From NCBI GenBank assembly GCA_964403735.1, contig CAYOHN010000001.1, positions 1 to 42,817 of the forward strand: a stretch of DNA of 42,817 nucleotides. The letters run 5' to 3'. The notes under the pieces are model-generated. The model saw only the letters and a program-made list of their open reading frames with translations, searched no databases and was not told where the DNA came from. Below, piece by piece: positions 1 through 42,817 of the stretch (within the stretch, counting starts at the first letter, position 1; each line of letters begins with the position of its first letter). The stretch comes from an uncultured Spirochaetales bacterium (GTDB lineage Bacteria; Myxococcota_A; UBA9160; PR03). The translations under genes and the position numbers were made by a program.

Positions 1-525
1 CAGATCCACGCGCGCGAGCATGGCCAGGTCGAGCTGCCAGTGGCCCGGCCGCGTCGCGACGAGCGCAGGATCCACGGCGCCGGCAAAGCGGCGCTCGAGC
101 GCCTCCGCGACCGGCGCATCGACTTCGTAGCATTCGCTGCCGACGCGCGGGCCGATCACTGCCGCAGCGCCGCTGACTCCGCCCGGCGTCAGCGTCGCCA
201 AGGCGGACAGCGCCTCGCCGATGACGCCGGCGGCGAGTCCGCGCCAACCGGCGTGCACCGCGGCCACGCACCCGTCCGGCGTGACGAGAAGCAACGGAAG
301 GCAATCTGCGGTGACGATGCCGATCGGCAGCGCGGGATGCTCCGACACGACGGCATCCGCATCGCCGAGCGCCGCCGGCACCGGCGTCGCGCGTGCCAAC
401 ACGACGACGCGCGTACCGTGCACTTGCCGCGGGCGCGCCAGGCCCGGCGGCGGCGAACACGCGCGCGTGCCGAAGCCATGCGCAACGCGCGCGTCAGCGA
501 GCAGCGGATGCGTGATCCAGCTCAC
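1..525 (-). CDS. pgeF: PgeF/YfiH-family (DUF152) protein; C-terminus runs off the left window edge
   Basis: Absent from the ORF track because it is open at position 1. My minus-strand translation from GTG 525-523 reads VSWITHPLLADARVAHGFGTR..HGTRVVVL..ADAVVSEHPALPIGIVTADCLPLLLVTPDGCVAAVHAGWRGLAAG. These match the HGFxTR, TADCxP and HAGWRG family motifs. The GTG overlaps the rluD stop (GTGA). Confidence 0.8.
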   Translation of the reverse strand, partial: MSWITHPLLADARVAHGFGTRACSPPPGLARPRQVHGTRVVVLARATPVPAALGDADAVVSEHPALPIGIVTADCLPLLLVTPDGCVAAVHAGWRGLAAGVIGEALSALATLTPGGVSGAAAVIGPRVGSECYEVDAPVAEALERRFAGAVDPALVATRPGHWQLDLAMLARVDL

Positions 526-1478
526 GATGCCGAGGCCTCGCGCCGGACGAGTCTCGAGAGTGCCGCGGCGAAGTCTGCCGGCGGCGGCGCTTCGAAACGC
601 AAGCGCTCGTCGTCCCGCCCAGCGCGCGGATGGCGAAACCCGAGCACCTGTGCGTGCAGCGCCGGCCGCGTCAGTCCGAGCGACGGGAGCCCCGCCGCCG
701 CTCGGCCGCGCGCGCGTCCATACACCGGATCCCCGACGATCGGCAGGCCGATCGACGCCAGATGGACGCGCAGCTGATGCGTTCGGCCGGTCGCCGGTCG
801 CAGCGTGATCGACGAAACGCCGCTGGCCGGGAAGCGGCGCTCGACGGTCCAGTCCGTCACGGCCTCGCGACCACCGGCGGTGCGAATCGCCATCCGCTTG
901 CGATCTCTCGGATGGCGGCCGATCGCGCGCTCGATGCGTCCGCCGGCAGCGCTCGGCGTCCCGCGCACCAGCGCCCCATAGATCCGCTCGATCGTGTGGT
1001 CCCGGAATTGCTCGGCCAACGCCACGTGCGCGGCGTCGTGCTTGGCGGCGACCAGCACGCCGGAGGTGCCCTGATCGAGTCGGTGCACGATGCCCGGCCG
1101 CAACACGCCGCCGATGCCGGCGAGGTCGCGGCAGTGGTGCAACAGCGCGTTCACGAGCGTTCCGCTCGGATGACCCGGCGCCGGGTGCACGACCAACCCC
1201 GCCGGCTTGTCGATGACGATCAGGTCCTCGTCCTCGTAGAGAATCACCAGGTCCATCGCCTCCGGCTCGAGGCGGGCCGCCACCGGCTGCGGAGGGTCGG
1301 CTTCGAGCGTGGCGCCCTCGTGCAGCCGCTGCGATGCGCGGGTGGGCGCCCCATCGACTCGCACGCGACCGGCGTCGATCCAGCGCTGCGCCTGTGCGCG
1401 GGGAACCGCTGCCAGCTCGGCGAGCGCGACGTCGAGACGGCGGCCCGCGTCGGCCTCCGACACGACGAAGCGAAGCAC
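522..1478 (-). CDS. rluD: 23S rRNA pseudouridine synthase, RluD/RluA family
   Basis: C-terminal part of minus ORF 522..2183. It has an S4-like N-terminus (RLDVALAEL..RWIDAGRVRVDG), then LIVIDKPAGLVVHP, HRLDQGTSGVLVAAK and TGRTHQLRVH. Start set at GTG 1478, the first start after the upstream stop at 1504. GTG 1556 is an alternative. Confidence 0.9.
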   Translation of the reverse strand: MLRFVVSEADAGRRLDVALAELAAVPRAQAQRWIDAGRVRVDGAPTRASQRLHEGATLEADPPQPVAARLEPEAMDLVILYEDEDLIVIDKPAGLVVHPAPGHPSGTLVNALLHHCRDLAGIGGVLRPGIVHRLDQGTSGVLVAAKHDAAHVALAEQFRDHTIERIYGALVRGTPSAAGGRIERAIGRHPRDRKRMAIRTAGGREAVTDWTVERRFPASGVSSITLRPATGRTHQLRVHLASIGLPIVGDPVYGRARGRAAAGLPSLGLTRPALHAQVLGFRHPRAGRDDERLRFEAPPPADFAAALSRLVRREASAS

Positions 1479-1503
1479 GGCCGGTTCGTCGCTCGCGCCC
1501 GGC

Positions 1504-2289
1504 TCAGCGACGGCCGAGGGCGCGGCCGCGGGTCTGCTGACCTCGATGCTCCTCACAGCGCAGAACGTAGCTCGGCGCCACGCGCGCCGGATCGAGACCC
1601 AGCAAGCGCGCGTATGCAACGACGAATCCGCGCACGTAGACGACCGCAGGCAGGTCGTCGAAGCGCTCGTCCTCGAGGAAACGCAGGTAGGTCGGATTGA
1701 CCTTCGTGACGCCCGCGACGTCGTCGATCTCGAGCCCGCGCGCCAATCGAGCGCGGCGCAGTCGCGGGCCGTCCCATGCGGAATCCACATCGCTCTCTTC
1801 GAACGACTCGAGCTCCCGCGGCACCACCCGGTCCGGCATCGGCGGCGCTTCGACGGCCAGCGGTCGGTCCTGCTGCTCCTGCCGGCCCCACCCGGCATCG
1901 GTCGCGAACGACGGCAGCGAGTTGGGCGCCTCGGGAAGCGGCGCCGGCTCGCCGTCGAACGCCGCGCGCTCACCGAACTCGCCGGACTCGCCGGACGTGC
2001 TGGCAAGTCCCGCAAAGGGATCCGCATCCTCGACGTCGTCCACGGCACCATCCAGTGTAGCGTCGTAGGCGCGGCGCAGGTCGGGATCCGAGAGCACCCG
2101 CCAGGCTTCCTCGATGCGCTCGCGCCAGAGCTTGGCCTCGTCGGGAGACAACACGGAGTAGGCAGCGAGCGCCTGCCCGTCATAGGCTGCGCGCACCAGC
2201 ATGAACGCGCGCTCGATGTCGTCGCGGCGCGCGTCCCGCGCCACCTCGAGGACCTCGTAATGATCCACTTCGTCGATCGTCTTCATCAT
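1504..2289 (-). CDS. J-like domain (no HPD) fused to a RodZ-type helix-turn-helix; no TM segment
   Basis: The N-terminus DHYEVLEVARDARRDDIERAF..EAWRVLSDPDLRRAYD resembles a DnaJ J-domain, but no HPD tripeptide is present. The C-terminus LARGLEIDDVAGVTKVNPTYLRFLEDERFDDLPAVVYVRGFVVAYARLLGLD resembles the RodZ/HTH_25 domain. Confidence 0.75.
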   Translation of the reverse strand: MMKTIDEVDHYEVLEVARDARRDDIERAFMLVRAAYDGQALAAYSVLSPDEAKLWRERIEEAWRVLSDPDLRRAYDATLDGAVDDVEDADPFAGLASTSGESGEFGERAAFDGEPAPLPEAPNSLPSFATDAGWGRQEQQDRPLAVEAPPMPDRVVPRELESFEESDVDSAWDGPRLRRARLARGLEIDDVAGVTKVNPTYLRFLEDERFDDLPAVVYVRGFVVAYARLLGLDPARVAPSYVLRCEEHRGQQTRGRALGRR

Positions 2290-2304
2290 GGCGAAGTCCC
2301 GAGT

Positions 2305-3360
2305 CTACAGCGGCGGGCGCGGTGCGGCGGCGGAAGCAGCTGGACGGTTCGACGAGCGCGCTCGCGCAGCGCTCTGCTGGCTCCGTGCGCGATCGTCGAT
2401 CAGCTTGCGAGCGATCCGGTTCAGGTAGACCGCGGCGTCCGCCTGCGGATGACTCTGCACGACCGGTTGGCGGGTGCGAATCGCCTCGCTCACCGCGTCG
2501 TCGTGATTGACGTAGCCGAGGTACTCGGCCTCGAGCCCGAAGTACTTGCGGCAGACGCTGCGCACCGCGAAGCCGAGTCGCACGTCCTCGGCGCTGCGCA
2601 CGCCATTGATGACGAGCCGGGGCCGGAACCCCTGCACCGCAGCCACGAGACGTTGGCCCTCGGCGGGCGAGATCCGGCGCACCTCCCGCAGCAGATTGTG
2701 CGGCGTGCGGATCCCGCGCTCGTTGCCCTGGTCCATCGCCTGCGTCACCAGCTTCCGCGTCGCCTCGTCGGTCATCGCGAGCCGCAGCCGGCGGTAGAAG
2801 GCCGCGCGCAGGAACGAGTACGCGTTCTCCACCGACGTCGGCTCGGGCGTCAGCACGAGGATCCCATCGTCGCTGACGAGGAAGTAGTCGAGCACGGACG
2901 GATGGGTGCCCGCCCCGAGATCCACGAGCACCCAGTCGGCCGCGAGCCTGCGCAGCTTGCCGAGCAGCTCGACGCGGCGGAAGTGGCGCGGATGCGCGAC
3001 GCCGAGGTGACTCTGGGTGCCGGCGATCAGGCGCAGCCCCGGAACCGGCGTGTCGATCACGAGGCGTTCGAGATCGAGCTCTCGACGCGCGACGAACTCC
3101 GCCAGGCTGACACGGGGCATCGACACGCCCACGGCGGTGTGCAGGTTCGCGCCCTCGAGGTCCGTATCGACGGCGATCACCCGCTGGCCGGCGCGCGCCA
3201 TCGCCGCCGCCACGTTGGCGGCCAGCATCGTCTTGCCGACGCCGCCCTTGCCGCCGCCGACGGCGATCAGTCGCGGACCCAGGACACGCGGCGCGCCCGA
3301 TCGATCCGCAGCGCGATCGTCGGCCGGGGGCGAGCCCTGTCCGTACGGCGTGCGATTCAT
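2305..3360 (-). CDS. MinD/ParA/FlhG-family deviant Walker-A ATPase
   Basis: VGGGKGGVGKT deviant Walker A, VIAVDTDLEGANL, and WVLVDLGAG (Walker B region). ATG 3360 (MNRTPYG..) lies 4 nt after the upstream stop. The longer listed ORF start (3486) overlaps the HNH gene. Confidence 0.85.
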   Translation of the reverse strand: MNRTPYGQGSPPADDRAADRSGAPRVLGPRLIAVGGGKGGVGKTMLAANVAAAMARAGQRVIAVDTDLEGANLHTAVGVSMPRVSLAEFVARRELDLERLVIDTPVPGLRLIAGTQSHLGVAHPRHFRRVELLGKLRRLAADWVLVDLGAGTHPSVLDYFLVSDDGILVLTPEPTSVENAYSFLRAAFYRRLRLAMTDEATRKLVTQAMDQGNERGIRTPHNLLREVRRISPAEGQRLVAAVQGFRPRLVINGVRSAEDVRLGFAVRSVCRKYFGLEAEYLGYVNHDDAVSEAIRTRQPVVQSHPQADAAVYLNRIARKLIDDRARSQQSAARARSSNRPAASAAAPRPPL

Positions 3361-3364
3361 CGAC

Positions 3365-4087
3365 TCATCCGCGAGATCCGTCCATACCGCGCGCCGCGTC
3401 CGCCGTGCGAGCGCCATCGGCGGTCCGGGGGGCATCCAGGGTCCGAGACGCAGCCATCGCCCGGGGGCCGTCGGTCCGGGAGCCATCCATGATCCGGAGA
3501 TACACCCGCCACTCGTCGAAGCGAGCCGCCGGCAGCGACGACAGCGGGGTCCAGCGCGGGCGCATCGGCGGACGGCGCAAGCGCAAGCCTGCCTGCTCCG
3601 GCGTGCGCCCTCCCTTCGAGCGATTGCACTCGACGCAGCTGGCCACGACGTTCTCCCACGTGCTGCGGCCGCCGTGCGCGCGCGGCACCACGTGATCCAG
3701 ATTCATCTCCGCGCGCGCCGGCCGCTCGCCACAGTACTGACAGGTGTGCGCGTCCCGCACCATCACGTTCGAGCGGCTGAACCGGACATGGCGACGCGGC
3801 ATCCGGTCGAACACCGTGAGCAGCACGACGCGCGGCAGCCGGACCGGCCCGCGGCTCGTCCCGACTCCATCGTGACCGTTCACCACGGGCTGCAAGATCC
3901 ACTCCTCGAATCCGAAGGTGCGGTGTTCGGCGTCGACGACCCGAGCGAGTCCCTGGTACACCAGCGAAAACGCTCTCTTCGCCGAGGTCACATGGATCGG
4001 CAGATACGAACGATTGAGAACGAGTACGGGCGAGTTCAGCATCTCGACTCGAGGCGCTGGCACGGTATCCCAGGCCTTGCTTTCCAT
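3365..4087 (-). CDS. HNH endonuclease-family protein with a low-complexity C-terminal tail
   Basis: CQYCG..LDHVVPRAHGGRSTWENVVASCVECNRSKG shows the CxxC..H-N-H..CxxC signature. Start is ATG 4087 (MESKAWD), 13 nt after the selA stop. Confidence 0.8.
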   Translation of the reverse strand: MESKAWDTVPAPRVEMLNSPVLVLNRSYLPIHVTSAKRAFSLVYQGLARVVDAEHRTFGFEEWILQPVVNGHDGVGTSRGPVRLPRVVLLTVFDRMPRRHVRFSRSNVMVRDAHTCQYCGERPARAEMNLDHVVPRAHGGRSTWENVVASCVECNRSKGGRTPEQAGLRLRRPPMRPRWTPLSSLPAARFDEWRVYLRIMDGSRTDGPRAMAASRTLDAPRTADGARTADAARGMDGSRG

Positions 4088-4113
4088 CAATCGGAAGCCA
4101 TCAATCGGAAGCC
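4084..4113. repeat. Perfect 14-bp tandem duplication (2.1 copies) at the selA stop / HNH start junction
   Basis: catcaatcggaagc occurs at 4085-4098 and again at 4099-4112. On the minus strand the first copy carries the selA TGA and the second carries the HNH ATG. Confidence 0.95.
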
Positions 4114-5570
4114 TCCGCGATCTCCGCGGGAGCGGGGCCGGCGGCATCCTTCAACGCGGCCCCGAGCGCCGCGACCACGGCGTCGAGATCTTCGTCGAGC
4201 AGGGTTCGGGCGTCTAGGAGCACGGCGCCCCCGGCCACGCGCGCGATCACCGGCGCGATCGCCGCGCTCGCCGCGCTCACCAGGCTCGGCGCCCGACGCA
4301 GCCGCGCGGCCAGCTCGTCGACGCCGAGCGCGTCCGGAACCAACGCCACCGCCCACGATGGCAGCTCGAAGCCCGGCGACGCGCCGCCGCCGAGCGGTAC
4401 GCAGGTCTGCTGCAATTCCGCCCGCAACCGGGTAGAGCGGGCGATCGGCGCGAGCTTCCCGGCCAACCGCTGCGCGCGCTGCGCCACGGCGTCGAGTGGC
4501 TCGCGGAGCTGCTGGAGCACCGGGATCGAGTCGATCTCGCCGGCGAGCAGCGCAGACGCCGTCCAGTCGAGCGCGGCGAGTGTCATCTTGTCGAGACGCA
4601 GGGCCCGCGCCAGCGGGTGGCGGCGCAGCGTCGCGACGAGGTCGGCTCGGCCGACGACGATGCCGGCCTGGGGACCGCCGAACAGTTTGTCGCCCGAGAA
4701 GCACACGAGGTCGGCGCCGAGCCGGATCCGCGCCGGAGCGTAGGTCTCTTCGGGAAGGCCGGAATCGCGCAGATCCGCCAGCGCGGCGCTGCCGAGATCT
4801 TCGAGCAGCGGCAGCCCGTGTTCGCGAGCGATCGCCGCCAGCGCCGGCAACTCCACGTCGGCGGTGAAGCCGCGGACTTCGAAGTTGCTGCGGTGCACCT
4901 TCAGCAGCAGGGCCGTCTCCGGCCCGATCGCGCGCCGGTAGTCCTCGGGATGGGTCCGGTTCGTCGTGCCGACCTCGACGAGCGTGGCGCCGGCGGCGGT
5001 GAGCATGTCCGGCAGCCGAAACGACCCGCCGATCTCGATCAACTCGCCGCGCGAGACGACGACCTCCCGGCCGCCGGCCAGCGCCTGGACCGCCAGCACG
5101 AGCGCTCCGGCGTTGTTGTTGACCGCAAGGGCCGCTTCGGCGCCGGCGAGCAGCGCGAGTTTGCCGGCGACGGCGTCCAGCCGATCGCCACGGCGGCCCG
5201 TCTCCAGATCCAGCTCGAGGCTTCCGTAGCGGGTCGCCGCGAGCGCCGCCGCCGCGGCAGCCGGCGGCGCCAGGAGCGCGCGACCGAGATTGGTATGGAG
5301 CGCGACGCCGGTGGCGTTGACGACGCGCGTCGGGTGGGGGCGCGCCAGCGATCGAGCGCACGACAGTGCCGCAGCGCCGAGGTCCCCCAGCGCCAGGGGC
5401 CGCGCGACCGGGCCGGCCGAAGCGCGCTCTCGGGCCTCCGCCAGCGCCGCGCGGACGCCCGCCGTGATGGCCCACGTGGGAAGCTCCGGAGCCTGCGCCC
5501 GCACGGCCGCCGCCAACCGCTCCACGGAGGGGAGCGCTCGGCGAGGGTCGGACGCAACGGTCGGCGGCAT
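4101..5570 (-). CDS. selA: L-seryl-tRNA(Sec) selenium transferase
   Basis: LPSVERL near the N-terminus, VVNATGVALHTNLGRA, NNNAGALVL, VVSRGELIEIGGSFR, and FSGDKLFGGPQAGIVVG (PLP lysine context). Length 489 aa. Confidence 0.9.
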   Translation of the reverse strand: MPPTVASDPRRALPSVERLAAAVRAQAPELPTWAITAGVRAALAEARERASAGPVARPLALGDLGAAALSCARSLARPHPTRVVNATGVALHTNLGRALLAPPAAAAAALAATRYGSLELDLETGRRGDRLDAVAGKLALLAGAEAALAVNNNAGALVLAVQALAGGREVVVSRGELIEIGGSFRLPDMLTAAGATLVEVGTTNRTHPEDYRRAIGPETALLLKVHRSNFEVRGFTADVELPALAAIAREHGLPLLEDLGSAALADLRDSGLPEETYAPARIRLGADLVCFSGDKLFGGPQAGIVVGRADLVATLRRHPLARALRLDKMTLAALDWTASALLAGEIDSIPVLQQLREPLDAVAQRAQRLAGKLAPIARSTRLRAELQQTCVPLGGGASPGFELPSWAVALVPDALGVDELAARLRRAPSLVSAASAAIAPVIARVAGGAVLLDARTLLDEDLDAVVAALGAALKDAAGPAPAEIAEASD

Positions 5571-6126
5571 CGTTCCCGACCGTACACCGGCGCGCGCCCG
5601 GCGACCATTGTGGCCCCTCGGGGCAAACTGCTTTTACGTGGGCGGAGCGAGCTCCCGGCGGTTGCACTCGGGAATCCGATGGGGGATCGTAGGCCTGATT
5701 TTGCCGACGATTCCGCTGCGCGCAGGATCCGGTCCGTTTGGGTTGACAGGCACCGGGGTGCAACGAGCCCGCAGACCGGATCTCGCTCGAAACGAAAGCC
5801 CGAAACGAAAGCTGACACCGTCGCGGGCAAAGTCAGCTGGGCAACAGCAGCGAACTCGTCGTCGAAAAGAACCGATCCACAGAACGCTACGATAGAAAGC
5901 CGCTACGACGAAGATCGAGGCGGTTCGAGATACCCAGTGCGAGTCGAGCAGCCGGGCGCAACGACGCCCGCCGGGACAACGAAGAAGAGCAACCAACGCC
6001 TGTCCGGAGGCCGCTAGCCGGCCCCCGCACCCCGTTCTGCACCCCATCCGCGCCCCTGAGGCCCCGGGCCGAGGGGGCTGACCGCTCCGACGTTGCCCGC
6101 GCCGGCTCGCCAGCCAGGCCGGGGCG
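5571..6126 (+). promoter_or_regulatory. Long non-coding leader/promoter region upstream of the RNase E/G gene
   Basis: A 556-nt gap with no credible ORF. It is purine/A-rich for this genome. It has the direct repeat cgaaacgaaagc at 5788-5799 and 5801-5812, and a 7-bp stem agctgac/gtcagct at 5810-5816/5832-5838. Confidence 0.4.
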
Positions 6127-8082
<1,956 letters not shown>

Positions 8083-8159
8083 AGCAATCCCAGCCGGGGT
8101 CGTCTCCAGCAAAGCCCGAACAGGACCCAGGACCCAGGACCCGAACAGGAGCGTCGACG

Positions 8160-8471
8160 ATGTACGCGGTAGTCCGCACGGGCGGGAAACAGATCCGGGT
8201 CAGCCCCGGCGAGGCGGTCTGGGTGGAGAAGCTGCCCGGCGAGATCGGCGAGCAGGTGCACCTGGACGAGGTGCTGCTCCTCGGCGGGGACGGCGAACCG
8301 CAGATCGGCGCGCCGCAGGTGCCGGGCGCGCGGGTCGTCGCGACGATCACCGGACACGGTTTGGGCGAGAAGCTCGTCGTCTTCAAGTACAAGCGCCGCA
8401 AGCGCTATCGGCGCAAGCAGGGACATCGACAAAACTACACGCAGATCCGTGTCGAACGGATCGAGGCGTAG
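8160..8471 (+). CDS. rplU: 50S ribosomal protein L21
   Basis: MYAVVRTGGKQIRVSPGE..KYKRRKRYRRKQGHRQ. AGGAG Shine-Dalgarno at 8147-8151. Confidence 0.95.
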   Translation: MYAVVRTGGKQIRVSPGEAVWVEKLPGEIGEQVHLDEVLLLGGDGEPQIGAPQVPGARVVATITGHGLGEKLVVFKYKRRKRYRRKQGHRQNYTQIRVERIEA

Positions 8472-8483
8472 GATCCCCGTTCC

Positions 8484-8741
8484 ATGGCACACAAAAAAGG
8501 ACAGGGAAGCTCGCGAAACGGACGCGACAGCCACGGTCAGCGCCGCGGCGTCAAGCGTTTCGGCGGGCAGCAGGTGAATGCCGGGACGATCCTGGTCCGC
8601 CAGGTCGGCACGCGCATCCACCCGGGTCGCAACGTCGGGATGGGGCGGGACTACACGCTGTTCGCGCTCGTCGACGGGACCGTGCAGTACGGGCCGTCGA
8701 AGGGTCACGTGACGGCACGGGTCGAGCCGAACGCCTCCTAG
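8484..8741 (+). CDS. rpmA: 50S ribosomal protein L27
   Basis: [48 protein letters not shown]. Confidence 0.95.
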
Positions 8742-11097
<2,356 letters not shown>

Positions 11098-11101
<4 letters not shown>

Positions 11102-12408
11102 CCAAACCTCGTGTCCTCGAGATACCGGAGCCATCGGGCATGAGCCACGCCGACCTCGAGCAGCAGATTGCCGACATCGCCACCGCCGCGCGGGCGGCGT
11201 CGCGACAGACCGCGGCGCTGACGCGCGCGCAGAAGGACGCGTGGCTGCTGCTCGCCGCCGAGCGCCTCGAAGCCGCGCGCGATCGCATCCTCGAAGCCAA
11301 CCGCGCCGACATGGCAGAAGCTGAGCGCGCGGGTCTCGAAGCGCCGATGGGGAAGCGCCTCGCGCTCGAGGGCGCGAAGTGGCGCACGATGATCGCGGGC
11401 CTGCGCGACGTCGCCGCGCTGCCGGATCCCGTCGGCGAGAGCACCGGCTCGTGGGTGCGGCCGAACGGCCTGCGCGTCGGTCGCATGCGCATCCCGCTCG
11501 GCGTGATCGCGATGATCTACGAATCGCGCCCGAACGTGACGGTCGATGCCGCGGCGTTGTGCGTGAAGGCCGGTAACGCGGTGATCCTGCGCGGCGGCTC
11601 CGAGGCGATCCGCTCGAACCTCGCGCTCGGCGAGGAGATGCGCGCTGCAGCGCGCGAAGCCGGCCTGCCGGAGGATGCGATCGCGATCATCCCGACGACG
11701 GATCGCGCCGCGATCGACTTCCTGTTGGTCCGCAACCGCGAGATCGACCTGGTCATCCCGCGCGGCGGACCCGGTCTGATCCGCAAGGTCACCGAGACGT
11801 CGACGATCCCGGTCCTCGAGCACGACGCGGGTGTGTGTCACATCTTCCTCGACGCGCGAGCCGATGCCGAGATGGCGACGGCGATCGTCGTCGACTCGAA
11901 GATCCAGCAGATGGCCGTGTGTAACGGACTCGAGACGCTGCTCGTGCACCGCGAGTCGGCGCCCGCGCTGCTGCCGCGCGTGCTCGGCGCGCTGGCCGCC
12001 GAGGGCGTCGAGATCCGCGGCTGTCCGGTGACGCAGGCGCTGTTCCCGAGCGCCAAGCCAGCCACCGAGGAGGACTGGTTCGCCGAGTACCTCGCGCCGA
12101 TCCTCGCGGTGCGCGTCGTCGACGACCTGGACGCCGCCATTGCCCACATCCGCCGTTACGGCTCGAACCACACCGAGGTGATCGTCACCGAGGACTATGC
12201 GTCGTCGCAGGCATTCGTGCGCCGCGTGGATTCCTCGACGGTCGGCGTGAACTGCTCGACCGCGTACGCGGACGGCTACCGGCTGGGCCTCGGCGCCGAG
12301 ATCGGGATCTCCACGTCGAAGCTCCACGCGTACGGACCGATGGGGCTCGAGGGGCTGACCGCGCAGAAGTTCGTGCTGTTCGGCGACGGCCAGTTGCGGC
12401 CCGATTGA
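11098..12408 (+). CDS. proA: Gamma-glutamyl phosphate reductase
   Basis: IYESRPNVTVDAAALCVKAGNAVILRGGSEA, VIPRGGPGLIRKV, NHTEVIVTED. GTG 11098 overlaps the proB stop. ATG 11140 is an alternative start. Confidence 0.9.
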
Positions 12409-13229
12409 CGTTGCGCCTCGTCGGCGTCTACGGCGGGACGTTCAACCCGATCCACGTGGGACACCTGCGGGCGGCCGAGGAGGTGGCGGAGGCGCTCGGC
12501 CTGGCGCGCGTGCTGTTCGTGCCGAGCGCGGTGCCGCCGCACAAGACCGACGACCCGGCTGACGCCATCGCCCCGGCCGCGCTGCGACTCGACTGGGTGC
12601 GGCGTGCGATCGCCGACAATCCGGGTTTCGAGATCGAGCCGATCGAGGTGGAGCGCGGCGGCGCCTCGTACCTGGTCGAGACACTCGCCGCGCTGCGGAA
12701 TCGGCTCTCGGCCAGCGACGAGGAACCGGTGTTCCTGGTGGGATCCGATGCGTTTGCCGAGATGGGGGCTTGGCGGGAGCCGGCCGCGTTGTTCGCGCTC
12801 GCTCATTATGCGGTGATCGTGCGCCCTCCGCTGCGCTCCGGCAGCCTCGCCGACTGGCTGCCGGCGACGGTGCGCGGCGAGATCGAGATCGCGCCGGACT
12901 GCCGCTCGGCCCGGCATCGGCGGGCGGGCACCTGGCTGCGCCTGGTCGAGATCGCCGGATTCGACGTTTCCGCGTCGGATCTGCGCGCGCGCCTGCGCGA
13001 CGGACGGTCCGTGCGCTATCTCCTTCCAGAGCCGATCCGAGACGCCGTTCTGAAGAGTGGAGTCTACGGAGCCACGCCGGGCGTTCCCCACGGGCCCGGC
13101 GATGGGCCGCCGGCGAATCGACTGGATGACGGGCGCGAAGATCGACAGAAAGCCGACCAGCCAGACCGCTCACCCAGCCAGAAAGCTCACGAGACGGGAG
13201 GACGAACCGGAGTGCAGACGAGCCGATGA
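12405..13229 (+). CDS. nadD: Nicotinate-nucleotide adenylyltransferase with a ~50-aa low-complexity C-terminal extension
   Basis: GVYGGTFNPIHVGHL, FVPSAVPPHK, YLVETL, VSASDLR. TTG 12405 overlaps the proA stop (TTGA). The ORF stays open until the rsfS start. Confidence 0.85.
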   Translation: MTLRLVGVYGGTFNPIHVGHLRAAEEVAEALGLARVLFVPSAVPPHKTDDPADAIAPAALRLDWVRRAIADNPGFEIEPIEVERGGASYLVETLAALRNRLSASDEEPVFLVGSDAFAEMGAWREPAALFALAHYAVIVRPPLRSGSLADWLPATVRGEIEIAPDCRSARHRRAGTWLRLVEIAGFDVSASDLRARLRDGRSVRYLLPEPIRDAVLKSGVYGATPGVPHGPGDGPPANRLDDGREDRQKADQPDRSPSQKAHETGGRTGVQTSR

Positions 13230-13594
13230 CCTCTGCGGAGAAGACGCGAATCGCGGTGGATGCAGCCTTGGACGTGAAGGCAGAAGACGTGATCGCCCTC
13301 GACGTCGGAGGGCTGTCGTCGTTTGCAGACGTGTTCGTCGTCTGCACCGGGCGCTCCGACCGGCAGGTCCGCGCCATCGCGGACGCCATCGAGCAAGCTG
13401 CCAAGCGCGCCGGAAAGCCGCCCCTCGGCATCGAGGGCTACAGCGAGGGACGTTGGGTGCTCGTCGATCTCGATGACGTGATCGTCCACGTCTTCGAACC
13501 GGAGGCGCGCGAGCACTACGACATCGAGCGGCTCTGGAGCGACGCACCGCGAATCGAGACGGTTGCTTCGGCGGCGGACAAGGCGGCACCGTGA
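13226..13594 (+). CDS. rsfS: Ribosome silencing factor RsfS (iojap-like)
   Basis: AEDVIALDVGGLSSFADVFVVCTGRSDRQVRAIAD..WVLVDLDDVIVHVFEPEAREHYDIERLW. ATGA overlap with nadD. Confidence 0.9.
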   Translation: MTSAEKTRIAVDAALDVKAEDVIALDVGGLSSFADVFVVCTGRSDRQVRAIADAIEQAAKRAGKPPLGIEGYSEGRWVLVDLDDVIVHVFEPEAREHYDIERLWSDAPRIETVASAADKAAP

Positions 13595-15162
13595 GCGCTC
13601 GATCGATCGACCGCTCCGATGGCGTGCGCAGCGGGCCGGTACTGCTCGTGGTCCTCGATGGCTTCGGACTGGGGGATCGCGGGGCCGGCGATGCGACGGC
13701 GCTCGCGCATGCGCCGTTCTTCGCGCGCGCGGACCAGCACTTCCCACACGCGCGCCTCGAGACTTCGGGCCCCGCCGTCGGTCTGCCGCCCGGCCAGATG
13801 GGCAACTCCGAAGTCGGTCACATGACGATGGGCGCCGGGCGCATCATGGATCAGGACATGACACGGATCTCGAAGGCGTTTTCCGAGCACGGCGCCGAGC
13901 AGGTGCCGGCGATTCGCGATGCGCTCGCCGAGGCCAAGCGCGGCAAGGGCCGGCTGCACCTGCTCGGACTCGTCTCCGATGGAGGCGTGCACAGCTCGCT
14001 CGATCACCTGGTGGCGCTGATCGAGGCCTGCGGCCGCGAAGGGGTTCGTCCGGTGCTGCACGCGTTCCTCGACGGACGCGATACCGCTCCGCGGTCTGCG
14101 CTCCGCTTCTTGGAGCAGCTCGCGTCTCCGCTCGCCGATGCGGGTGGTCACGTCGCGACGGTGACGGGGCGCTTCTTCGCGATGGACCGCGACAACCGTT
14201 GGGATCGCGTCGGGCGGGCGGTCCGTGCCATCCTGGATCGCGACGGCCAGAAGGCCGCGAGTGCCGAGAAAGCCGTCCAGGCCGCGTACGCGCGCGACGA
14301 AGGCGACGAGTTCATCCAGCCGACCGTCGTCGACGGGGGCGACGCGCTCGAGGACGGCGACGTCGCCATCTTCTTCAACTTTCGCGCTGATCGCGCCCGC
14401 GAAATCACCAACGCGCTCACCAGCGCAGCACCCGAGAAGTTCGCAGATCAGCTCGAGCTCGCGCGGCCCGTCCGGCCGGCGCGCTTCGTGTGCCTGACCG
14501 AATACGACGCGGACTTCGATCTGCCGGTCGCGTTCCCGCCGTCGACGCCGCATCGGATCCTGGGCGAACTCCTCGCCGAAGCCGGACTACCGCAGCTGCG
14601 CATGGCGGAGACCGAGAAGTACGCCCACGTGACGTTCTTCTTCAACAGCGGCCGCGAGCAGCCGTTCGACGGCGAGGAGCGCGTGCTGATCCCGTCGCCG
14701 CGCGACATCGACACCTACGACCATCGCCCCGAGATGAGCGCGCCGGCGCTGACCCGCGCGTTGCTGGAGAAGCTCGACGATCGCGACTATGCGTTCGTGC
14801 TGGTGAACTACGCGAATCCCGACATGGTGGGTCATACCGGAGTGATCCCGGCCGCCGTGAAGGCCGTCGAGACGATCGATCACTGTCTCGACTTGGTGAC
14901 GAAGAAGGTGCTCGAGCGCGGCGGCCAGGCTCTGATCACGGCCGACCACGGCAACTGCGAACAGATGATCGATCCGGAGTCCGGTGGTCCGCACACCGCG
15001 CACACGACGAATCCGGTCCCGATCTGGTGGATCACGCGGGATCCGCAGGGCGCGCGGCTGCGGGACGGCGGCCTCGCCGACCTGGCCCCGACGGTCCTCG
15101 AGCTGCTCGAAGTCCCGGTCCCGCGCGAGATGAGCGGAAAGAGCCTGATCGTTCCGTCCTGA
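13591..15162 (+). CDS. gpmI: 2,3-bisphosphoglycerate-independent phosphoglycerate mutase
   Basis: VLLVVLDGFGLG, GQMGNSEVGHMTMGAGR, GLVSDGGVHS, YANPDMVGHTG, ITADHGN. GTGA overlap with rsfS. Confidence 0.9.
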   Translation: MSARSIDRSDGVRSGPVLLVVLDGFGLGDRGAGDATALAHAPFFARADQHFPHARLETSGPAVGLPPGQMGNSEVGHMTMGAGRIMDQDMTRISKAFSEHGAEQVPAIRDALAEAKRGKGRLHLLGLVSDGGVHSSLDHLVALIEACGREGVRPVLHAFLDGRDTAPRSALRFLEQLASPLADAGGHVATVTGRFFAMDRDNRWDRVGRAVRAILDRDGQKAASAEKAVQAAYARDEGDEFIQPTVVDGGDALEDGDVAIFFNFRADRAREITNALTSAAPEKFADQLELARPVRPARFVCLTEYDADFDLPVAFPPSTPHRILGELLAEAGLPQLRMAETEKYAHVTFFFNSGREQPFDGEERVLIPSPRDIDTYDHRPEMSAPALTRALLEKLDDRDYAFVLVNYANPDMVGHTGVIPAAVKAVETIDHCLDLVTKKVLERGGQALITADHGNCEQMIDPESGGPHTAHTTNPVPIWWITRDPQGARLRDGGLADLAPTVLELLEVPVPREMSGKSLIVPS

Positions 15163-15254
15163 ACGAAGCGGATGAGAAACCGGGCGAGATCCCGCCGCGG
15201 ACTCGACCTCCCCCGCTGGTCCCGGTGGAGCCCCCGTTGCGCAACCTGTTCGCG

Positions 15255-15917
15255 ATGCTCTCGAGCGCCGGGTTGGACCTGTTGCTGCCGCGCGCCTGCG
15301 CGCGCTGCGCCGGACGTGTCGCGGGAGACGCCGTTCTATGTCGGGCGTGCGCTCGCTGCCTGTTGCGGCTTCCGCGCCATGGCGAGCCGCGAGCGCCGGC
15401 GCCGCTGACGACTTGGGCCGCCGAGGTCGCGTACGACGGAGAGCTCGAGCAGTGGATCCACCGCTTCAAGTACCCGCAGCCGGGGCTCGCCGGGCTCGAT
15501 GCGCGGCCCGCGGCGCTGCTGACGGCGCTGGTGGCGGACGCCGCCGCGCGGCTGCCGCACCCGCGTCCCCGGTTGGTCATCCCCGTGCCGATCGCTCCGC
15601 GCCGACTGCGCGCCCGTGGCTTTCACCCGGCCGGCATGCTCGCCGGCGCGGTCGCGCGTACGCTCGCGGCACGCTGCGCGCACGGCGCGCTCGTCACGAC
15701 CCGCGAGACCGCGAGCCAGACGGGACTCGACCGCGCGGCGCGCCGGCGCAACGTCCGCGGCGCCTATGCCGCTCGGCCCGGCTTCCTCGCCGAGCGCGCC
15801 GTCGTGCTGGTCGACGACGTCGTCACCACCGGCGCCACGCTCGCGGCCTGCGCCCGCGCGCTGCGCCGTGCGGGGGCGCGGGAGATCCACGCCGTCTGCG
15901 TCGCGCGCAAGCTATGA
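15255..15917 (+). CDS. comF: ComF-family phosphoribosyltransferase-domain protein
   Basis: N-terminal Cys pairs LLPRACARCAGRV..LCRACARC, RGFHPAGMLA, NVRGAY, VVLVDDVVTTGATL. Start ATG 15255 is in frame inside listed ORF 14490..15917. Confidence 0.8.
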   Translation: MLSSAGLDLLLPRACARCAGRVAGDAVLCRACARCLLRLPRHGEPRAPAPLTTWAAEVAYDGELEQWIHRFKYPQPGLAGLDARPAALLTALVADAAARLPHPRPRLVIPVPIAPRRLRARGFHPAGMLAGAVARTLAARCAHGALVTTRETASQTGLDRAARRRNVRGAYAARPGFLAERAVVLVDDVVTTGATLAACARALRRAGAREIHAVCVARKL

Positions 15918-15955
15918 CCCCAATCGATGATCCGGGCTCGCGACGCGCAGCGGCG

Positions 15956-17029
15956 TCACGTCCGTCGCCCGGCCAACGCCTCGATGAGCTTTTCGCGCAG
16001 GCGATCCGGATCGACGGGCTTCTTGAAGATCACACCCTCGAGACCTTCCAGGCGGCTGCGTTTGATCACGTGATCACGGTCGTAGTGGAACGCAGTCATC
16101 ATCAGCACGGGCAGTTCCGGGAAGCGCTCGCGCACGGCCAGGAACAGCTCGTAGCCATCCATGTTCGGCATCACCACGTCGCTGAGCACGATGTCGATGC
16201 CGCCCTTCTCGAGCACGGCCAGCGCTTCGACGCCGTCGCCGGCGGTCTCGACGTGACAGCCCTCGCCAGTCAGCAGCTCGGCGAGCGACTTGCGGATGCC
16301 GAGGTCGTCGTCGGCGATCAGGATCCGCGCACCCGCCAGGCGGGGATCCGGCGCGTGGGCGCCGGGCTTGTGGGATCGCAGGTCCACCATGCGCGCGGGA
16401 CCGACGTATTGCACGGTCTCGTATTTTTCGCCGGCCGCCATCTCGCCGACCCGTTCGACGATCTCGGCGATCCGGGCGATCTCGCGCCGGATCGCATCGA
16501 TGCGCTCGGTCTCCACCGAGCAGTCGGCCTCGCCCGCCAGCCGATCGACGTCGCGCTCGAGCAGCTCGGCCTGGTTCAGGATCACGGCGAGCGGATTGTT
16601 GATCTCGTGCGACAGCCCGATCGCCACCTCACCGAGCGTCGCGAGCTGATCCTTCTGCAGGATCTCGCGCAGATCCTTGGCGAAGCCGATGGTGCCGTCC
16701 TCGCGACCGTGGTCGTCGTGGAGGAGCGTGCCAGAAATCGCCACCGGGATCTCTTCTCCGGTCTTCGACAGGAACGTGGTCCGGAGGTGAGCGGCGATGC
16801 CGCGCCCCCCGTGCTCGGGCCTCCGCATCGCGGACATCACGCGCCTGGCTTCGTCGAGGCTCGGATACAGCTTCGCGACGAAGTGCCCGAGGATCTCGTC
16901 CGGCCGATAGCCGAGAATCTGGCTCGCCCCGTCGTTGTAGTAGTCGACGACCCCCTTGCGGTCCGTCGCCACCACGATGTCCGTGGAGCTGGCGATCAAC
17001 TGCTCGAGTCGTTCCCGGGTGAGCGCCAT
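15956..17029 (-). CDS. PAS - HisKA(DHp) - receiver protein lacking an HATPase_c domain
   Basis: PAS (IVVATDRKGVVDYYNDGASQILGY..), H-box LSHEINNPLAVIL, then a ~70-aa linker runs straight into REC (ILIADDDLG..DIVLSDVVMPNMDG..VLMMTA..IFKKP). Start ATG 17029 has an upstream GAGGGCGGA. Confidence 0.85.
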   Translation of the reverse strand: MALTRERLEQLIASSTDIVVATDRKGVVDYYNDGASQILGYRPDEILGHFVAKLYPSLDEARRVMSAMRRPEHGGRGIAAHLRTTFLSKTGEEIPVAISGTLLHDDHGREDGTIGFAKDLREILQKDQLATLGEVAIGLSHEINNPLAVILNQAELLERDVDRLAGEADCSVETERIDAIRREIARIAEIVERVGEMAAGEKYETVQYVGPARMVDLRSHKPGAHAPDPRLAGARILIADDDLGIRKSLAELLTGEGCHVETAGDGVEALAVLEKGGIDIVLSDVVMPNMDGYELFLAVRERFPELPVLMMTAFHYDRDHVIKRSRLEGLEGVIFKKPVDPDRLREKLIEALAGRRT

Positions 17030-17063
17030 GGGTACTCGTCCGCCCTCGCTCGTGGTCTTCCGG

Positions 17064-18281
17064 TCAGTGGATTCCCTGGACCGCCAGCCAGCGCTCGGCG
17101 TCGATCGCCGCCATGCAGCCGGTCCCCGCGGCCGTGACGGCCTGCCGGTAGACCGGGTCCGTGGCGTCACCACACGCGAAGACGCCGTCGATGGACGTGT
17201 AGGTAGAACCGGGCTTCACGCGGATGTAGCCGACGTCGTCGGTCTCGAGCTGGTCGCGCACCAACGCCGTGTTCGGCTCGTGCCCGATCGCCACGAACAG
17301 CGCGCCGACGGCGAGCTCGCGGGTCTGGCCAGTCTTCACGTCCCGGATCCGCACGCCGGTGACGAACTCGTCGCCGAGCACCTCGTCCACCTCGGCGTTC
17401 CATGCGAACTCGATCTTCTCGCTCTTGCGCGCGCGCTCCGCCATGATCTTCGAGGCGCGCAGCTCGTCGCGGCGATGGATCAGGGTGACCTTCGGCGCAT
17501 AGCGCGCGAGGAACAGCGCCTCCTCCACCGCCGTGTCACCGCCGCCGACGACGGCCATGTCCTTGCCCTTGAACAGCGCGCCGTCGCAGGTGGCGCACGC
17601 TGACACGCCGCGGTTCGTCAGCCGCTCCTCGGACGGCAGGCCGAGCCACTTCGCCGACGCGCCGGTCGACAGGATCACCGCATCGGCGGTGAACGAGCGC
17701 TCGCTGGTCTCGATCCGGAAGGGCCGCTGCGCGAGATCGATCCGGGTCGCGTCTTCCTGGTAGACGCGCGCGCCGAAGCGCTCGGCCTGCTTCTGGAAGC
17801 GCTCCATCATGTCCGGCCCGGACAGCGCCTCGGGAAACCCGGGATAGTTCTCGACGTCCGTCGTGAGCATCAGTTGGCCACCGATCGCGAGACCGGCGAC
17901 GACGACCGGGTGCAGCTCCGCGCGCGCGGCGTAGAGCGCCGCCGTCCAGCCGGCGGGACCCGAGCCGACGATCACGAGCTTCACGTGCTCGGCCGCCGCG
18001 CCGCCGCCAGCACCCGGCCCGCCCCCATCGATCCCGAGCAGGCCGTCGAGCTGGCCGGTCTGGTCGAGCGCCGAGAGATCGTCGAAGCCGCCGACGTGGC
18101 GCTCGCCGATCCAGATCTGCGGCACCGTCCGCTGCCGACTGCGCTCGATCATCTCGTCGCGCCGATGGGGTTCTGCCTCGATGTCGATCTCGGTCCACTG
18201 CTGCCCCCTCGCCGCGAGCAGTCGCTTGGCCATGTCGCAGTACGGGCAGGACGGCTTCGAGTAGATCGTGATCTCGGGCAT
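17064..18281 (-). CDS. trxB: Glutaredoxin fused to a low-Mr thioredoxin-disulfide reductase
   Basis: N-terminal Grx fold with CPYC (ITIYSKPSCPYCDMAKRLL..TVPQIWIGERHVGGFDDL). A Gly-rich linker follows. Then TrxR with VIVGSGPAGWTAALYAAR, the redox centre ACATCDG, VVGGGDTAVEEA and FACGD. Confidence 0.9.
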   Translation of the reverse strand: MPEITIYSKPSCPYCDMAKRLLAARGQQWTEIDIEAEPHRRDEMIERSRQRTVPQIWIGERHVGGFDDLSALDQTGQLDGLLGIDGGGPGAGGGAAAEHVKLVIVGSGPAGWTAALYAARAELHPVVVAGLAIGGQLMLTTDVENYPGFPEALSGPDMMERFQKQAERFGARVYQEDATRIDLAQRPFRIETSERSFTADAVILSTGASAKWLGLPSEERLTNRGVSACATCDGALFKGKDMAVVGGGDTAVEEALFLARYAPKVTLIHRRDELRASKIMAERARKSEKIEFAWNAEVDEVLGDEFVTGVRIRDVKTGQTRELAVGALFVAIGHEPNTALVRDQLETDDVGYIRVKPGSTYTSIDGVFACGDATDPVYRQAVTAAGTGCMAAIDAERWLAVQGIH

Positions 18282-18369
18282 CGGACCTCCGGGGGGCTTT
18301 ATCGACAGGGATGAGGGTAACGGCCTGCGGCACCCCCAGCGAGCCGCCCTCCAGCGGAAGCGGCTCCGT

Positions 18370-19989
18370 TCAGAGCGGCTCGGTGATCGGCAGATCTTCC
18401 CACAGCAACTGCAGGAAGGTCCCGATGAACAGCGACAGGAAGGTCATCAGCAATACCGCCGTCGGGAAGGCGTAAACCGGTTCGATGCCCATGATGCGCG
18501 GCAGCTCCCCGAGGAACGCAGGCGTCGTCATCCGCAGCACCTCCATGTCGATGCCCGGCTCTGCGCCCCACGTGCGCGACACCATGAAGCCGCCGAGCAG
18601 CGTGGTCACGACGATGCCGAGTCCGAGTGCCTGCAACACGCCGAGCAGCCAGATCCGCCGCGCCCGGTAGAAGGCCTCCTGAGGGTCCGGAATCCGACGC
18701 CGAACCTCGACGTAGAGGTACAGCAGGGTCATGAATCCGAGCAGCACGACGGTGACCCCGAGAGGAAACCACGGTCGCTTCGCGAGATCCCACACCTCGT
18801 CGATCAGGAACACCGGCAGGTAGCCGACGATGATGCCGGCCCCGATCCGCGGGACCGCACCGTGGAAGAACGACAGGTCCTTCTGCACGACGAAGCGCAC
18901 CAGCAGATACCAGAGCACGATGCCGAGTACCGCCAACACCTGCAGCGTGCAGGCGGCGTCGAAGAAGACCGGCGCGCGCTCGTACGCGAACACCGCGCCG
19001 ACGAACGGCCAGATCAGCGCCAGGATCGCGAGGCAGTACGCCTGCGTCGAATGCCAAGAGAGCAGGCCGCGAAAGTGACCGTTCCCGCGCGCGAGGTTCT
19101 CGGCGTGGCGAATCACCGCGGCGGCGCGCGGCACGTCGTAGCGGCGCAGGAACCACACCTCGAGCTTGCGCAGCAGCCGCTGGCAGTCGCGCGAAGCGAC
19201 GCGGCGCAGGAACGGCGAGAGATGGGCCGTCCGGCGCAGTCGTCCCGTGGGTTCGACGACCGCCGCGGCCAGTACCTCCTGCTCGCGCGTGTCGAACGGC
19301 GAATCCTCTCCCTCGAAGGCTTCGTTGCTCTCGTCGAGGCAGGTCTCCTCGAGCCACTCGTGGAACGCGCGCGCCCCGAGATCGAGCAGCAGCGCGTCGC
19401 CGCGCGCATCGGGCGGCGCGGCGAGCGCCTGCAGCAAGGCCCTCGGCGTCGCCTCGGGCGCAGCGGCACTCCCCGTGCTGCCGGCGAGCCATGCCTCGAT
19501 CGCTCCGGGCGCGACGCGCTCGCGCACCAGCACATCGGCACCGCGACTCACCAGCTTGCGCAGGTGGAGGATCGCGAGTCGCAGCGGAGGCTGGGTCGCG
19601 AGTTCCTTCTCCGCCACGAAGCCGGCGATCTCTCGCGCCAACACGACGAGATCTCCGTGGATCCGGACGTTGGTCGCAGCGGACGGCGGCCGGCTGCCCG
19701 CCAGCCCGTCGAGTACGCGCTCGAGATGCGCCGGAATGCCGGCCAGCAACCGGCGCAGCGCGTCCTGTGCTTCCCGGCGCGTCGCGCCCTCGCCGAGCCG
19801 GCGCGGATCCGACCACAGATCCTCGAGCTGGAGGTGGAACTCGAACGGGTCGTGATGTTCGAGATGGAAAGAGAACGTCTCTGCGAACAACGGCGTCGCC
19901 GCTGCGTCCGAATCTCCTCCCTGCGACAGGGGAACCCGCTCGAAGCGGACCTCGCGCGCGTGGAAGGCCCAGTGAAAACGCAGCCGCAT
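18370..19989 (-). CDS. Hypothetical protein: ~300-aa soluble N-terminal domain plus about six C-terminal TM helices
   Basis: Part of minus ORF 18370..20418. The upstream gene stops at 20078, so the start is ATG 19989 (MRLRFHW) or GTG 20067. Hydrophobic stretches include AYCLAILALIWPFVGAVFAY, LQVLAVLGIVLWYLLVRFVV, IGAGIIVGYLPVFLI, LGVTVVLLGFMTLLYLYV, IWLLGVLQALGLGIVVTTLLGGF and AFPTAVLLMTFLSLFIGTFLQLLW. I recognise no family. Confidence 0.75.
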   Translation of the reverse strand: MRLRFHWAFHAREVRFERVPLSQGGDSDAAATPLFAETFSFHLEHHDPFEFHLQLEDLWSDPRRLGEGATRREAQDALRRLLAGIPAHLERVLDGLAGSRPPSAATNVRIHGDLVVLAREIAGFVAEKELATQPPLRLAILHLRKLVSRGADVLVRERVAPGAIEAWLAGSTGSAAAPEATPRALLQALAAPPDARGDALLLDLGARAFHEWLEETCLDESNEAFEGEDSPFDTREQEVLAAAVVEPTGRLRRTAHLSPFLRRVASRDCQRLLRKLEVWFLRRYDVPRAAAVIRHAENLARGNGHFRGLLSWHSTQAYCLAILALIWPFVGAVFAYERAPVFFDAACTLQVLAVLGIVLWYLLVRFVVQKDLSFFHGAVPRIGAGIIVGYLPVFLIDEVWDLAKRPWFPLGVTVVLLGFMTLLYLYVEVRRRIPDPQEAFYRARRIWLLGVLQALGLGIVVTTLLGGFMVSRTWGAEPGIDMEVLRMTTPAFLGELPRIMGIEPVYAFPTAVLLMTFLSLFIGTFLQLLWEDLPITEPL

Positions 19990-20077
19990 GCCGAGCCGCT
20001 CGATCTCGACCTCGAGCGGCGCCGCTCCCCCGCGCCCCGGCGCGGCGGCCCTCCCGTTCGCCGCCACGACGGCGCTC

Positions 20078-21241
20078 TCAGAGGACCGGCTGGCCAGGAT
20101 TTTCGCCGCTCTGGTAGTAGGCCTCGACGCGCTCGCCGAGCATCCGTACGCGTTCGGGGATGCCTTCCGGAAGCGGCCAGCGCGCGCTGGCCACGCGCAT
20201 CCGCTCGAGCAGCATTCTCGCGTCCGGATAGTCCTCGCGCACCAGCGCCTCGTCCACAGCGAGCCAGTGCTCGAGCGCCGTGCGCGTTTGCGAGATCCGC
20301 TCGGCGAGCTCCCCCATCCCGGGCGATGCGATGCCGCTCTGCTGCACCTTGGTGGCGAACTCCGCGAGTTCCTGGAGCGCCTGTTCCAGGCGCGGGCGCA
20401 ACCCCTCGTCGGCCGCACGGATCTCCTGAAGGATGTCCTCGAAGCGCCGGCGCAGCGGTTCGTGTGAGATCTCTCGCATCAGGATCACGCGACCGAGCGT
20501 GTCGCGGGCAGTGTCCGCCAGCGTGCGCACGGCGACGCGCAGGCGCAGCGACACGCTGCCGGTGGTGACATCGAGCTCTTCGTACGTCGGCTTGGCGGCT
20601 CCGGATTCCTCGCAGCCGACGCCGAGCCGACGCGAGACCTCGCGCACCTCGCGCAGCGCGTGGGCGCCGAGGACCTCTTCGAGAGGACGACCGCTCGGGT
20701 CGTCGTCGAGACCGAGATACTCGCGACCGGGGCGGTTGGCCGCCCTTACCACGCCCCGGGCGTCGATGACCAGCGCGCCGATCGGGATCTCGTCGATCGC
20801 CGCAGCGAGGAACACGTTGGCGCGGCGAAGATCTTCGAGCAGGACGTCGTTCTGCACGCGCAACCGATGCAGCTCGACGGCGCGGTGAACGAGCTGTTTC
20901 AGCTCCTCCGGCTCCCACGGCTTCGTCACGTACGCGTACACGTGACCCTCGTTGATCGCGCGGACCATCGCATCGCCGTCGGCGTAGCCCGTGAGGATGA
21001 TGCGTGTCGTGTTCGGATGGCTCTCGCAGACGAGCGCCAGGAACTCGACGCCCGTCATCTCGGGCATGCGCTGGTCCGTGATCACCGCAGCGATCGGCGA
21101 GCGATCGGCGAGGCTCTGCAAGGCCTGACGCGCACTGGTGGCGGTCAGGACGTCATATTCGTCTTCGAACGTGAAGGCCATCGTTTCGAGGATGGCTTCC
21201 TCGTCGTCCACGATCAGGATGCGCGGGCGGGGCTGAGTCAT
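20078..21241 (-). CDS. Response regulator: receiver + PAS-like + C-terminal helical domain of unknown function
   Basis: MTQPRPRILIVDDEEAILE..AVITDQRMPEMTG..IILTGYAD..YVTKPW (REC), then IPIGALVIDARGVVRAANRPGREYLGL (PAS-like). I saw no recognisable output domain. ATG at 21241. Confidence 0.85.
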   Translation of the reverse strand: MTQPRPRILIVDDEEAILETMAFTFEDEYDVLTATSARQALQSLADRSPIAAVITDQRMPEMTGVEFLALVCESHPNTTRIILTGYADGDAMVRAINEGHVYAYVTKPWEPEELKQLVHRAVELHRLRVQNDVLLEDLRRANVFLAAAIDEIPIGALVIDARGVVRAANRPGREYLGLDDDPSGRPLEEVLGAHALREVREVSRRLGVGCEESGAAKPTYEELDVTTGSVSLRLRVAVRTLADTARDTLGRVILMREISHEPLRRRFEDILQEIRAADEGLRPRLEQALQELAEFATKVQQSGIASPGMGELAERISQTRTALEHWLAVDEALVREDYPDARMLLERMRVASARWPLPEGIPERVRMLGERVEAYYQSGENPGQPVL

Positions 21242-21306
21242 GGCAGTCCAGTCGGAGCCGAGGCCGGTCCACGGACGGACCGAGGGGAGGGTCCGGGGCG
21301 TCGAGG

Positions 21307-21855
21307 CTACCACCAGGAGAAGGGTCGTTCCTTCTTCTTGCGGTCGACCTCGGCGCGGATCTTCTTGCGGTAGTCGGCGAGTCGCTGCGGAAGGCGTTGT
21401 CGCGCGACCGTGGTCCACGGCCGCTGCTCGGCGCCGCGGCGGAACTTCCGGAACTGCCGATAGCCCCACAGCTCCTGCTTGAACTCGTGCTCGAGCATCT
21501 TCATCATGATCGCATCGTCGAGAAAGCCGAGACCCGGAATCTGATCCGGGATCAGGTCCTCGGGATTCACGAAGTACGACAGCGCCGCGAGGATCTCGTT
21601 GCGCGGCCCTCTCGGGAGTTCGTACTCCGCATCCTCGAGCATCTCCTTCAGATCCTCGAGAACAGCCACCGACTCCTTGACGAAGGTCGGTGTCTTCTTC
21701 GCCTTCTGCACCTTCTCGACCAGCTCCCGGACGGACGCCAGAATTTCGGCGATGTCCTGCTCTTCGACGGCTTTTCGCGAGCTGCGGAAGAGTTTCCGGA
21801 AGTAGGCGATGTCGCCCTCGTCGAGACTGAACGAGATCTTGAAGCTCTGCGACAT
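21307..21855 (-). CDS. DUF1232 (YkvA-like) domain protein, Lys/Glu-rich, apparently soluble
   Basis: YFVNPEDLIPDQIPGLGFLDDAIMM matches the DUF1232 signature. GGAGG lies 5 nt upstream of ATG 21855. Local G+C is 34/60 and 37/60 in lines 21661 and 21721, below the neighbours. Confidence 0.75.
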   Translation of the reverse strand: MSQSFKISFSLDEGDIAYFRKLFRSSRKAVEEQDIAEILASVRELVEKVQKAKKTPTFVKESVAVLEDLKEMLEDAEYELPRGPRNEILAALSYFVNPEDLIPDQIPGLGFLDDAIMMKMLEHEFKQELWGYRQFRKFRRGAEQRPWTTVARQRLPQRLADYRKKIRAEVDRKKKERPFSWW

Positions 21856-21909
21856 CGGATCCTCCGTCCACGTTCGGCCGTCGGGCCGTCGCCGTGGCTG
21901 CGGACTCTA

Positions 21910-23274
21910 TCAGTAGCGCGCGTACTCGATCAAGCGATCCGGGTGGCCCGCCCATTCGCCCTGCCAGCGCGCGAGGATCTCCTCTCCGGGGCTCGTTCCC
22001 CGCGCGACCACCTCTTCGAGCGGGTCCACGTAGCCGGTCTCGTCGTTCCCCGGAGGCGAGTGCCGGCGCAATCCCTCCCGGGCGATCGCCACCAGTTCGC
22101 GGGCCAGGCGTCTCAGCGGTGTGCCGTCGGGTGCCACGGCGGCCAGGCCGCGGCGCGCCACATCGAGGTGTACAGCGTCCCGCTCCCGCACGGTCCACGG
22201 AGCCAGCGCGGCCGCCGCGCCGCGCGCTTCGCGATCGTAGAGGAGACCTTTCCACAACGCCGGCATCGCGCAGAGCAGGCCGGGGGGTACGCCATCGGCG
22301 TTGCGCACTTCGAGGACACGTTTGATCCGGACCTCGGGGAAGATCGTGGTCAGGTGGCGATCCCAATCTGCCAACGTGGCGCGCTCGCCCTCGTACCCCT
22401 CCAGCCAGAAGCGCCGGAACGGCATGCCGTCGAGCGCCCGGTAGGCGCCGTGACGGACCAGGAAGAACATCGGGATGTCGAGCGCCCACTCGGCGTAGCG
22501 CCGGTAGCCGAACTCCGGCTCGAAGGCCTCCGGCAACAATCCACATCGATCCGGATCGGTGTCGCGCCAGATTGCCATGCGACGCGAGATCCAGCCGCTC
22601 GGACGACCTTCCCAGAGGCTCGAGTTCGCGAACAATGCCGAAGCGATCGGTGTCACCGCCAGCGCCATCCGCAGCTTCTCGACCAGATCCGCCTCATCGC
22701 TCCAGTCGAAGCTCGCCTGCACCGACGCGGTGGCGTGCATCATGTCCATCGCGAGCCCGCCGCGCTTCGGCAGGTACTCGCGCATGATCCGGTAGCGCTC
22801 GCGGGGCACGCGCGGCAGCTCGTCGAGCTTGTGGAACGGGTGGCAGCCGAGACCGAGCCAGACGATCCCCAGCGGCTCCGAGACGCGGCGCAGGAACGCC
22901 AGATGCTCCTGGAACTCGGCGCAGACTTCCGACATCGCGACGAGCGGTTGCCCGTTCTGCTCGAGCTGGGCGCCCGGCTCGAGCGACACGCTGCCCGGCC
23001 CGTCGAGTCCCATCAGACGACCGTCTTCCTCGATGCCGCGCCAGGCCGGCTCCCCGGGCTCCCGCGCGATGCGGCGCAGCAACTCCTCGATGCCGCCGGG
23101 ACCCTCGTAGGGAACCGGCTGCACCGACGGCATGCGCAGTCCGAGCTTCTCGTGCTCGACACCGAGACGCCAGCGCTCGCGAGGCTTCTCGCCGGCGCGG
23201 AAATAATCGATCAAGTCCTCGAGGGACTCGATCGGGCGCGCGAGCTCCGCAGAGGCTTCGCGATCGAGCGTCAC
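21910..23274 (-). CDS. gshA: Glutamate-cysteine ligase, plant/alphaproteobacterial type (GCS2 family)
   Basis: RLGVEHEKLGL, SLEPGAQLE, MHATASVQASFD, TIFPEVRIKRVLEVRNADG. GTG 23274 overlaps the upstream stop (GTGA). Confidence 0.8.
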   Translation of the reverse strand: MTLDREASAELARPIESLEDLIDYFRAGEKPRERWRLGVEHEKLGLRMPSVQPVPYEGPGGIEELLRRIAREPGEPAWRGIEEDGRLMGLDGPGSVSLEPGAQLEQNGQPLVAMSEVCAEFQEHLAFLRRVSEPLGIVWLGLGCHPFHKLDELPRVPRERYRIMREYLPKRGGLAMDMMHATASVQASFDWSDEADLVEKLRMALAVTPIASALFANSSLWEGRPSGWISRRMAIWRDTDPDRCGLLPEAFEPEFGYRRYAEWALDIPMFFLVRHGAYRALDGMPFRRFWLEGYEGERATLADWDRHLTTIFPEVRIKRVLEVRNADGVPPGLLCAMPALWKGLLYDREARGAAAALAPWTVRERDAVHLDVARRGLAAVAPDGTPLRRLARELVAIAREGLRRHSPPGNDETGYVDPLEEVVARGTSPGEEILARWQGEWAGHPDRLIEYARY

Positions 23275-23846
23275 GGCGTCGTCGCCTCCTCGACGAAGCG
23301 CTCCAGGAACTCGCCGAGAGCGAACTCGATGTCGGACGCGGCGTCGTGCGGCAGCGACCGGCACGGCCCCTCGGTCTTGCCGGTCCGAAACGGACCGACG
23401 AGCGTGATCTCGCCCTTCGCCTTGACGACGACGATCCCGACGTGTCGCCCGCGACGGATTTCGAACTCCATCGCGCGCACGTGCTTCTCGTCGAGACGCG
23501 GCGGGCCGACCTCGAGCCGGACATGGGGCGCTCCGGTCGCGGATGCCGCGGCATGGAAGGCGTCGACGGCGGCGCAGACGCGCTCGTGCCACACGCGGCA
23601 GTCGCGGCGGGCCACGTCGAGCGCGGCTCGATGCTGGGACTCGCGCGCGCCGAGCGCGCGGCCCGCGGCGGCTAACCGATCGATCAGAGGATCGATCAGA
23701 GGATCGCGCCCGGGCTCGCGCGAGGACTCCGCATGGGAATTTGCATGGGAATCCGGCTGGGAGGCCCGTTGGCACTCAGGCCGGGAGGAAGGCGCGACGG
23801 CGGACGCGGCGGGGCCGCTCGCCGACACCGAGGAGGAGGCGTCCAT
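23271..23846 (-). CDS. Hypothetical protein translationally coupled to gshA
   Basis: C-terminal part of minus ORF 23271..24686, downstream of the M23 stop. The ordered-looking C-terminus is VRAMEFEIRRGRHVGIVVVKAKGEITLVGPFRTGKTEGP. The N-terminus is low complexity. The start (ATG 23846) has no clear SD. Confidence 0.5.
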   Translation of the reverse strand: MDASSSVSASGPAASAVAPSSRPECQRASQPDSHANSHAESSREPGRDPLIDPLIDRLAAAGRALGARESQHRAALDVARRDCRVWHERVCAAVDAFHAAASATGAPHVRLEVGPPRLDEKHVRAMEFEIRRGRHVGIVVVKAKGEITLVGPFRTGKTEGPCRSLPHDAASDIEFALGEFLERFVEEATTP

Positions 23847-23950
23847 ATGGCTAGGATCGTCGCACACGGCCTCGCGAGCCGGTAGAGGCTGGCTTGGGGC
23901 GTCGCGTCGGTGCCCCCCCGAACTCGACGCCGGAGGGGTCGTAACGCCTA

Positions 23951-25483
23951 CTACATCGCCTCGTCGACGGCGACGAGCGTCGCCGGAACCAGCTGGGCGA
24001 GGCGCGCGTCGCGGATCGTCTCGAAGTCCTGCCGCTGGCGCCCCGCGATCCGCTGACCCGAAGGAATCCGCGTCGAGGCCGGATTCACGAACTTGTCGTT
24101 CTTCGAGATCCGGAAGCAGACGTGCGGTCCGGTCGACAGTCCGCTCGAGCCGACGTAACCGATGACCTGCTTCTGGCCGACCTTTTGACCGACCCGCAAG
24201 CCCCTCGCGAAGCCCGAGAGGTGGGCGTAGAACGACTCGTAGCCGTCGGCGTGCTCGATCTTCACCAGGCGGCCATACCCGCCCTGCCAGCCGGCATGGC
24301 TCACGCGTCCCTCGGCGACCGCCCAGACGGGCGTCCCCACCGGCGCCGCGTAGTCGATCCCGGGATGGGGCCGCGTCCTGCGCAGGATCGGATGGAAGCG
24401 GGCATGCGTGAAGGTCGAGGAGATCCGCGTGTATCGGACCGGAGCGGCCAGGAACCCCTGCTGCACCGGCGTCCCATCGGCCCGATAGTAGTTGCCGACG
24501 CCGGGCTCCGTCTCGTAATAGATCGCCTCGTGGGATCGGCCGCCGCTCAGATAGCGCGCGGCGAGGATCCGCCCGGGTCCCACGTAGCGAAGGCCGCCGC
24601 CGGTTTCGCGCGCCACGTAGTTCCGCTCGTACAATAGATGGAACTCGTCGCCGGAGCGGACTCCCTTCGCGAAATCCACGTCCCACGCGAAAATGTTGGC
24701 AAAGTCGGCCGCCAGCTCGGGCCGCTCGCCGAGATCCCCGATCGCGTCGTAGACCGTCGTCGCGACGACGCCGGCAAGGCGGGCTTGCTGACGGATCATT
24801 CCGCGCTTGGCGGCCCGCGTCTCCCAGCTCTCACCCTGCTGGCTGACCTGGTAGTGCTCGAGGTCCGACACCGAGTATCGGAATCCGACCAGCGCGCCGC
24901 GCTTGTCGCGCTCGATGCGGTAGCGATGGCCCGGACGCGAGCGGCGCAGATCGAAGTGGGGCTCGAGTTCGCGGGCGATCGCGAAGGCCGTCGACGCCGC
25001 CACGCCGTGTCGGGCGAGCGCGGCCAGCAACGTGTCGCCGCGTCGGATCTTGTCCTCGACGATCGGCGCCAGAGCCAGGGGTTCGGAAGCGGACCCTTTC
25101 GCCTCTGTCACCGGCACCGCGTCCTTGTCGGTGGGCTCGTCGGGCAGCGCAGCCAGCAGGCCCGCGACGAAGACCTCGGTGGCGCCACTCTCGGGTGTCG
25201 ACACCGGCGTGAACGCGAGCGGCGACTCGAGCGATCCGGCCACGGGCGTGACCGATTCTCTCGGGGTGGGATCGGTTGCGGCCCCGGCGGCCGGAGCCGC
25301 GACCCGACCCGGCGCGAACCCTGCGGGAACCTCACGCGCGTTTCGAGCGACGAACAAGGCAAGCCCGATCCCCACGACGAGCGCGGTGGAAGCGGACGTA
25401 GCCCGGAGCCAGCGGCGATACGTCCGTCGCCGTCTCGTCTCGCTCAAGATTTCCTTGAGGACGTCATCCGACCATACGTCCAC
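23951..25483 (-). CDS. M23-family metallopeptidase with an N-terminal membrane anchor
   Basis: HPGIDYAAPVGTPVWA, GGYGRLVKIEHADGYESFYAHLS, GYVGSSGLSTGPHVCF. TM segment ALVVGIGLALFV. GTG 25483 is preceded by AGGAGG. Confidence 0.9.
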   Translation of the reverse strand: MDVWSDDVLKEILSETRRRRTYRRWLRATSASTALVVGIGLALFVARNAREVPAGFAPGRVAAPAAGAATDPTPRESVTPVAGSLESPLAFTPVSTPESGATEVFVAGLLAALPDEPTDKDAVPVTEAKGSASEPLALAPIVEDKIRRGDTLLAALARHGVAASTAFAIARELEPHFDLRRSRPGHRYRIERDKRGALVGFRYSVSDLEHYQVSQQGESWETRAAKRGMIRQQARLAGVVATTVYDAIGDLGERPELAADFANIFAWDVDFAKGVRSGDEFHLLYERNYVARETGGGLRYVGPGRILAARYLSGGRSHEAIYYETEPGVGNYYRADGTPVQQGFLAAPVRYTRISSTFTHARFHPILRRTRPHPGIDYAAPVGTPVWAVAEGRVSHAGWQGGYGRLVKIEHADGYESFYAHLSGFARGLRVGQKVGQKQVIGYVGSSGLSTGPHVCFRISKNDKFVNPASTRIPSGQRIAGRQRQDFETIRDARLAQLVPATLVAVDEAM

Positions 25484-25689
25484 AGTCCCCTCCTGACCCG
25501 CTCGATGACCCCCTCGAAGCGGACGCTACTGTTAGCCGATCGTCTCGGGTTCGGCAGATCGAGCGTCCCGCTGTACGTGACACGCCGTCATCCGCACAGG
25601 GCTCTGCGCATCGTTGCGGCCGAGCTTCCGGAGGCCTTCCTATTCGCCGTCCGGCAACGGGCAGTTCCCATTCAGGGACCCGCAACTCC

Positions 25690-27207
25690 GTGAACCCCGC
25701 GCGCGGGACGCGACCGTCCACCGGAGGGCGCTGGCCCGTTCAGAGGGTGCTTCGGGCAATCGTCTGGCTCGCCGTTGCGTGTTTTTTTCACCTCGTCTCG
25801 AACCCCGCATCGGCGTTCTGGCCGTTCGATCGGAACTCTCTGCGTCTCGGTGATGACCTCACCGACGCCGCCGCGGAGCTGCTCGCCCAGTCCATCCAGA
25901 TCGATACGACCAATCCGCCCGGCAACGAGGAACCGCTGGCCCGGATGTTCGTCGACGTCGCCGAGCGCGCAGGACTCGAGGCGCGGCTCATCGAGACGCC
26001 CTCAGCCGGCTCCGAGACCGGCCGGGCCGCGGCCTGGGCGCGGCTTCCCGGCCACGGGAAGCGGCGGCCGATCGTGCTGTTGTCGCATCTCGATGTCGTG
26101 CCGGCGGACGGCGAAGGCTGGGTCGTCGATCCGTTCTCCGGACTGATCACGGCCGGCTACGTCGTCGGGCGCGGCGCGCTCGATGCGAAGGGCGTCGCGG
26201 TCGTCCACCTGCTGGCGATGGCCGAGCTGGCGCGGAGCGACACCAGACTGGATCGCGACGTCCTCTTCCTCGCGACGCCGGACGAGGAGTCCGGCGGCCA
26301 CCAAGGCGCCGGCTGGCTGGTACGACGAAAGCCGCAGCTCCTGCGCGGAGCCGAGTTCCTGCTTACGGAGGGCGGCGGAATCCTTGCCGGAGAAGCCGGC
26401 GAGCCCAACATCTGGGGCGTCGGCGTCGCCGAAAAGGGCCCGTGCTGGGCGCGACTGGTGGCGCGCGGCGCGCCGGGCCACGGCTCGACGGCCGGACCTG
26501 CTGCAGCGGTTCCCAGGTTGGTCGCGGCGCTCGAACGAGTGCGGCGGATGCCCCTCCCCGTTCGCGTCGTACCGGAAGTCGCGACGATGTTCGCCTGGCT
26601 CGCGCCGATCGCCGAACCCGCGGATCGCACCGGCTACGCGGATCTCGCGCGGGCACTGCGCGATGACCAGACGTTCCGGCGTCGCTTCCTCGCCGACGGC
26701 GCGCGCAGCGCGCTGGTGCGCAACACCGTCAACATCACGGTGCTGGCGGCGGGTTCGCACACCAACGTCGCGCCCGATGAGGCCAGCGCGGACCTGGACG
26801 TGCGGCTGCTCCCGGGCGAGAGCTGCAACGCCTTCCTCGACCGCCTGCGGCTCCTCATCGACGATCCGGCCGTGCAGGTGCAGCCGCTGCTCGCGTTCGA
26901 GCCGCTCGCGTCGCCGGCGCGCACGAAGCTCTTCGACGCCATCGAGACCGTCGCCGCGGAAGTCGACCCGGGCGCGCTGGTGGTGCCGCGCGTGATCGCC
27001 GGTTTCACCGATGCACACTGGTTCCGGGAGCTCGGGCTCGTCGCCTACGGCTTCGTGCCGCGCTGGCTCCCACCCAGCGAGACCCTCGGGATCCACGGCT
27101 CGAATGAACGCATCGCGATCGACAACCTCGAGCGCGGCGTCCGCACGATGGTACGAATTCTCGAGGTGCTCGGGAACGCCGAGAGCTTCGAGAACGCCGA
27201 GCGCTGA
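25690..27207 (+). CDS. M20-family peptidase (ArgE/DapE/ACY1 type), secreted
   Basis: Signal-like AIVWLAVACFFHLVSNPASA, LLSHLDVVPA, GRGALDAKG, LATPDEESGG. Start is GTG 25690 or GTG 25747. Confidence 0.85.
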   Translation: MNPARGTRPSTGGRWPVQRVLRAIVWLAVACFFHLVSNPASAFWPFDRNSLRLGDDLTDAAAELLAQSIQIDTTNPPGNEEPLARMFVDVAERAGLEARLIETPSAGSETGRAAAWARLPGHGKRRPIVLLSHLDVVPADGEGWVVDPFSGLITAGYVVGRGALDAKGVAVVHLLAMAELARSDTRLDRDVLFLATPDEESGGHQGAGWLVRRKPQLLRGAEFLLTEGGGILAGEAGEPNIWGVGVAEKGPCWARLVARGAPGHGSTAGPAAAVPRLVAALERVRRMPLPVRVVPEVATMFAWLAPIAEPADRTGYADLARALRDDQTFRRRFLADGARSALVRNTVNITVLAAGSHTNVAPDEASADLDVRLLPGESCNAFLDRLRLLIDDPAVQVQPLLAFEPLASPARTKLFDAIETVAAEVDPGALVVPRVIAGFTDAHWFRELGLVAYGFVPRWLPPSETLGIHGSNERIAIDNLERGVRTMVRILEVLGNAESFENAER

Positions 27208-27262
27208 ACTCGTCCACTCGCTGGACGCTGCGCGGCCATGCGCAGGCCGCCGCGACGGGCGG

Positions 27263-28588
27263 TCAGCCGCGCAGCTCGCGGATCGCCTGATCGAGGGCGG
27301 CGAAGAGCGGCTCGACCTGCTCGACCTCGAGACACGAGAACGCCACGCGGATGTCCGTCGGACTCGTCGCGATCAGTCCGACCTGGTGGCGATCCAGCAG
27401 GTGCAGCCGCAACCGTTCGGCGTCGACGCCCTTCACCTGCACACACATGAAGTAGCCGCTGTTGAAGGGATAGGGCTCGAAGCTGTCGCGGAACTCGGGG
27501 CGTCCGACCACCTCGTACACCTTGGCAGCGCGCGCGCGCAGCGTCTCCGCCTTCTCCTTGCGCTCGTCGGCGATCGAGGACGTCTCCAGCGCGCGCTCGA
27601 CGAGCGTCTGCGACAGCATCGGGCTGTTGGAGATCGCGCCGCGAATGGCGCCGCGGCACTTCGCGTCGAGCACGTCGCAGACGGCGTCAGCGGTCGCGGG
27701 ATCCCCCGGCCCGAACGTGACGAAACCGCAGCGCAGCCCCCAGACGAAGAGTTCCTTGGTCGCACCGTCGAGCTTCACGGCCAGCAGGTTCGGATGGCGC
27801 CCCGCGAGCAGACCGAACAGCGACTCCGTCATCGACTCCGCGCCGAGGTGATAGAACAGGCCGAAGTACGCGTCGTCGGTGACGGCGACGATCCGGGTTC
27901 CGCGCGCCGCCTGCGCGGCCAGCGCGTCGGCGATGCCGCGGCCTTCCGCCGGCGTCGGCATGTAGCCGGTAGGATTGTTCGGGAAGTTCAGCAACACGAT
28001 CACCTTGTCGCGCTCCTGCGCCTGTTCGGCGAGGGCCGAGGCGAAGCCCTCGACGTTGAAACCGCCGCCCGCGTAGAACGGATAGGTCGCGATCTCGGCG
28101 CCGAGGCGGACTTCGTAGGTCAGCCGGTAGTTGCCCCAGAGCTGGTCCGGCAGCAGGATCCGATCGCCTTCGCCGATGAAGAGGTCGCCGACGAGCGACA
28201 GTCCGTGCGTGAGCGCGCTGGTCACGATCGGCAGGCCGAACTCCTGGCCGCGCAGGGTGGGGTTCTCGGCGAGCAGCTTCTCGCGCCAGTGCGCGCGCAG
28301 CGTCTGGCGACCCGCGGGCGGCGCGTAGTTGTACGCATCGGCCGGCGCGACGTCCGCGAGGTGTCGGTGCATCGAAGGCAGGTACATCGGCCCGCCGCCC
28401 TCGGTGGCGATACCGATCGTCGCGTTGAAGCGCGTCGCCTTCTGCTTCGCTTCCGCCGTCTGCGACAGGATGCCCTTGGGGAAGTAGAGCCGGCGGCCGA
28501 GCGGCGACAGCATCGCATGGACGGCCGGCGCCGCCTGTTCGATGCGCTCGTTGAGCTGCTGGGCGAGGGGGTTGGTCTTGAAGGCCAC
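27263..28588 (-). CDS. Class I/II PLP-dependent aminotransferase
   Basis: LLNFPNNPTGY, VTDDAYFGL, KLDGATKELFVWGLRCGF (Lys-Schiff-base context). I prefer GTG 28588 because AGGAG lies 6 nt upstream. The listed ORF starts at TTG 28606. Confidence 0.85.
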   Translation of the reverse strand: MAFKTNPLAQQLNERIEQAAPAVHAMLSPLGRRLYFPKGILSQTAEAKQKATRFNATIGIATEGGGPMYLPSMHRHLADVAPADAYNYAPPAGRQTLRAHWREKLLAENPTLRGQEFGLPIVTSALTHGLSLVGDLFIGEGDRILLPDQLWGNYRLTYEVRLGAEIATYPFYAGGGFNVEGFASALAEQAQERDKVIVLLNFPNNPTGYMPTPAEGRGIADALAAQAARGTRIVAVTDDAYFGLFYHLGAESMTESLFGLLAGRHPNLLAVKLDGATKELFVWGLRCGFVTFGPGDPATADAVCDVLDAKCRGAIRGAISNSPMLSQTLVERALETSSIADERKEKAETLRARAAKVYEVVGRPEFRDSFEPYPFNSGYFMCVQVKGVDAERLRLHLLDRHQVGLIATSPTDIRVAFSCLEVEQVEPLFAALDQAIRELRG

Positions 28589-28664
28589 GGGGGTGCTCCT
28601 GCGCAAAAGACGATCCGGACGAGGGGACGCCGGGGGTCGAGGACGGAGGGACGGCGCTCGGAAA

Positions 28665-29144
28665 CTATAGCCGCCGGTCCAGCACGTTCACGAAGCCCGC
28701 GAAGCCGAGCGCGCGCCAGAACGCATCGCCCGTCGGGTTGCGCACCGCCACGCGGACCTCGATCCGGCGCACGTCGAGCGACCGCGCCCAGTCGAGCGCC
28801 TGGCGCGCGAGCGCCGTCCCGACGCCCTGCCGGCGCGACGCGGGCGCGACGGCGATCTCGGTGATCTCGACGCGCTGGCGCTCGGTCGCGGCCGACGGCG
28901 CGGCCCGTCGCTGCGCCGCACAGAAGCCGGCGACGCCCCCGGGTCCCTCCCAGACCCACAGGGCCGCAGCGGGATCGCGCAGGATCCGGTCGACGGCGGC
29001 CGCCAACTCGGCGCCGGCGCCCGGCCGCAGCGAGAAGGCTGCGTCGAGCGCGGCGTGCTGCGTCACGAGCGCCTCCCACAGCGCCGCCACGGCCGCCCGA
29101 TCGGCCGGACGCGCGGGGCGCACGTCGCCCCGCGGCGCACTCAC
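28665..29144 (-). CDS. GNAT-family N-acetyltransferase
   Basis: ITEIAVAPASRRQGVGTALARQALDWAR (acetyl-CoA binding motif A). GTG 29144 overlaps the upstream stop (GTGA). Confidence 0.85.
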   Translation of the reverse strand: MSAPRGDVRPARPADRAAVAALWEALVTQHAALDAAFSLRPGAGAELAAAVDRILRDPAAALWVWEGPGGVAGFCAAQRRAAPSAATERQRVEITEIAVAPASRRQGVGTALARQALDWARSLDVRRIEVRVAVRNPTGDAFWRALGFAGFVNVLDRRL

Positions 29145-30160
29145 GGCAGCAGCTCTCCGGCTCCCAGCATGCGCTGCACTTCCTCGAGGCTCTTGCCCTC
29201 CTCGAAGATCTGCTGCTCGATCTGCTTCGTCAGCGATTCGATCTGCGGCGTAAAGCGGCGCGGATCCTGATCTTGCTGGCGATAGGCCTCTTCGACGCTG
29301 CTGCGGATCTGGCGCCGCGCAGTCTCCCGCTCCTCCGCCGTCACTTCGACGCCCGCCGGCACGCGTCCCTCGGAAAGGGCGCGGATCTGATCGTCCGACA
29401 GATTCAGACCCACCTGCGACGCGAACATCTGCCGCAGCCGCTGCTCCTGCGTCAGGCCGCTGCCGCGCACCTTCTCGGTTTCCCCGGAACGGATCATCCG
29501 GAACCGGCCGACCTGCGTCCCGTCGCGCTGATAGCTGCCGACGAGCTCGTTGCCGTCGGCGACGATGGTTTCGGTTCGATACTGGGTGCTGCCGTCCATC
29601 GATTCGGCGATGCCGCCGCCCAGCGAGTCGTCGCGCCGGAAGCGCGGCGTGCCGCCGGCATCCTCGATCGTCCAGTCCTCGCTGTACGTCAGCACCACGG
29701 CCGATCCGGCCGCCGCGGGGCCCGACGTCGATCGCCAGTTGCCGTCGCCATCGCCGCCCGACGAAGCGAGCGTCTCGATCTTGACGCCGCGCGAGTTCAC
29801 CTGGAGTCCGTTCCGGATGTCCGCGAGCTGCGCGTCGTTCGGCTCCCAGGCGGCGAGAACCCGCGACCGCCGATTGCCGCCGAGCGCTTCGAAGCGTCCC
29901 TCCTCACTGTCGAGGACGACGATCGGCCACTCGGTCCACTCGAGCTGGTCGCCCTGGCGGGCGAAGCGCCACACCCGGTCCTCCCAGCGCCACGCCTCGG
30001 GATTGTTCGACGCGGAGTCCTGGTAGTGCATCAGCACGTACCAGGTGCCCTCGAGATCGAGCGCCAGCACGGGGGACGCGGCGAGCGCCAGGGCGACGCC
30101 GGCGAGCAGCGCGCGGACGCGCCTCCGAGCGCGGACGGCGCGCGGGCGGACCGGGCCCAT
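29141..30160 (-). CDS. Secreted hypothetical protein (signal peptide, beta-rich middle, charged helical C-terminus)
   Basis: MGPVRPRAVRARRRVRALLAGVALALAASPVLALDLEG.. is a signal peptide. ATG 30160 overlaps the upstream stop (ATGA). No family recognised. Confidence 0.75.
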   Translation of the reverse strand: MGPVRPRAVRARRRVRALLAGVALALAASPVLALDLEGTWYVLMHYQDSASNNPEAWRWEDRVWRFARQGDQLEWTEWPIVVLDSEEGRFEALGGNRRSRVLAAWEPNDAQLADIRNGLQVNSRGVKIETLASSGGDGDGNWRSTSGPAAAGSAVVLTYSEDWTIEDAGGTPRFRRDDSLGGGIAESMDGSTQYRTETIVADGNELVGSYQRDGTQVGRFRMIRSGETEKVRGSGLTQEQRLRQMFASQVGLNLSDDQIRALSEGRVPAGVEVTAEERETARRQIRSSVEEAYRQQDQDPRRFTPQIESLTKQIEQQIFEEGKSLEEVQRMLGAGELLP

Positions 30161-31830
30161 CAGATCCTCCGCTCCACGTGCGGGAAGCTGCGCCACACCG
30201 GCACTCCGCAGAAATGGCTGCCCTCGGTGCAGCGCGGGCGCACGAGGCCGTTGCGCACGAAACACGGGGGGCCGACGTGGCGCACCAGCTCCGGGTGCAC
30301 GTCCCGCACCTGCGCCAGCTCGTCCATCGACGCCTCGTAGATCTCGCGCTGCGCGTTGAGGCAGGTGCGCATCGTCCACTTGTGGAGCAGGTGCAACAGC
30401 GAACCCGACTCCTCGAAACGAACCGCCAGCGCATTCGGCAACACGTAGAGCGCCTGCTGCGGAGACACGCCGAGCGCCGACAGGCGCGCCCGGGCATCCC
30501 ACGCCGCCTCGACGGCCTCCTGGAACCTCGCGTGGCAGGCCGGGTCTTCGCGGATCAGCTCGGGTTCGACGACGTCCACGGCGGCGGGCACCGTGCGCGA
30601 GAGCAGCGGCCGCGACCCAGGCACCATCCGGTGTCGCTGATCCTGGGAGTCCGCCGTGTGCGAGAGCTTCTTGCGGAAGCTGTAGTGGGCGTGCTCGAGC
30701 GCACGCAGGATCGGTGCGTGGGTCGAGACGTTCAGCGTGTCGAGACGGTGCGGATTGCGGGCGGGATCGAGCGCCAATGCCAGCGCCTCGGCGTCGCCGA
30801 GGTCCGCGCGGCCGAGCACGTGGCGCACGGCATCCGCGACCACCTGCGGCGCCCGGGCGCCCCAATCCACCAACAACGCGCGGCGGCCGCCCAGCGACGC
30901 GTCGAACGCGGCGAGCGCTTCCCCGTCGCCGACTCCGGCCGGCGCGACGTGAGTCTCGACGACGTCCTCCTCGCGGAGCGCCGGATCCCCGATCTCGGAG
31001 AAGAACGCCGGGTCCACGCGCTCGACCGCGGCCAGCATCCGGCCGACGACGTCGCGAGCCTCGTCCGGCGCGTCGCAGGTGGCGGCCATGCGCCGGAGCC
31101 GGTGCAGCACCAGACCCGATACGGTGTAGACCATCGCCGTCTGCGTCGCGAGCGGAAGCACGTAGCGCGCGGTTTCGATCGCCTTCTTCTCGGCTTCCTT
31201 CGCGACGTTTTTGCCGAACGCCTCGTTCTTGCGCTGATCGAGCCGCCAGAGGTCCGAGAGGATCCCGCGCGTGAGGGGCGTCAGCCGCCGCGTCAGCTCG
31301 CGGTACGCACCCCAGGCTCGGGACACCGCCGCGACGTACACGGCTCGCGCTTCGCCGCCGAGCTCCGGCGGCACGTGGGCCCGTGCTTCGTCGAGCCGGA
31401 CGTATCGCTGACTCTGCTGCTCGGTGTTGTAGAACGGGAACGCGTGCAGGAAGCACCACACGAGCTGGCGCGAGATCCCGGACAGCGAGAACTCGAAGGT
31501 CGCGTGTTGGTAGACGGTGTGGTGGCCGCCCTGGAAGGTCAGCGGACCGATGTTGCGGCGCTGGCGGGGCGTGATCTCGTCGGCCTCGATCACGCGCGGC
31601 GAATAGCAGGTGCGCGCCGCGGCAATCGCGTCGTCGTACGGGCGCTCGAACCAGTTCCGGAGTCGGACCTCGGCGCCGCCGTCGACGACCGGGAAGGCCC
31701 CGGTCGCGTCGGACGACGCAGCGGATCGCCCGGTCGCGCGGTCGTCGGACGCGCGTGGGTCGATCGGCCGGTCGTCGACCGGCCGGTCGTCTACCGCGTG
31801 CTGGCCGATCGCGCGGGGGAGGGTGGTCAA
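30160..31830 (-). CDS. thyX: Tandem-domain ThyX-like (FAD-dependent thymidylate synthase family) protein
   Basis: 556 aa. The first half carries TEQQSQRYV (the S-x-R-Y part of the ThyX motif) without RHR. The second half carries SQDQRHRMVPGS (the RHR part). TTG start 31830 has GGAG 6 nt upstream. Confidence 0.55.
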   Translation of the reverse strand: MTTLPRAIGQHAVDDRPVDDRPIDPRASDDRATGRSAASSDATGAFPVVDGGAEVRLRNWFERPYDDAIAAARTCYSPRVIEADEITPRQRRNIGPLTFQGGHHTVYQHATFEFSLSGISRQLVWCFLHAFPFYNTEQQSQRYVRLDEARAHVPPELGGEARAVYVAAVSRAWGAYRELTRRLTPLTRGILSDLWRLDQRKNEAFGKNVAKEAEKKAIETARYVLPLATQTAMVYTVSGLVLHRLRRMAATCDAPDEARDVVGRMLAAVERVDPAFFSEIGDPALREEDVVETHVAPAGVGDGEALAAFDASLGGRRALLVDWGARAPQVVADAVRHVLGRADLGDAEALALALDPARNPHRLDTLNVSTHAPILRALEHAHYSFRKKLSHTADSQDQRHRMVPGSRPLLSRTVPAAVDVVEPELIREDPACHARFQEAVEAAWDARARLSALGVSPQQALYVLPNALAVRFEESGSLLHLLHKWTMRTCLNAQREIYEASMDELAQVRDVHPELVRHVGPPCFVRNGLVRPRCTEGSHFCGVPVWRSFPHVERRI

Positions 31831-31941
31831 CCGAAGCTCCGTGGGTGGATCGCGGTACTCTGGCAGAGGCCCACCGCAGCAGCAACGACCTCCCGGCGAC
31901 GCGAGCGAGTGCAGCCGCGAGGGGCGCTGAATTGCTCATTT

Positions 31942-31956
31942 TGGACAGCGCTTTGC
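31942..31956 (+). promoter_or_regulatory. Weaker -24/-12 (sigma-54-like) element
   Basis: TGGACAGCGCTTTGC has GG-N10-GC spacing. 15 of 20 positions are identical to the consensus-quality element 149 bp downstream. Both are followed by CCCT. Confidence 0.35.
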
Positions 31957-32090
31957 CCCTAGCGCCGCGCACGATCCGCCGGGCGCCTACCGGCGCGTTC
32001 TGCGACCGGACGGCGGGTTTCGGCGCCGAGGGCGGCGGTTGCGGGCGCGGATGCGCTAACGCTGCGCGTCAGTGAGGCGCGCGCGAGCGT

Positions 32091-32105
32091 TGGCACGTGG
32101 TTTGC
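32091..32105 (+). promoter_or_regulatory. Sigma-54 (-24/-12) promoter upstream of the EBP-like/kinase operon
   Basis: TGGCACGTGGTTTGC fits TGGCACG-N4-TTGC exactly. GG is at 32092-93 and GC at 32104-05 (N10). Confidence 0.7.
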
Positions 32106-32206
32106 CCCTTCGCCCGTGGCGAGCCGTGTGCCCGCGGACCCCAACCGCGCGAGACTCCGCAGCGAGATCTCGCCCCCCCACCCGGCAGCAGCGGAGACAG
32201 CGGAAC

Positions 32207-34240
32207 TTGGCGGCGAGCTTCTGGATCTTGCATCGCGACCCGCGCTGGCGCGAGGCGCTTCGGCGCCTCGTCGGAGGCGCTCCGCTGCTCGGCGACCCGG
32301 CCGATCCGAGCGCGCTGGCCGACGCGCCGCGGCCGCAGGCGATCCTGCTCGGCGCGAGCGGTGACTTCGAGGCGGAGCTGGCTTGGGCGCACCGCGTGGC
32401 GTCTCGCGGATCTCGGAGCCCATTGGCGGACGCCGGCGGCCCCGCCGACGGCGCGCCGCCGTTGTGGCTGGTCCTCGTCGAGCCGCGCGATGTGGCGGAG
32501 GCGCGGCGCCTGTTCGACGGGCTGCCCGCCGACGTGCTCGCCGTTTCCGGGGACCTCGCGGAGCTGCGGGCGACGCTGCGCGCGGCGTTGGCGCGCCGCC
32601 GCGCGGCGGCGCTCTCCGAGCGCCGCCAGCGCGATCGGTTGCAGGCGCGCTTCTCGCGCTGGCTCGGAGACCTCGACGCACCGGAGCTGCTGGCGGCCAT
32701 CGATCCGGCGCGGCGCGCGCTGCCGCTGCTGATCCGCGGAGAACCGGGGACCGGGCGCGGCCTGCTCGCTCGCTATCTCCACCTCCAGGCCGGCACGGGC
32801 GGTGACGCAGGGGGCTGCTTCGCGAGCCTTTCCTGTGGACCGGACCTCGAAGCCGGGCCGCTGCTCGCCGGGATCGTCCCCGAGGTGGGAAACCCGAGCG
32901 CCGCGCAGTCGCTGACCCTCTGCGTCGAGGACGCCGACGCGCTCGCGCCGGCGGTGCAGCGGAGGCTGGCGCACTGGATCGAGAACGGGCCTCCGCCGGG
33001 CCTGCTCCGCGGTTCGCCGTTGCGCTGGATGGCCACTGCGGGAGATCCCGTCCGCGACGAGCGGCTCGAGCCAGACCTCGCGCGCGCGCTGGCCGGACTC
33101 TTCGTGCGCATCCCGCCGCTGCGCGACCGGCTCGAAGCGGTGAAGCGGATCGCAGAGGAGACGGCGCAGGAATGGATCGCGCTGCGCGGGGGCCAGCCGG
33201 AAGCTCGGAGTGCCGCGCGCTTTGCAGACGACGCCCTCGCCGCCCTGCACTCCCATGCATGGCCCGGGAACGCACGCGAACTCGAGGCCGTCGTCCGGCG
33301 CACGCTCGCCACGACGCGTCGGGATCCGGTTCGCGCGGCCGATCTGGTGTTCGACGCACTCGTGGTGGGGCCACTCGGGATCCAGCATGACGCGCCGGAT
33401 GGCGCGTATGACGCAGACGGGAGTTACTTTGACGCAAGCGTCATGACCGATCCCGCAGCGACCCCCGCCGATGACGCACCGCCGCCTGCCGCGTCGGATC
33501 CGACCGAGCCCACCGCGAACGGATCTCCTGCCCGGGGACCGCACGACCGGGGACCGTACGACGTCCGGGCGAGCGTCGACGCCCCTTTTCGCCGGCTCGC
33601 CGGCGCCGTCGCTCACGAAGTCGGCAACCCGCTCGTCGGAATTCGCACCTTTGCGCAGATGCTGCCGAGCCGCTTCGACGACCCCGAGTTCCGCGAGCAG
33701 TTTGCCGCCCGGGTCGAAGCGGATACTCGCCGCATCGAAGCCGTCGTCGACACGCTGGCGCGGCTCGGCTCGCTGCCCCCGCCGGCGCGAACCGCCGTCG
33801 ACGTCTCGGGGCTGATCGCCCGGCTGCTCCAGCTCCAGCGGCCGCGGATCCAGGAAGGGCGACTCGTCGTGCTCGAAGAGCTCGACCGGGAGTCTCCGCA
33901 CGCGCTGGGCGATGCCGAGCAGCTGCGGTTTGCGCTCGGGCTGTTGCTCGAAGAGGCGCTGGCTTCGCTCGCCGCGTCTTCGCTCGCCGAGCCGGGAGAT
34001 CTCTACGTCGCGACGACGCATCAACCGGCAACCGCTGCGGGTGGCGACGCCCGGCTGCGGATTCTCGTGCGCTCGCGCGGCGGTCCGCGCCAGGCCGTGG
34101 ACGTGGGACTGCGGGCGAGCGAGAACACGCTCGCCGTCGCGGCCGTCGAGGCGATCGTCCGCGCGCACGATGGCTCGCTCACCGTCGAGACCGGCGTCCC
34201 CGGCGAGACGCTGGTCCTGATCGAGCTGCCGGCGCCGTAG
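32207..34240 (+). CDS. Fusion protein: receiver-like N-terminus + degenerate sigma-54-activator AAA+ domain + HisKA + degenerate HATPase_c
   Basis: The AAA+ part has LLIRGEPGTGRG (Walker A Lys replaced by Arg), LCVEDAD in place of LFLDE, no GAFTGA, and AWPGNARELE. It is followed by the H-box AVAHEVGNPLVGIRTF. The C-terminal CA-like region lacks the N-box Asn (LLLEEAL) and the G1/G2 boxes. Start moved to TTG 32207 because listed start 32072 lies upstream of the promoter. Confidence 0.75.
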   Translation: MAASFWILHRDPRWREALRRLVGGAPLLGDPADPSALADAPRPQAILLGASGDFEAELAWAHRVASRGSRSPLADAGGPADGAPPLWLVLVEPRDVAEARRLFDGLPADVLAVSGDLAELRATLRAALARRRAAALSERRQRDRLQARFSRWLGDLDAPELLAAIDPARRALPLLIRGEPGTGRGLLARYLHLQAGTGGDAGGCFASLSCGPDLEAGPLLAGIVPEVGNPSAAQSLTLCVEDADALAPAVQRRLAHWIENGPPPGLLRGSPLRWMATAGDPVRDERLEPDLARALAGLFVRIPPLRDRLEAVKRIAEETAQEWIALRGGQPEARSAARFADDALAALHSHAWPGNARELEAVVRRTLATTRRDPVRAADLVFDALVVGPLGIQHDAPDGAYDADGSYFDASVMTDPAATPADDAPPPAASDPTEPTANGSPARGPHDRGPYDVRASVDAPFRRLAGAVAHEVGNPLVGIRTFAQMLPSRFDDPEFREQFAARVEADTRRIEAVVDTLARLGSLPPPARTAVDVSGLIARLLQLQRPRIQEGRLVVLEELDRESPHALGDAEQLRFALGLLLEEALASLAASSLAEPGDLYVATTHQPATAAGGDARLRILVRSRGGPRQAVDVGLRASENTLAVAAVEAIVRAHDGSLTVETGVPGETLVLIELPAP

Positions 34241-34363
34241 CGACGGGCGGCTCCCGCCGTGGCGGCGGAGTCGGCGGCGCCCGCCGGCGCTGGGTCGCTC
34301 TGGCAGCTCGTGCAGCCCGGGAGCGGGCGCGACTCGCTCGCTGCGCGGTACCTTCGGCTGGGA

Positions 34364-35776
34364 ATGAGCCGGATCCTGGTCGTCGACGATGAGCAAGGCG
34401 TGCGGGAGTCCCTGCGCCTGCTGCTGAAGGACGAGCACGAGGTCGCCGCCGTCGGCAGCGTCGACGAGGCCCTGCGCGCGCTCGACGAGCAGGCGGCGGA
34501 CCTGGTGCTGCTGGACCTCGTCATGCCGGGCCGCAGCGGCCTCGAGCTGTTGCGCGAGTTCGCCGAGCGCGGCGAGGGCCCGCCGGTGGTCATGGTCTCG
34601 GCGACGCGCGCCATCCCGGCCGCCGTCGAGGCGATGAAGCTCGGCGCGGTGGACTTCGTGACGAAGCCGTTCGAGGTCGACGCGCTGCGCATCAAGGTGC
34701 GGCAGATCCTCGAACACCGCGAGCTCGAGCGAGAGGTGGTGCGGCTGCGCGACGAGATCGCCGAGCGCTCGCGCTTCGGGCGACTGATCGGCCGCAGCGA
34801 CGCGATGCGCGCAGTGTACCGGACCATCGAGCGGGTCGCGGAGGCGCGCGCGAACGTGCTGATCACCGGAGAGAGCGGAACCGGCAAGGAACTCGTCGCC
34901 CGCGCGATCCACGAGTTGGGGCCGCGACGCGACGCGCCGCTGGTCGTCGTCAACTGCGCGGCGATTCCCGAGACGCTGATGGAGAGCGAGCTCTTCGGCC
35001 ACGAGCGGGGCTCGTTCACCGACGCCCGCGAACGCAGGATCGGCAAGTTCGAAGCGGCGAACGGCGGGACGCTCTTTCTCGACGAGATCGCCGAGCTTCC
35101 GCTCGGCGTCCAGGCGAAGCTGCTGCGAGCACTGCAGGAGCGCAGCGTCGAGCGGGTCGGGTCGAACCTTTCGATTCCCGTGGACGTGCGGGTGCTTGCG
35201 GCGACCAACCAGGATCTCGAGCGGGCGGTCGCCGCTGGCCGGTTCCGCCCGGACCTGTTCTATCGGATCCACGTGGTGCCGATCGCGCTGCCGCCGCTGC
35301 GCGATCGCCGCGAGGACATCCGGCTGCTGGCCGAGACCTTCCTCGCGCGCGCGCGCGCCGATGCCGACCGCGGTCCGTCGCGGATCGCCGCCGCGGCCGC
35401 CGCCGCGCTCGAACGCCATTCGTGGCCCGGCAACGTCCGCGAACTCGAGAATGCGATCGAACGCGCGGTCGCGCTGGCCGATGGAGACGTCCTCGAGCTG
35501 ACCGATCTGCCCGACGAGATTCAGCAGGCCGCTCGGCACGAGGGATTGCGCGACGAGGTCCGCGCCGGCCGCGTCGATCTCGAAACCGCCGTCGCCCGCT
35601 TCGAGGGCGAGCTGCTCCGCGAGACGCTGCTGCGGACCGGGGGCAACCAGACCCGGGCGGCCGAACGGCTCGGGATCACGCGGCGCGTGCTGAAGCTCAA
35701 GATGGACCGCTACGGTCTCGCGTCTTCCCCAGGCGGCGAGAGCGATGCGAACGAGTTCGCAAAGCTGGAGCTCTGA
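34364..35776 (+). CDS. NtrC-family sigma-54-dependent response regulator (REC + AAA+ + Fis-type HTH)
   Basis: ILVVDDEQGVRE..LVLLDLVMPG..FVTKPF; LITGESGTGKE; GSFTDA in the GAFTGA position; TLFLDEI; SWPGNVRELEN; HTH GGNQTRAAERLGITRRVLKLKMDRYGL. Confidence 0.9.
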   Translation: MSRILVVDDEQGVRESLRLLLKDEHEVAAVGSVDEALRALDEQAADLVLLDLVMPGRSGLELLREFAERGEGPPVVMVSATRAIPAAVEAMKLGAVDFVTKPFEVDALRIKVRQILEHRELEREVVRLRDEIAERSRFGRLIGRSDAMRAVYRTIERVAEARANVLITGESGTGKELVARAIHELGPRRDAPLVVVNCAAIPETLMESELFGHERGSFTDARERRIGKFEAANGGTLFLDEIAELPLGVQAKLLRALQERSVERVGSNLSIPVDVRVLAATNQDLERAVAAGRFRPDLFYRIHVVPIALPPLRDRREDIRLLAETFLARARADADRGPSRIAAAAAAALERHSWPGNVRELENAIERAVALADGDVLELTDLPDEIQQAARHEGLRDEVRAGRVDLETAVARFEGELLRETLLRTGGNQTRAAERLGITRRVLKLKMDRYGLASSPGGESDANEFAKLEL

Positions 35777-35793
35777 CGGCCGAAGGCCCTGCC

Positions 35794-35927
35794 GTTCCTA
35801 CCGTTCTTGTCGTTCCGATCGGAACAGTTCCATTTCCAGAATGAAATCGGATACTTGGAACGGATCTGGCGGGCCGGGCGTTCGCGTCGGAACGTTTCCG
35901 GCGCCGCGCAGCGAGCGGCACCGGAAC
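35794..35927. promoter_or_regulatory. Cluster of GTTCC/GGAAC half-sites and palindromes (candidate enhancer/UAS)
   Basis: GTTCCGATCGGAAC is a perfect 14-bp palindrome at 35812-35825 and overlaps GGAACAGTTCC at 35821-35831. CGGAA-CGT-TTCCG is at 35888-35900. Extra GGAAC occur at 35857 and 35923, and GTTCC at 35794. The cluster lies 60-190 bp upstream of the -24 element. Confidence 0.5.
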
Positions 35928-35982
35928 GAAAAATCATCGATCGGTCGGGCCCTTGCGGGCGATCTAGAGGATCGCCGGCGGC

Positions 35983-35997
35983 TGGCATGTGTTTTGC
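35983..35997 (+). promoter_or_regulatory. Sigma-54 (-24/-12) promoter upstream of the HD-GYP/PilZ operon
   Basis: TGGCATGTGTTTTGC has GG at 35984-85, N10, and GC at 35996-97. GGAGG at 36032-36036 and GTG 36043 follow. Confidence 0.75.
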
Positions 35998-36042
35998 GAT
36001 CGCGTCGAGAGGCTCGCGAGGCCAACCCCCCGGAGGCTTCCC

Positions 36043-37254
36043 GTGATCGACCGATGCCAGCCGCGAGCCACCGTGCTCGTCGTCGACGACGAGCGTGGCC
36101 CGCGCGAGTCTCTCCGCATGATCCTGTCCCCGGTCTACCGCGTGCTCGCGGTCACGACCGGCAGCGAAGCCGTCGAGGTGCTGCGCACGACTCCGGTGGA
36201 TGTCGTAACGCTGGACCTGGCGATGCCGGGCCTGCGCGGCGCCGAGCTGATCCGCCTGGTCCGCGGCGAGTTCCCCGATGTCGAGCTGATCGTCATCACG
36301 GGGCACGGAACGCTCGAGTCGGCCACCGAAGGCATCCGCTGGGGCATCGCCGACTATCTCCAGAAGCCGTTCGACGTGATGCAGGTGACGGCGGCGGTCT
36401 ATCGGGCGCTGGCGCGGAGGAGGGGCCGCTGCCGGCTCGTGAGCTTCCTCGAAGAACTCGGCGACACGGTGGGGCGCGACGCCGACGTCGCGAACATCCT
36501 GGCGCGCGTCGAAGACAGCTCGGACCTGCGCGGCCGGCTCGGCGAACTCCTCGCCAAGCAGGTCGGGGATCCGGCGCCGGCGGACTGCTTCGACCCGGAC
36601 CGCGTGCTGCCGTTCTTCGAGGTGCTCGCGCAGGCCGGCGAGGCCCAGGATCCCTACCAGCGCGGCCATGGGCGACGCGTCGCGTTCTTCGCCACGCTGC
36701 TCGCCGACCGCCTGTGTCTGTCGGCGGAGCAGAAGCGCAACACGCGCATCGCGGCGTTCCTGCACGACATCGGCAAGATCGGCGTCCCGGCCGAAGTGCT
36801 CGCGCGGCGCGGGGAGCTGGCCGAACCGGAGCGGCGGATCATCGAACGCCACTGCGAGATCGGCGGGCGCCTGCTCGAGCCGCTCGGACTCAGCGCAGAG
36901 ATCGTCGGCGCAGTCCGCCATCACCACGAGCGCTGGGACGGCTGTGGCTATCCCGACGGACTCGCCGGAGAAGCGATCCCGCTCGGCGCACGGATCGTGC
37001 AGATCGCCGACGCGTTCGACGCGATGACGACGGACCGTCCCTGGCGCTGCGCGCGGACGCAGGCCGCAGCGATCGGCGAGCTGCGCCGCGAAGCGGATGG
37101 CCAGTTCGACCCGACGCTGGCCAAGGAGTTCGCCGTCCTCCTCGAGAGCGGCGTGTGCGACATGGACATCGAACGCGTGGCCGACGCGATGGCAACCGCC
37201 AGCGCGGCCACGCGGGTCTCGGCTGCGCCGTCGGCGTTGCGAAGGGCAGGATGA
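36043..37254 (+). CDS. Response regulator with an HD-GYP domain (candidate c-di-GMP phosphodiesterase)
   Basis: REC: TVLVVDDERG..VVTLDLAMPG..VITGHG..YLQKPF. HD-GYP: AAFLHDIGKIGVP, HHERWDGCGYPDG, IADAFDAMTTDRP. Start is GTG 36043. Listed ATG 35989 sits inside the promoter. Confidence 0.85.
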   Translation: MIDRCQPRATVLVVDDERGPRESLRMILSPVYRVLAVTTGSEAVEVLRTTPVDVVTLDLAMPGLRGAELIRLVRGEFPDVELIVITGHGTLESATEGIRWGIADYLQKPFDVMQVTAAVYRALARRRGRCRLVSFLEELGDTVGRDADVANILARVEDSSDLRGRLGELLAKQVGDPAPADCFDPDRVLPFFEVLAQAGEAQDPYQRGHGRRVAFFATLLADRLCLSAEQKRNTRIAAFLHDIGKIGVPAEVLARRGELAEPERRIIERHCEIGGRLLEPLGLSAEIVGAVRHHHERWDGCGYPDGLAGEAIPLGARIVQIADAFDAMTTDRPWRCARTQAAAIGELRREADGQFDPTLAKEFAVLLESGVCDMDIERVADAMATASAATRVSAAPSALRRAG

Positions 37255-37775
37255 GCAGAGGGGGGCAACCGATGCGCGGAGCAGGGGGCCAGCTCGCGTT
37301 CGATTTCGGGGGGAACGCGAGCGCCGGTAGGCCGCGTCCCGTGCGCAAGGTGCGACGGGACGATGCCGTGCGACTGGTGGAGTACGCACCGTTTCCGCGG
37401 ATCCAGAGGGATTCGCGCTGGCGGCACGGCTTCACGCTCGACCTTTCGTCGCGGGGCCTGTGTGTCCGGACGAAGGACGTCGCGCCGGTGGGCTCCTGGC
37501 TTCGCATCATCCTTCGCAGCGTCGACGGACAGCCGACTCTCGATTGCGTCGCCCGGGTGGCGTGGTCCGAGGATCGGGGCGGATCCCCGCGCATGGGCCT
37601 CGAGGTCATCGAACGGAAGGGGCCCCTGCGCGTACGCCGGGATCTCCCGGTTCCCGCGGCGTCGCCGTCGCGACGCGAGCACTCGGACTCCGCGCCGCGC
37701 GCCATCGCGCCGCCGCTCGCGCTCGTGCACCGCAGCCGCATCGACGCGGGCGCGCCGGCGGCCGTTGCCTCCTGA
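37251..37775 (+). CDS. PilZ-like domain protein
   Basis: RKVRRDDAVR (RxxxR-type) followed about 25 aa later by DLSSRGLCV (DxSxxG). ATG 37251 overlaps the HD-GYP stop (ATGA). In frame with listed ORF 35745..37775. Confidence 0.65.
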   Translation: MSRGGQPMRGAGGQLAFDFGGNASAGRPRPVRKVRRDDAVRLVEYAPFPRIQRDSRWRHGFTLDLSSRGLCVRTKDVAPVGSWLRIILRSVDGQPTLDCVARVAWSEDRGGSPRMGLEVIERKGPLRVRRDLPVPAASPSRREHSDSAPRAIAPPLALVHRSRIDAGAPAAVAS

Positions 37776-37854
37776 TCGCTGCGGCCGCTGGATCGTTCCC
37801 TCACCTCGCCGGACGCATTCGACCGGCCGCCGCGGATGGCTGCCGGCGCCGCGA

Positions 37855-38742
37855 TCAGCGGATCGCGCGGCTCGAGAGGACGCGGGCCACTTCGTTCCCT
37901 TCGTCGTCGGTCGTCGAGAGGATCGTGACGTTGACGCTTTCCGGATCGAGGACCTGACTTCCCCCGTCGACGAGCGAAAATGACACCGCAACCTCTTGGA
38001 AATCCCCGCGGCCCAGCACGGCAACGGACGCGCGCCCAGGCGCCGTCTCCTCCCACCAGGAAACCTTCTGCCTCGTCCGAGACCCGGGCGACGCCGTCAC
38101 GTCCTCGATCTCGATCACGCCGGGGGGATAGTCCAGGTCCAGCTCGAGCGCGGAGACGGGGCTGTCGAGTCGCAGGATCAGCTGCGGATGCTGCTCCAAC
38201 AACAGCTTCGCGAGTTCGAGGGTGTCGAAGAAATTGCCGTTGATGATCGCTCTCCATGGCGTCGGCGCGCCGACTGAATCGACCGTCGCGTCGCAGTCGA
38301 AGTCGAGCTCGTGCGGGAGGATCGAGAGCACGCCGTCGTACGGAATCTCCTCCTCCTGCTCGAACCCGGCCGTGTCCCGGAAGCGGCGAAGGACCTCGAT
38401 CGAGTACGTGCCGCTGTCCACATCCTGAGGAACGTCGACGAGCGAGACGATCTGCACGTCCCCGCCGATGAGATTGGAGGGAAAGCCCACTTGAATCGAC
38501 GACGTCGCCCGCGTGAGCAGCTCGGTTTCGGTCCCGCGCAGCCGGTAGACCAGCTCGCCGCGCTGCGGATCTTCCACCAGGTCGCTCCCGAACCCGATGA
38601 CGGGCATGCCGCTGGTCTGATCTCCCGTGAGTGGGATGATCACGCTTGCTCCCGCCTGCGCTTGCAAGGGGACTGGAGGGCCGCCACAAGCAATCATCGA
38701 TGTCACGAAGACAGCGAGCAGTCCTAGGGGAAACCAGCGCAT
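37855..38742 (-). CDS. Hypothetical lipoprotein
   Basis: MRWFPLGLLAVFVTSMIAC has a lipobox-like MIAC. AAGAGGAGAG lies just upstream of ATG 38742. No family recognised. Confidence 0.75.
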   Translation of the reverse strand: MRWFPLGLLAVFVTSMIACGGPPVPLQAQAGASVIIPLTGDQTSGMPVIGFGSDLVEDPQRGELVYRLRGTETELLTRATSSIQVGFPSNLIGGDVQIVSLVDVPQDVDSGTYSIEVLRRFRDTAGFEQEEEIPYDGVLSILPHELDFDCDATVDSVGAPTPWRAIINGNFFDTLELAKLLLEQHPQLILRLDSPVSALELDLDYPPGVIEIEDVTASPGSRTRQKVSWWEETAPGRASVAVLGRGDFQEVAVSFSLVDGGSQVLDPESVNVTILSTTDDEGNEVARVLSSRAIR

Positions 38743-38839
38743 CGTTCTCTCCTCTTGCCGGCCGCGAGTGCTCGATCCGCGGCCCGACGTTTCTTGTCAC
38801 TTTCGTGCGACGCATTCTCGTCGCTACCACGCGCTTGCC

Positions 38840-40350
38840 TCACGGTGCGCCCGTGGCTGCGCGCGCCCGGCCGAGAATCCGCATCGCGTCGCCGATCGTA
38901 ATGCTTCCGTCCTCGTCCTCGTCGGCGCCGAGCTCGGCGATCGTCCGGTTCTGGCCGGTGAGTGCTGGGAGCACGCTGGGATCGCGCGTGATTCGCAGGC
39001 TCACCAGCGCGTCGGCCGCTCCGATCCGGCCATTGGGCCGCCCGAGCGGCGCCACGTCGCCGGGCTTGCCGGGGTGGTCGAGGGGGTTCAGCGGATCCGT
39101 GCCGAAGTTCGCCTCGCCGTCGGCGAAGCCGTCCCTGTCGAGGTCCCAAGCAGCGGGCAGCCGCGCCAGCGTTACGAGACCGCCAAAGCCGTCGATGAAG
39201 CGATCGCCGTCGCTGTCGACGCCGAGCGAGTCGAGCGCCACCGAGATCTCGAACGCATCCGGGAGGCCATCGCCGTCGTCGTCGTCGTCGCGCGCGTCGC
39301 CGACGCCGTTGCCGTCCGTGTCGACGATCTCGGCCGCGTCTAGGTGGAACGCGTCGAACCCGTTCACGACGCCATCCCCGTCGGCATCCGGGTCGAAGTT
39401 GTCGTCTACGCCGTCGAGGTCCCGATCGATCAGGAACGCCGACGCCACCGCCGGCGCCCCCGGCGTCGTCACCAGCGCGCGCAGCGCCAGCGCCACGATC
39501 AGCGGATCGCCGTCCCAGACGAGGCCCGCGAGGAAGCGCCCGTCGCGCAGCAGCTCGTTCTGGAACCCGACGTTCGCGCGCCCACTCCGGTGCAGCGCCG
39601 CCAGCCGCGCCGCCAGCTCGAGCGTCGGCGTCGCCGCCGTGATCGCGCTCTCGAGCAGCCCGAGGCTCGGTGCCAGCGAGGCGGGGCTCGCCTTGTCGAC
39701 GAGCGCCCGAACGATCTCCGCCGTCGTCGCGAGGTCGCTGGAGCCCGCGCTCGACGGAATCCCGTCCCCGGACCAGCCGCCATCCGCGCGCCGGCGCAGG
39801 ATCACCGAGCCGGCCAGCATCCCGAGCTCCGGCTGCGGCGGAAGCTGCTGCGCCACGCCGAGCGCATCGAGCGCCAACGCCGTGTCGTACGCACTCGGCC
39901 CCGCCGGTCCGACGAGACCCCAGCCGGCGGTCCCGTTGCGCAGCCCCGCGAGCGCCTCCGCCTCGACGTCCGCCGACACCCCCGCCGCTTCGAGCGCCCG
40001 CACCCGCCGCGCCTGGAAGTCCACCGCAGCCAGCTCCTGCTGCCGAAGCCACGCGATCCCGCGCCGCACCACCACCCCGTTGCGCTCGGCCCCCTGGAGC
40101 GAGAGCGCCGCAATCACCTCCGCCGTCACCAGCGGCCGCGTCGGACCCGACCCCCAAGACCCATCCCCGTTCTGCGCCCGCCCGAACCAAATCACCGCAT
40201 CCCGCACCGCCTGCTCCCGGGGCTTGGCCTCGGCGGCGGGCGCCAAGGCGGCGAGCACCAAGAGGGCCGCGGCGGACGCTGCCAGTAACACCACAACGAG
40301 ACAGCGCGGGCTCGTGCGGCTCGTGAATCGTTCCTGGCTTTGGTCCGGCA
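38840..40350 (-). CDS. Secreted protein: prenyltransferase/terpene-cyclase-like repeats + thrombospondin type-3-like Ca-binding repeats + dockerin-like pair
   Basis: Signal/TM VVVLLAASAAALLVLAALAPAAEA. QNGDGSWG and ADGGWSG repeats. DRDLDGVDDNFDPDADGDGVVNGFD, DTDGNGVGDARDDDDDGDGLPD, DSDGDRFIDGF, DLDRDGFADGE. C-terminal GDVAPLGRPNGRIGAADALVSL and DEDGSITIGDAMRIL. ATG 40350 (MPDQSQE). Confidence 0.75.
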
Positions 40351-40359
40351 TCTTGATCT

Positions 40360-41340
40360 CCTCATCGCCCCGGTCGATCCTCACTGCCTGTCTCGCCAGC
40401 CTTGATCTCTCTCGACCGTCTCGGGTTCTTCCTGACACTTCCGTTCCTCTGTTCTCGCGACCCGATATCCGTTCGAAAATTTTCTTGCGTACCACCGGAG
40501 AACTGCACTGTCGCCGCCAATCCAATCTGGCGCCTTCTTCTCGAAGAGTCGCGGACTGTTTGCGCCGCTCGTCTGCAGGCGAAACCTCGCGTCGCGGGCG
40601 ACTCCGATGACAGAGAACAGATCTCGGACAGTGCTCGCCACGACAGCGCCAGACGCTTCATTCCAGATCGAATCGACGCTGAATTGCACCCGAAGAATCA
40701 CGTTCTTGCGATCAGCCGGCTCGCAATAGGAAAGATTCCTCCCTTCAAAGAACTCAGATATCACGCCACGCATCTGTTCGGACCAGCTTGTGCGGGGAAT
40801 GTCCAAGAAGAGCCGACAGCGATCCTCGGAGCCTCCTTCTGCTCGTTCAATGCGAATCATTGCCCGTGACTCTGGATGCCGAATCGTTACCGTTCCCCCG
40901 TTTTCCTTCACGGTAATAAGGCAGTGAACCCAATAGGAGAAATCCTCAGCACTCACGAATCCGATCAGATACCTGCGAACGCGCTGAAACAGCCATCCCG
41001 CACCCAGAAGTAGAAGTACGAAGGCAACTAGCCGCATCAGTCGAACCGATCAAGCAGAACCGGGATTGTCTCGTCAAACGTGGATATGAGTCCCGATATC
41101 TGACCGACTCGGAACCCGACTACGCCCGCCGGAGATCGGGTTACGGACTGGCCGCCAAGGTTGAACGACGCACCGTCGTCGAACCCCTTCTGAAAGTTGA
41201 AGCCGAACTCACTGAGTGCAGCCTGCCTCGACGGATCCCTCACGAACTGCGAAACACGGTTGGCCCCAGCCACCGCCGTGGCCAAAGCAACGTTACGGTT
41301 TACGACGAATCTCGCCCCGACCTGAGTCAGAAGGTTGTTG
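40360..41340. other. Low-GC tract covering the immunity-like ORF and the last ~100 codons of the Rhs gene
   Basis: Hand counts of G+C per 60 nt: 32 (40441-40500), 30 (40681-40740), 32 (41281-41340). Compare 42 (41341-41400) and 47 (39001-39060). Confidence 0.7.
40381..41037 (-). CDS. Putative cognate immunity protein of the Rhs C-terminal toxin (N-terminal TM anchor)
   Basis: 218-aa ORF whose ATG (41037-41035) overlaps the Rhs stop (41039-41037) as ATGA. N-terminal helix MRLVAFVLLLLGAGWLF. Low GC. No family recognised. The function is inferred from position only. Confidence 0.55.
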   Translation of the reverse strand: MRLVAFVLLLLGAGWLFQRVRRYLIGFVSAEDFSYWVHCLITVKENGGTVTIRHPESRAMIRIERAEGGSEDRCRLFLDIPRTSWSEQMRGVISEFFEGRNLSYCEPADRKNVILRVQFSVDSIWNEASGAVVASTVRDLFSVIGVARDARFRLQTSGANSPRLFEKKAPDWIGGDSAVLRWYARKFSNGYRVARTEERKCQEEPETVERDQGWRDRQ

Positions 41341-42817
41341 ACACCCGTCGACGTGACCGCGCCGGCAAGAGGGGCGAGCACGGGAAGGTTCGAAGCCTGG
41401 AACGCCGCGAACGCGGCCGGGGTTCCGGCGAGGCCGAGCGGCGCCGCGACCACCGCGGCTGAGTTCACCGGGTTGAAGTTGCACCTGCGGGCGCCGCACG
41501 GCCGCTGGGGGTCGAGCAGTGCGACGGGGTTCGGGTCGAACTGCGGCCTCGAGAAACCTGATCCCGCGCCGCTTCCGAGACCTCCTACCGTCGACGGTGC
41601 ACCAGAGGCCAAGCTGATGCTGCTCGATCCTCCGAACCCGCTCCCACCCGCCGGGAACGAGAACCCGAAGTCCCCCGCGATCGAGAACGGATCGAGCCCG
41701 GTCGGGTCGACGAAGCGGTAGGGGTTGTTCGCCGCGTACGCGTACGTCGCCACCGCCGCGATCCCAAGTGGGTCGGGCTGGAGGAAGGCGCCGATCCGCG
41801 GGTCGTAGTGGCGGGCGCCCATGTGGACGAGGCCGCTCGCGCCCTCGCTGAGCATGCCGGCGAAGCGGCGCTCGGTCGGGGCGCTGCCGCTCGCTTGGAT
41901 CTGCTCGCCGAACGCCGCGTAGCGGACACTCGCGCGCGTCGTCGCGAGCGCGCCGCCGGGTGCGGCGTCGACGCGCGCCATGCGCACGACGTTCCCCGCG
42001 GCGTCGCCGAGCAGGCTCCACAGCACCGGCGCCTGCGCCGACGGGCCCGCCGACACCTCCGCCACCACGCCCCCGGGTCCGGGGCCCGGGATCCAGCGCA
42101 CCGTCTCGGCCGCCTGGCCCTGCGCGTCGACGCCGCGCAGCTCCATGAGGCCCGCGAGGAACAGCGTCGTCTCGCTCGCCGCCGAGGCCGTCAGCCACTC
42201 GGTGCGCCGGATCCGGTTGCCCAGCGGGTCGTACTCGAGGGTCAGTCGATAGCCCGTCGTGAGATTGAGCACCGCCGTGAGGCGCCCGAGGCCGTCGTAG
42301 GCGTAGCCGGTGAAGACGTTGGCGGCCACATCGACCTTCACTTGGCGGCGGCCGGCGGAGTCGTAGCTGAACTGCTCCTCGACCACGTCGTCCGAGACCC
42401 GCCGCGTCTCCTCGAGCTCGTCGGCGGCGTCGACGACGAAGCGGCGGTTGAAGCCCCTCTTGTGGCGCGTGCGGTTGCCGTCGCGGTCGTAGTCGAACTC
42501 TTCGTTCGGGCCGGTCTGGTACGTGGCCCCCTTGACTCGGCTGCGCCCGTCGAACACCGGCCGGGTGATGCCTTCCGGGAAGTCGATGCGGAGGGGATTG
42601 CCCAGCTCGTCGTAGTTGTTGTAGTCCACCGTCTCGTCCGCAAGCCCCGGATACGAGTACGCGATGTCGTCGACCCAGCCCTCCGGCCGATACGTCGTCG
42701 CCGCCCGCACGCCGCGCGGATCGAGCCGATCCGCCAGCCGGCCCGCCCCGTCCCACGCGAAGCCCCACGACCACATCCGGTCCTGGCCGGGGGCGGCGAA
42801 GGTGCCGGTGTCGTGGA
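41037..42817 (-). CDS. Rhs/YD-repeat protein, C-terminal part (N-terminus beyond the right edge), with an unassigned C-terminal toxin tip
   Basis: YD-type repeats (YDELGNPL, YDRDGNR, YDSAGRR, YDGLGRL, YDPLGNR). Core end GARHYDPRIGAFLQPDPLG ... NNPYRFVDPTGL. The reading frame stays open upstream of listed M1 to position 42817. Confidence 0.9.
   Translation of the reverse strand, partial: HDTGTFAAPGQDRMWSWGFAWDGAGRLADRLDPRGVRAATTYRPEGWVDDIAYSYPGLADETVDYNNYDELGNPLRIDFPEGITRPVFDGRSRVKGATYQTGPNEEFDYDRDGNRTRHKRGFNRRFVVDAADELEETRRVSDDVVEEQFSYDSAGRRQVKVDVAANVFTGYAYDGLGRLTAVLNLTTGYRLTLEYDPLGNRIRRTEWLTASAASETTLFLAGLMELRGVDAQGQAAETVRWIPGPGPGGVVAEVSAGPSAQAPVLWSLLGDAAGNVVRMARVDAAPGGALATTRASVRYAAFGEQIQASGSAPTERRFAGMLSEGASGLVHMGARHYDPRIGAFLQPDPLGIAAVATYAYAANNPYRFVDPTGLDPFSIAGDFGFSFPAGGSGFGGSSSISLASGAPSTVGGLGSGAGSGFSRPQFDPNPVALLDPQRPCGARRCNFNPVNSAAVVAAPLGLAGTPAAFAAFQASNLPVLAPLAGAVTSTGVNNLLTQVGARFVVNRNVALATAVAGANRVSQFVRDPSRQAALSEFGFNFQKGFDDGASFNLGGQSVTRSPAGVVGFRVGQISGLISTFDETIPVLLDRFD

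Follow-up and report, generated by a model that had tools for sequence, protein, structure and literature searches.

The usual way to read two-component and sigma-54-dependent signalling from sequence is to count kinases, receivers and activators. The locus described herein raises the question of what a protein does that would be counted under all three headings, although each of the three enzymatic activities is probably missing from it. An initial annotation of the window (the whole stretch of DNA that was analysed, 42,817 nucleotides) had described one polypeptide made of four parts, namely a receiver-like N-terminus, an EBP-type AAA+ module, a DHp with an H-box and a CA-like tail, encoded between a consensus sigma-54 promoter and an intact NtrC-type activator gene. 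We show herein that this protein belongs to an unnamed, conserved family of uncultured Myxococcota. As judged from profile alignments and predicted folds, the catalytic residues of the receiver, the AAA+ activator module and the kinase ATP-binding domain are all lost, and the histidine helix alone is intact. The phospho-acceptor histidine is kept almost solely where a live NtrC-type activator gene adjoins. The best explanation, which we put forward tentatively and at slightly less than an even chance, is that the protein does not autophosphorylate but serves the adjacent EBP as a two-component partner, and that its DHp would dephosphorylate the receiver of that EBP or exchange phosphoryl groups with it, under sigma-54-driven feedback.

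Results

One gene, one polypeptide

The first in-frame start gives an open reading frame at 32072-34240 on the plus strand. The TTG at 32207 was used as the start codon; the product is identical to database protein P0001, and its N-terminus agrees with those of the orthologues (M..lWIvHRDp). Features of the locus are collected in Table 1. When the full 677-residue protein was searched against Pfam, Sigma54_activ_2 was matched at residues 168-305, AAA_lid_14 at 334-381 and HisKA at 462-519, and neither Response_reg nor HATPase_c gave a match at E<=1. The AlphaFold (AF2) model has a mean pLDDT of 83.9. Foldseek matched its N-terminal half to NtrC1, NtrX, VpsR and LuxO, and its C-terminal half to HK853, DivL, ZraS and RetS, while profile-profile alignment (hhalign) to the intact neighbouring EBP gave a probability of 99.4% across receiver, linker and AAA+. 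Taken together, Pfam, hhalign, AlphaFold and Foldseek bear out the four-part composition that had been claimed.

Table 1. Features of the family gene and its surroundings (positions are those of the window)
Feature	Position	Strand	Basis or remark
Sigma-54 (-24/-12) promoter TGGCACgtggtTTGC	32091..32105	+	~100 nt upstream of start codon
Whole family gene	32207..34240	+	TTG start, TAG stop, 677 aa; pseudo-REC, pseudo-EBP AAA+, tether, DHp, pseudo-CA
Pseudo-receiver (aa 1-115)	32207..32551	+	hhalign vs neighbouring EBP receiver; AF2 fold
Linker helix (aa 116-158)	32552..32680	+	AF2 helix 117-153; counterpart of NtrC1/LuxO-type REC-AAA+ linker
EBP-type AAA+ plus lid (aa 159-385)	32681..33361	+	Pfam, PDB, Foldseek, hhalign; determinants of ATPase activity and sigma-54 contact missing
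Walker A GEPGTGRG (aa 178-185)	32738..32761	+	Arg184 where Lys expected
Walker B position LCVEDAD (aa 238-244)	32918..32938	+	E241-D242 opposite D-E of neighbouring EBP (hhalign)
Lid/sensor II motif WPGNARELE (aa 352-360)	33260..33286	+	Retained
Disordered tether (aa 386-452)	33362..33562	+	Low-complexity, Pro/Ala/Asp-rich; pLDDT <50 over 389-452
HisKA-type DHp hairpin (aa 453-525)	33563..33781	+	Pfam HisKA; AF2 helices 453-489, 493-521
H-box AHEVGNPL (aa 469-476)	33611-33634	+	H470 codon 33614-33616
Family-specific DHp loop FDDPEFR	33674-33694	+	Within DHp hairpin
Pseudo-CA (aa 526-677), Bergerat-type alpha/beta domain	33782..34237	+	Profile to ZraS; Foldseek
Partner gene, intact NtrC/AtoC-type sigma-54 activator (REC, AAA+, lid, HTH_8)	34259..35776	+	Pfam, NCBIfam
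Dyad GTTCCG-N2-CGGAAC, two copies	35812..35893	+	Candidate upstream activator site
Second sigma-54 promoter TGGCATgtgttTTGC	35983..35997	+	Ahead of REC-HD-GYP gene
Output genes REC-HD-GYP (to 37254) and PilZ-domain protein (~37269-37775)	36043..37775	+	Pfam

Almost no weight can be given to the view that the frame is an artefact, be it a sequencing frameshift that joins two genes or a decaying pseudogene. No evidence for it was found, and the one weak point is the central tether, ~65 residues long, which evolves fast (dN/dS 0.60) and varies in sequence and length among family members. Against it, third-position GC marks one uninterrupted coding frame across the 32207-34240 ORF, more than 200 full-length relatives share an identical architecture (100% query coverage, identity down to 38%), the AF2 model is confident, and comparison with a 79%-identical orthologue gives a dN/dS of 0.22 for the whole gene and of 0.09-0.23 for the folded modules. 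The relatives, the single frame and the dN/dS values rule out a frameshift or two-gene origin, which the initial annotation had named as a way in which it might be wrong. The pseudo-domains (0.14-0.23) are under purifying selection comparable to that on the live neighbouring EBP (0.17). The word "degenerate", which that annotation had used, misleads if it means decay; the substitutions have become fixed across the family and are maintained by purifying selection.

The family comprises 162 clusters at 50% identity from Myxococcota metagenome-assembled genomes (MAGs) and metagenomes. Its taxonomy was taken from source names only (Myxococcota or "Deltaproteobacteria" MAGs), because a profile search of genome contigs with the full-length alignment returned ordinary activators (23-36% identity) and no orthologues; that search was swamped by generic WPGNxRELE and HisKA patterns and gave no usable taxonomy. 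Pfam and NCBIfam hold no model specific for this architecture, the database source names are generic, and no description of an EBP-pseudoATPase/kinase architecture was found in the literature. These searches agree with the earlier statement that no described family was known.

The activator half lacks its catalytic residues

The N-terminus folds as a (beta-alpha)5 receiver in the AF2 model, and Foldseek aligned ~410 columns with the REC and AAA+ domains of NtrC1; together with hhalign, these results confirm its receiver-like nature. When it is aligned with the receiver of the neighbouring EBP, H9-R10 stand where the acidic pair DD would be and G49 stands at the phospho-acceptor Asp, and neither the conserved Thr/Ser nor the Lys is left. 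Of the 219 relatives, 191 have Gly at position 49 and none has Asp, and the dN/dS of this domain is 0.20. In the linker helix that follows, R139, R142 and R148 are invariant in the homologue alignment, and the PDB sequence matches to LuxO and NtrC1 begin at residue 116.

An AAA+ fold with its lid is present in the AF2 model and is matched by Foldseek to NtrC1 and PspF. Sequence models recognize it less readily: Sigma54_activat (14.8 bits, cutoff 20.2) and Sigma54_activ_2 (24.7 bits, cutoff 25) both stay below their gathering thresholds, and AAA_lid_14 is the sole Pfam model of the AAA+ region to pass its cutoff. The changes noted earlier by eye were upheld by profile alignment, and no intact Walker A, Walker B, N or G boxes emerged that had been misaligned. 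The Walker A Lys is replaced by Arg184, a residue found in 120/120 homologues and, among the full-length relatives, in 211/219, with Lys in 6/219; when intermediates with an intact AAA+ module were sought among these 219 relatives, those few with a Walker A Lys were what was found. LCVEDAD stands in place of the Walker B hhhhDE of the intact neighbour, with E (152 sequences) or D (35) at position 241 and D (115) or E (58) at position 242 across the family. The GAFTGA L1 loop is removed by a 13-residue deletion and is missing family-wide. Both arginine fingers are gone as well (FRxDLyyRL aligns to LEPDLARALAG, and neither Arg position is conserved), and sensor I is lost. What remains is the sensor II Arg (R357) within WPGNARELE, a motif that had been correctly recognized as retained and whose W352, N355 and E358 are invariant in alignment A1. 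The module has a dN/dS of 0.14.

The best structural matches of this half were 1NY5, 5M7P and 5EP0. In common with EBPs of the NtrC1, DctD and LuxO type, the family protein has the order receiver, long linker helix, AAA+ plus lid. In contrast to them, it has no phospho-Asp, Walker A Lys, DE pair, GAFTGA, Arg fingers or HTH_8, and a kinase core sits where the DNA-binding domain would be. Since the P-loop keeps its glycine pattern and the sensor II Arg is likewise conserved, nucleotide binding at the Arg P-loop site is plausible on these residues. The use of an EBP fold for purposes beyond ATP-driven sigma-54 remodelling has parallels in VpsR, TyrR and the c-di-GMP sensor FleQ, and VpsR and FleQ are among the Foldseek matches. 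These three work as transcription factors and still have both a DNA-binding domain and the Walker A Lys. VpsR is described as lacking residues needed for sigma-54 activation (PMC6158489). Because HD-GYP and PilZ genes adjoin, binding of c-di-GMP by the pseudo-AAA+ module, by analogy with FleQ and VpsR, was also considered, but only as speculation.

The DHp hairpin is intact, and the ATP-binding boxes are missing

The second half begins with a HisKA-type hairpin (Pfam E = 1.8e-8) in which the H-box AHEVGNPL that had been noted earlier lies at residues 469-476. H470 and E471 are invariant in alignment A1; among the 219 relatives, E471 is kept in 192 and N474 in 182. With a dN/dS of 0.09, the DHp has the lowest value of all parts of the protein. 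Among named sequences, the DHp and the CA-like region match best to AtoS (E = 4.5e-12), ZraS (2e-16, with the family profile) and NtrB (8e-7), that is, to cognate kinases of NtrC-family activators. The family protein has in common with these kinases the H-E-x-x-N-P-L H-box and the position of its gene directly upstream of an AtoC/NtrC-type regulator. It differs from them in that the N, G1 and G2 boxes are absent, and in that a pseudo-activator replaces the PAS or transmembrane sensor. In HisKA proteins, a Thr or Asn at position H+4 is needed for phosphatase but not kinase activity, and an acidic residue at the position of E471 is needed specifically for kinase activity (PMC3510030).

Over the tail, the family profile aligns across the entire DHp and CA of ZraS (E = 2e-16), and this alignment corroborates the reported loss of the N-box Asn and the G1 and G2 glycines. 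Throughout the family, the N box is without its Asn, G1 without its Asp and G2 without its glycines. At the N-box position, the window protein has Glu (LLLEEALASL), which is not conserved among relatives; the G1 strand reads LRILVRSRGG, with S623 at the Asp position (mostly Phe in the family; register assigned manually); and SENTLAV aligns to GTGLGLA of ZraS at G2. The ATP lid is, by estimate, ~10 residues shorter than that of HK853. HATPase_c is detectable in 4 of 23 members at E<=1. The tails of divergent members, on inspection, equally lack the N, G1 and G2 boxes, and a search among the relatives for intermediates with an intact CA domain found none that has any of these boxes. DxGxG and GxGxG strings in some relatives were considered as genuine G boxes and rejected as out of register. 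In spite of these losses, the domain is matched by Foldseek to HK853, DivL, RetS and ZraS and has a dN/dS of 0.17.

Might the protein nevertheless be a cryptic active kinase, with ATP bound non-canonically, whether in the remodelled CA domain or at the P-loop of the AAA+ module, and with H470 autophosphorylated? Nla6S of Myxococcus, which has an EBP as its partner, is a kinase with an atypical CA domain, and in work attributed to Sarwar and Garza in 2012 it is said to autophosphorylate all the same, so that loss of motifs is no absolute proof of inactivity. The conserved P-loop glycine pattern and sensor II Arg, and the kinase-specific acidic residue E471 in 192/219 relatives (PMC3510030), would also fit a kinase. 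However, all three universal GHKL determinants of ATP binding are missing and the lid appears shortened; the AAA+ module has no Walker A Lys, no catalytic Glu position and no Arg fingers; and the disordered tether intervenes between AAA+ and DHp. We consider a cryptic kinase quite improbable.

Retention of the histidine follows the adjacent activator gene

An EBP gene lies downstream in 25 of 25 His-containing members, whereas four of five His-less members (H to R, Q, T and R) have no EBP gene in the locus; the exception, L091, is His-less and still has it. This association gives a one-sided Fisher p of 1.8e-4, a value not corrected for phylogeny. Since the nearest relatives of the His-less proteins contain His, the losses are independent and number at least four. 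Such repeated co-loss of a residue and a partner gene is an evolutionary signal that ties the one to the other without an experiment, and it lends comparative support to the earlier suggestion that the protein acts on the neighbouring NtrC-type activator through its DHp. On the other hand, the pseudo-AAA+ module and its P-loop Arg are fully retained in members that lack the adjacent EBP gene.

These observations bear on a second alternative, in which the protein is a purely stoichiometric anti-activator or decoy. It would co-assemble with the live EBP in off-state heterodimers, or in poisoned mixed rings without Arg fingers or GAFTGA, the DHp would just clamp the receiver, and there would be no need for phosphoryl chemistry. 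In favour of it, the NtrC1 dimer in its inactive state (1NY5) ranks first among the structural matches, the long linker helix is conserved with its invariant arginines, and several lineages that lost the His retain the protein in full, in one case alongside the EBP. DivL and RetS, pseudokinases whose kinase fold acts through protein binding, are also among the fold and sequence matches, and His-less family members resemble DivL; however, DivL and RetS occur in PAS or periplasmic sensor contexts with no EBP-like half, and the window protein retains its His. Where the EBP is present, it is the His-bearing DHp that is most constrained, and where it is missing, the pseudo-AAA+ module and its Arg P-loop persist, so co-assembly with that neighbour cannot be their sole purpose. 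This persistence weakens the mixed rings with the adjacent NtrC paralogue that had been suggested earlier. For the decoy, therefore, "unlikely" seems the proper word.

The persistence of the Arg P-loop would itself be explained if the P-loop were a working nucleotide site that replaces the dead Bergerat domain and either phosphorylates H470 across the tether or gates the DHp, with members that lost His and partner gene keeping it as a sensor only. We regard this as very improbable.

Promoters, partner and downstream genes

The element TGGCACgtggtTTGC has a single exact match in the window, where 0.04 would be expected by chance. The consensus sigma-54 promoter that had been reported ahead of the gene is also conserved: in 39/45 related loci, the family gene has this element no more than 300 nt upstream, and members without an adjacent EBP still keep it. 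The neighbour is, as had been stated, an intact NtrC-type activator with REC, AAA+ and HTH_8. Its likely true start is the ATG at 34364, and its best match is AtoC (1.2e-138). It carries GESGTGK, GTLFLDE, the phospho-Asp motif LLDLVMP and the L1 loop GSFTDA, all conserved in orthologues.

Beyond the activator lie genes for a REC-HD-GYP regulator (HD_5, 2.9e-39, plus Response_reg) and a PilZ protein (PilZ, 1.1e-9), and their synteny is conserved in related loci. The dyad GTTCCG-N2-CGGAAC occurs ahead of them as one exact copy (35812-35825) and one copy with 2 mismatches (35880-35893), and it recurs at the equivalent intergenic position in L001, L003, L004, L005, L094, L110, L115 and L118; equivalents of the second promoter, TGGCATgtgttTTGC, are present in L001, L004 and L005. 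Across 38 loci, this dyad is absent upstream of the family gene's own promoter, and no other dyad is shared there, clade-specific ones only being found (GGAAA-N4-TTTCC in 8 of these loci). Therefore, autoregulation by the adjacent EBP is an assumption. The operon contains no gene for a canonical kinase. A second CA-less protein, of the order PAS-HisKA-REC, is encoded in the same window.

Discussion

The explanation that we prefer, a non-autophosphorylating partner of the adjacent EBP, would have as its ancestor a kinase core of the NtrB/AtoS/ZraS type whose CA domain was turned into a structural pseudo-domain. Its sensor region would be an activator copy that has fallen catalytically silent, made up of the pseudo-receiver and the pseudo-AAA+ module and held on the flexible tether. 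The DHp dimer is predicted to dock the receiver of the EBP, and H470-E-x-x-N474 may remove the receiver's phosphoryl group as a phosphatase, exchange it reversibly from Asp~P to His~P, or both; His~P made from ATP would be beyond this protein. If the co-encoded EBP drives the sigma-54 promoter, the protein would build up when the EBP is active and feed back negatively. The adjacent EBP most likely drives the REC-HD-GYP and PilZ operon through the candidate dyads, in which case c-di-GMP turnover would be the output of the pathway. Dimerisation, tethering or nucleotide sensing via the Arg P-loop is the probable task of the pseudo-EBP half; because this half survives loss of the adjacent EBP gene, it needs a role beyond that gene.

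Several results favour this explanation. Kinase chemistry is probably absent, with all its boxes missing and HATPase_c essentially undetectable, and ChpT provides a precedent for a DHp and Bergerat-fold pair that does not autophosphorylate (PMC3433190); the type of DHp, which matches AtoS, ZraS and NtrB, fits a neighbour that matches AtoC; the intact DHp is the most constrained module, and its His co-occurs with the EBP gene; and a second sigma-54 promoter with conserved dyads precedes the HD-GYP and PilZ genes. Against it stand L091, which is His-less and yet keeps the EBP gene, and the absence of a canonical kinase from the operon. The NtrB H139N and EnvZ H243V mutants reportedly show that HisKA phosphatase activity has no strict need for the His. 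Strict retention of the His thus suits phosphotransfer at least equally.

That observation leads to the remaining alternative, a histidine phosphotransferase of the ChpT/Spo0B type in a multistep relay, with a positive, activating link. H470 would receive its phosphoryl group from the receiver of another protein, such as a hybrid kinase or single-domain regulator encoded elsewhere, and pass it to the adjacent EBP and possibly also to the REC-HD-GYP regulator. ChpT of Caulobacter and Spo0B of Bacillus likewise have a dimeric, His-bearing DHp hairpin followed by a Bergerat-fold domain that has a remodelled ATP lid and does not bind ATP, and ChpT does not autophosphorylate (PMC3433190). The same design, a His-bearing DHp with a CA-like domain predicted unable to bind ATP, is recognizable here in both sequence and fold. 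Retention of the His alongside the EBP, an operon without a canonical kinase, two receiver proteins downstream (the EBP and the HD-GYP regulator) and the PAS-HisKA-REC protein, which hints at relay-type wiring in the organism, would agree with a relay. However, the H-box is the classical HisKA kinase/phosphatase box, including the phosphatase Asn, whereas those of ChpT and Spo0B are not of this type. ChpT and Spo0B also lack an N-terminal receiver-AAA+ half and are not encoded beside sigma-54 activators. Neither of their Pfam families was matched at E<=1, and the PDB and profile matches shown were to ordinary kinases, DivL and RetS. No upstream donor was identified, and while positive feed-forward from the sigma-54 promoter is possible, it leaves the pseudo-EBP half unaccounted for. 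We therefore think a relay rather unlikely, though worth bearing in mind.

In practice, an automated label of the kind "NtrC family response regulator" or "histidine kinase" misnames the proteins of this family, which represents a natural case of a dead kinase fused to a dead activator under strong constraint. It comes with a testable partner, the adjacent NtrC-type activator, and with a likely output, the HD-GYP c-di-GMP phosphodiesterase and the PilZ protein. If the P-loop were a functional nucleotide site, it would represent a new kind of kinase regulation, as a P-loop-driven histidine kinase or phosphatase has not been described so far. If the phosphatase or phosphate-sink model is true, the family would provide a new route to negative feedback in a sigma-54 circuit.

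A single 677-residue protein with four folded modules

The plus-strand ORF that ends at 34240 is readable from 32072, and a TTG start at 32207 gives a protein of 677 aa identical to the database protein P0001. The N-termini of the orthologues (M..lWIvHRDp) coincide with this start, and a direct reading of the sequence places a GGAG ~10 nt upstream of it. Third-position GC is high throughout the frame from 32207 to the stop, and the relatives listed at 100% query coverage extend down to 38% identity. When the gene was compared by the Nei-Gojobori method with a 79%-identical orthologue in the related locus L001, dN/dS was 0.20 for the pseudo-receiver, 0.23 for the linker helix, 0.14 for the AAA+ module, 0.09 for the DHp, and 0.17 for the CA-like tail; the central tether gave 0.60, and the neighbouring live activator 0.17. 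Because the coding frame is continuous, the relatives are full length, and dN/dS is low in the folded modules, the frameshift, two-gene, and pseudogene readings are excluded. The chance that the architecture is an artefact appears vanishingly small.

Above threshold, Pfam matched only AAA_lid_14 and HisKA in this protein; a Sigma54_activ_2 match fell slightly under the cutoff, and neither Response_reg nor HATPase_c was matched at E<=1. An AlphaFold model with a mean pLDDT of 83.9, computed from 68 sequences of the family, comprises four folded modules and a tether. In Foldseek comparisons, the N-terminal half aligned over ~410 columns with the receiver and AAA+ structures of NtrC1 (1NY5, inactive state), NtrX, VpsR, LuxO, and FleQ, and the C-terminal half matched the DHp and CA structures of HK853, DivL, LvrB, RetS, ZraS, and KinB.

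The loop of the DHp hairpin carries a family-specific and almost invariant motif, LP.RFDDPEFR, of which F495 and R496 are invariant. A motif of this type is absent from ordinary HisKA kinases and degenerates in at least one member (P0124) that lacks both the phospho-acceptor His and the activator gene. It is a candidate partner-contact site.

Features of the window and of the proteins it encodes
Feature	Position	Strand	Remark
PAS-HisKA-Response_reg protein	15956-17215	-	PAS aa 68-184, HisKA aa 200-258, Response_reg aa 298-410
339-aa ORF	29141-30160	-	between GNAT and ThyX genes
ThyX	30160-31935	-	divergent
Sigma-54 promoter TGGCAC-N5-TTGC	32091-32105		upstream of family gene
Family gene	32207-34240	+	
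(beta-alpha)5 domain	aa 1-115		AlphaFold model
37-residue helix	aa 117-153		AlphaFold model
AAA+ plus lid	aa 160-380		AlphaFold model
AAA_lid_14	aa 334-381		Pfam
Disordered stretch	aa 389-452		AlphaFold model
Helical hairpin	aa 453-521		AlphaFold model
HisKA	aa 462-519		Pfam
DHp loop FDDPEFR	33674-33694		aa 490-496
Alpha/beta domain	aa 529-675		AlphaFold model
Live activator (EBP)	34259-35776	+	
Tandem dyad GTTCCG-N2-CGGAAC	35812-35825 and 35880-35893		upstream of second sigma-54 promoter; first copy exact, second with 2 mismatches
Second sigma-54 promoter TGGCATgtgttTTGC	35983-35997		upstream of REC-HD-GYP/PilZ genes

Catalytic motifs lost and retained

The initial annotation had listed a series of catalytic signatures as missing, and profile-profile alignments with the neighbouring activator and with ZraS bore out the entire list. 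In the N-terminal half, where the family aligns with the intact neighbour at a probability of 99.4%, the DD of the receiver is replaced by H9-R10 and the phospho-acceptor Asp by G49, with no conservation at the Thr/Ser and Lys positions. The GESGTGKE of the neighbour aligns with GEPGTGRG, in which the Walker A Lys has become Arg; Walker B is altered from LFLDEI to LCVEDA, so that D-E reads E-D; and a 13-residue deletion takes out the L1 loop, leaving no GAFTGA. Moreover, AATN of sensor I has become ATAGD, and both arginine fingers are lost (FRPDLFYRI to LEPDLARAL). The sensor II Arg survives within WPGNxRELE, which is kept as annotated, together with IPPLRDR. P-loop K-to-R substitutions, such as RecA K72R, typically permit nucleotide binding but not hydrolysis.

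In the C-terminal half, a 23-sequence profile spanned the complete DHp and CA of ZraS (E 2e-16), and also aligned over KinB, WalK, and DivL. The N-box Asn is gone, its position being unconserved and occupied by Glu in the window protein, and so are the G2 glycines (GTGLGL of ZraS aligns with SENTLAV). By manual assignment of the register, the G1 strand is LRILVRSRGG, where Ser stands in for the Asp (most family members have Phe there), and the ATP lid is ~10 residues shorter than that of HK853. HATPase_c was found in only 4 of the 23 members at E<=1, and in the most divergent members the CA-like tail is no less degenerate.

Extent of the family

GxxGxGR was present in all 120 homologues listed. 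Among 219 full-length relatives, the Walker A Lys position is Arg in 211 and Lys in 6, the receiver Asp position is Gly in 191 and Asp in none, and the H-box residues H470, E471, and N474 (the phospho-acceptor His, His+1, and His+4) are found in 189, 192, and 182, respectively. Judged from these alignments, the catalytic substitutions are fixed traits of the family rather than decay. When 1.84 billion cluster representatives were searched exhaustively with HMMER, 162 clusters reached E<=1e-30 and 857 reached E<=1e-10. The homologues carry generic names ('hypothetical protein', 'DNA-binding NtrC family response regulator', or 'histidine kinase dimerization/phospho-acceptor domain-containing protein'), and their sources are labelled as MAGs of Myxococcota, 'Deltaproteobacteria' or 'Proteobacteria'.

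A Walker A Lys (GEEGTGKG and similar) occurs in a small minority (loci L117 and L122; proteins P0127, P0152, P0216, P0246, and P0254); in these members, too, the GAFTGA loop and the CA boxes are missing. Such proteins may either be less derived than the rest or have reverted.

The live activator and its promoters

Gene order is strongly conserved: a divergent ThyX gene is followed by the family gene and those for an NtrC/AtoC-type EBP, REC-HD-GYP, PilZ, TatA, and TatC; in the window, unrelated genes stand in place of the Tat genes. The downstream activator had been described as intact, and GESGTGK, GTLFLDE, LLDLVMP, the L1 loop G[AS]FTDA, and HTH_8 are indeed all present. The consensus sigma-54 promoter ascribed to the family gene also held up, as it is the sole exact match in the window (0.04 expected). 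When <=1 mismatch was allowed, 39 of 45 loci had the element in the 300 nt preceding the family gene, against a background of 0.044 per 300 nt.

A second sigma-54 promoter and, upstream of it, a tandem dyad occupy the same position in L001, L003, L004, L005, L094, L110, L115, and L118, and GTTCCG-N2-CGGAAC is nearly absent elsewhere within the related loci. The dyad is likely a binding site of the adjacent EBP; on the simplest reading, the EBP would bind the dyads and drive the HD-GYP/PilZ operon.

Several other features of the locus were observed. The L1 loop of the live EBP departs from the canonical GAFTGA by a Gly-to-Asp change at position 5; this form is shared by all 7 complete orthologues checked (the window, L001-L005, and L087), and an eighth, in L091, breaks off ahead of the loop. 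The EBP of the window probably begins at ATG 34364 (MSRILVVDDE) rather than at GTG 34259. The REC-HD-GYP ORF has its earliest in-frame GTG at 35989, within the sigma-54 promoter, and so this cannot be the real start; GTG 36043 (or 36073) agrees with the length of the orthologue (403 aa in L001). The ThyX ORF, which adjoins the family gene in nearly all loci, is unusually long (591 aa from stop to stop versus ~510 aa in orthologues) and has two Thy1 matches, which suggests a tandem duplication. The 339-aa ORF next to it has no Pfam match, and L001, L004, L086, and the P0090 contig each have a similarly sized, likewise unmatched gene in this place.

The phospho-acceptor His and the activator gene

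About one eighth of the family members lack the phospho-acceptor His, and the DHp around it is still recognisable (AVAREAGAPL, AVATEMRDPL, PLAQEIREPL). Loci were gathered by exact-protein look-ups and by a metagenome scan seeded with the pseudo-receiver only, and hence unbiased for the H-box, and were annotated with local HMMs. Of the His-containing members, 25 had enough sequence on their downstream side, and every one has the EBP gene there, in one case beyond a 1.6-kb insertion. On the other side of the comparison, four of five His-less members (L086, H to R; L089, H to Q; L090, H to T; L095, H to R) lack an EBP gene over the whole locus and keep the flanking synteny; the fifth, L091 (H to T), is His-less yet keeps the EBP gene. 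The contig of a sixth, L088, does not extend far enough. Fisher's one-sided p is 5/27405 = 1.8e-4, uncorrected for phylogeny and with some near-duplicates among the His-containing loci. Since the closest relatives of the His-less proteins contain the His, except for the L088/L090 pair, the His was lost at least four times independently. This pattern ties the phospho-acceptor His to the adjacent activator.

In the His-less, EBP-less members, the pseudo-receiver, the Arg P-loop, and the sigma-54 promoter are all still present, and therefore the N-terminal half must have a role independent of the adjacent activator. Given this persistence of the N-terminal half, a purely stoichiometric decoy or mixed oligomer seems quite unlikely.

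A possible mechanism

At the sequence level, the CA-like domain has no canonical ATP site, the AAA+ module has neither ATPase nor sigma-54-contact determinants, and the receiver has no phospho-acceptor; the HisKA H-box is intact, highly constrained, and of the NtrB/AtoS/ZraS kind. With such a CA-like domain, a cryptic kinase is highly improbable. Kramer and Weiss are said to have found in 1999 that NtrB fragments without the ATP-binding domain are phosphatases. In HisKA proteins, only kinase activity depends on the acidic residue beside the His, and only phosphatase activity on the Thr/Asn at H+4 (PMC3510030). ChpT pairs a DHp with a remodelled Bergerat domain, and neither binds ATP nor autophosphorylates (PMC3433190).

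We tentatively favour a model in which the window protein, without forming His~P from ATP, would act on the receiver of the adjacent activator as a non-autophosphorylating phosphatase and/or reversible phosphoryl acceptor, removing or reversibly accepting its phosphoryl group. Because the window protein is expressed from a sigma-54 promoter, this would amount to negative feedback on a circuit whose output may be c-di-GMP turnover. That the His is strictly kept alongside the activator agrees with phosphotransfer no less than with a pure phosphatase. A forward relay like that of ChpT is on the unlikely side.

The window encodes a second CA-less DHp protein, with PAS, HisKA, and Response_reg domains. 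Only ~40 residues separate its DHp from its receiver, so that a HATPase_c domain does not fit. In this organism it might serve in a relay or be a further pseudokinase.

Relation to known systems

Each element has precedents: DivL, RetS, ChpT, and Spo0B for the pseudo-kinase or DHp-phosphotransferase, VpsR and TyrR for an activator without GAFTGA, and other pseudo-receivers. As initially proposed, no described family of EBP-pseudoATPase/kinase fusions was found in the libraries and literature searched, Pfam and NCBIfam hold no family-specific model, and the literature searches returned no description of this architecture. The same libraries and literature yielded no polypeptide that joins three enzymatically silent folds to one live helix, no invariant Arg P-loop, and no constant association with a live NtrC-type activator under sigma-54 control. 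The family is of real interest to specialists in two-component and sigma-54 regulation.

Follow-up and report, generated by a model that had tools for sequence, protein, structure and literature searches.

A probable enhancer-dependent sigma-54 promoter with conserved palindromic upstream sites precedes a REC-HD-GYP and PilZ gene pair in an uncultivated Myxococcota bacterium

Introduction

In a contig of an uncultivated Myxococcota bacterium, an intergenic region of 266 bp separates the gene of an NtrC-type activator from that of an HD-GYP response regulator, which is followed by a small PilZ gene. This arrangement raises the question of how the HD-GYP and PilZ genes are switched on, and whether the activator encoded next to them takes part. 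The window, the whole stretch of DNA analysed here, has a length of 42,817 nucleotides, and literature searches found no description of this system. A first-pass annotation had read the region as a sigma-54 promoter with palindromic enhancer sites for the adjacent activator and with the REC-HD-GYP/PilZ pair as target. All the sequence features that it listed were found in their places, and its core reading survived comparative testing. We consider it very likely that the intergenic region is an enhancer-dependent sigma-54 promoter, which drives the REC-HD-GYP and PilZ genes via the NtrC-type activator and two palindromes. What the analysis itself shows are the elements in the sequence, how they are conserved and at which fixed distances, and which domains and motifs the proteins contain.

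Results and discussion

Predicted sigma-54 promoter and 5' untranslated region

The predicted sigma-54 promoter TGGCATGTGTTTTGC is located at positions 35983..35997 on the forward strand, with the GG of the -24 element at 35984-85 and the GC of the -12 element at 35996-97, exactly N10 apart. It differs from the extended consensus TGGCAC-N5-TTGC by one mismatch (C to T). Exact matches to TGGCAY-N5-TTGC occur twice in the window, compared with 0.04 expected (two or more were reached in 0 of 100 shuffles), and both are intergenic and oriented like the gene downstream. The GG-N10-GC signal had been placed 46 nt before the GTG start at 36043, which is correct when counted after the C of GC, as is the GGAGG at 36032-36036. 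An equivalent promoter, 34-46 nt upstream of the start codon, is present in all of the 12 orthologous loci chosen solely by HD-GYP protein similarity (93-59% identity), and its TGGCA and TTGC columns are invariant in the MAFFT alignment. No sigma-70-like promoter was found in the search of 35600-38100.

From the promoter position, transcription is predicted to start near 36009, leaving a 5' UTR at 36009..36042 (forward strand). This segment contains a conserved CGCGAGGC at 36015-36022, whose CGCG columns are invariant, and the GGAGG mentioned above as Shine-Dalgarno sequence. Rfam families, including riboswitches, were not detected in the 5' UTR or in the genes. An 11-nt perfect inverted repeat (35978-35988 / 36054-36064) was set aside as a chance occurrence, since it is not kept in relatives and its first arm precedes the predicted transcription start.

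Palindromic upstream sites and IHF-like elements

Upstream of the promoter, the first-pass annotation had noticed an AT-richer stretch, which is borne out by a GC content of 0.61 over 35700-35909 against 0.70 for the whole window. Two palindromic sites were found there. UAS1 is the perfect 14-bp palindrome GTTCCGATCGGAAC at 35812..35825, centred at about -190 from the predicted start and overlapped, as had been described, by the repeat GGAACAGTTCC at 35821-35831. UAS2, GTTCGCGTCGGAAC at 35880..35893, has one mismatch to the palindrome, is centred at about -122 and is accompanied by a further repeat, CGGAACGTTTCCG, at 35888-35900. UAS1 is the only copy of GTTCC-N4-GGAAC with zero mismatches in the window, and UAS2 is one of four copies with one mismatch. 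Seven GGAAC/GTTCC half-sites fall within 140 bp; in 300 shuffles the maximum was five, and it was usually three.

Among orthologues with HD-GYP identities of 93-59%, conservation forms islands at the GTTCC-N4-GGAAC palindromes and at the promoter, and the rest of the intergenic region has diverged. The columns left invariant by MAFFT match GTTC/GAAC (twice), CTTG (twice), TGGCA and TTGC. UAS1 was found with zero or one mismatch in nine protein-selected loci, its centre falling between -165 and -168 relative to the -24 GG, and its GTTC/GAAC columns do not vary. In the clade with two sites, UAS2 is kept at -96 to -100 from the same GG (invariant columns CGT.C....GAAC). The two sites are 68 bp apart in the window and 68-71 bp apart across loci, about 6.5 helical turns. 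Per locus, the best match to the palindrome has on average 0.45 mismatches, compared with 3.07 in shuffled sequence, and its positions are fixed. Two details of the earlier description stood only in part. A CGGAA-N3-TTCCG element does occur where it had been seen, but what the orthologues conserve as second site is UAS2, a degenerate palindrome. The additional GGAAC half-sites are present as well, but are not consistently conserved among orthologues.

The same region contains two elements resembling binding sites of IHF. Element A, AATCGGATACTTG at 35845..35857 (forward strand), has one mismatch to WATCAR-N4-TTR and lies halfway from UAS1 to UAS2. In 15 of 24 loci, UAS1 is followed at +18 to +21 by a match on the same strand that has two mismatches or fewer, and the TTG columns are invariant. 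Element B, GGTCGGGCCCTTG at 35943..35955 (forward strand), lies downstream of an A-tract at 35927-35935. It is weak in the window, with three mismatches, and retains CTTG, which is invariant in the alignment; 13 of the 24 loci have a match with at most two mismatches at -42 to -39 from TGGCA, the window's own copy being a degenerate one. Across the 24 loci, which are phylogenetically related, matches to the IHF consensus, which is that of E. coli and may not apply here, form two sharp peaks of offset and occur almost nowhere else. The genes rpoN, ihfA and ihfB were not found within the 42.8-kb window, so that their presence in this genome is an assumption, made from general knowledge of Myxococcota.

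The NtrC-type activator

The activator gene at 34364..35776 (forward strand) encodes an enhancer-binding protein (EBP) of REC-AAA+-HTH_8 architecture. Its conserved start is ATG 34364, in a reading frame open from GTG 34259. Pfam matches include Sigma54_activat (PF00158, 4.6e-72, 241.6 bits), Response_reg (PF00072, 2.1e-28, 99 bits), HTH_8 (PF02954, 1.9e-12, 47 bits) and PF25601. Among NCBIfam models the closest are AtoC, NtrC and the PEP-CTERM regulator, all under their equivalog cut-offs. The phosphoacceptor Asp, the Thr and Lys of the receiver, Walker A and B and the arginine finger are intact, and 19 orthologues share the AAA+ motifs GESGTGKE, FLDEI and RVLAATN as well as the receiver residues DD, D, T and K. 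At the GAFTGA loop the window has GSFTDA; most orthologues have GAFTDA, and three have GAFTGA. GSFTDA thus departs from the canonical loop at two positions; the Phe and Thr are retained, and the Asp at position 5 is typical of the clade.

The activator gene is always located directly upstream, and gene, palindromes and promoter are conserved together in every locus examined, as is the recognition helix ITRRxLKLKMDR of the HTH domain. From this adjacency and co-conservation we infer that the activator binds the GTTCC-N4-GGAAC palindromes, which would make GTTCC-N4-GGAAC the probable DNA motif of an NtrC-family regulator of uncultivated Myxococcota. The promoter could also be sigma-54 dependent while the palindromes serve as operators for another protein, for instance one of the many other EBPs of Myxococcota, a factor responding to c-di-GMP or a repressor, with the adjacent activator binding elsewhere or regulating other genes. 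The palindrome is invariant among orthologues, so no covariation of protein and DNA ties it to this activator; the activator's own sigma-54 promoter lacks it, which calls for at least one further input; and a spacing of 69 bp is atypical of cooperative EBP dimers. Nevertheless, the co-conservation just described speaks against another binding protein, and positions of about -120 and about -190 are typical for enhancers and unlike those of repressor operators, which overlap the promoter. Moreover, the HisKA/pseudo-EBP protein encoded in the neighbourhood has no HTH domain and the cluster has no other conserved DNA-binding gene. We regard a different palindrome-binding protein as unlikely, and retain the activator as the candidate ligand of both sites.

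Metagenomes were also scanned with a DNA pattern consisting of the palindrome, 145-175 nt and the promoter, with no protein criterion. Among 120 matches, at least 19 were further EBP/HD-GYP/PilZ loci. The non-orthologous matches yielded no convincing second target that would extend the regulon, most of them being chance matches in low-GC sequence. Two of them (L172 and L209), which represent one gidA-adjacent locus with GTTCCACGTGGAAC and a sigma-54-like site, were rejected as a second target, this locus having no EBP. A third (L100) was likewise dismissed; its EBP is 45% identical and has a different HTH helix. A search of genome contigs for relatives of the HD-GYP protein was swamped by matches to the generic HHERWDG motif; the proteins it returned were all paralogues, none above 41% identity, and the metagenome scan with the single PilZ protein gave no relatives.

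The HD-GYP and PilZ proteins

The first gene downstream of the promoter (36043..37254, forward strand) encodes a REC-HD-GYP response regulator, a predicted RpfG-type phosphodiesterase. The domains proposed for it were recovered by Pfam (HD_5, PF13487, 2.6e-39, 135 bits; Response_reg, 1.1e-22), with HD, GYP and RxxR motifs intact, including LHDIGK, HHHERWDGCGYP and IADAFDAM. The protein aligns to PmGH (4mcw) and to V-cGAP3 (5z7c). It has more than 6900 homologues, and its orthologues in Myxococcota MAGs are annotated as RpfG-family proteins. Its REC domain shares 39% identity with that of the activator, and the alpha-1 helices of the two are nearly identical.

The substrate of the enzyme bears on the meaning of the operon. 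If the HD-GYP protein used 3',3'-cGAMP or a different cyclic dinucleotide as substrate instead of c-di-GMP, the operon would not couple degradation and reception of one messenger. By sequence, the solved structure nearest to the protein is that of a cGAMP phosphodiesterase from V. cholerae (5z7c, E 1.3e-35), and Myxococcus uses cGAMP and possesses a cGAMP-specific HD-GYP protein, PmxA (bioRxiv 10.1101/600031). However, the guanine-recognition motif is RPWR in the window and RPYR or RPWR in the orthologues matched. It belongs to the Rxx(K/R) class, which is of the c-di-GMP type, as opposed to the cGAMP-selective Rxx(Q/N) class (bioRxiv 10.1101/600031), and the selectivity position is therefore the canonical RxxR. 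The presumably co-transcribed PilZ protein with its canonical c-di-GMP motifs points the same way. Canonical RxxR enzymes can hydrolyse both substrates, which makes this a matter of degree; a preference for a nucleotide other than c-di-GMP seems improbable, and c-di-GMP is kept as the predicted substrate.

The second gene (37272..37775, forward strand) encodes a predicted single-domain PilZ receptor. The protein, earlier called PilZ-like, passes the profile search for PF07238 (1.1e-9; 38.9 bits, cut-off 22.5), and it has a sub-threshold match to TIGR02266, a Myxococcus paralogous PilZ family. The motifs RxxxR (RKVRR) and DxSxxG (DLSSRG) are 27 residues apart and invariant in 20 orthologues. 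With these canonical c-di-GMP-binding motifs, the protein is predicted to be a c-di-GMP receptor. The two genes had been described as coupled by an overlapping ATGA. The overlap exists at 37251-37254, where an alternative in-frame start (ATG 37251) would create it, but it is not conserved; the genes are still tightly linked. In most orthologues, as well as in the gene call of the closest relative, the start is at the equivalent of ATG 37272, which in the window lies 18 nt past the HD-GYP stop and is preceded by the Shine-Dalgarno sequence GAGGGGGG.

In all relatives the genes tatA-tatC follow PilZ; they are absent from this place on the contig studied here. The idea that tatA-tatC are obligatory members of the sigma-54 operon lost support, since the spacer between PilZ and tatA carries a conserved -10-like hexamer, TAnnnT, in all 11 relatives examined.

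The HisKA/pseudo-EBP gene and a second probable sigma-54 promoter

The other exact consensus match in the window is TGGCACGTGGTTTGC at 32091..32105 (forward strand), a second putative sigma-54 promoter. It precedes a HisKA/pseudo-EBP hybrid gene (32207..34240, forward strand) and is therefore located upstream of the activator operon. The promoter is kept as TGGCAC-N5-(A/T)TTGC(C/G) in 13 of 14 orthologous loci. The activator is accordingly read as not constitutive, its operon, headed by the HisKA/pseudo-EBP gene, having a separate conserved promoter of the predicted sigma-54 type. GTTCC-N4-GGAAC was absent upstream of the 32091 promoter in every locus examined. Autoregulation through the same palindromes is thus not evident and was discarded.

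The HisKA/pseudo-EBP protein combines a pseudo-receiver, an EBP-type AAA+ domain, a DHp domain and a degenerate catalytic domain. The Walker A Lys is replaced by Arg throughout the family and there is no GAFTGA loop; the H-box in DHp is intact. Pfam identified AAA_lid_14, HisKA and a weak Sigma54_activ_2, with no HATPase_c and no HTH, and the PDB profile matches are to AAA+ domains of EBPs and to the cores of ZraS, KinB, DivL and RetS. The protein may serve both REC proteins as phosphodonor or as phosphatase, and its family is a lead deserving study of its own. A more far-reaching proposal makes the locus a self-contained, lineage-specific cassette headed by this dead EBP-like AAA+/DHp protein. 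It would act as a ChpT-like phosphotransferase, a phosphatase or a poisoning subunit gating the true EBP and the REC-HD-GYP protein, within a two-tier sigma-54 cascade with feed-forward c-di-GMP turnover, maybe ancestrally tied to the adjacent export genes tatA-tatC. We consider this proposal doubtful.

Proposed mechanism

Sequence features of this kind lead us to infer sigma-54 dependence, the palindrome-binding protein, IHF involvement, the transcription start, a phosphodonor common to both receivers, and what the enzyme cleaves and the receptor binds, and from them the following order of events can be put forward. Sigma-54 RNA polymerase would wait as a closed complex at TGGCAT-N5-TTGC (35983-35997) until the receiver Asp of the NtrC-type response regulator encoded upstream becomes phosphorylated. 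Dimers of the activator would then bind the two GTTCC-N4-GGAAC palindromes near -190 and -122 and form an active AAA+ ring, which DNA looping would bring to the polymerase. Looping would probably be helped by two IHF-type bends, one between the palindromes and one between UAS2 and the promoter. The resulting open complex would give rise to a transcript from near 36009, encoding the REC-HD-GYP phosphodiesterase and the small PilZ c-di-GMP receptor. The near identity of the alpha-1 helices of the HD-GYP and activator receivers suggests that one phosphorylation input may both induce and activate the enzyme, in a feed-forward manner. The circuit would be layered, with the activator and the atypical HisKA protein made from the second conserved sigma-54 promoter at 32091.

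That the palindromes work as RNA, or as terminator hairpins ending the activator transcript, is highly improbable and was rejected. A simple scan does flag 35812-35825, which could fold into a stem of 5 bp and a loop of 4 nt ahead of AGTTCCATTT. However, a stem of 5 bp is short, the brief T-run behind it is not conserved, and what relatives preserve in the arms is the sequence itself, GTTC/GAAC being invariant, and not pairing through compensatory change. A second copy stands 69 bp downstream at a fixed distance to the promoter, and with two sites against 0.9 expected the terminator scan is not informative. The palindromes are best regarded as probable enhancer sites of the predicted promoter.

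Comparison with known systems

The type of circuit is itself ordinary, and the example is real and well supported. Similar to NtrC at glnAp2 and to other promoters of group I bacterial EBPs, a REC-AAA+ activator with a Fis-type HTH is encoded next to its presumed target; as at glnAp2, two dyad-symmetric sites lie more than 100 bp upstream of a GG-N10-GC promoter. The differences from NtrC/glnAp2 concern the site sequence, here GTTCC-N4-GGAAC, and the spacing, since the sites are 68-71 bp apart (about -122 and about -190), whereas NtrC sites are close and phased at about 32 bp. An IHF-like element also separates the two sites, the loop corresponding to GAFTGA reads GSFTDA or GAFTDA, and the targets are genes of cyclic-dinucleotide signalling and not of nitrogen assimilation.

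As in Klebsiella nifH with NifA and Pseudomonas putida Pu with XylR, an element similar to WATCAR-N4-TTR is fixed between the enhancer and the -24/-12 promoter, which is consistent with bend-assisted looping. In contrast to these promoters, there are two IHF-like elements here, one of them between the enhancer sites, and the proximal element is degenerate in this genome. The precisely mapped cis-regulatory layout, in which a -24/-12 promoter is combined with a pair of palindromes and two candidate bend sites, is of value in itself. General understanding of sigma-54 regulation or of c-di-GMP signalling is left unchanged, and the main value of the locus is that of a clean conserved example.

The HD-GYP protein resembles RpfG of Xanthomonas, PA4781 of P. 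aeruginosa and PmGH of Persephonella in its REC and HD-GYP domains and in the HD, HHExxDGxGYP and Rxx(K/R) motifs. RpfG is reported to work with PilZ-domain adaptors. Unlike these three, the protein described here comes from uncultivated Myxococcota and is encoded by a gene paired with a PilZ gene behind a predicted sigma-54 enhancer promoter. FleQ, VpsR and the M. xanthus proteins Nla24/EpsI also join the EBP/sigma-54 machinery to c-di-GMP signalling. In those systems c-di-GMP binds the EBP, whereas here an EBP under the control of phosphorylation is predicted to control an eraser and a reader of c-di-GMP. With a two-component/sigma-54 input upstream of such an eraser-reader pair, the direction of control in this lineage would be opposite to that of the better-known cases, where the EBP is controlled by c-di-GMP.

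Predicted sigma-54 promoter of the HD-GYP gene

Sequence comparison supports the prediction that a conserved, enhancer-dependent sigma-54 promoter controls a c-di-GMP eraser-reader pair, consisting of an HD-GYP and a PilZ protein, in an uncultivated Myxococcota lineage. The promoter, TGGCATGTGTTTTGC (35983-35997, forward strand), has GG and GC spaced exactly 10 nt and lies 46 nt before the GTG start codon of the HD-GYP gene at 36043, which is preceded by GGAGG (36032-36036). All features listed in the first-pass annotation, including this arrangement, were found where it had placed them, and the promoter proved to be conserved across protein-selected loci as well. Two exact matches to TGGCAY-N5-TTGC were found in 42.8 kb, counting both strands (0.04 expected), a number reached in none of 100 shuffles of the window. 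Both are intergenic and oriented toward the downstream gene. Transcription is predicted to start near 36009, which places the promoter at -24/-12. Neither sigma-70-like promoters nor Rfam elements were found in 35600-38100.

Many orthologues of the HD-GYP protein are present in Myxococcota metagenome bins, with identities from 93% to below 60%. Twelve comparison loci were fetched, chosen by the HD-GYP protein alone. All twelve share the gene order thyX (minus strand), HisKA/AAA-lid, enhancer-binding protein (EBP), REC-HD-GYP, PilZ, tatA and tatC, and in each of them the HD-GYP start codon is preceded, at 34-46 nt, by (T/C)GGCAY-N5-TTGC.

HD-GYP and PilZ proteins

The product of 36043-37254 contains Pfam domains REC and HD_5 (2.6e-39), confirming the REC-HD-GYP assignment, and carries the motifs LHDIGK, HHHERWDGCGYP and IADAFDAM. 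Among solved structures, V-cGAP3, PmGH and PA4781 are closest to it. According to a preprint, the fourth residue of Rxx(K/R) separates c-di-GMP-type HD-GYPs from cGAMP-selective RxxQ/N proteins such as M. xanthus PmxA (bioRxiv 10.1101/600031). Since the guanine-recognition motif reads RPWR in the window protein (RPYR or RPWR in the matched orthologues), the enzyme is predicted to be of the c-di-GMP type by this signature; RxxR reduces, but does not remove, the ambiguity between cGAMP and c-di-GMP as substrate.

The gene described earlier as a PilZ-like receptor passes the Pfam PilZ profile search above threshold (1.1e-9), and its putative ligand motifs RKVRR (RxxxR) and DLSSRG (DxSxxG) are invariant in 20 orthologues. 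The ATGA overlap that was thought to couple it to the HD-GYP gene is present, but in most orthologues PilZ begins with the Met that corresponds to ATG 37272. This conserved start lies 18 nt past the HD-GYP stop and 6 nt past GAGGGGGG, and the gene is called there in the closest relative. Co-transcription of both genes is likely.

Neighbouring DNA

The PilZ stop codon (37775) is the precise point at which homology to the closest relative stops, and synteny with all relatives is lost from 37775/37776 to 42817. This contig lacks the tatA-tatC genes, which lie 3' of PilZ in all relatives of sufficient length. Together with tatA and tatC, the nucleoside hydrolase and acetyl-CoA carboxylase genes that every relative has are replaced in the window; in place of these four stand two minus-strand ORFs without Pfam hits (37855-38796 and 38840-40657) and an RHS-repeat protein (41037-42776). 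The break after 37775 may reflect inserted DNA, a rearrangement or an assembly join. In 11 of 11 relatives (loci L081-L089, L210-L212) the PilZ-tatA spacer has a conserved TAnnnT (TAACTT, TAGATT, TAAAGT and similar) 25-45 nt upstream of tatA, and thus the tat genes probably have their own sigma-70-type promoter.

Between thyX and the HisKA gene (31856-31955), a conserved motif ACTCTGGCAGAG adjoins the thyX start, and the GG-N10-GC sigma-54-like sequence TTTGGACAGCGCTTTGCC lies at 31939-31956; both are common to close relatives. The ThyX (Thy1) protein encoded at 30160-31830 (minus strand) is about 510-570 aa long, and Pfam recognises two Thy1 stretches in it. This long form, approximately double the usual ThyX length, is kept in all relatives.

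Activator and its operon

The ORF directly upstream of the promoter (34364-35776, forward strand) encodes REC, Sigma54_activat (4.6e-72), AAA_lid_14 and HTH_8 Pfam domains. The receiver residues DD/D/T/K, Walker A GESGTGKE, Walker B, the arginine finger and the Fis-type HTH are all present, and these domains and intact motifs confirm the NtrC-type activator proposed for this position. The GAFTGA loop reads GSFTDA in the window, GAFTDA in most orthologues and GAFTGA in three. The receivers of the activator (34364-34750) and the HD-GYP protein (36043-36420) are 39% identical, with near-identical alpha-1 segments (VVDDEQGVRESLRLLL and VVDDERGPRESLRMIL), which fits a shared phosphorylation partner and hints at a common phosphodonor.

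A second sigma-54 promoter, TGGCACGTGGTTTGC (32091-32105, forward strand), matches the consensus exactly and precedes the first gene of the activator operon (32207-34240, forward strand) by about 100 nt. Of 14 orthologous loci compared, 13 retain this promoter and all 14 lack an upstream GTTCC-N4-GGAAC. The activator operon is itself predicted to be sigma-54 dependent and, having its own promoter and no upstream palindrome, would form a two-tier sigma-54 arrangement, not simple autoregulation.

The product of 32207-34240, a HisKA/pseudo-EBP protein, possesses a receiver-like N-terminus without the acceptor Asp, an EBP-type AAA+ domain in which Walker A reads GTGR(G) instead of GTGK and the GAFTGA loop is missing, a HisKA domain whose H-box, HE(V/I)(G/R)NPL, is intact, and a C-terminal domain that aligns to kinase catalytic domains and lacks N, G1 and G2 boxes. 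The search yielded only 148 relatives, all vaguely annotated and all from Myxococcota-type bins. Among the 120 inspected, the Walker A Lys-to-Arg change occurs in all common variants and no GAFTGA-like motif was detected. The protein may have phosphotransferase or phosphatase activity, or may regulate the neighbouring EBP. This uncharacterised, lineage-restricted family is the oddest item at the locus.

The contig encodes another kinase-like protein without a catalytic domain, a PAS-HisKA-REC protein (15956-17215, minus strand; HisKA 200-258, REC 298-410), in which HATPase_c was not detected and no space is left between HisKA and REC.

Candidate activator and bend sites

The GC content, 70% in the window, drops to 0.61 around two palindromic candidate activator sites. 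Seven GGAAC/GTTCC pentamers lie within 35794-35927 (background 2.5 per kb), and more than five per 140 bp never occurred in 300 dinucleotide shuffles. UAS1 (35812-35825, about -190), the perfect palindrome GTTCCGATCGGAAC, is the sole zero-mismatch GTTCC-N4-GGAAC in the window. UAS2 (35880-35893, about -122), GTTCGCGTCGGAAC, has one mismatch and lies 68 bp downstream. The previously noted CGGAA-N3-TTCCG and further GGAAC half-sites are present, but the former merely overlaps the conserved degenerate palindrome UAS2, and the latter are conserved only sporadically among relatives.

Measured from the GG of the -24 element, loci of the closer clade have one GTTCC-N4-GGAAC site centred at -165 to -168 and another at -96 to -100, each with 0-1 mismatch; in three more distant loci only one site is present, near -110. 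The best site of a locus deviates from the palindrome by 0.45 mismatches on average, versus 3.07 in shuffled intergenic regions. In a MAFFT alignment of nine protein-chosen intergenic regions (mean identity 59%), the invariant columns comprise GTTC/GAAC of both sites, two CTTG, TGGCA, TTGC, the leader CGCG and the start codon. Conversely, a scan of metagenome contigs with the DNA pattern alone, palindrome-N(145-175)-promoter, returned 120 stretches, among them at least 19 further EBP/HD-GYP/PilZ loci, in which HD-GYP identity falls as low as about 48%. Being selected for palindrome and promoter, these were used only for features outside the pattern.

The palindromes could be bound by a protein other than the adjacent activator; however, activator gene, palindromes and promoter always travel together among the loci, and conservation extends to the activator's recognition helix. 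A terminator was rejected: a 5-bp stem is followed by a T-run that lacks conservation, and the arms are conserved as sequence.

In a metagenome locus of an unrelated high-GC lineage (L172:3093-3345 and, on the reverse strand, L209), GTTCCACGTGGAAC is followed, about 165 nt further on, by a conserved sigma-54-like GGCACAC-N4-TTGCA. This pair is 5' of the gene for a protein rich in Gly, Ser and Thr that has a membrane anchor at its C-terminus, divergent from gidA, with no EBP nearby.

Scanning 24 loci with the E. coli IHF core WATCAR-N4-TTR (same strand, at most 2 mismatches), we found matches clustered at two offsets and almost none elsewhere: +18 to +21 after UAS1 (15/24 loci) and -42 to -39 from TGGCA (13/24). 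The corresponding IHF-like elements are candidate bend site A, AATCGGATACTTG (35845-35857, one mismatch, about -158), and candidate bend site B (35943-35955, about -60), degenerate in the window with CTTG retained.

Comparison with known systems

No description of this EBP/HD-GYP/PilZ system was found in the literature; its regulatory logic would not surprise a specialist. A bend between UAS1 and UAS2 could join the two activator dimers. The spacing of these sites, 68-71 bp or about 6.5 helical turns, is unlike that of NtrC at glnAp2.

Follow-up and report, generated by a model that had tools for sequence, protein, structure and literature searches.

An apparently very rare putative Rhs toxin tip and its coupled, membrane-anchored candidate immunity protein on a low-GC block of an uncultured bacterium

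Rhs/YD-repeat polymorphic toxins, in which a tip follows the DPxGL motif and an immunity gene lies downstream, are known from Escherichia coli and Dickeya (Rhs), from Pseudomonas protegens (RhsA), and, in Gram-positive bacteria, as WapA. A locus of this type on a contig of an uncultured Spirochaetales bacterium (CAYOHN010000001.1, assembly GCA_964403735.1; GTDB lineage Myxococcota_A, UBA9160, PR03), which was analyzed over its whole length of 42,817 nt (the window), raises the question of what kind of toxin its 218-residue tail could form and whether the overlapping ORF encodes the corresponding immunity protein. A sequence-only reading had proposed a non-enzymatic, membrane-acting toxin with a membrane-anchored immunity partner on an exchanged low-GC module. 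The best explanation for the whole of the data is, in our view, a polymorphic Rhs tip with its cognate immunity protein, belonging to a very rare family and acting by perturbing membranes, a reading to which we assign a probability of about 0.5.

The Rhs ORF, the coordinates of which were rechecked, lies on the minus strand and runs past the contig end at 42817, leaving the C-terminal ~375 residues of the shell in the window (41694–42817). This part consists of RHS/YD repeats according to Pfam and NCBIfam (PF05593 RHS_repeat, E 1.1e-8; TIGR01643, E 3.6e-10), followed by a full-length match to the Rhs-associated core (TIGR03696 Rhs_assc_core, aligned 1–76/76, E 8.6e-21), and the core sequence also matched the Rhs cores of PDB entries 8h8a, 7q97, and 8qja. 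The core domain (41921–41694) is closed by DPTGL, its terminus reading ...NNPYRFVDPTGL with the Leu codon at 41696–41694, and rechecking of coordinates and frames placed the boundary exactly where it had been proposed. The core end carries QPDPLG and, as its terminus, VDPTGL, with a spacing of 22 residues from the Asp of DPLG to the Asp of DPTGL; in Tse5, the catalytic residues D1141 and D1164 are spaced by 23, and the Rhs domain terminates at L1168 (PMC9637101, PMC10684867). Both the Rhs core and the DPxGL motif at its boundary are thus preserved, and autoproteolytic cleavage at this motif is predicted.

The tail behind this boundary comprises exactly 218 residues (41693–41040, minus strand), including 30 Gly, 30 Ala, 23 Ser, and 20 Phe, as well as 2 Cys, 2 Glu, and 1 Lys, while His, Trp, Tyr, and Met are absent; the length, the lack of His, and the 2 Cys noted earlier withstood a recount. 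With this composition, and with no Glu or His being invariant in the tail alignment, the tail does not resemble an enzyme. On the minus strand, residues 1–49 (41547–41693) form a Gly/Ser/Phe-rich low-complexity linker that, in alignments of the tails, starts with the conserved SIAGDFGFS.P.GGSGFG and is variable in length afterwards, with a 17-residue indel and slight conservation beyond the first 21 residues. It is followed by the high-GC "constant" half of the tip, residues 50–118 (41340–41546), which is 86% identical to one related locus (L016) and 61% to another (L001), and which carries PQFDPNP..LLD.QRPCGxxxC.FNP.NS with an invariant Cys pair (C66 and C71) and, after this motif, the first Ala/Gly/Pro-rich hydrophobic stretches. 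We dismissed an interpretation of PCGxxxC as a deaminase motif, as an upstream H/C-x-E motif and any His are missing from the tail. Residues 119–173 (41175–41339), at which the GC content starts to fall, are 45–47% identical to both relatives and contain the invariant motifs R.DP..Q and FGFN...GF..G; a long helix spanning residues 119–151 was predicted by a very low-confidence AF2 model only. Finally, the variable C-terminal end, residues 174–218 (41040–41174), is 56% identical to L001 and, with 13% identity over these last 45 residues, unrelated to L016.

With respect to membrane insertion, the best Kyte-Doolittle mean over 19 residues reached 1.65 (residues 80–98), a borderline value for a transmembrane (TM) segment, and all other segments stayed below the threshold. 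The hydrophobic stretches are short and rich in Ala, Gly, and Pro, and their summed Hessa-type ΔG is estimated at +3 to +5 kcal/mol. AF2 prediction from the single tail sequence yielded a model that was unusable for a fold search (pLDDT 36.5). The dN/dS of the tail is about 0.2–0.35.

The second ORF (40381–41037, minus strand) starts within the stop codon of the tail, with which it shares 1 nt: the window reads TGATG (stop 41039–41037, ATG 41037–41035) and not ATGA, as had been stated, the latter overlap being present in two related loci. The description of this ORF as encoding 218 residues with one N-terminal TM helix held, the length by coordinates and the helix by an AF2 model (pLDDT 71.6, pTM 0.64, from just 3 sequences), in which a hydrophobic helix occupies residues 2–23. 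The layout comprises a TM anchor at residues ~3–17 (41031–40987), an α/β domain, and a disordered tail (186–218); with 34 basic and 29 acidic residues, the protein presents a charged α/β domain behind a single helix and is not the small, very hydrophobic, polytopic type of immunity protein. A dN/dS of 0.13–0.23 indicates purifying selection and backs the ORF as a real gene. An antisense ORF (40402–40869) was dismissed as a gene, because purifying selection acts on the minus-strand frame. Homologs of the encoded protein (P0002, 59% identity; P0003, 52%; and the ORF of L016, 22%) are each encoded directly after an Rhs tip. An Arg cluster following the TM helix is present in 4/4 ORFs and, by the positive-inside rule, suggests an N-out/C-in topology with a predicted cytoplasmic location of the soluble domain.

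Besides the window, three related tail/ORF loci were found. L001 represents a syntenic locus with a full-length Rhs gene (gene order 196 aa, Rhs 2259 aa, 204 aa, 498 aa, 296 aa), in which the tail is 53%, the ORF 50%, the core 72%, and the next gene 80% identical to the window. Its Rhs protein has an apparent Sec signal peptide (judged by eye), a transglutaminase-like domain, and DUF6531, whereas a Pfam search of the first 1000 residues revealed no PAAR domain. L011 is an orphan locus, from which tail codons ~13–214 have been cleanly deleted, while the ORF and the start/stop overlap remain intact and the ORF is retained under purifying selection after the loss of the toxin codons. In L016, orphan Rhs-CT modules with a common starting point in the core form an array; an additional, different tip lies upstream, and the L016 copy of the tail is frameshifted by a 17-nt tandem duplication. 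The C-terminal domain therefore varies among otherwise similar Rhs genes (core 72% vs. tail 53% in L001; unrelated end in L016), and the comparison of the window with L016 reveals a mosaic conservation of N- and C-terminal sub-domains of the kind seen in CdiA-CT.

Downstream, on the same strand, follow two conserved genes that belong to the context outside the toxin module (37855–40351): a 503-aa secreted protein with TSP3-type repeats (40351–38840) and a 295-aa lipoprotein (38742–37855), with weak TSP3_bac and MtsC-like matches in Pfam and NCBIfam. They are probably co-transcribed and are syntenic in L001–L005 and L012 (identities 80–83% and 53%). Members of this uncultured, high-GC lineage were found in a stromatolite metagenome as well as in other environmental samples.

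The drop in GC content across the module survived both 300-nt sliding windows and an analysis of GC3. The contig mean is 0.704 (sd of 0.041 among 300-nt windows); the low-GC run of greatest length and depth extends over the windows starting at 40251–41051 (~40250–41350), with a minimum of 0.523, making it the lowest-GC stretch of the contig. GC3 falls from 0.95 in the Rhs core to 0.81 in tail residues 1–118, 0.69 in residues 119–218, and 0.60 in the ORF, and is back at 0.90 in the gene that follows. The resulting low-GC block (40300–41340) takes in the 3'-terminal ~100 codons of the toxin, the immunity gene, and a short spacer that precedes the next gene. Across all four loci, immunity-gene GC is 0.555–0.585 vs. 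0.70–0.74 in the core, with L001 showing an equivalent dip at 7400–8300 and the immunity genes of L016 and L011 being likewise low in GC. The whole block is absent from the close relative L012, where 200 nt replace positions 42469–40229 of the window; close relatives differ in whether they carry this low-GC block, which consists of the ORF and the 3' half of the tail. The proposed exchange junction at ~41340 fared less clearly: GC content and similarity do begin to fall there (residue ~118), but the sole clear replacement, in L016, begins at residue ~174 (~41174). A swap to an unrelated tip at DPTGL was not seen in the small clade of loci compared. The cassette is not marked by a promoter-like site or by flanking repeats, terminator candidates did not exceed chance, and Rfam gave no match on the window.

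The earlier impression that the tail resembles nothing recognizable was substantiated by database searches. For the tail, the ORF, and their homologs, Pfam, NCBIfam, PADLOC, and PHROGs returned either nothing or noise at E above 0.02; PDB sequence searches over all chains, both single and profile-based, were empty for tail and ORF, as was tblastn against plasmids. The tail accordingly shows no homology to a described pore-forming domain (Pfam, NCBIfam, PDB sequence and profile), and neither is its C-terminal sub-domain a recognizable cytoplasmic enzyme, with residues 119–218 lacking His, invariant Glu or Lys, and a family match. Word-indexed searches with the tail, as a single sequence or as a two-sequence alignment, retrieved nothing and also missed the L001 Rhs, probably since their candidate lists (5,636 and 8,000) were swamped by low-complexity words. 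An exhaustive phmmer search with tail residues 50–218 against 1.84 billion representatives gave two matches. One, P0005, is the L016 tail, aligned only up to its frameshift; the other, P0004, was rejected as spurious, being a 1335-aa tandem-repeat protein whose score is composed of 12 weak repeats of a 48-residue match. A scan of genome contigs found nothing with the immunity alignment and L012 with the downstream gene, and metagenome-contig scans with both tail alignments found nothing; as the known L016 was missed as well, the latter scans are not exhaustive. By these searches, the tail and the immunity ORF appear to be very rare and new to the described families, with all counts being lower bounds, because tips can go unseen when whole Rhs proteins are clustered at 50% identity.

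The two genes are conserved, coupled, and under purifying selection, and they occur either together or, after deletion of the toxin, as the ORF alone. In the sequences compared, co-variation links the ORF to the last ~45–100 tail residues, which supports a specificity of the putative toxin/immunity pair that resides in the C-terminal end of the toxin. Residues 174–218 are the likely immunity-recognition determinant, given that they share 13% identity with the L016 tail, the ORF of which is only 22% identical. Together with the constant adjacency and the orphan ORF of L011, this co-variation upholds the proposal of a toxin-tip/immunity module; the position of the ORF immediately downstream and its coupling fit an immunity gene, for which protection is predicted.

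In several respects, the locus follows the standard Rhs tip/immunity pattern, and its layout is ordinary for bacterial warfare loci: like other Rhs polymorphic toxins, it combines a YD shell and a core closed by DPxGL with a variable tip, to which the immunity gene is translationally coupled, and, among the related loci, orphan arrays of tips and immunity genes (L016) and the low GC of the tip module are further shared features. It differs in that neither the tip nor the immunity protein could be assigned to a described family, in the Sec signal-like, transglutaminase-like, and DUF6531 regions of the L001 homolog, in which PAAR was not detected (first 1000 residues), and in the two further conserved envelope genes after the immunity gene. 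The concept of an Rhs-encapsulated pore-former with a membrane immunity protein is already known from Tse5-CT/Tsi5 of Pseudomonas aeruginosa (PMC9637101, PMC10684867). Like Tse5-CT, the tail is an Rhs-borne tip of ~150–220 residues with hydrophobic stretches and no predicted enzymatic domain, and, like Tsi5, the ORF product is predicted to be anchored in the cytoplasmic membrane. However, no sequence similarity between Tse5 and the tail is detectable (single and profile searches, all PDB chains), the TM character of the tail is marginal, Tse5 relies on a T6SS and a PAAR-like N-terminus for its delivery, and Tsi5 has two TM segments, compared to one TM segment and a ~170-aa α/β domain here. CDI ionophore toxins (CdiA-CT EC93-like) are predicted five-helix membrane bundles, neutralized by CdiI proteins that are 72–100-aa two-helix hairpins (PMC11630599). 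Their bipartite CT, in which an N-terminal "entry" region is joined to a C-terminal region contacting the immunity protein (PMC11630599), and their strong toxin/immunity co-variation, with within-family immunity identities of ~20–50%, are reminiscent of our locus, whereas the scaffold (Rhs here, CdiA there), the missing confident prediction of a helical bundle, and the mostly soluble immunity protein set it apart. The immunity proteins of pore-forming colicins are small and polytopic, in contrast to the single-TM ORF product.

Based on these comparisons, the following mechanism can be proposed. The Rhs protein would probably be exported via Sec, as suggested by the signal peptide-like start of the L001 homolog and its lack of a detected PAAR domain; L001 serves as the reference here because the N-terminal half of the window Rhs is missing. 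The Rhs shell would enclose the 218-residue tail, and aspartyl autoproteolysis after DPTGL would set it free. The constant half (50–118), with its Cys-x4-Cys loop and Ala/Gly-rich stretches, may engage or insert into the cytoplasmic membrane of the target, and the variable half (119–218) would provide the toxic, immunity-recognized surface, the most likely activity being a non-enzymatic perturbation of this membrane. The immunity protein, tethered by its one TM segment, would position its α/β domain on the cytoplasmic face and capture the C-terminal end of the toxin there. The sequence-only proposal of a non-enzymatic, membrane-acting toxin is in this respect plausible but unproven: the composition and the absence of His and conserved Glu speak for it, while the single borderline TM segment, the Ala/Gly/Pro-rich nature of the stretches, and the non-polytopic immunity protein speak against it.

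The mosaic conservation, with a constant N-terminal half and a C-terminal end co-varying with the immunity protein, would also be expected from a CdiA-CT-like bipartite tip, in which an entry domain (~50–118, with the Cys loop and the hydrophobic stretches) takes the C-terminal ~100 residues through the inner membrane, the latter being a small, soluble cytoplasmic toxin (an enzyme with a new fold, or an inhibitor acting stoichiometrically) that is neutralized by the cytoplasmic domain of the immunity protein. The GC break at residue ~118, the predicted cytoplasmic location of the soluble immunity domain, hydrophobic segments that are too weak for stable TM helices, and the invariant Cys pair, which recalls the predicted disulfide in some CdiA-CT entry domains (PMC11630599), lend this alternative some weight. 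Nevertheless, we consider it rather unlikely, because His as well as invariant Glu or Lys are missing from the C-terminal 100 residues, which also match no family and no PDB entry, the segment replaced in L016 is with ~45 residues too small for an enzyme, and a conserved membrane anchor would be unexplained for a purely cytoplasmic immunity protein.

Two further readings do not see an immunity protein in the ORF. T3SS class I chaperones are soluble proteins without a TM anchor that function in T3SS export, and SigE, ExsC, SycH, and SicP were the top Foldseek matches of the ORF model, which has a mixed α/β fold (α-β-β-β-α-β-α-β). With the tight translational coupling to the Rhs gene, this could mean that the ORF product acts in the producer, as a chaperone or adaptor maintaining the export competence of the hydrophobic tip, and not in immunity. 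Yet the matches are weak (E 1.4e-2 to 6e-2, led by SigE and ExsC; TM-scores of 0.36–0.45 relative to the target, i.e., below 0.5) and lack sequence similarity to the ORF, a chaperone has no obvious role for a Sec-exported, shell-encapsulated tip, and the intact L011 ORF, under purifying selection without its toxin, fits an orphan immunity gene, which together render this reading quite improbable. Even less credit is due to the notion that the tail is a degenerate, inactive filler of the shell, the ORF an unrelated small membrane protein, and the low GC a sign of relaxed constraint. The low-complexity composition, the frameshifted L016 copy, and the lack of homology to any toxin could be explained in this way, but a tail that retains 53% identity and a dN far lower than dS between diverged lineages, that contains invariant motifs, and that is always adjacent to the ORF and co-varies with it, is hard to reconcile with decay. 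The reading as a membrane-perturbing Rhs tip with cognate immunity therefore remains the one that we prefer.

A more far-reaching version of it, which we regard as unlikely, would see in these proteins a new class of membrane-inserting, non-enzymatic toxins whose last ~45 residues surface on the cytoplasmic side of the membrane and are captured there by a membrane-tethered immunity protein with a T3SS-chaperone-like fold, so that specificity could be re-programmed by exchanging only those residues together with the immunity gene. If true, capture of this kind would contrast with the immunity against colicins, Tse5, and CDI ionophores, which works by packing of helices within the membrane. The four natural variants, namely an intact pair, a diverged pair, a toxin-deleted copy, and a copy with a replaced C-terminal end, amount to a small specificity experiment, and it is their comparison that indicates residues 174–218 as the immunity determinant. 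The absence of His, Trp, Tyr, and Met and the single Lys make the tail unusual, and the immunity architecture of one TM segment plus a soluble domain differs from that of the immunity proteins of known pore-formers; beyond this, the locus opens no long-standing question. If the tail is toxic, it would add a new effector and immunity family, originating from an uncultured high-GC lineage, to the Rhs repertoire.

The minus-strand Rhs gene is truncated by the contig end at 42817, and ~375 shell residues are left in the window, which is the entire NCBI contig (42,817 bp, 70.4% GC). These residues carry RHS/YD repeats (Pfam PF05593, 1.1e-8) and a complete Rhs-associated core domain (TIGR03696 1-76/76, E 8.6e-21), and they are also similar to solved Rhs cores. 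The core ends where the sequence-only reading had placed it, at DPTGL (Leu codon 41696-41694), and reads ...QPDPLG(x)VDPTGL, with 22 residues from the Asp of DPLG to the Asp of DPTGL. Since this spacing is close to that of the catalytic residues D1141 and D1164 of Tse5, which are 23 apart and precede the Rhs domain end at L1168 (PMC9637101, PMC10684867), we reasonably infer by analogy that autoproteolysis would free the tail (41693-41040, minus; 218 aa) from the Rhs shell. The last base of the tail's TGA stop (41039-41037) is also the first base of the ATG (41037-35) that opens the immunity-like ORF (41037-40381, minus; 218 aa). The overlap noted earlier is thus real, but its sequence in the window is TGATG rather than ATGA, the latter being present in two related loci. 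Overall, the architecture is that of a standard Rhs polymorphic toxin locus.

Tail and ORF both lie outside known families, as had been supposed for the tail: neither had a match in Pfam, NCBIfam, PADLOC or PHROGs, no PDB chain was matched in single-sequence or profile searches, and a plasmid search returned nothing similar to either. Among 5.8 billion protein clusters, only two ORF homologues were detectable (P0002, 59% identical; P0003, 52%), and when tail residues 50-218 were searched exhaustively (phmmer) in a set of 1.84 billion representatives, there was one true match, P0005, which leads to the JGI metagenome locus L016. A further tail match, P0004, was rejected, as it consists of 1335 aa of ~50-residue tandem repeats (QFDSEQPGAIHQTTRPSGQPQPGNSTV...) and its E of 1e-15 is built from 12 weak repeated matches, which inflate the significance.

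In L001-L010 (Logan assemblies), a syntenic locus encodes a 196-aa protein, a 2259-aa Rhs protein, a 204-aa ORF, and proteins of 498 and 296 aa; identity to the window is 72% for the Rhs core, 53% for the tail, 50% for the ORF, 80% for the 498-aa protein and 53% for the 296-aa protein. The N-terminus of the 2259-aa Rhs protein looks, by eye only, like a Sec signal peptide (MMHAKGGLPLLVAALAVWWPTLA), and the full-length homologue at L001 929-3928 contains Transglut_core (PF01841, 1.5e-12) and DUF6531 before the RHS repeats (Pfam). Pfam shows no PAAR domain within the first 1000 residues of the L001 Rhs protein, so delivery probably follows a route other than the T6SS. The 196-aa gene, which is without family match, always directly precedes the Rhs gene, whose start it overlaps. 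L002 (1-10934) carries tandem Rhs loci in the order Rhs, immunity gene, 498-aa gene, 296-aa gene, 196-aa gene and second Rhs; one of its tails differs from the L001 tail by a single Gly-to-Cys change.

Judged by dN/dS, the ORF is evidently a real gene (0.13-0.23) and the tail is also constrained (about 0.2-0.35). The tail is a mosaic: identity to the L016 and L001 tails is 86% and 61% for residues 50-118, 45% and 47% for residues 119-173, and 13% and 56% for residues 174-218. In L016, orphan Rhs-CT modules with a common start point within the core form an array; the L016 tail carries a frameshift from a 17-nt tandem duplication and, once corrected, leads into a 212-aa ORF. The window ORF is only 22% identical to this ORF versus 47-57% to the others, which parallels tail residues 174-218, and because ORF divergence tracks this last segment, the toxin's C-terminal end is most likely the determinant seen by the immunity protein. 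In L016 1-965, upstream of the orphan module, a different tip rich in Gly/Phe/Ala/Asp (...GGDFTAFGG...GVGVGLALALTPNFGIG...) comes to its end. Its stop codon and the start of a 110-aa ORF overlap as ATGA; the product of that ORF has two TM helices, and its C-terminus is rich in Cys (CPCC...CSKCGC). Tip and ORF together resemble a second toxin/immunity pair without family, of the classic 'hydrophobic immunity' type.

The proposed exchange junction at ~41340 holds insofar as the declines in GC and similarity begin there, but the sole clear replacement starts at ~41174, and this small clade showed no tip swap at DPTGL. The GC dip itself survives a sliding-window calculation and goes lower than any other on the contig, to 0.52-0.60 in 300-nt windows starting at 40251-41051 (contig mean 0.704, sd 0.041). 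GC3 falls from 0.95 in the Rhs core to 0.81 in tail residues 1-118, 0.69 in residues 119-218 and 0.60 in the ORF, and is 0.90 in the next gene. The L001-L010 locus shows the same dip, and all four ORFs have a GC of 0.555-0.585 versus 0.70-0.74 in the adjoining cores, which indicates that the low-GC module is old and shared rather than a recent insertion in this contig. Two shallower dips (0.59-0.62) occur at ~5600-5950 and at 21307-21855 (minus), the latter coinciding with a 182-aa Lys/Glu-rich ORF (MSQSFKISFSLDEGDIAYFRKLF...) with long high-GC ORFs on either side.

Two genes follow the immunity gene (window 37855-40351, minus; L001 8356-10835; L012 188-2750). The first, starting 30 nt past it with a GAGGAG ribosome-binding site, encodes a secreted protein of ~500 aa in which weak squalene-cyclase-like repeats occur along with Ca-binding repeats of the TSP3 type and whose end is dockerin-like; the second encodes a lipoprotein of ~295 aa. 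Both always follow the immunity gene, and both, 83% identical, remain in L012 (CAADGG010000013.1, MAG 'uncultured proteobacterium PRO3'), the closest genome match, even with the toxin/immunity block missing: in L012 1-373, an Rhs fragment matching window 42638-42470 is followed by 200 unrelated nt, which replace window 42469-40229 (~2.2 kb; Rhs end, tail and ORF), and then by the downstream gene. This gap may be an assembly artefact, as the L012 contig ends there. In the window, ~600 bp past the lipoprotein gene and on the opposite strand, lies a response regulator with an HD-GYP-type domain (35989-37254, plus; Response_reg 1.2e-22, HD_5 2.9e-39).

The tail's length of 218 aa, its lack of His and its two Cys agree with the earlier counts; it contains 30 Gly, 30 Ala, 23 Ser, 20 Phe, 1 Lys and 2 Glu, and neither Trp, Tyr nor Met. 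It begins with a linker (residues 1-49) that is rich in Gly, Ser and Phe and varies in length; next come a conserved motif in which Cys-x4-Cys (C66, C71) is invariant, hydrophobic stretches rich in Ala/Gly/Pro (~80-150), and a C-terminal part, variable at its end, whose R.DP..Q and FGFN...GF..G motifs are invariant. Given this composition, with no His and no invariant Glu or Lys, a conventional enzyme is unlikely. This speaks for the non-enzymatic part of the proposal of a non-enzymatic, membrane-acting toxin with a membrane-anchored immunity partner, but evidence for membrane action of the tail is thin: Kyte-Doolittle values reach a borderline 1.65 only at residues 80-98, the summed Hessa-type ΔG is an estimated +3 to +5 kcal/mol, and AF2 gave no usable model from the single tail sequence (pLDDT 36.5).

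The ORF yielded a moderately confident AF2 model (pLDDT 71.6, pTM 0.64), in which an N-terminal helix (residues 2-23) is followed by an α/β domain and then by a disordered tail. In 4/4 homologues the helix is flanked by 3-4 basic residues on its C-terminal side but by a single one on its N-terminal side, which under the positive-inside rule predicts a soluble domain on the cytoplasmic side. Among PDB folds, T3SS class I chaperones match the model best, but weakly (E >= 1.4e-2, TM 0.36-0.45). A role as toxin-specific chaperone is, however, disfavoured by the stromatolite metagenome locus L011, an orphan Rhs core end (128 aa) in which tail codons ~13-214 are cleanly deleted, with the final ~15 nt of the toxin gene now following GFS in another frame, while the ORF is intact and the stop overlap preserved. 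An ORF kept after toxin loss, as in L011, is a classic mark of orphan immunity genes.

In the model we prefer (probability roughly 0.5), the constant half of the tail would engage or enter the target's cytoplasmic membrane, and the C-terminal half would be exposed on the cytoplasmic face and captured there by the tethered immunity domain. The main rival, a CdiA-CT-like tip combining an entry domain with a small cytoplasmic toxin, strikes us as less likely. The functional idea of the sequence-only reading, whose observation was confirmed and whose interpretation was upheld in part, is already precedented by Tse5-CT/Tsi5, in which an Rhs pore-former is paired with an immunity protein of two TM helices (PMC9637101, PMC10684867), and by CDI ionophores, which join an entry domain to a five-helix ionophore domain and whose CdiI proteins are 72-100-aa hairpins, highly polymorphic within groups (PMC11630599). 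The window module follows the same logic as both but has homology to neither, and its ORF, unlike the immunity proteins typical of Tse5/CDI-type systems, is not small and polytopic; for these reasons, we class the module only as 'Rhs tip plus immunity', within which tail and ORF are filed as a new, very rare family.
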